From: a virus
IMG/VR virus record: IMGVR_UViG_3300044467_000006
Location: 1 to 21,149 of that record
DNA length: 21,149 nucleotides
Direction: 5' to 3' (one strand)
In this document: in pieces, positions 1-21,149 of the stretch
How positions within the stretch are numbered: position 1 is the stretch's first letter
Layout of the letters: each line of letters starts with the position of its first letter
Made by a program: the position numbers and the translations under genes
The notes under the pieces: generated by a model
Seen by the model: only the letters and a program-made list of their open reading frames with translations
What the model was told of the DNA's origin: nothing
The model's database searches: none

Positions 1-62
1 GTTCTGGCTGCTTACGATGCCTTTGTGTCGCTCCGTCGAGCAGAAAACAGGGATGATACGTA

Positions 63-260
63 ATGCGCGCGAAGATCATTGGCTACGAGATCGTAGAGGA
101 GAAGCCTTCGGTGCTACGATGGGATGGAGATCAGCCAGTTTTCTACAAGAAGAACGGCCCTTCCTCGTGGGTAAACGTCACCATTCAGATGGACGGAGAT
201 GTACCAGACTTGGGCAAAATCCTTAGAGCGGGCGAAGTGAATATTACGGAGGTTGCATGA
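63..260 (+). CDS. hypothetical protein (65 aa)
   Basis: ORF whose stop overlaps the ligase start (ATGA coupling at 257-260). Confidence 0.6.
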   Translation: MRAKIIGYEIVEEKPSVLRWDGDQPVFYKKNGPSSWVNVTIQMDGDVPDLGKILRAGEVNITEVA

Positions 261-1261
261 GTTCTTTTAGCGTTCCCTTCATCCGAATCGGCAAGATCGG
301 CAAGCACCCGAATGCCGACAGCCTGTCCATCACGACTGTCGATGGCTGTCCCTGCATCTTCCGCACGGGCGATTTCGAACCCGGGCAAGCAGCCATCTAC
401 GTTCCTGTGGATGCCGTCATCCCTGAGACTGTTCCGGGCACCGAGTTTTTGGGCAAGAAGCGCCGTATCAAGGCTATGCGCCTTCGCGGCATCTTCTCCA
501 TGGGCCTCTTGCTCGACCCCGAGAAGGTGCTGCCTCCTATGAGCGGCTCCATCGAGCCAGAAGGTCGTGACCTGTCTGCTCGCCTTGGCATCACCAAGTA
601 CGAGGAGCCCGAACCTCTCTGGATGCAGACCGAGCAAGCATCGGCTCCAAAGCTGCCCTGCCAGCCTCCCGTGTATGACGTAGAGAGCTACCGCAAGCAC
701 AAGAGCATCCTCATCCCGGGCGAGCTTGTCTCCGTAACCGAGAAGCTCCACGGCACCAACTCTCGCTTTGTCTCCTACGAGAACCAGCTTCATGTCGGCT
801 CTCATCGGACGTGGAAGAAGTACAACGAGGGCAATATCTGGTGGCGCATGGCCAAGAAGTACGACCTTGAGGCCAAGTTGGAGGAGCTTCCCGGCGTCGT
901 GCTGTACGGCGAAACCTTCGGGGCCAACGTCCAAGACTTCTCCTACGACCTCAAGGAGCCCGAGGTCCGGTTCTTCGACGCTTTCGATGCTATCAATGGT
1001 CGCTGGCTAGACAATGACGAGTTTATTTGCCTGATGAGCAACCTCGAACTGCCTATGGTCCCCGTGGTCTGTGAGGGTCCATACGATCCGGCTATCGAGA
1101 ACAACGCTGACGGCAAGTCTACTCTAACGGAGAAGCAAATCCGTGAGGGCATCGTTATCAAGCCGGTGAAGAATCGGTGGGATCCGACCATCGGCCGAGT
1201 CATCCTTAAGCTTGTCAGCGAAAATTATTTGACCCGCAAGGGCGGGACTGAGAACCACTAG
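257..1261 (+). CDS. RNA ligase, DRB0094 family (N-terminal tRNA-binding/OB-like domain + Rnl2-type nucleotidyltransferase)
   Basis: N-terminal HPNADSL and RLRGIFSMGLL (Trbp111/EMAPII-like); motif I TEKLHGTN, YGE, FFD, EGIVIK, terminal LK; SD GGAGG upstream. Confidence 0.9.
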   Translation: MSSFSVPFIRIGKIGKHPNADSLSITTVDGCPCIFRTGDFEPGQAAIYVPVDAVIPETVPGTEFLGKKRRIKAMRLRGIFSMGLLLDPEKVLPPMSGSIEPEGRDLSARLGITKYEEPEPLWMQTEQASAPKLPCQPPVYDVESYRKHKSILIPGELVSVTEKLHGTNSRFVSYENQLHVGSHRTWKKYNEGNIWWRMAKKYDLEAKLEELPGVVLYGETFGANVQDFSYDLKEPEVRFFDAFDAINGRWLDNDEFICLMSNLELPMVPVVCEGPYDPAIENNADGKSTLTEKQIREGIVIKPVKNRWDPTIGRVILKLVSENYLTRKGGTENH

Positions 1262-1269
1262 GAGAATGC

Positions 1270-1470
1270 ATGGATCCCGCCAGTATTGCTCTCAAGCTAG
1301 TCAAGACCGGGTTGCTGTCCATGGTGGCGGCAACACTCATGTTTTTCGTAGCTGCCGCCGTCTATACGTATGACACGTCTAGCTGGGCAGAGAGACTCTT
1401 CAAATTTCTTTGCGGCACCACCGCTGCCTGTTTCGTTGCTGCTGTGCTACTTTCCATTTGGGGTTCGTAA
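1270..1470 (+). CDS. small membrane protein (2 predicted TM helices)
   Basis: SD AGGAG; two hydrophobic stretches. Confidence 0.65.
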   Translation: MDPASIALKLVKTGLLSMVAATLMFFVAAAVYTYDTSSWAERLFKFLCGTTAACFVAAVLLSIWGS

Positions 1471-1622
1471 TGACTTTGCTTACGATTGGGTGTATCTTCG
1501 GTGGCGTAGGCGGTTGCATCTACATGGCTGCCGACAGGTACGACCTTGAGCTTCAGTCGGTTGGTCGTCATTTGTTCTTCGTTGGCTTATTCTTCTGCAC
1601 AATTCACTGGATACTCAATTGA
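1470..1622 (+). CDS. small membrane protein (50 aa)
   Basis: TAATG coupling at 1468-1472; hydrophobic; stop overlaps the next start. Confidence 0.55.
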   Translation: MTLLTIGCIFGGVGGCIYMAADRYDLELQSVGRHLFFVGLFFCTIHWILN

Positions 1623-2416
1623 AGATTTTTCATGCAAGCGACTGGCATACGGACGGCTACGGAGCCGTCAGCATCCTTGACCGGATGATTCGGGAGGAAG
1701 CTGGCGAGCAGCCCGATCTTGTCATCCTGACCGGCGACATGGTGCGCAACTTTCACCCAAGCCTCAAAGACTTGGGCAACGAGGAAGTGCTCCAAGAGCG
1801 CATCTACCAGAACTTGGTTAGCTACATCGACCGCTGTTGGCCCGGCGTGGACATCTTCGCCGTCCGTGGCAACCATGATTGGTGTGACTACGAAATCTCG
1901 GGGTCGGCCAAGGCGTTTGATGCCCAAGAGGGCGGGAGCTTTGTATGGAACGGATTAAAGGTTGCGGGCTTTCGTGGAGTTCCGGCTCTTCACGGCTTTT
2001 GGAAGGACGAGTACAACGAGAGGCAGCTTGAGGCTTTGTGCGCTGGGGTTCCCAGCAACACCGATATCCTCGTGACACACGCTCCTCCCCATGGTATTAT
2101 GGACGACGTTCGCGACGCGGTAAGTCGCGTTCCAATCCCGGGCATGGAGGATACAACCATCCAGCCCAGACACATTGGTTCTTTTGCTATTAGAGAGTTA
2201 GTGGACAGGCTGCCGAACCTCAAGCTGCACGTCTTTGGTCACTGCCACGAACAGGGCGGGCAGGTGCAATCTAGGACTTACGCTATAAGACAGCCGGTGA
2301 TTCCGTTCTACGGCTCGGGAGCGAAAGAGGGAATCTGCGCTCCCGACCAGAAGTACCGACAAGTCATCTTCTCAAACGCGGCTGGTTGTGTTAATATGAT
2401 TCATCTGGGGGTATAG
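1619..2416 (+). CDS. calcineurin-like metallophosphoesterase
   Basis: Motifs SDWH, TGD, GNHD, THAPP, FGHCH in canonical order; TTG start. Confidence 0.9.
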   Translation: MKIFHASDWHTDGYGAVSILDRMIREEAGEQPDLVILTGDMVRNFHPSLKDLGNEEVLQERIYQNLVSYIDRCWPGVDIFAVRGNHDWCDYEISGSAKAFDAQEGGSFVWNGLKVAGFRGVPALHGFWKDEYNERQLEALCAGVPSNTDILVTHAPPHGIMDDVRDAVSRVPIPGMEDTTIQPRHIGSFAIRELVDRLPNLKLHVFGHCHEQGGQVQSRTYAIRQPVIPFYGSGAKEGICAPDQKYRQVIFSNAAGCVNMIHLGV

Positions 2417-2477
2417 TTCAGCGGTAGAACATCGGCTTTGCAAGCCGAGAACGTTGGTTCGATTCCTACTACCTCCA
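2407..2477 (+). tRNA. trnA: tRNA-Ala (anticodon TGC)
   Basis: Acceptor GGGGGTA/TACCTCC with the G3:U70 Ala identity pair and discriminator A; D-arm GTTC/GAAC; anticodon arm TCGGC-TT TGC AA-GCCGA; T-loop TTCGATT; no encoded CCA. Confidence 0.93.
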
Positions 2478-2518
2478 TGGAAACATCGGGCGTTGTGCAG
2501 AGTCTCAATCTTCCATAC

Positions 2519-3079
2519 ATGGACGAAATCATCTACTCAAAGGAATACGACGGACTTAATAGGAAATGTGTTAGAAGTTCTTGCAAGCACTGCGGCAAGC
2601 CATACGTTGTCAGGTATAGTCTTCGGAAGTCCAAGAAAACATGCTCGATGATGTGCTCTTTCGCTTTGCGTAGTATCAAGCGGGAAGTCCGTTGTGCATG
2701 GTGCAATAAAAGCTTCTCAAGAACACCCAAAAAGCTCAAGACGAAAAGCGGGCTGGTGTTCTGTTCCCGAGCTTGTAAAGACAAAGCACAAAGGATTGGT
2801 GGGCTAGAAGCTATCCAGCCAGACCATTACGGAACAGAAGACCCTCGATACACCTATAGAAAGAGAGCGTTTGAGGTTTACGGCAAAGCGTGTTCTTCGT
2901 GCCACTACACTCATAAAGAATCTATGTTGGATGTACATCACATAGATTCAAACAGAGAGAATAATGCGCTCGGTAACCTTGAAGTTTTATGTGTATGGTG
3001 CCATGCAATTAAAACCCGAAAGCAAGAGTGGCATTTACAACAAGACGGCATCGCATTGACGGAGGAGAAACATGGCTAA
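2519..3079 (+). CDS. HNH (homing) endonuclease with N-terminal Cys zinc-ribbon repeats
   Basis: CKHC, CSMMC, CAWC, FCSRAC repeats, then CSSC...LDVHHIDSNRENNALGNLEVLCVWCH; more AT-rich than flanks; alternative in-frame ATG at 2477. Confidence 0.88.
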   Translation: MDEIIYSKEYDGLNRKCVRSSCKHCGKPYVVRYSLRKSKKTCSMMCSFALRSIKREVRCAWCNKSFSRTPKKLKTKSGLVFCSRACKDKAQRIGGLEAIQPDHYGTEDPRYTYRKRAFEVYGKACSSCHYTHKESMLDVHHIDSNRENNALGNLEVLCVWCHAIKTRKQEWHLQQDGIALTEEKHG

Positions 3080-3548
3080 GCACAAGTGTATCGTTCTTCG
3101 TGGTTGCAGCGGCTCTGGCAAATCTACCTACGCCAAGGTCAACTACCCGAGGGCTCAGGTCTTCTCGACTGACGATTTCTGGATTAACGTCCATACGGGG
3201 GCTTACGAGTTCGATGTCAAGCGTCACTCCGAGGCACATGCATGGAACCTTCGTCGGTTCATCGATGCCGTTCAGTACGCAATCAACTTCGACAGCGACC
3301 CTCAGACCTTCGTGGTGGACAACACCAACACGACGGTCGCGGAGTTCGCTCCGTACTGCGCCATCGCGGGGGCCTACGGCTTCGATGTCGAGATCGTGAC
3401 CATCGACGTGGAGGTTGATGTCGCTCACCCTCGCAACGTCCACAACGTCCCCCAGCCCGTTGTTCATGGGCAGCGCCGGAACCTTGTGGCCAACAACTCC
3501 CTCATCCCGAAGTGGTGGAAGCACAAGAAGGTGGTGCAGGATGGCTAA
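3072..3548 (+). CDS. P-loop kinase, AAA_33 / polynucleotide kinase (N4BP2-like)
   Basis: LRGCSGSGKST Walker A, STDDF, VVDNTN, RNVHNVP; SD GGAGGAG. Confidence 0.85.
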   Translation: MAKHKCIVLRGCSGSGKSTYAKVNYPRAQVFSTDDFWINVHTGAYEFDVKRHSEAHAWNLRRFIDAVQYAINFDSDPQTFVVDNTNTTVAEFAPYCAIAGAYGFDVEIVTIDVEVDVAHPRNVHNVPQPVVHGQRRNLVANNSLIPKWWKHKKVVQDG

Positions 3549-3771
3549 GGACCGCAAGCCTGTCCGTAAGTTCAAGGCAGACGAGTTGCTTGCTATCTTG
3601 CAAGCTAAGATCGACAAGGAAGAGCACACCGTCAAGTGCTGCACGACTGACGACGGGACCGGGGTCCGTTGGCTTATGCGCAGCGAATTCCAGTCCGCTG
3701 CCGCTCGGAAGAGCGCTTTCGTTGAAGCCAAGATATTGCTGCTTGAAGCAGTCGCCAAGGAGACTACATGA
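3541..3771 (+). CDS. hypothetical protein
   Basis: ATG at 3541 overlapping the kinase end; ATGA coupling to the next gene. Confidence 0.65.
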   Translation: MAKDRKPVRKFKADELLAILQAKIDKEEHTVKCCTTDDGTGVRWLMRSEFQSAAARKSAFVEAKILLLEAVAKETT

Positions 3772-4016
3772 ACCCATGCCCTAGCTGTAAACGAACCAAC
3801 GGCACCCACACCATCAACTGCCGTCGCAGGTATACCAAGAGTGAGGACGAGAGCTACCGGGCGTACAACCCCGTCGATCCTCTCGTTACGGCGGCTTTGG
3901 TGGCTATGGCCACGGATAGCTCGTCCGACCCTAGCTCAGTGGACACTTCGTCCTCTGATTCGTGGTCGGGTGGTGGCGGGGACTTCAGTGGCGGTGGCGC
4001 TTCAGGAGACTACTAA
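3768..4016 (+). CDS. small protein with N-terminal CxxC..H..C and C-terminal Ser/Gly-rich tail
   Basis: SD AAGGAG; tail SWSGGGGDFSGGGASGDY. Confidence 0.7.
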   Translation: MNPCPSCKRTNGTHTINCRRRYTKSEDESYRAYNPVDPLVTAALVAMATDSSSDPSSVDTSSSDSWSGGGGDFSGGGASGDY

Positions 4017-4186
4017 TGGACTTCATTACGTGGTGGTTTGACGAGCATTACATCCTTTCAACCGTCTTCACTACCAACATGTCGCTTGCGTGGTCTTTCT
4101 TCACGGGCAACGTTGGGCGAGGGGTTATCTGTACTGCTCTGATTTTTATCGGGGCGGCGTGGCAGAATCGCCAAAAGAGGGGCTAA
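4016..4186 (+). CDS. small membrane protein
   Basis: TAATG coupling at both ends; hydrophobic. Confidence 0.55.
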   Translation: MDFITWWFDEHYILSTVFTTNMSLAWSFFTGNVGRGVICTALIFIGAAWQNRQKRG

Positions 4187-4455
4187 TGCTCAAAAGAATC
4201 TTGGTACTTGCCGCTTTGGCCTTGAGCGCCTGCACTCCGCAAGATGCGCAAAAGATCAAGGAGGTCAGGGTTATCGACCAATGCTTGCGTACCCAAATCT
4301 TTAAGGACTGCCTTGTTGTGGTCCCTAAAGGCCCAGAGAGGATTGCGAACTCTAACGACTGGGAAGAGGTTGTGACTGCATGCGCCGACGCAGCAATGTA
4401 CCAGTCTGTGAGACAGGCTGGACAAGTCAAGGCCGAGTGTGCTATTGTGTGGTAG
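4186..4455 (+). CDS. putative lipoprotein
   Basis: Signal MLKRILVLAALALSA|C with lipobox LSAC; four further Cys. Confidence 0.75.
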   Translation: MLKRILVLAALALSACTPQDAQKIKEVRVIDQCLRTQIFKDCLVVVPKGPERIANSNDWEEVVTACADAAMYQSVRQAGQVKAECAIVW

Positions 4456-4462
4456 GTGACTT

Positions 4463-5080
4463 ATGAACCGCTACAAATATCCGAAGACTCCCCACCTCCC
4501 TTGGAGCCCGGGTATGCAGAACGACGATACTCTCATTGAGAGTCTTGACGACTTCCTTGGGGAGCGGGTCATTGTGACCGAGAAGATGGACGGGGAGAAT
4601 ACGTCCATGTACCGCGACTACATCCACGCTAGGTCTGTGGATGGACGGCATCATCCTAGCCGTAATTGGGTGAAGGCTCTGCACGGAGAAATCAAGCACT
4701 CCATCCTGCCGGGGTGGAGGATTTGTGGCGAGAATCTGTATGCCAAGCACTCGATTGCTTACGAGGATCTGCCGAGCTACTTCATGGTCTTCTCGATTTG
4801 GGACGACGAAAACGGCTGCTGGGATTGGGACTACACCAAGCGATATTGCGCTGTAAGGAATCTAATTACTGTTCCGGTGCTGTATGACGGCATCTGGGAC
4901 GAGGACACTATCCGGTCTTGCTATAGGCCGGGTATGGAAGGCTACGTGGTTCGTAGAGCAGATGGTTTCGAGTTTGACGATTTCCGTAGCCGGGTAGCGA
5001 AGTATGTCCGAGCAGGACACGTTCAAACTTCGGAGCATTGGATGCATCAGGCAATTGTGCCAAATCAAACAAGGAACTAA
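4463..5080 (+). CDS. Rnl2-family RNA/DNA ligase (minimal nucleotidyltransferase domain)
   Basis: KYPKTPHLPWS, motif I TEKMDGEN, CGENLYAKHSI, EGYVVR, AKYVR. Confidence 0.88.
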   Translation: MNRYKYPKTPHLPWSPGMQNDDTLIESLDDFLGERVIVTEKMDGENTSMYRDYIHARSVDGRHHPSRNWVKALHGEIKHSILPGWRICGENLYAKHSIAYEDLPSYFMVFSIWDDENGCWDWDYTKRYCAVRNLITVPVLYDGIWDEDTIRSCYRPGMEGYVVRRADGFEFDDFRSRVAKYVRAGHVQTSEHWMHQAIVPNQTRN

Positions 5081-5081
5081 C

Positions 5082-5339
5082 ATGGCTAAGAAGACTCAGG
5101 TTGTCACGAAGGATCTCACTGACGTTGTTTACTCGTTCTGCAAGAGCCGCTTCAATCGCGGTGGCGAGAAGGACAACTTCCATATGGACACGCTGCGCAA
5201 GCACGTTGCCAAGGTTGTTGGCAAGGTCGCCCCGGATTCGCCGGGTCGAACCCTTCGCCAGCTTCGTTCCTACGGCGCGGTGCAGTACACCGTGCTCGAC
5301 CGCAGCAAGTCGCTGTACGGCATTCTCGGCGTGTACTAA
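5082..5339 (+). CDS. hypothetical protein, possible winged-helix
   Basis: SD AAGGA; APDSPGRTLRQLRSYGAVQY resembles a wHTH recognition helix plus wing. Confidence 0.6.
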   Translation: MAKKTQVVTKDLTDVVYSFCKSRFNRGGEKDNFHMDTLRKHVAKVVGKVAPDSPGRTLRQLRSYGAVQYTVLDRSKSLYGILGVY

Positions 5340-5437
5340 GCCGCTCGCTGACTACGGTACTCGGTGGAACGTCCTACAGAGAGTAGGCCACTCGGTCGCA
5401 ATCCGTAGCTTGCACCCCAAACCGTGCGGGGAGCTTA
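5337..5437 (+). ncRNA. candidate structured intergenic RNA / cis-regulatory element
   Basis: Nested stems TAAGC/GCTTA, CTACGG/CCGTAG, GTGG/CCAC, CCTAC/GTAGG, GCAC/GTGC. Confidence 0.35.
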
Positions 5438-5448
5438 TGGGAGGACAC

Positions 5449-5763
5449 ATGAAGTTAGTAACCAATGACCACTATGGAGGTTTTAGTCTAAGCGCAAAAG
5501 CTATCGCTTGGTTAATCGGGCGGGGCTACAAGCACAAGGGTAGGGTGGTCGACCCCGATTACCGCACTATTGCCCGCAACCACCCCCTCCTTGTGGAGTG
5601 CGTAGCAGAGCTTGGGAGGGACGCCAATGGCGGATGCGCTTCTCTGAGTATTGAAGAAGTGGACGAGTCCGCTCCTTGGTTCCTAGATGAATATGACGGC
5701 GCGGAAAGGATTAGGTATTTCTCAGACGATCACGGCTGTAACTTGACTTCTAACTCGAACTGA
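5449..5763 (+). CDS. conserved phage hypothetical protein
   Basis: SD GGAGGA; motifs YGGFSLS...R.HP.LV...EYDGAE typical of a recurrent phage family. Confidence 0.75.
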   Translation: MKLVTNDHYGGFSLSAKAIAWLIGRGYKHKGRVVDPDYRTIARNHPLLVECVAELGRDANGGCASLSIEEVDESAPWFLDEYDGAERIRYFSDDHGCNLTSNSN

Positions 5764-5771
5764 TTTAGGAT
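5743..5771 (+). promoter_or_regulatory. sigma70-type promoter
   Basis: TTGACT-N17-TAGGAT, ATG 6 nt after the -10. Confidence 0.7.
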
Positions 5772-5777
5772 GGCGGC

Positions 5778-6455
5778 ATGTCAAACATATCTGAGAAGAT
5801 TAACAAGCTCCTCGCCCTCGCTTCGTCCTCCAATCCCCACGAGGCGGCTCTCGCTGCATCCCGAGCGCAGGAGCTTATGATCCGTTATGCGGTGGACGAG
5901 GCAGCCCTTGGCGAAGCTGGGACGGCCAAGAACGAGCCCATCGAGACTCAGCCCGTGGGCTTCACGTATAAGCGTATCCCGAAGTGGGAGCCCATCCTCC
6001 TGAACGCCCTGTCGCGTTCCTTCTTCTGCCGGGCGTTCTACATGCCCGGGGTCGATGCCTACATCGTCGGTCGGGCTTCTGACCGTGCGGCGCTTCTTGC
6101 TACCTTCGCCTACCTCCGCAACGAGGTCCGCAGGCTGGCCGAGATCGGCTGGCAGGCTCAGCCCGCAGAGTTCCATGTCCACGGCAAGCGCTGGAAGGAC
6201 AGCTTCTACCATGGAGTCTGCATCACGGTGCGCGACCGGCTTGCTGAGAGTCTAAAGGAGCTTGTGGCCGACAATTCCAACACTGCCATCGTGCTGGCCA
6301 ACAAGCAGAAGGAAGTGGACGACTTCGTGAGCCAGAATCACAAGCTTCAGACTGGCAGCGCAAAGTCTGTTGACCGCAGCGGTTTCTCGGCTGGCATGAC
6401 CGCTGGCCACGCCCTGAACCTCAAGGGCGGCACCCAGAAGCAGCTTGCAGCCTAG
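5778..6455 (+). CDS. DUF2786 domain protein
   Basis: N-terminal KINKLLALASSSNPHEAALAASRAQELM; C-terminal G...G tail typical of the family. Confidence 0.85.
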   Translation: MSNISEKINKLLALASSSNPHEAALAASRAQELMIRYAVDEAALGEAGTAKNEPIETQPVGFTYKRIPKWEPILLNALSRSFFCRAFYMPGVDAYIVGRASDRAALLATFAYLRNEVRRLAEIGWQAQPAEFHVHGKRWKDSFYHGVCITVRDRLAESLKELVADNSNTAIVLANKQKEVDDFVSQNHKLQTGSAKSVDRSGFSAGMTAGHALNLKGGTQKQLAA

Positions 6456-6463
6456 GAGGATTA

Positions 6464-7462
6464 ATGGAACCCCTTGAAAAGATCGGCTTCTACACTCTGT
6501 CCGACATGCGCCGTCGCACGATCTCTGGCTACGTTGGGGGCTACCGCAACTTTCCCGGTTTGTCTCGTTGCGAACTTCTGATTACGGACGCCTGCAACTT
6601 CAAGTGCCCCTACTGCCGTGGCTGTGCCGAGGAGTTCAAGGGCACCATGAAGGCGTCTGCTGCCTTCAACACCCTTCACCACTGGGTCAGCGACGGGCTC
6701 AAGAACGTTCGCTTCTCTGGAGGCGAACCCACCCTGCATCCTCATCTGGTCGAGATGGTGAAGTTCTGTAAGCTGAATGGAGTCAAGCGCATCGCGCTGT
6801 CTACCAACGGCTCTGCGCCCCCAGCCCAGTACGAGGCTCTGGTCGAGGCTGGGGTCAACGACTTCTCGATCTCGCTGGACGCTTGTTGTGCTGACAAGGG
6901 CGACGAGATGGCTGGCGTCAAGGGCTACTTTCCTGTCGTGGTGGACAACATCCGCTACCTGTCTTCGAAGACCTACGTGACGGTCGGGGTCGTCCTGACG
7001 GACTCCAACGTGGCTGACATGCTGAAGACGGTTACCTTTGCTCACGAGCTTGGGGTGGCCGACATCCGCATCATCTCATCGGCGCAGGAGAACAAGGAGC
7101 TTGCGGACGCCATCAACATTCCGCAGGACATCCTTGACGCGCATCCGATTCTGGCGTATCGTGTTCGTCACATCAAGGAAGGCCGCAACGTCCGAGGCAT
7201 CAAGGAGACTGACTGCAACCGCTGCCCGCTGGTGCTGGACGACATGGCCGTTCTGGGAGACAAGCACTTCCCGTGCATCATCTATCTGCGGGAAGGTGGA
7301 AAGCCGATTGGGACTGTCGGGCCTGACATGATGCTGGAGCGGGCTGTCTGGTATAGGGATCACGACACCCATAAGGATCCAATCTGCAAGAAGAACTGCC
7401 TCGATGTCTGCGTGGACTACAATAATGCAGTCGAACACGAACTGAAGCTCATGGGGGAATAA
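6464..7462 (+). CDS. radical SAM protein with Cys-rich C-terminal (auxiliary cluster-like) region
   Basis: CNFKCPYC (CxxxCxxC), FSGGEPTL, STNGS, ISLD; C-terminal CNRC, HFPC, CKKNCLDVC; SD AGGAGG. Confidence 0.9.
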   Translation: MEPLEKIGFYTLSDMRRRTISGYVGGYRNFPGLSRCELLITDACNFKCPYCRGCAEEFKGTMKASAAFNTLHHWVSDGLKNVRFSGGEPTLHPHLVEMVKFCKLNGVKRIALSTNGSAPPAQYEALVEAGVNDFSISLDACCADKGDEMAGVKGYFPVVVDNIRYLSSKTYVTVGVVLTDSNVADMLKTVTFAHELGVADIRIISSAQENKELADAINIPQDILDAHPILAYRVRHIKEGRNVRGIKETDCNRCPLVLDDMAVLGDKHFPCIIYLREGGKPIGTVGPDMMLERAVWYRDHDTHKDPICKKNCLDVCVDYNNAVEHELKLMGE

Positions 7463-8043
7463 TGTCGAGGACTTACCGCTGTCGCCACCTTCCCTCTCTG
7501 CCCGGCACCACCAAGCGGGTAGTGGAAGGCTGTGGACGATTCGGGTATTACGACAAGGACCGCATTCTGGAGAAGATGCTGGAGAGCCTTGGCTTCCCGC
7601 GTCCCGATCCGTTCGTGCATCCCCTGACCACTATCGTCAAGTCTCCCGGAGCTACGCACAAAGTCTGGCATCCTCCTGTTTACTACGGCAAGCCCAAGTA
7701 CCGAGACCCCGCTGCCTATGGCTTCGCTTTCGACTGGACGGACATCAAGACTCCCGGCTACCACACCATCGAACCCGGAGTCTTCCGGCCTACGGCAGCT
7801 TGGGCTGTCTACAAGCAGGCCAAGGAGCAGCTTGAGAACTCCATCATCTGGCCGGTGAATAGCTGGCACCCTCTCCAGAGGCGCTACAGCGTCGGCAGCC
7901 GCAAGAAGTATTACCGCACGCTGGGGAATCGCCTGAACCGTCACAAGACGCGGCAAATCCTCAAGTCCAGCATCATCGACGAGGATTGGGATGGCTTCTT
8001 TCCGCACAAGAATGAAGTCTTCAACTGGTGGGACATCTACTAG
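7462..8043 (+). CDS. hypothetical protein (basic, aromatic-rich)
   Basis: TAATG coupling; phage-like codon usage. Confidence 0.7.
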   Translation: MSRTYRCRHLPSLPGTTKRVVEGCGRFGYYDKDRILEKMLESLGFPRPDPFVHPLTTIVKSPGATHKVWHPPVYYGKPKYRDPAAYGFAFDWTDIKTPGYHTIEPGVFRPTAAWAVYKQAKEQLENSIIWPVNSWHPLQRRYSVGSRKKYYRTLGNRLNRHKTRQILKSSIIDEDWDGFFPHKNEVFNWWDIY

Positions 8044-8066
8044 GAGGCACCGTGGAACCCGTGAGC

Positions 8067-8246
8067 ATGCACGACATTCGGTGGAACGCTCTGTGGCTGT
8101 TGTCTTATCGCAAAATCAGAAGCGTGAAGAATCATTCCGAGTGCCAAATCCGAGACTGGATCCGACAGAAGGAAGAAACTTACTGGATCCGACAGAAGGA
8201 AAAAACCTACTGGTATACCCTTCTGGTACATGACCGGGGAGTTTGA
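8067..8246 (+). CDS. small hypothetical protein with WIRQKE.TY repeat (start uncertain)
   Basis: ORF after SD GGAGG; contains an in-frame 27-bp duplication. Confidence 0.4.
   Translation: MHDIRWNALWLLSYRKIRSVKNHSECQIRDWIRQKEETYWIRQKEKTYWYTLLVHDRGV
8155..8213. repeat. 27-bp tandem repeat, ~2.2 copies
   Basis: ACTGGATCCGACAGAAGGAAGAAACTT / ACTGGATCCGACAGAAGGAAAAAACCT / ACTGG. Confidence 0.9.
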
Positions 8247-8271
8247 CATTCAAATCGGCTTGATATAGGAT
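8243..8271 (+). promoter_or_regulatory. sigma70-type promoter
   Basis: TTGACA-N17-TAGGAT, ATG 6 nt after the -10. Confidence 0.75.
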
Positions 8272-8277
8272 ACTCGC

Positions 8278-8466
8278 ATGGCTAAGAACATCCGAAGACT
8301 CTGTCAATTTGCTATGGCTTACCCAGAAGAGCGCTGCCTCAAGTGGGCCAACTGGTCAGCGACTGAGCATCTCGGTGCGGAGGGGCTTTGTAATTACGTC
8401 TGCGATACCCACCGACAGCACTACAAGAAGACCTACCCTTTGAGGATCGGGAATAACAATGGCTAA
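8278..8466 (+). CDS. hypothetical protein (Cys/His-containing)
   Basis: ORF directly after the promoter; overlaps the next start. Confidence 0.6.
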   Translation: MAKNIRRLCQFAMAYPEERCLKWANWSATEHLGAEGLCNYVCDTHRQHYKKTYPLRIGNNNG

Positions 8467-8650
8467 AAAGCCCGAGATCGTCCACATGATGAAGTGGGGG
8501 CCGACAACGGAGTGCGGTAAGGTCTTCTACCGCCCCAACCCCAACCGGATTCTGTACCCCACGCTCCTTAGCTCGACAGCAGGCGTCACATGCAAAACCT
8601 GTCTCCGAGCAATGGAGAAAACTATGGTCGAGAGGGCCAAGTCCGAGTAA
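8459..8650 (+). CDS. small Zn-finger-like hypothetical protein
   Basis: H...CG...VTCKTC motif. Confidence 0.6.
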   Translation: MAKKPEIVHMMKWGPTTECGKVFYRPNPNRILYPTLLSSTAGVTCKTCLRAMEKTMVERAKSE

Positions 8651-8670
8651 CTCACCCAAGAAGGAGAACC

Positions 8671-8937
8671 ATGGCTAAGAACAAGCGCATTCACGCCGTC
8701 TGGCGGAACATCGACGAGTCCAACGAGCAGGTTGTCGTCAAGGACGTTGGTAACATCTTCACCTACGGGATGACCGCCAAGGACGTTCTGACGTGGATGA
8801 AGAACCGCAACGTCACCCATGTCGATTGGCAGGATTCCAACTCTGTTGGCAAGGACATGCCGGGCGGCATGAAGAACGGCATGCACACCATCGGGGAGAT
8901 TGCGGCATTCCTGAACGTGCGTAAATCTAAGAGGTAA
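8671..8937 (+). CDS. hypothetical protein
   Basis: SD AAGGAG; strong GC3 codon bias. Confidence 0.7.
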   Translation: MAKNKRIHAVWRNIDESNEQVVVKDVGNIFTYGMTAKDVLTWMKNRNVTHVDWQDSNSVGKDMPGGMKNGMHTIGEIAAFLNVRKSKR

Positions 8938-8939
8938 GT

Positions 8940-9173
8940 ATGGCTGAGAAAAGGCACAAGCGCCCCAGAATCAACGGCACCGCCGAGGAGCGGGCTTGGT
9001 ACCGTGGCTACACATGGGCCATAAAGAACGGCTACGACGAGAACACCAAGGTCGCGCTTGGGGCTGATCTTGGCGATGCCCTGTCTGAATCCATCCGAGA
9101 CTGCCGCATGATTGCCATGGCTTACGCAATGGGGTACAAGAACGGGAGGAAGAGTCGTGCCCGAACTCACTGA
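8940..9173 (+). CDS. hypothetical protein
   Basis: SD GAGGT; tight packing. Confidence 0.65.
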   Translation: MAEKRHKRPRINGTAEERAWYRGYTWAIKNGYDENTKVALGADLGDALSESIRDCRMIAMAYAMGYKNGRKSRARTH

Positions 9174-9342
9174 GGCTCAGCTTTACGATCTCGGCAACAC
9201 CCACAGCGGCTCCTTTAATGGCCACGTATGGAGCGCCTTCATCAAGACCTACATGCAGGACACGAAGCGCCTAAAGAAGCGTATCGACCGACTGCAAGCC
9301 AAGGTCAGAAAGTTGGAACGGAGGAAGCATGCACGACCCTAA
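9157..9342 (+). CDS. hypothetical coiled-coil protein
   Basis: GTG start after GGAGGA; C-terminal coiled coil. Confidence 0.55.
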   Translation: MPELTEAQLYDLGNTHSGSFNGHVWSAFIKTYMQDTKRLKKRIDRLQAKVRKLERRKHARP

Positions 9343-9592
9343 GCTGGATGAGTTGCTTGACGAACTCGAACTAACGTCGGCAGCGTGCGAGTACGCCAAG
9401 GACAATTCCCCTCATGTCGCACTGGTGAAGGCCCGCCAAAATCTTTACCACTACATCGGAGTCTTATCTGACGACCGAAACCGGTTGCTCCTCGCCCTAC
9501 GGGCTGCCCGACAGGCAATCTCCGAGCTTTCCGCTCTGGCTGGCAAGATTGCTAGGGATGCCTTGGCCGTGACCTCTCGCTGGGACAACTAA
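9329..9592 (+). CDS. hypothetical protein
   Basis: SD GGAGGA; TAATG coupling to the next gene. Confidence 0.65.
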   Translation: MHDPKLDELLDELELTSAACEYAKDNSPHVALVKARQNLYHYIGVLSDDRNRLLLALRAARQAISELSALAGKIARDALAVTSRWDN

Positions 9593-9855
9593 TGGACGTT
9601 GAATGCTACATCTGCGACCAGCCGTTCGACATTGAAACCAAGCTAGTCTCCCACCTGAGAAGCCACACCGAACTAGAGGGCCAGATAGCCTCCCAGAAGG
9701 CCAGAAAGGCTCGCCTTGAGGCGAATAAGGACAAGGTGGCCTACGCCGAGGAGGCTGCTCCAGAAGCGCTTAAAACGAAGCCTAAGAAGTCCAAGAAAGA
9801 GTCTCAGAAGGGTACAACTCCAGAAAGCTTGACGCCTCCAACAGAACCTGTATAA
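9592..9855 (+). CDS. C2H2 zinc-finger protein
   Basis: CYICDQPFDIETKLVSHLRSH = C-x2-C-x3-F-x5-L-x2-H-x3-H; basic tail. Confidence 0.75.
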   Translation: MDVECYICDQPFDIETKLVSHLRSHTELEGQIASQKARKARLEANKDKVAYAEEAAPEALKTKPKKSKKESQKGTTPESLTPPTEPV

Positions 9856-9856
9856 T
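9829..9856 (+). promoter_or_regulatory. sigma70-type promoter
   Basis: TTGACG-N16-TATAAT, ATG 7 nt after the -10, no SD. Confidence 0.7.
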
Positions 9857-9863
9857 CGTATCC

Positions 9864-10076
9864 ATGGCAAACACGAACGACATCAAGCTCGTCAAGCTGA
9901 GCGACGAGCCCGAGATGGAGTGCGACATGCACGGCGAAGAGAGCGGTTGCCCGGGTAGTTCATACCCTTACGGGGCTATCGGCTATAGTGGATACGTCTC
10001 TTCGTGCCATGGGCACGCAAAGGAACTGCTCAAGACAGCCATCGAGAGTGGCTGGATGGTCAAGGAGAACGAGTGA
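9864..10076 (+). CDS. hypothetical protein
   Basis: ORF directly after the promoter; Cys/His residues. Confidence 0.65.
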   Translation: MANTNDIKLVKLSDEPEMECDMHGEESGCPGSSYPYGAIGYSGYVSSCHGHAKELLKTAIESGWMVKENE

Positions 10077-10258
10077 TGGGCCACCGCTACGGCATCTTCA
10101 CCAAGAACGGCTGGTTCTACGGCTTCGACACCCAGAAGTGCTGTGGCATCTATGTCCAGAAGCGCGAGAACGCCACGGTCTTTCGTTCTAAGACCAAGGC
10201 AGAGCTTCGAATGAAGCGGGATGGAATCATTGGCGAAGTCGTTAACCTTGACAAGTAA
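10076..10258 (+). CDS. hypothetical protein
   Basis: TGATG coupling; SD AAGGAG. Confidence 0.65.
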   Translation: MGHRYGIFTKNGWFYGFDTQKCCGIYVQKRENATVFRSKTKAELRMKRDGIIGEVVNLDK

Positions 10259-10267
10259 GGAGAAACC

Positions 10268-10435
10268 ATGAGTTACGAGAACGTTCTGCTTGGGATCGCC
10301 GCCGTGTGTGCTTCCATCATCTTCGCTTCTCCAATTATTGCCTTTGGCCTGAGCCCCGGAGGGGCCATCCTCGCCATCGTCTTTGGCGTCGGCGGAATGG
10401 TGGGCATGACCATGGATAAGCTGGCTGCTCTGTAG
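10268..10435 (+). CDS. small membrane protein (55 aa, not in ORF track)
   Basis: SD AAGGAG; MSYENVLLGIAAVCASIIFASPIIAFGLSPGGAILAIVFGVGGMVGMTMDKLAAL. Confidence 0.7.
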   Translation: MSYENVLLGIAAVCASIIFASPIIAFGLSPGGAILAIVFGVGGMVGMTMDKLAAL

Positions 10436-10443
10436 AGGGCTCT

Positions 10444-10557
10444 ATGCTGACTCGATCTGGGAAGACCGCCTCTAGCCAATTCATCAACGGATTCCTCTGC
10501 GGTATCTATATAACTCTCGCCTTGATTACCATCGTGAGGTTGTGGCGCTTGACATAG
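10444..10557 (+). CDS. small membrane peptide (37 aa, not in ORF track)
   Basis: GAGGG upstream; MLTRSGKTASSQFINGFLCGIYITLALITIVRLWRLT. Confidence 0.45.
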   Translation: MLTRSGKTASSQFINGFLCGIYITLALITIVRLWRLT

Positions 10558-10577
10558 AACTCAAGATACCCTATACT
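10549..10577 (+). promoter_or_regulatory. strong sigma70-type promoter
   Basis: TTGACA-N17-TATACT upstream of the DUF932 gene. Confidence 0.8.
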
Positions 10578-10607
10578 CATCAAACCTCGAACGAAAGGAA
10601 CACCACA

Positions 10608-11657
10608 ATGCCTACTCCCTTCCAGCCTGCCGTTAACCCTGCCGACAGCCACAACCCCGCTACCGCCCTCGTCACCGACTTCACGAAGGCCAGCGACACC
10701 GGCCTCGCCCCGTGGCAGGCTGCTGGCACCAAGATCCCCAACGAGGTTCTGACCGCCGAGGACGTGCTGGAGCGCTCTGGCAACCGCTTCAAGGTCAAGA
10801 CGGTTCCGGCCTATGCCAAGGTGGGCGACGAGTTCTACATGGCCAAGGACTCCAAGATGGTGGTCCGCGAGGACAACAACACCGTGCTGGGCGTCGTGGG
10901 CAACAAGTACCGCGTCATCCAGAACGAGGACCAGCTTGGGGCCATCAGCCCGCTGGTCACGAGCGGCTTCGCCAAGTACGACACCGCCGGGCTGGTCTAC
11001 GGCGGCGAGATCGGCTGGGTCATGCTCAAGCTCAACGACGAGATCGTCCTCCCGGGCAGCAACGACTTCGTCCTCAAGTATCTCATGTGCTTGTGGTCAC
11101 ACAACGGAACGTTCAGCCTCCGCATCTTCCCGGCTCCGCTCCGCGCGTTCTGCGCCAACGTCCTCAACAGCCTCCTGTCGTCGTCTTCTGCCAAGAGCGG
11201 TATCTCTATCCGCCACACGAGCAGCGCCGACGCCCGCATCAAGGAGGCTTCTCGCATCATCGAGGCTTCGCAGGGCTTCTACAACGACTTCGCCCAGCGA
11301 GCGGCATCGCTGTCGGCCAAGCGCATGACCGACGCCCAGATGAAGGCCCTGACCGAGCACCTCTTCCCGGCCAAGGCGAACACCGATGGCGAGGTCGAGG
11401 TCAGCACTCGGTCCCAGAACATCCGTGACCAGATCATGGACCTGTTCGTCAAGGGTGCAGGCCACGAGGCTATCCGTGGCACCGCTTGGGCGGGCTATAA
11501 CGCGGTTGCCGAGTTCGCGGACCACTTCCGCACCACTCGGGTCGAGGAGGGTGGCAATGAGAAGGAGAGCCGCTTCGCTGCGACCATGTGGGGCACGGGC
11601 AACGCCCTCAAGACGAAGGCCATCAACTACATTGACAACGAGCTTCTCGCGGCGTAA
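10608..11657 (+). CDS. DUF932 domain protein (phage/plasmid-like protein, TIGR03299-type)
   Basis: Y.VIQN, TAG..GG..W, R.FCAN.L, IRHT, GTAWAGYNAVAEFADH; ATG 10608 after GAAAGGAA and downstream of the promoter. Confidence 0.88.
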   Translation: MPTPFQPAVNPADSHNPATALVTDFTKASDTGLAPWQAAGTKIPNEVLTAEDVLERSGNRFKVKTVPAYAKVGDEFYMAKDSKMVVREDNNTVLGVVGNKYRVIQNEDQLGAISPLVTSGFAKYDTAGLVYGGEIGWVMLKLNDEIVLPGSNDFVLKYLMCLWSHNGTFSLRIFPAPLRAFCANVLNSLLSSSSAKSGISIRHTSSADARIKEASRIIEASQGFYNDFAQRAASLSAKRMTDAQMKALTEHLFPAKANTDGEVEVSTRSQNIRDQIMDLFVKGAGHEAIRGTAWAGYNAVAEFADHFRTTRVEEGGNEKESRFAATMWGTGNALKTKAINYIDNELLAA

Positions 11658-11665
11658 GATACCGT

Positions 11666-11977
11666 ATGGCTAAGGAACTCTGGGAGATTTTGGTCCCAAC
11701 GATGAGGAATGACGGTCGGCCCTTCCGCTTGCGCTATCACAGAGTATGGGATGCGAAGGTTAGGGCGATTTCGGGTGGGCTGACCGTCATGCCGGTAGCT
11801 AAGGGCCAGTGGGTACATGGAGAAAAGCTCTTTACAGAGCGAATGATCCCGGTTAGAATCGTAGCAAGCAGAGCAGAGATGGACAACATCATCGACATGT
11901 CCATCAAGTATTACGACCAGATTGCAATGCTCGCGTACAAGGTTTCAGAGGAAGTCATCCTGAAGTACAGGGAGTAA
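11666..11977 (+). CDS. conserved phage hypothetical protein
   Basis: 103-aa ORF, tight packing. Confidence 0.7.
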   Translation: MAKELWEILVPTMRNDGRPFRLRYHRVWDAKVRAISGGLTVMPVAKGQWVHGEKLFTERMIPVRIVASRAEMDNIIDMSIKYYDQIAMLAYKVSEEVILKYRE

Positions 11978-11980
11978 ACC

Positions 11981-12265
11981 ATGGAAATCAAAAACATCGA
12001 AACCAAGAAGCACCTGACGATCTCGATCACCGAAGAGGAGGCAGCGGTTCTGGCTGCGGCTGCACGCAACTTCTATCAGGCTCGCGCAGCTTACGTCAGA
12101 GAGTGCCCGATGGGCACCGTGAACCTCAAGGCAAACTACGCTGTCCTGCTTAATGACATCGGGACGAATCTAACTAGGGCTATCGACCATCAGAAGAACG
12201 AGGATGTCTGGGCCTACGCAACGAGCGAACAGCCCCTTGTGAGCAGTAACGGCGATCCGATTTAA
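11981..12265 (+). CDS. hypothetical protein
   Basis: SD GGGAG. Confidence 0.65.
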   Translation: MEIKNIETKKHLTISITEEEAAVLAAAARNFYQARAAYVRECPMGTVNLKANYAVLLNDIGTNLTRAIDHQKNEDVWAYATSEQPLVSSNGDPI

Positions 12266-12270
12266 ACTTC

Positions 12271-12622
12271 AAGGGCATCCGCGTATACCCGGGTATCAGA
12301 GCTACGCCGCTTACGTAAACTACCTTCTAAACCCGGCGAGGTATCGGGTAAGTCGGCAAGTACCTAAGAGCACGGCGACTGCTAACGGCCCTGAATGGGG
12401 TAGTTGGAACCCAACGTGACCTGTCGGTGGAGGGAACCGAATGGAGCTAGGACTCTCCAAATTGCGCGGCCCCTTGCACAAGACCTAGTGTGGGTTGGGG
12501 TACCGTTCTGGAGGATTGACGAAAAATTCCTCCCGGTAACTGTTAGCCGTGTGAACACAGAGCCGTAAATTTGACGGAGCCGAGGGTGGAAAGACTCTAC
12601 ACGAAAGCCCTCACTTTCGTAG
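12271..12622 (+). ncRNA. unclassified large structured ncRNA candidate (~350 nt)
   Basis: Largest coding gap in the window; ~10 hairpins, long-range helix CACGG..CTAACGG / CTGTTAG-CCGTG, loop-loop complementarities; G-U pairs favour the + strand. Confidence 0.65.
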
Positions 12623-12631
12623 TGCTATAGT
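12623..12631 (+). promoter_or_regulatory. extended -10 promoter candidate
   Basis: TG-C-TATAGT upstream of the 12640/12769 ORF. Confidence 0.45.
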
Positions 12632-12768
12632 AGAAATGAATGACAACGTTCAGCAAGGCAGAACTTAGAATCAATGGCAAGCTAATTGGCTTGCTAAGCG
12701 AAGTGAAGTACGATGTAGAAACCCGGCGGCATGGGGCTGGCGGGCAAAAACCAAAACAGGAGAATACA

Positions 12769-13245
12769 ATGGCACAGGTTAAGGTGATTGCTGTTACCGC
12801 TGGCGAGGACTTTCTCAAGGCTCTGGAGAAGCTGCTCGGTGGCAAGATCGAGGACATCGCTTCGGGAGCCGTCGAGGCTTCGGCTGAGGCTGTTGCAGAG
12901 GACGAGGAGGAGGGCTGCTCGTGTGGCTGCGATGACTGCGCAGAGGAGAACGAGCCGTCAGTCCCGTTCGGTTCGATCCAGAGCGAGGACGAGGACGATA
13001 TCGCGTTCTACCGCACGTACAACGTCCCCAGCGCCGGGGACCTGAACGTCGTCGTCGGGCAGGATGGCGTTACCACCGAGGGCGAGCGTCATCTCGGCGT
13101 CGAGCCTGAGCATTTCACCAACCTCTTCGCTCCGCAGGGTGCGTTCGCTGAGGTCGAAGCGTTCTACGACGAGAGCGATGAGACTCTCACGGTCGTTCTC
13201 CAGAAGCTCGGTCCCGAGGAGACCGTCGAGATCGAGGGTTGGTAG
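12769..13245 (+). CDS. highly acidic protein, possible divergent HSP20/alpha-crystallin domain
   Basis: ATG after CAGGAG (alternative in-frame ATG 12640); CSCGCDDC linker; C-terminal VEAFYD..ETLTVVLQK....VEIE resembles the HSP20 A.Y..G.L.V.LPK...I.I pattern. Confidence 0.55.
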   Translation: MAQVKVIAVTAGEDFLKALEKLLGGKIEDIASGAVEASAEAVAEDEEEGCSCGCDDCAEENEPSVPFGSIQSEDEDDIAFYRTYNVPSAGDLNVVVGQDGVTTEGERHLGVEPEHFTNLFAPQGAFAEVEAFYDESDETLTVVLQKLGPEETVEIEGW

Positions 13246-13251
13246 TTAAGC

Positions 13252-13333
13252 CGGTTGCGGGTTTGCCGAGAGTGACTACCTTCAGGCGAGGCCGCAACTG
13301 ATAGACGGGGCGCGCATGTCTGGCCTAACGCGC
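13252..13333 (+). other. intergenic long hairpin plus predicted H-type pseudoknot
   Basis: CGGTTGCGG/CCGCAACTG and TTTGCC/GGCGAG stems; TAGAC/GTCTG stem with loop GCGCG pairing CGCGC. Confidence 0.45.
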
Positions 13334-13349
13334 AATTTGAAAGGGAACA

Positions 13350-13688
13350 ATGGCTAAGAACACGATGAGCAAGGGCGAGAAACCGAAGTTCGCACGCAAC
13401 CGTTTCTCAAGAGAAGACAAGGAGCGGAAGCACTCCGAGGCTGTTGCCCGTCAGGGCATCTACGACTCCCTTACAGCAGAGCAGAAGCTCGCTGCGTTGG
13501 ACCGTTGCGGCTTCGCTGCCATCAAGGAACGCATCAAGATCGTGCAGAGCGAGATTTCCAAGCAAGTGCGGCGTTCTGCGGATGTCACGCCGCCCATGGC
13601 GGATCCAGCCGACATTGCGTCGCTGGAGAAGCAGAAGAAGGGCGCGAAGGCCCGCAAGCAATCCAAGAAGGACAAGAAGGCTAGCTAA
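13350..13688 (+). CDS. Lys/Arg-rich hypothetical protein
   Basis: SD AAAGGGA; basic termini. Confidence 0.7.
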   Translation: MAKNTMSKGEKPKFARNRFSREDKERKHSEAVARQGIYDSLTAEQKLAALDRCGFAAIKERIKIVQSEISKQVRRSADVTPPMADPADIASLEKQKKGAKARKQSKKDKKAS

Positions 13689-14275
13689 TGCCTACCGGCT
13701 ATACCTGCGTCATCGATGACGATCCCGCCTGCACCTTCAAGAAGTATGCGTTGAAATGTATTCGCGCATTTGGAGCAGCGGCGCACATGAGGGAAGATTC
13801 TCTTGGCAAGGAGTACGTGCCTCGTGTGCCTAGCATTAGCTATCACGATGAGGCTCTGGAAGAACTTGAAGCTTGGAAGCTCACCGTCGAAGCCCCCGGG
13901 AAGCCGGATGAACTCAAGAAGGTCTATGAGGAGCAGTACAAATCGGCTTTCGACCGATGGCGTAAGAACGAAGAAGAGCGAGTTGAACTGAATGCTCGCT
14001 ACGACAAGATGGCTATCGAAGTTGAAGCTTGGGAGCCTCCTACCCGAGAGCACAAGGGCTTCAAGGCATTCATGTCGAGCCGGCTTAAAGATGGACGGCG
14101 CTATTCACGCGATCCCTATCCGCCTCCAGAGAAGGAGCCATTCGAGGTCTGGGTTTGGGAAGAGAAGACCCGCATTGCCCGAGACATCCAGTACCACACC
14201 GAGGAGAGGCTTAAGGAGATTGAACGCTGCAAGGAGGCCAACGCATGGGTGGAGAAGCTAATCGCAAGCCTGTAG
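13688..14275 (+). CDS. conserved phage hypothetical protein (MPTGYT N-terminus, coiled coil)
   Basis: TAATG coupling; MPTGYT...CIRAFGA..HMR and W.PPT.EH..FK.FM pattern. Confidence 0.75.
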   Translation: MPTGYTCVIDDDPACTFKKYALKCIRAFGAAAHMREDSLGKEYVPRVPSISYHDEALEELEAWKLTVEAPGKPDELKKVYEEQYKSAFDRWRKNEEERVELNARYDKMAIEVEAWEPPTREHKGFKAFMSSRLKDGRRYSRDPYPPPEKEPFEVWVWEEKTRIARDIQYHTEERLKEIERCKEANAWVEKLIASL

Positions 14276-15051
14276 TCTCCGTCGTGCTGGTGGACTTCAG
14301 CAACTACGTCTTTGCGTGCTGGTTCCCGGCGCTGTCAGCACAGAAGGCCGATCCCAAGTACGACCCCCACGAGGTTCTGAAGACGAACCTGATGGGGAAG
14401 CTCGGCACCATGCAGCGGACCATGAACGAGATCGGGATGATTGACCCCAAGATCCTCTTCGTGGAAGACCGGAAGTCGAAGCGCAAGTACGAGCTTTGGC
14501 CTTCCTACAAGGCCAACCGCCCTCCCCTTGAGCACGACCCTAGGCCCGAGGCCAAGGAGTTCCTCAAGTCTCAGGGATACACGCACTTCTCGCACTCGCC
14601 AGACAACGAGGCAGATGACGCGATTGCGTCGATGGTCCACAATGTGGGTGGAACATTCACTATTGTCATCGCTTCTTCCGACAAGGATCTTTGGCAGCTT
14701 ATTCGGCCCAACGTAGATGTCTGGTCAACGACCAAGGATTCATTCGTAACGCAGGAGATGATCTTCAAGGAGTTTGGGGTCCAGTCTCCCGTTAGCATCC
14801 CTATCGTCAAGGCCCTCTGGGGTGACAGTGGCGACAATGTTCCTAATTCCGTGCCGCGCATGCAGAAGCAGCTAGAGCCCATTGCGAATCTTTCCAATGG
14901 CGACATCAAAGAATTTTGGAAGTCCGTCAGCCATCTGAGGGGTACGTTAAGTCCTCGCTGTGTCGAGCTTCTCCAGAAGGGCGAGGCTCAAGTGAATCTC
15001 AACTGGCAGCTAGTCAAGCTTGACGAGCACTGCGAGATTGTGGCAGAGTGA
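14245..15051 (+). CDS. 5'-3' exonuclease / flap endonuclease (T4 RNase H, PolI N-terminal-like)
   Basis: LVDFSN, FVED, YKANR, EADDAIA, SSDKDL, GDSGDNVP; SD AAGGAGG 7 nt before ATG 14245. Confidence 0.9.
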   Translation: MGGEANRKPVVSVVLVDFSNYVFACWFPALSAQKADPKYDPHEVLKTNLMGKLGTMQRTMNEIGMIDPKILFVEDRKSKRKYELWPSYKANRPPLEHDPRPEAKEFLKSQGYTHFSHSPDNEADDAIASMVHNVGGTFTIVIASSDKDLWQLIRPNVDVWSTTKDSFVTQEMIFKEFGVQSPVSIPIVKALWGDSGDNVPNSVPRMQKQLEPIANLSNGDIKEFWKSVSHLRGTLSPRCVELLQKGEAQVNLNWQLVKLDEHCEIVAE

Positions 15052-15057
15052 GGAACC

Positions 15058-15717
15058 ATGGATAAGAAGCCAACATACACCATTCTTGTAGACCTTGACG
15101 CCATCGTGGCCGACCTGATGACCGACTGGCTCGCGCTCTACAATGCTGCTCGGCCCAATCGCAAGCCCGTGGTGCCCGAGGACGTTACCTCATGGAACAT
15201 CGGCAAGGCTATCGGGGACAAGTCCATCGACGGCTTCCTGAATGCTCCCGGGCTATACCCCAACCTCAAGCCCATGTCGGGTGCCATCGAGGCGCTCAAG
15301 CAGATCACGAGGATGAAGTGGAACACCACTGGCGGGCTGGTCTACGATGTTGTCTTCCTTACGTCAGCCATCTCTTCTCCGCACATTCTTGCGGACAAGT
15401 CCGCATGGCTACGCCAGCACTTCCCATTCATTGGTCCGAAGAACCACATGTACGGCTACAAGAAGGCGTTGGTGCGTGGAGACTTCTTCATCGACGATGC
15501 GCCCAAGAACCTTCAGGCGTGGAAGGCTGCGAATCCAGACGGCCTGACGGTGACCATCACGTACCCGTACAACAAGGATACAGAGGTAGACTTCCGGGCA
15601 GGAAGCTACACCGACATGGAAGGTACGTGGGGTAAGATTCGGGACTTCTTCGCGACTTACAGGCGTGTGGCCGAGGAGGAGATGGCTACGGAGAAAGAGG
15701 GGGCAACTCTTCAATGA
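15058..15717 (+). CDS. 5'(3')-deoxyribonucleotidase, NT5C / HAD family
   Basis: VDLDAIVAD (DxD), FLTS, K..WL..HFP, GDFFIDDAPKNL, YN. Confidence 0.88.
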   Translation: MDKKPTYTILVDLDAIVADLMTDWLALYNAARPNRKPVVPEDVTSWNIGKAIGDKSIDGFLNAPGLYPNLKPMSGAIEALKQITRMKWNTTGGLVYDVVFLTSAISSPHILADKSAWLRQHFPFIGPKNHMYGYKKALVRGDFFIDDAPKNLQAWKAANPDGLTVTITYPYNKDTEVDFRAGSYTDMEGTWGKIRDFFATYRRVAEEEMATEKEGATLQ

Positions 15718-15917
15718 AAGCCGACGAGCTAAGGCAGCCCGGTAACGAGAGAAAGCTTCTAAGGATTATTAGGACTGTCGCCAAAGCCTCGTTCTTTGAC
15801 GATAGAACGGAAGACGAATTTCGATCGGCCCTGCGCGAAATCCTGATTCTAATGAAGGGCGTCGGCAACGAACCACTAGAAGAATACGAGTGGGATCATT
15901 TCCAACCTATTCAATAG
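15714..15917 (+). CDS. hypothetical protein
   Basis: ATGA coupling; 3' end overlaps the convergent gene. Confidence 0.55.
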   Translation: MKADELRQPGNERKLLRIIRTVAKASFFDDRTEDEFRSALREILILMKGVGNEPLEEYEWDHFQPIQ

Positions 15918-16233
15918 CCTTGCCAGCAGTCTCAGCGGCCTTCTTGATGCTTGCTTCGGCGTTGGCTTGATTCTTCGTTACGTCCGCATTCACCTTACCG
16001 GCTGCAAACTTAGTTCCGACGTTCACTCCGAAGTACATGCCGATAAGAAACAGAACTAGTTGCCCGTAGGTATCATACAAGATTGCTCGGCCGGGCTTAA
16101 CATCTGCCCAAACCATGCCGCCAGTAATACACGCTAGGCCGACGAAGACCAAGAAGTATTTACGCCACCCCGAGTCGTGAGGGTCCATGACGTTATCGGG
16201 ATCGGTCTTAGGTTGAAGATTGAGAGGATCCAT
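15907..16233 (-). CDS. membrane protein with 2 TM helices, holin-like
   Basis: GWRKYFLVFVGL... and LVLFLIGMYFGVNVGTKF, a pattern typical of small phage holins. Confidence 0.6.
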   Translation of the reverse strand: MDPLNLQPKTDPDNVMDPHDSGWRKYFLVFVGLACITGGMVWADVKPGRAILYDTYGQLVLFLIGMYFGVNVGTKFAAGKVNADVTKNQANAEASIKKAAETAGKAIE

Positions 16234-16757
16234 TACTTCCTCGTCTTTCTCCTCTTACGAGCAGGAGCCGAAGCCACGATGAATGCCTGAGTCTCTAGGT
16301 GACGAAGCCGACCGTCGTGGCTTTCGATGCGAGCCTGCATCAGCGTGAGGAGAGCGTCTACGTTAGTAAGCTTCTTGAGGATTTGGTCGGTGGTGTCTCG
16401 GACTTCGCGATCTTGTGCGTCACGCGAAGATTGGAATTCATCCTTGATTTGATTTAGCGCCCGTGTGACTTTTGCTTCTTCAACTACCTCGTGTGCTTCA
16501 AGCCGGGTGGCGAGCACTTCATGCATGATTTCTGGAATCTGGGCGCGAAGGATGATGGGTAGTTTAGTATAGAGCTTCTCGTTGAGTTTTTCTGGAACTC
16601 TCTCGTCTACTACTTCTTGAATCCACAGCTTGAATGCAGCCATGGCGTCCCACGCTTTCTTGCCAAGGAAGCCAAGACCTCCGAGCAAGACGCTAGCGAT
16701 TATGATGAAGACGGGAAGATGGGATGACACTTCGGGGTTCAGTAATTCGCTAGCCAT
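16233..16757 (-). CDS. single-TM coiled-coil membrane protein
   Basis: N-terminal TM (VFIIIASVLLGGLGFLG), coiled coil, basic tail; SD GGAG; TAATG coupling. Confidence 0.7.
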   Translation of the reverse strand: MASELLNPEVSSHLPVFIIIASVLLGGLGFLGKKAWDAMAAFKLWIQEVVDERVPEKLNEKLYTKLPIILRAQIPEIMHEVLATRLEAHEVVEEAKVTRALNQIKDEFQSSRDAQDREVRDTTDQILKKLTNVDALLTLMQARIESHDGRLRHLETQAFIVASAPARKRRKTRK

Positions 16758-16841
16758 AGGACTCCATTTAGCATCGGGCCGTTACAAGGGATTCTGTATA
16801 TAAGATTAGGTTTCTGTGCTATCTAGAAGTGTGAGGCAGGA

Positions 16842-17084
16842 ATGACTGGAGCAGAAAAAGTCTACAGTTACCTACTGGAAAATGGTCCGAAGACGGATGA
16901 CCAGATCGCAGAAGATTTGCACATGAGCCCAAGCTCGGTCAGAACAAGGAGATACGAGCTAGAGCAGGACGGGCTAGTTATACCTGTAGGTAAAGCTCTC
17001 ACAAAGTACGGTCGCCAGACTTACATCTGGGTGGCTAAATCCTATGACAAGCCTAACAAGAGTAGAAAACGCTGTCCCGCCTAG
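16842..17084 (+). CDS. winged helix-turn-helix DNA-binding protein
   Basis: GPKTDDQIAEDLHMSPSSVRTRRYELEQDGLV...T.YGR...IW. Confidence 0.8.
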   Translation: MTGAEKVYSYLLENGPKTDDQIAEDLHMSPSSVRTRRYELEQDGLVIPVGKALTKYGRQTYIWVAKSYDKPNKSRKRCPA

Positions 17085-17286
17085 GCGCTTCCGTGTCATG
17101 CGTTCGATGGACGTGTCTGGAGTGTCCGGCATTGGTCACGTAGCCGACGGCATTACCTTCTACGACGGGACAACGGTTGTTTACTGGCGGACTGTCGTAG
17201 CGTCGTTGGTGATCTTCAAGGATCTCGAATCCATGATCAAAATCCATGGACACGGTGGCACAACTAGCATAGAATGGGTGGACTGA
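17044..17286 (+). CDS. conserved phage hypothetical protein
   Basis: DVSGVSGIGHVADG..F.DG...W and IHGHGG.T motifs of a recurrent phage family. Confidence 0.75.
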   Translation: MTSLTRVENAVPPRRFRVMRSMDVSGVSGIGHVADGITFYDGTTVVYWRTVVASLVIFKDLESMIKIHGHGGTTSIEWVD

Positions 17287-17765
17287 TGGAGCCAGAGCAA
17301 ATCGACGTTTCGATAGAACACCTAAAGAGAGCTACTGAAGATTACATTTTCAGGGAAAACAGAAGGATGATACTGAGAGCGTTCAACATGACCAACGAAC
17401 TTGAGAAGGCAGCCATCCCAGAACCGAAGCCTGAAACAAATACACATCCTTGCTCCGCAGACATGGCGGCCGGTTTCATTATCGAGAACTGGGGTTCGGC
17501 CGGGCACAGCCTAGTTCGCGATATTATGGCTCGCAAGGAGTTCGGGCTCAAGAAGTACGGCACTCCCCTTCAGCCCTTCAACGGAAGAAACACGTTGAAT
17601 GACCTTTACCAAGAGCTTGTCGATGGACTTAAGTACGCCACGTCGGCAATTTACGAGGCAAAGGAACTTGGGCTGTCTTCCCAAGCTCCGATCGACATCC
17701 GCAACAACCTGATTCGGGCTGCGATCATGGTGCGGAGCATGCTGGATAAGCAGAAGGCAAACTAG
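17286..17765 (+). CDS. hypothetical protein, possible all-alpha NTP pyrophosphohydrolase-like
   Basis: R..FG.KKYGTPLQPFNGRN.L.D.YQELVD..Y motif; TGATG coupling. Confidence 0.55.
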   Translation: MEPEQIDVSIEHLKRATEDYIFRENRRMILRAFNMTNELEKAAIPEPKPETNTHPCSADMAAGFIIENWGSAGHSLVRDIMARKEFGLKKYGTPLQPFNGRNTLNDLYQELVDGLKYATSAIYEAKELGLSSQAPIDIRNNLIRAAIMVRSMLDKQKAN

Positions 17766-17768
17766 CAG

Positions 17769-18095
17769 ATGAACGAGATTACCCCCAAGATGAGGAAGCT
17801 GTTTGGCCGGTCCAACCATCCGTGCCATAAGCATGCCGCCATGGTTTTCCGGGGTGGGAATCTCGTATCTAGCGGCTCCAATCACGAGACAGTCCATGCC
17901 GAGGTACAGGCCCTCAAGAAGCTTTGGCCGGACCACCGAGCCGGGACGACCGTGGTTTCCATCCGCATGACTCGGGGTGGCGTTCTGGGCATGGCCAAGC
18001 CCTGCGCTGCCTGCGAGAAGTTCATGCGAGAAGCTGGTGTCAAGAAGGTCATATACAGCAATGCGCTTGGCCAGATGGAGAAGATGAGGCTATGA
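17769..18095 (+). CDS. zinc-dependent cytidine/dCMP deaminase-like protein
   Basis: HAA....G.N, HAE, KPCAAC, GVKKVIYS. Confidence 0.85.
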   Translation: MNEITPKMRKLFGRSNHPCHKHAAMVFRGGNLVSSGSNHETVHAEVQALKKLWPDHRAGTTVVSIRMTRGGVLGMAKPCAACEKFMREAGVKKVIYSNALGQMEKMRL

Positions 18096-18421
18096 ACCGA
18101 CTAAGGTTCCCGTTGGATGATGTTCATCTGGCTAGTGCCATCAAGAAAATAGAGAGGTCGCTGGAGGAGTTTAAGGGACTGCCGCTAGACGCCAAGACCA
18201 AGGCAGTCATTAAGGTCGAGGCCCTACACATTCTCCGTGAAACAGAATGGCTTGCCGATCCGTGCTGGAAGGGCGAGATCGACATCGATCTTGTAGAAGC
18301 TCCCGATTACGTACTGCACGTACTCTTTCAGCCCAAGACCGATCAAGCCACAGAGGTTCTGAAGGACGCCTTTAAGATCGCCTACTACGAGGAGGCTAAC
18401 CATGAGCATGTCCGTAGCTGA
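18092..18421 (+). CDS. hypothetical protein
   Basis: ATGA coupling at 18092; SD GAGG. Confidence 0.65.
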   Translation: MNRLRFPLDDVHLASAIKKIERSLEEFKGLPLDAKTKAVIKVEALHILRETEWLADPCWKGEIDIDLVEAPDYVLHVLFQPKTDQATEVLKDAFKIAYYEEANHEHVRS

Positions 18422-18692
18422 AATGAAAGCTCACCGAGAAGACAAGGGCCTCAAGTACCGCATCTTCCATTGCGAGGAAGCCTATCAAGCAAAGCTCCCG
18501 GGCTTTGAAAAGCCGCCAGAGCAAGGCGACTGGGGTTACCACGACAGCTATCGGGTTCTCTTCATGTGCGAGAACGGGGAGCCCGTCGAGGAAGTATTCC
18601 GTGACCGCATGGAACCAGAAGACGCCATCCTGTGCCGTGATCTGAAGCCACTGGTCGATCTATTAAATGAGGAGGCTGGCTGTGCATCTTAA
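18402..18692 (+). CDS. hypothetical protein
   Basis: SD GAGGAGG; D.MEPEDA...RDL motif. Confidence 0.7.
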   Translation: MSMSVAEMKAHREDKGLKYRIFHCEEAYQAKLPGFEKPPEQGDWGYHDSYRVLFMCENGEPVEEVFRDRMEPEDAILCRDLKPLVDLLNEEAGCAS

Positions 18693-18885
18693 GTTCATCT
18701 TCCCAGACGGCGATGAAACTACTGCATATGACGTAGGAGGGGTGCCGAGTGTTGGGCATCGGGTAGAAATCATCAGAGACAGTAAAACTGGGCCTCACAC
18801 AGAGCGCTGTAGAGTGAAGGACGTGGTGTGGTTCCTAGACATCGAAGGATATCTCGGTCGCAGCGTTGAGGTTTACCTAGAATGA
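18682..18885 (+). CDS. hypothetical protein
   Basis: GTG after GAGGAGG; VP.VG...V..V.W pattern. Confidence 0.6.
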   Translation: MHLKFIFPDGDETTAYDVGGVPSVGHRVEIIRDSKTGPHTERCRVKDVVWFLDIEGYLGRSVEVYLE

Positions 18886-19031
18886 ACTGGCGATGCTGGA
18901 TTGGATGGCACGATTGGACCGGCTGGGTAGCTCGCGGTCTTTCGAGCCCTCAGTGGACCGTCTACGTCACTTGTTGTAAGCGCTGTAACGTACTGCGCTA
19001 TAAAGAAAAGCCGACTTGGCCGCACCAATGA
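18882..19031 (+). CDS. small DUF1660-like zinc-finger protein (49 aa, not in ORF track)
   Basis: MNWRCWIGWHDW...CCKRC; ATGA coupling. Confidence 0.6.
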   Translation: MNWRCWIGWHDWTGWVARGLSSPQWTVYVTCCKRCNVLRYKEKPTWPHQ

Positions 19032-19038
19032 GGACAAC

Positions 19039-19161
19039 ATGAACTACGATTTCCTTTGCTGGTTTGGGATTCATAAGTGGACAGTCAAAACTAACCGCAG
19101 ATACAAGCACCGCGTCTGCGTTCGCTGTGGACACCAGCACTACATCATCGATCCGCAATAA
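19039..19161 (+). CDS. small DUF1660-like zinc-finger protein (40 aa, not in ORF track)
   Basis: MNYDFLCWFGIHKW...VCVRCG; SD GAGGA. Confidence 0.65.
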   Translation: MNYDFLCWFGIHKWTVKTNRRYKHRVCVRCGHQHYIIDPQ

Positions 19162-19196
19162 AAACGCACACCGGAGGAGCAGGACTCCGGTGTGCG
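19160..19196 (-). terminator. Rho-independent terminator (possibly bidirectional)
   Basis: Perfect 12-bp stem CGCACACCGGAG/CTCCGGTGTGCG with 8-nt loop; AAAAA on + gives a U-tract on -; lies between convergent genes. Confidence 0.85.
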
Positions 19197-19221
19197 CGGC
19201 CACAGGGAACTCACTGTGGGT

Positions 19222-19683
19222 TTACGGTAGGTTTGAAGCACCGACAGCTTCGGTGTTGTTGCCCGATTCGTCGCTAAGGCGTAGGCCGACAAAGTTGTAG
19301 CTGAGTTCTTCCAGAGACTTCGGGGCAACACTCGTGTTGAAACCAGCGTGACGGACGCCAGTGACAGTCATAACGACCTTGTCGGTTTGGCGGTCGTAGA
19401 GAGCGAAGGTCATGTCCTCGGCCGTCAAGAGGTCTTGGAGCTTGGGCATGTTGCCGCCGTCCTCGGTGAACGGTCCGTGGTCGATGACTCTCCACCCGCT
19501 GGCGGTGATGCCGATGGGCTCTGCTGCTGTGTAAGTTAGCTCCGCAGGAGAGAAACGACCGAGGACGAACGCGGGTTGCACGTCATACGCAAGACCGTAG
19601 CTGACGTTAGTAAAAACGCCAACAACCTTCTTGCCCAAAATGACTTGGCATCGTGCTCCGTGCATGATTTTACTTTGAGCCAA
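19222..19683 (-). CDS. tail tube protein
   Basis: 153 aa, beta-rich, downstream of the sheath; V.P..VLG...P.EL and F.LYDR motifs; TTG start after AGGA. Confidence 0.78.
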   Translation of the reverse strand: MAQSKIMHGARCQVILGKKVVGVFTNVSYGLAYDVQPAFVLGRFSPAELTYTAAEPIGITASGWRVIDHGPFTEDGGNMPKLQDLLTAEDMTFALYDRQTDKVVMTVTGVRHAGFNTSVAPKSLEELSYNFVGLRLSDESGNNTEAVGASNLP

Positions 19684-19687
19684 CTGA

Positions 19688-19903
19688 TTATCCTACTTTC
19701 TTTAATCTGTATCTTGCTTGTCTTGTGGCGGCTTTAGCCCTTTGATCTACAGAACAATAATACGTCGGGTTATTTTTATGGCCCGGCTTTGCTAGAGAAG
19801 ACTTGGTGAGATGTTGGCGCACACGCACTTCAAGGTTCTTGGCGGTCTGACCCACATAACGGATCTCCTTAGAAAAGGGGTCTTGAAGTGCGTATACAAC
19901 CAT
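19688..19903 (-). pseudogene. truncated GIY-YIG homing endonuclease
   Basis: VVYALQDP...IRYVGQT....R.RQH present; ORF is only 71 aa and no downstream catalytic Glu helix is recognisable; AT-rich. Confidence 0.7.
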
Positions 19904-19906
19904 TGC

Positions 19907-21148
19907 TTAAGCCGCCTGAGTAATTTCTGTGACAAAAAAGGAAATTGGAATAAAGTAGATTGCTCCAGCGATCTTGACTTCGACACTAACTTTCATTACC
20001 GAACCAGAGATAACGATACGAGCATTCTTGTAGCCTAGCGGAGCATCGGACGACGCAGCGATTAGCTTGAGCCGGAAGAAGTCCGCCATGATGGCATCAA
20101 GGTAACTGAGTGCCACTGCGGCAGATACGTCCGCAACGCTCTTGCCAACGAACGCGCGCTCCATGCGCTGAGCAGTCGTGAGGGCAACGATGTCGCCCGC
20201 GTAGACCATCTGGATGGAGTTGTAGAAATTCTTGCTATCCTTGCCGTAGGTCGTCTGGTCAGAAACCCAAACGAACCCACCCTCTTCGGCCTTGCGAATC
20301 GGGTTAAGGCCCGCCTTAAGAGCGTTCTCGATGTCCGAGTCGCGATTGTAAGTCCAGTCGCCAGCAGCCTGAACAACGCCAGTGACGTTGACTTGCTTGC
20401 GGACAAGAGCCTTGTAGAAGGCCCCAGCCTGACCGGCAGCGCAAAGGACTGCGTTAATCCACGGCTGGTACTGAACGATAGAGCCGCTGATTGCGCTCTT
20501 GCCATCTTGGAACTCCATCGCGCAACGGTGCGAAGCGAGGTTGGCTGCCGCTTCTGCGTCGTTTGCATAGGTGTCGCGCTTTGACAAGAAGGCTTGGCGG
20601 TTGCGCTTAACCTTCATACCGCTCATCTTGTGGACGTGAGTTTTAAGCTGAGCGTTGATCGCTTCGATCTCGTAAGTCGAGGAAGCATCGGTGAGAGCAT
20701 CGGCAATGTCTGCCGTCGCGTCACGAGAGAAGAGCGGAATGGCGAAGTTCGCTCGGACCTGTTCGATAGCATCGACCGCAGCCGTGAAGTTGGCTGCCGT
20801 AGTTCCACCCTTGGATCCGCCAGTGAGGTAGGTTGCTGCCACGACACCCTTCGGCAAAGCACCTTCAGGAGCAGCGCTAAGCTTGACGAGATACGAGCCC
20901 GTTAGCGCTTCGCTGAATCTGAAAGCGTCGATCTTGATAGGGCAAGTCTTTGCGCCCCAAACACTATTAGCAGAGTAGCTGGTGTTGAGGAGCCCCCACA
21001 CCGTCGCGTCGAGCGCAGTAGAAGGCAGATTACCAAGGACAGCCGTGCCGGGAGCCGCGATGAAGCCAGCAATGCTTGCGAGATAGCCCGCAACGTCAGC
21101 GATGGTCGGGTATTGGTCAAAGCCAAGGGTTAGAACCGTAGAAGGATC
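19907..21148 (-). CDS. tail sheath protein (C-terminal part; 5' end beyond window)
   Basis: Frame open to the window edge (DPSTVLTLGFDQYPTIADVAGYL...); L.GG..G, L..G..PI, DQTTY, FVG, terminal beta strands IYFIPISF; followed by the tube gene. Confidence 0.85.
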   Translation of the reverse strand, partial: DPSTVLTLGFDQYPTIADVAGYLASIAGFIAAPGTAVLGNLPSTALDATVWGLLNTSYSANSVWGAKTCPIKIDAFRFSEALTGSYLVKLSAAPEGALPKGVVAATYLTGGSKGGTTAANFTAAVDAIEQVRANFAIPLFSRDATADIADALTDASSTYEIEAINAQLKTHVHKMSGMKVKRNRQAFLSKRDTYANDAEAAANLASHRCAMEFQDGKSAISGSIVQYQPWINAVLCAAGQAGAFYKALVRKQVNVTGVVQAAGDWTYNRDSDIENALKAGLNPIRKAEEGGFVWVSDQTTYGKDSKNFYNSIQMVYAGDIVALTTAQRMERAFVGKSVADVSAAVALSYLDAIMADFFRLKLIAASSDAPLGYKNARIVISGSVMKVSVEVKIAGAIYFIPISFFVTEITQAA

Positions 21149-21149
21149 G

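Follow-up and report, generated by a model that had tools for sequence, protein, structure and literature searches.

The question raised by this locus is whether a 374-nt gap without an open reading frame (12266-12639) in a tightly packed phage genome encodes an RNA and, if it does, which kind of RNA this is. The window analyzed here, a stretch of 21,149 nt, opens an IMG/VR phage contig of 94 kb with a CheckV completeness of 57%, and its genes from about 250 to 15,900 are all located on the + strand and belong to the early or replication type. The gap is preceded by a gene for a DUF932 protein (10542-11657, +) and two small orphan genes (11666-11977 and 11981-12265, both +), and is followed, in this order, by genes for an orphan acidic protein, a phrog_8905 protein, a FEN-type 5'-3' exonuclease and an NT5C nucleotidase. 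A reading made from the sequence alone (hereafter the sequence-only reading) had described the gap as the only large ORF-free one; it is the largest both in the window and in the 94-kb contig, but other gaps of at least 150 nt exist. Elsewhere, the phage carries an RNA-repair cluster, genes for an SbcC-like nuclease subunit and a ribonucleotide reductase, and a gene for a GroEL-like chaperonin (phrog_5725, E 1e-77) at 85564-87423 of the contig (L005:4564-6420).

The gap is non-coding when judged by the phage's own codon statistics, with all three + frames of 12266-12639 scoring from -0.26 to -0.60 bits per codon, compared with +0.36 to +0.70 for the neighboring genes. The longest stop-to-stop frames within it are 58 aa (+ strand) and 80 aa (- strand), and two translations of gap frames found zero matches in collections of 5.8e9 and 1.8e9 proteins. 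A hidden protein gene was rejected on the basis of the negative codon statistics and the lack of homologues of the translations, and on the same grounds no conserved small ORF, of the kind that the sequence-only reading had set against its own RNA proposal, was detected in the gap. A micro-ORF candidate was observed at 12429-12488 (+), in which a strong Shine-Dalgarno sequence, GGAGGG (12429-34), is followed after a 6-nt spacer by an ATG at 12441, 15 codons (MELGLSKLRGPLHKT) and a TAG at 12486-88; its reading frame (12441-12488) sits in the invariant core of the RNA described below.

The stretch 12100-12900 (801 nt) was present in whole or in part in 24 public runs from sediment and freshwater, including nine metatranscriptomes, and several of the RNA runs contain 0.41-0.54 of its words, about the length of the gap or of the RNA. 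Assembled contigs (Logan) over 11400-13800 were examined for three RNA runs (X2, X6 and X7) and one DNA run (X3), and stretches that no contig covers in the RNA runs were not counted as evidence. In X6, the contig spanning 12288-12601 displays a depth of 45.7, and the other contigs of the phage in this run display depths of 2.3 (11400-11495), 4.4 (11838-11983), 2.6 (12749-12899) and 3.2 (12904-13286); in X7, a contig ending at 12610 has a depth of 16.1, against 5.6 for 12871-13311. The RNA contigs, 12288-12601 in X6 and 12238-12610 in X7, are thus found at 3-17 times the depth of the contigs of neighboring genes, a ratio between assembled contigs, each with a single depth figure, in runs chosen for containing this stretch, and ranking by depth calls for caution. 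On the basis of these assembled contigs, the gap is over-represented in RNA libraries and encodes a real, abundant, orphan phage non-coding RNA.

The contigs of X6 and X7 run straight on into (A)GATCGGAAGAGCGTCGTGTAGGG (AGATCGGAAGAGCGTCGTGTAGGG), at 12600/12601 and at 12610, respectively, and we take this sequence to be the Illumina adapter of the read-2-end type. As the contigs pass into the adapter, 12600/12601 and 12610 must have been the ends of many sequenced fragments, the two adapter-capped ends being 10 nt apart, and the contig of the DNA run X3 (12494-13194) reads through both positions. In the usual dUTP stranded chemistry, read 2 corresponds to the sense strand, so the adapter type would place the RNA on the + strand and the ends on its 3' side, assuming that these libraries, whose protocol is not on record, were made in this manner. 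An RNA from the - strand is unlikely, since the adapter type implies + sense under the dUTP convention, the neighboring genes all read in the + direction and a scan for promoters on the - strand was negative. The ends at 12600 and 12610 fall at the foot and in the loop of a 7-bp terminal hairpin, ACGAAAG-CCCTCA-CTTTCGT (12601-12620, +), which is not followed by a U-tract, and they would fit random priming of an RNA that ends with this hairpin. The minimum observed extent of the RNA body in the X6 and X7 contigs is 12288-12610 (probably +), and the limits of 12271-12622 that had been drawn from the letters nearly match those of the RNA, about 12288 and 12600/12610. A perfect 12-nt palindrome, ATACCCGGGTAT, is located at 12285-12296, exactly where the X6 contig starts (12288), and may represent a processing or binding site, or a coincidence.

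The expectation that RNA sequencing would reveal a discrete species was borne out in part, as abundant RNA was observed in the metatranscriptome contigs, but its discreteness is weakened by contigs of X2 and X7 that join it to flanking genes. A single X2 contig (12242-13252) comprises the gap together with the downstream gene at a depth of 20.5, where the two upstream alleles of the same run sum to 11, and in X7 the upstream gene and the RNA share one contig; both observations speak against a fully separate RNA molecule. In addition, DNA carry-over can be present in RNA libraries, and an adapter-capped 5' end was found in none of the X2, X6 and X7 contigs.

Among the possible explanations, we regard as moderately probable that the intergenic region yields a discrete, stable + strand non-coding RNA of about 315-335 nt, which would likely be processed from the transcript that begins before ATG 11666 (P11666). 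The nearest recognizable promoter upstream of the RNA is a canonical one, TTGACA-N17-TAAGAT (11632-11660, +), which ends 5 nt before ATG 11666 and would drive a leaderless unit consisting of 11666-11977 and 11981-12265, followed by the RNA region. A pattern scan of the contig exposed eight TTGACN-N16/17-TANNNT promoters ending 5-7 nt before an ATG, three of which were read directly; they are located at 5743-5780, 8243-8280, 9829-9866 and 11632-11665 in the window, and at approximately 32692-32725, 33522-33555, 34642-34675 and 66991-67024 in the contig. Judging from this spacing, many early genes appear to start as leaderless mRNAs, which hints at a host in which leaderless translation is common. 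No canonical promoter was detected directly before the RNA in the promoter scans of the contig, and no repeated promoter-like motif is common to 12228-12300 and the rest of the genome. The TAAACT box (12263-68) that had been proposed as a -10 element, and that overlaps the stop codon of the upstream gene, fares poorly, as the nearest -35-like hexamer, TTGTGA (12237-42), is 20 nt away and the promoter scan was negative; a non-canonical promoter may nevertheless serve the RNA.

As the RNA lies downstream of the promoter at 11632-11660 and displays no promoter of its own, it most likely arises because the 3' part of the early transcript is processed or outlasts the rest. The many short hairpins would protect the RNA while the coding part of the transcript decays, its 5' limit would be near 12288 or slightly upstream, and its 3' end would probably be at the terminal hairpin, at about 12620, with the next gene restarting from its own extended -10 box or being reached by read-through. 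Such an RNA would accumulate well above the mRNAs of its neighbors during infection in sediment communities, and would comprise an invariant 5' and core part (12238-12536) and an exchangeable 82-nt 3' part (12537-12618). By analogy with the early transcripts of the mycobacteriophages L5, D29 and StarStuff, it may act as RNA, in trans or as a stabilizing end.

Rather unlikely, but the first alternative to be weighed against a stable processed RNA, is a long structured 5' leader of the acidic-protein gene, on a transcript from upstream of 12288 to about 13252, of which the abundant fragment would be a product of premature termination or processing in the manner of an attenuator or riboswitch. 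The X2 contig, in which the gap and the gene are continuous, is consistent with such a leader, but this bridge may also stem from read-through or from DNA. The RNA and the gene likewise share one block of sequence starting at 12238, and mutually exclusive pairings of the kind used by switches are present, in which GTTGG may pair with CTAAC or with CCAAC, and CCCAAC with GTTGGG; however, no riboswitch or leader family matched even at E<=10, and a + strand scan exposed no terminator-like hairpin with a U-tract at the 3' ends. The acidic-protein gene (12640-13245, +) would give a product of 201 aa with a start at ATG 12640 and one of 158 aa with a start at ATG 12769, the latter having GGAG in front of it, and the gene callers disagree between these two starts; the coding score is 0.70 bits per codon for 12769-13242 versus 0.12 for 12640-12768, the latter below the 5th percentile of real coding windows. 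A start at ATG 12769, with GGAG as its Shine-Dalgarno sequence, would give an untranslated leader of about 480 nt, and no promoter was found between the RNA and the gene in a scan for two hexamers. Against this, an extended -10-like box, TGcTATAGT (12623-12631, +), lies 8 nt upstream of ATG 12640, the promoters of this phage being found 5-7 nt ahead of start codons, and it is hypothesized to be the own promoter of a leaderless downstream gene, although with nine such matches in the contig the motif carries low information. The protein, which is very acidic, found only itself and a variant of at least 90% identity among 5.8e9 proteins, had no usable match in the protein atlas, and its structure, predicted without an alignment, had a pLDDT of 34, too low for use. 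It exhibits a CSCGCDDC cysteine cluster and, in other strains, a patch of indels and substitutions at 13087-13100, and it could be a protein of the DNA-mimic or anti-defence type.

An ornate RNA with tertiary structure, acting as a ribozyme, scaffold or decoy and built of a multi-stem junction core with a long-range closing helix, loop-loop contacts and a swappable 3' module, is the explanation that the sequence-only reading had preferred, and we consider it improbable. The high abundance and discrete ends seen in the contigs are consistent with it, and so is the lack of a match to any known family. The motifs on which it was built are all present where that reading placed them, including the outer long-range helix CACGG (12371-75)/CCGTG (12547-51), the inner one CTAACGG (12382-88)/CTGTTAG (12540-46), the proposed kissing loop CTAGG (12447-51)/CCTAG (12484-88), the 5' hairpin ACCCGG (12331-36)/TCGGGT (12344-49), TACCT at 12321-25 and 12361-65, and GGAGGA/TCCTCC (12510-33). 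The thermodynamic centroid retains the outer helix and the hairpins GGAGGA/TCCTCC, TGGAG/CTCCA and GCCCT/GGGGT, and predicts a core domain (12370-12552, +) closed, in both the centroid and the MFE structure, by GCACGGC (12370-76)/GCCGTGT (12546-52), with three arms at 12382-12407, 12410-12499 (hairpin 12442-12459 inside) and 12501-12538 (GGAGGA/TCCTCC inside). It also predicts a 5' hairpin domain (12306-12357, +) with the pairs GCCG/CGGC, CTTAC/GTAAG and TACCTT/GAGGTA, which is found in the centroid of both alleles described below and competes with the hairpin ACCCGG/TCGGGT. The centroid differs from the fold first proposed by pairing CTAAC locally with GTTGG, by pairing TACCTT with GAGGTA and by placing CCTAG (12484-88) inside a stem rather than in a loop, which argues against the loop-loop contact; since several other pairings are used, the kissing loop and the pseudoknots are model-dependent 5-nt matches.

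Differential results were obtained for folding energy and for hairpin number. The gap had been called almost entirely pairable, a description that is not beyond chance by folding energy, as its MFE is -120 kcal/mol compared with -121±6.7 in dinucleotide shuffles (z +0.16 on the + strand; z -0.83 on the reverse strand), and candidate transcript bounds give z values of -0.13 to +0.68. This whole-RNA z of about zero speaks against an ornate fold, whereas 12371-12551 alone reaches z -2.29, in its favor, with boundaries that were chosen after the fact by the proposed closing helix. Sliding 180-nt windows range from z +1.67 to -1.02, and 45 random windows of the genome show a mean of -0.33, an sd of 0.99 and a minimum of -2.44. 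On the other hand, when hairpins with at least 5 Watson-Crick pairs and loops of 3-20 were counted, the gap was found to contain eight non-overlapping perfect hairpins (43 bp), against 3.8±1.45 in dinucleotide shuffles (eight being reached in 3/500) and 3.9±1.5 over 1,069 contig windows, 1% of which reach eight; this enrichment is again what an ornate RNA would show. Long-range 5-mer complementarity in the gap is below the shuffle mean. The hairpin count is modestly above chance and the folding energy is not, and the region is therefore hairpin-rich but not unusually stable. With folding energy this ordinary, the suggestion of a large structured RNA in the spirit of GOLLD and ROOL is unsupported.

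The population history of the locus was assessed from the metagenomic contigs and from variants. A mosaic (recombination) boundary is located at 12238-12241, upstream of which the 94-aa gene is present as a diverged or replaced allele and from which on the sequence is shared; in X2 and X3, loose contig ends occur before 12238. The X7 contig exhibits 10 differences in 98 positions at 11978-12075, a replacement of 162 nt (12076-12237) by 171 others and a single difference in 12238-12610. Across the population, the 94-aa gene is hypervariable, one allele being about 10% different in its first third and unalignable in the remainder. Downstream of 12238, co-occurring strains are essentially identical through the RNA and the downstream gene, with the exception of the small patch at 13087-13100, and since this near-identity extends to the downstream gene, the identity of the RNA reflects a recently shared block and not selection on the RNA. 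A look-up of variants of the flanking proteins gave three further contigs, of which L008 is identical to the window, L006 is identical except for a 30-nt in-frame tandem duplication in the upstream gene, and L007, a JGI contig, is identical over 12123-12536 and from 12619 on. Between these two blocks, the variable 3' part of the RNA (12537-12618, +) is an 82-nt patch with two alleles that differ at 39 of 82 positions (about 48%, with 21 transitions and one gap) between flanks of 100% identity. In L007, the patch starts at the base of the last core arm and extends through the terminal hairpin to its end, and identity resumes just before TGcTATAGT (12623-31). A variable region of the DGR type was rejected, as the differences in L007 are not confined to adenines, the alignment contains a gap and no reverse transcriptase was noticed in an informal look at the contig.

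The core and the 5' domain are invariant in sequence and thus give no covariation information, and the two alleles speak to the structure through the patch. L007 keeps the closing helix 12370-76/12546-52 as GTTGTGC, in which two G-C pairs became G.U, one G.U became G-C and no pair was lost, the three changes all being one-sided and wobble-compatible (C to U, C to U and U to C). When the columns of the patch were shuffled, a helix of at least 7 bp paired in both alleles arose on the pre-specified segment 12365-12390 in 5/1000 and anywhere upstream in 515/1000, and full retention under neutral change at the rate of the patch has a probability of about 0.035 by our own estimate. A closing helix that was predicted before any variant was known and that survives a 48% diverged patch points toward an ornate fold. 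Only the outer of the two proposed long-range helices (CACGG/CCGTG) was kept in this manner, which lends it weak support, but the inner one (CTAACGG/CTGTTAG) loses 3 of its 7 pairs. L007 offers an alternative 11-bp pairing of TAGTAGTCGTC with 12374-84, and the duplex energy of 12365-12392 with the patch is not better than that with shuffled patches in either allele (683/2000 and 158/2000), a further point against such a fold. The 3' hairpins that had been proposed gain nothing from the comparison, as RNAalifold reports three double-changed pairs and shuffled columns give as many in 179/400, so that the compensatory pairs of the 3' domain equal the null expectation; in the terminal hairpin of L007, one G-C pair is replaced by A-T in a compensatory manner, and one G.U and one A.C mismatch are present. 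Taken as sequences, the two alleles, which differ only in 12537-12618, would weakly support closure of the core and do not support the 3' hairpins at all.

The RNA was also compared with known families and searched for relatives. The prediction that it belongs to no known class, whether RNase P, tmRNA, group I or II intron or HEARO, was confirmed, as no Rfam 15 model matched in the gap. At the gathering score, the sole Rfam 15 match in the window is a tRNA-Ala at 2407-2477, with none in the rest of the contig, and the models for GOLLD, ROOL, 6S, Y RNA and riboswitches did not reach their gathering thresholds in the gap. At E<=10 with lax filters, Rfam 15 gave only a 9.7-bit chance match over 12100-12900, outside the gap, and at E<=10 nothing but a 13-bit chance match for the L007 allele; ARAGORN detected no tRNA or tmRNA in the gap. 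Similarly, neither the gap nor 10542-15051 had a blastn match among 50,697 phage records, and tblastn of the flanking proteins returned only distant matches (<35%) to the DUF932, phrog_8905 and FEN exonuclease proteins, in unrelated phages and without synteny. A search for related loci in IMG/VR with the upstream protein, the downstream protein, the DUF932 protein and the major head protein gave no relatives, and exact-pattern scans of viral, metagenome and genome contigs gave only an 18-nt chance match in a giant-virus contig. The homologues that were to be collected for covariation analysis were thus not encountered in phage records, IMG/VR, or metagenome and genome contigs, and the RNA, its two small neighbors and the phage as a whole have no relatives in the collections searched. 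The elaborate fold is unconfirmed because no relatives were found, and this lack of homologues for covariation weighs against an ornate RNA; the comparison with ornate RNAs or ribozymes, and any specific architecture for this RNA, remain unsupported. An antisense target within the phage genome was rejected, as the longest complement is 12 nt, which is the chance level.

A more far-reaching proposal is that the element represents a new family of mid-sized structured phage RNAs, in which an invariant multi-stem core with a long-range closing helix would be combined with an exchangeable 82-nt 3' domain that determines specificity, for instance toward a host or phage partner, and which, abundant early, would act in trans, for instance by serving host takeover or counter-defence as a decoy or scaffold; we hold this to be a slim possibility. 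Slimmer still is that there is no function at all, the RNA being a mosaic-recombination spacer that outlives the mRNA or its excess an artefact of contig depth, DNA carry-over and run selection, for although ordinary thermodynamics, the company of orphan neighbors, a position at the mosaic boundary with a freely diverged patch and the warning against ranking contig depths all agree with it, random DNA fragments would hardly yield adapter-capped ends in two runs, a 10-17x step in depth is seen from one contig to another within a single run (X6), many RNA runs contain a share of words close to the length of the RNA (three were examined by contig) and the gap is the largest non-coding one in a tightly packed 94-kb genome.

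The stable RNA processed from the early transcript, which we favor, has its closest counterparts in kind, by analogy, in the abundant ORF-free early transcripts of L5, D29 and StarStuff. These cluster A mycobacteriophages express abundant, stable early non-coding RNAs, namely a Pleft transcript of about 500 nt at the right end of the genome and an RNA from the intergenic region of D29 63-64 and StarStuff 68-69, that of D29 63-64 peaking above the flanking genes, and the function of these RNAs is not known (PMC5712189). The RNA described here is likewise phage-encoded, free of ORFs and a few hundred nt long, is found far above its flanking genes and lies in an early, non-structural arm, and two features of the L5/D29 type, no conserved ORF and RNA far above the flanks, were both observed here, the latter at the level of contigs. 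Unlike it, the mycobacteriophage RNAs were demonstrated by Northern blot and RNA-seq in culture, whereas the present one is known from metatranscriptome contigs alone; a strong promoter has been mapped at the start of the Pleft RNA, and no such promoter is seen before this RNA; and there is no sequence similarity between them (blastn, 50,697 phage records). The large ornate RNAs GOLLD and ROOL, which often occur in phages and prophages, are families defined by extensive covariation and lately by multimeric cryo-EM structures (bioRxiv 10.1101/2024.12.08.627333; PMC5737381). The present RNA resembles them in being non-coding and phage-borne, with a function that is not known and several predicted stems around junctions, and differs in being about half their size or less, in matching no Rfam model and in its ordinary folding energy.

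A third point of comparison is given by processed small RNAs such as DicF, which is cut from the dicB operon transcript; small RNAs that are derived from 3' UTRs or otherwise processed are mostly 50-150 nt long and carry a Rho-independent terminator and a defined seed. As in that group, the RNA would come from a longer operon transcript and outlive its coding part, and no promoter of its own was seen; unlike them, it measures about 320 nt, has no U-tract terminator and finds no antisense target longer than 12 nt in the phage. Its interest lies in being an RNA of an uncultured sediment phage with an expression so strong that small community RNA libraries yield it as assembled contigs, and in two natural alleles which swap only the 3' 82 nt and so amount to a domain-swap experiment that is already at hand. 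Should the core turn out to have a defined fold, this would be a new viral RNA class; if it does not, the RNA would be another stable processed transcript end, relevant to annotation and not surprising. Phage transcriptomes, such as those of L5 and D29 and of crAss-like phages, repeatedly reveal abundant non-coding RNAs that are a few hundred nt long, and to our knowledge almost none of them has a known function. It is with these abundant phage non-coding transcripts, a known kind, that the RNA of this locus belongs.
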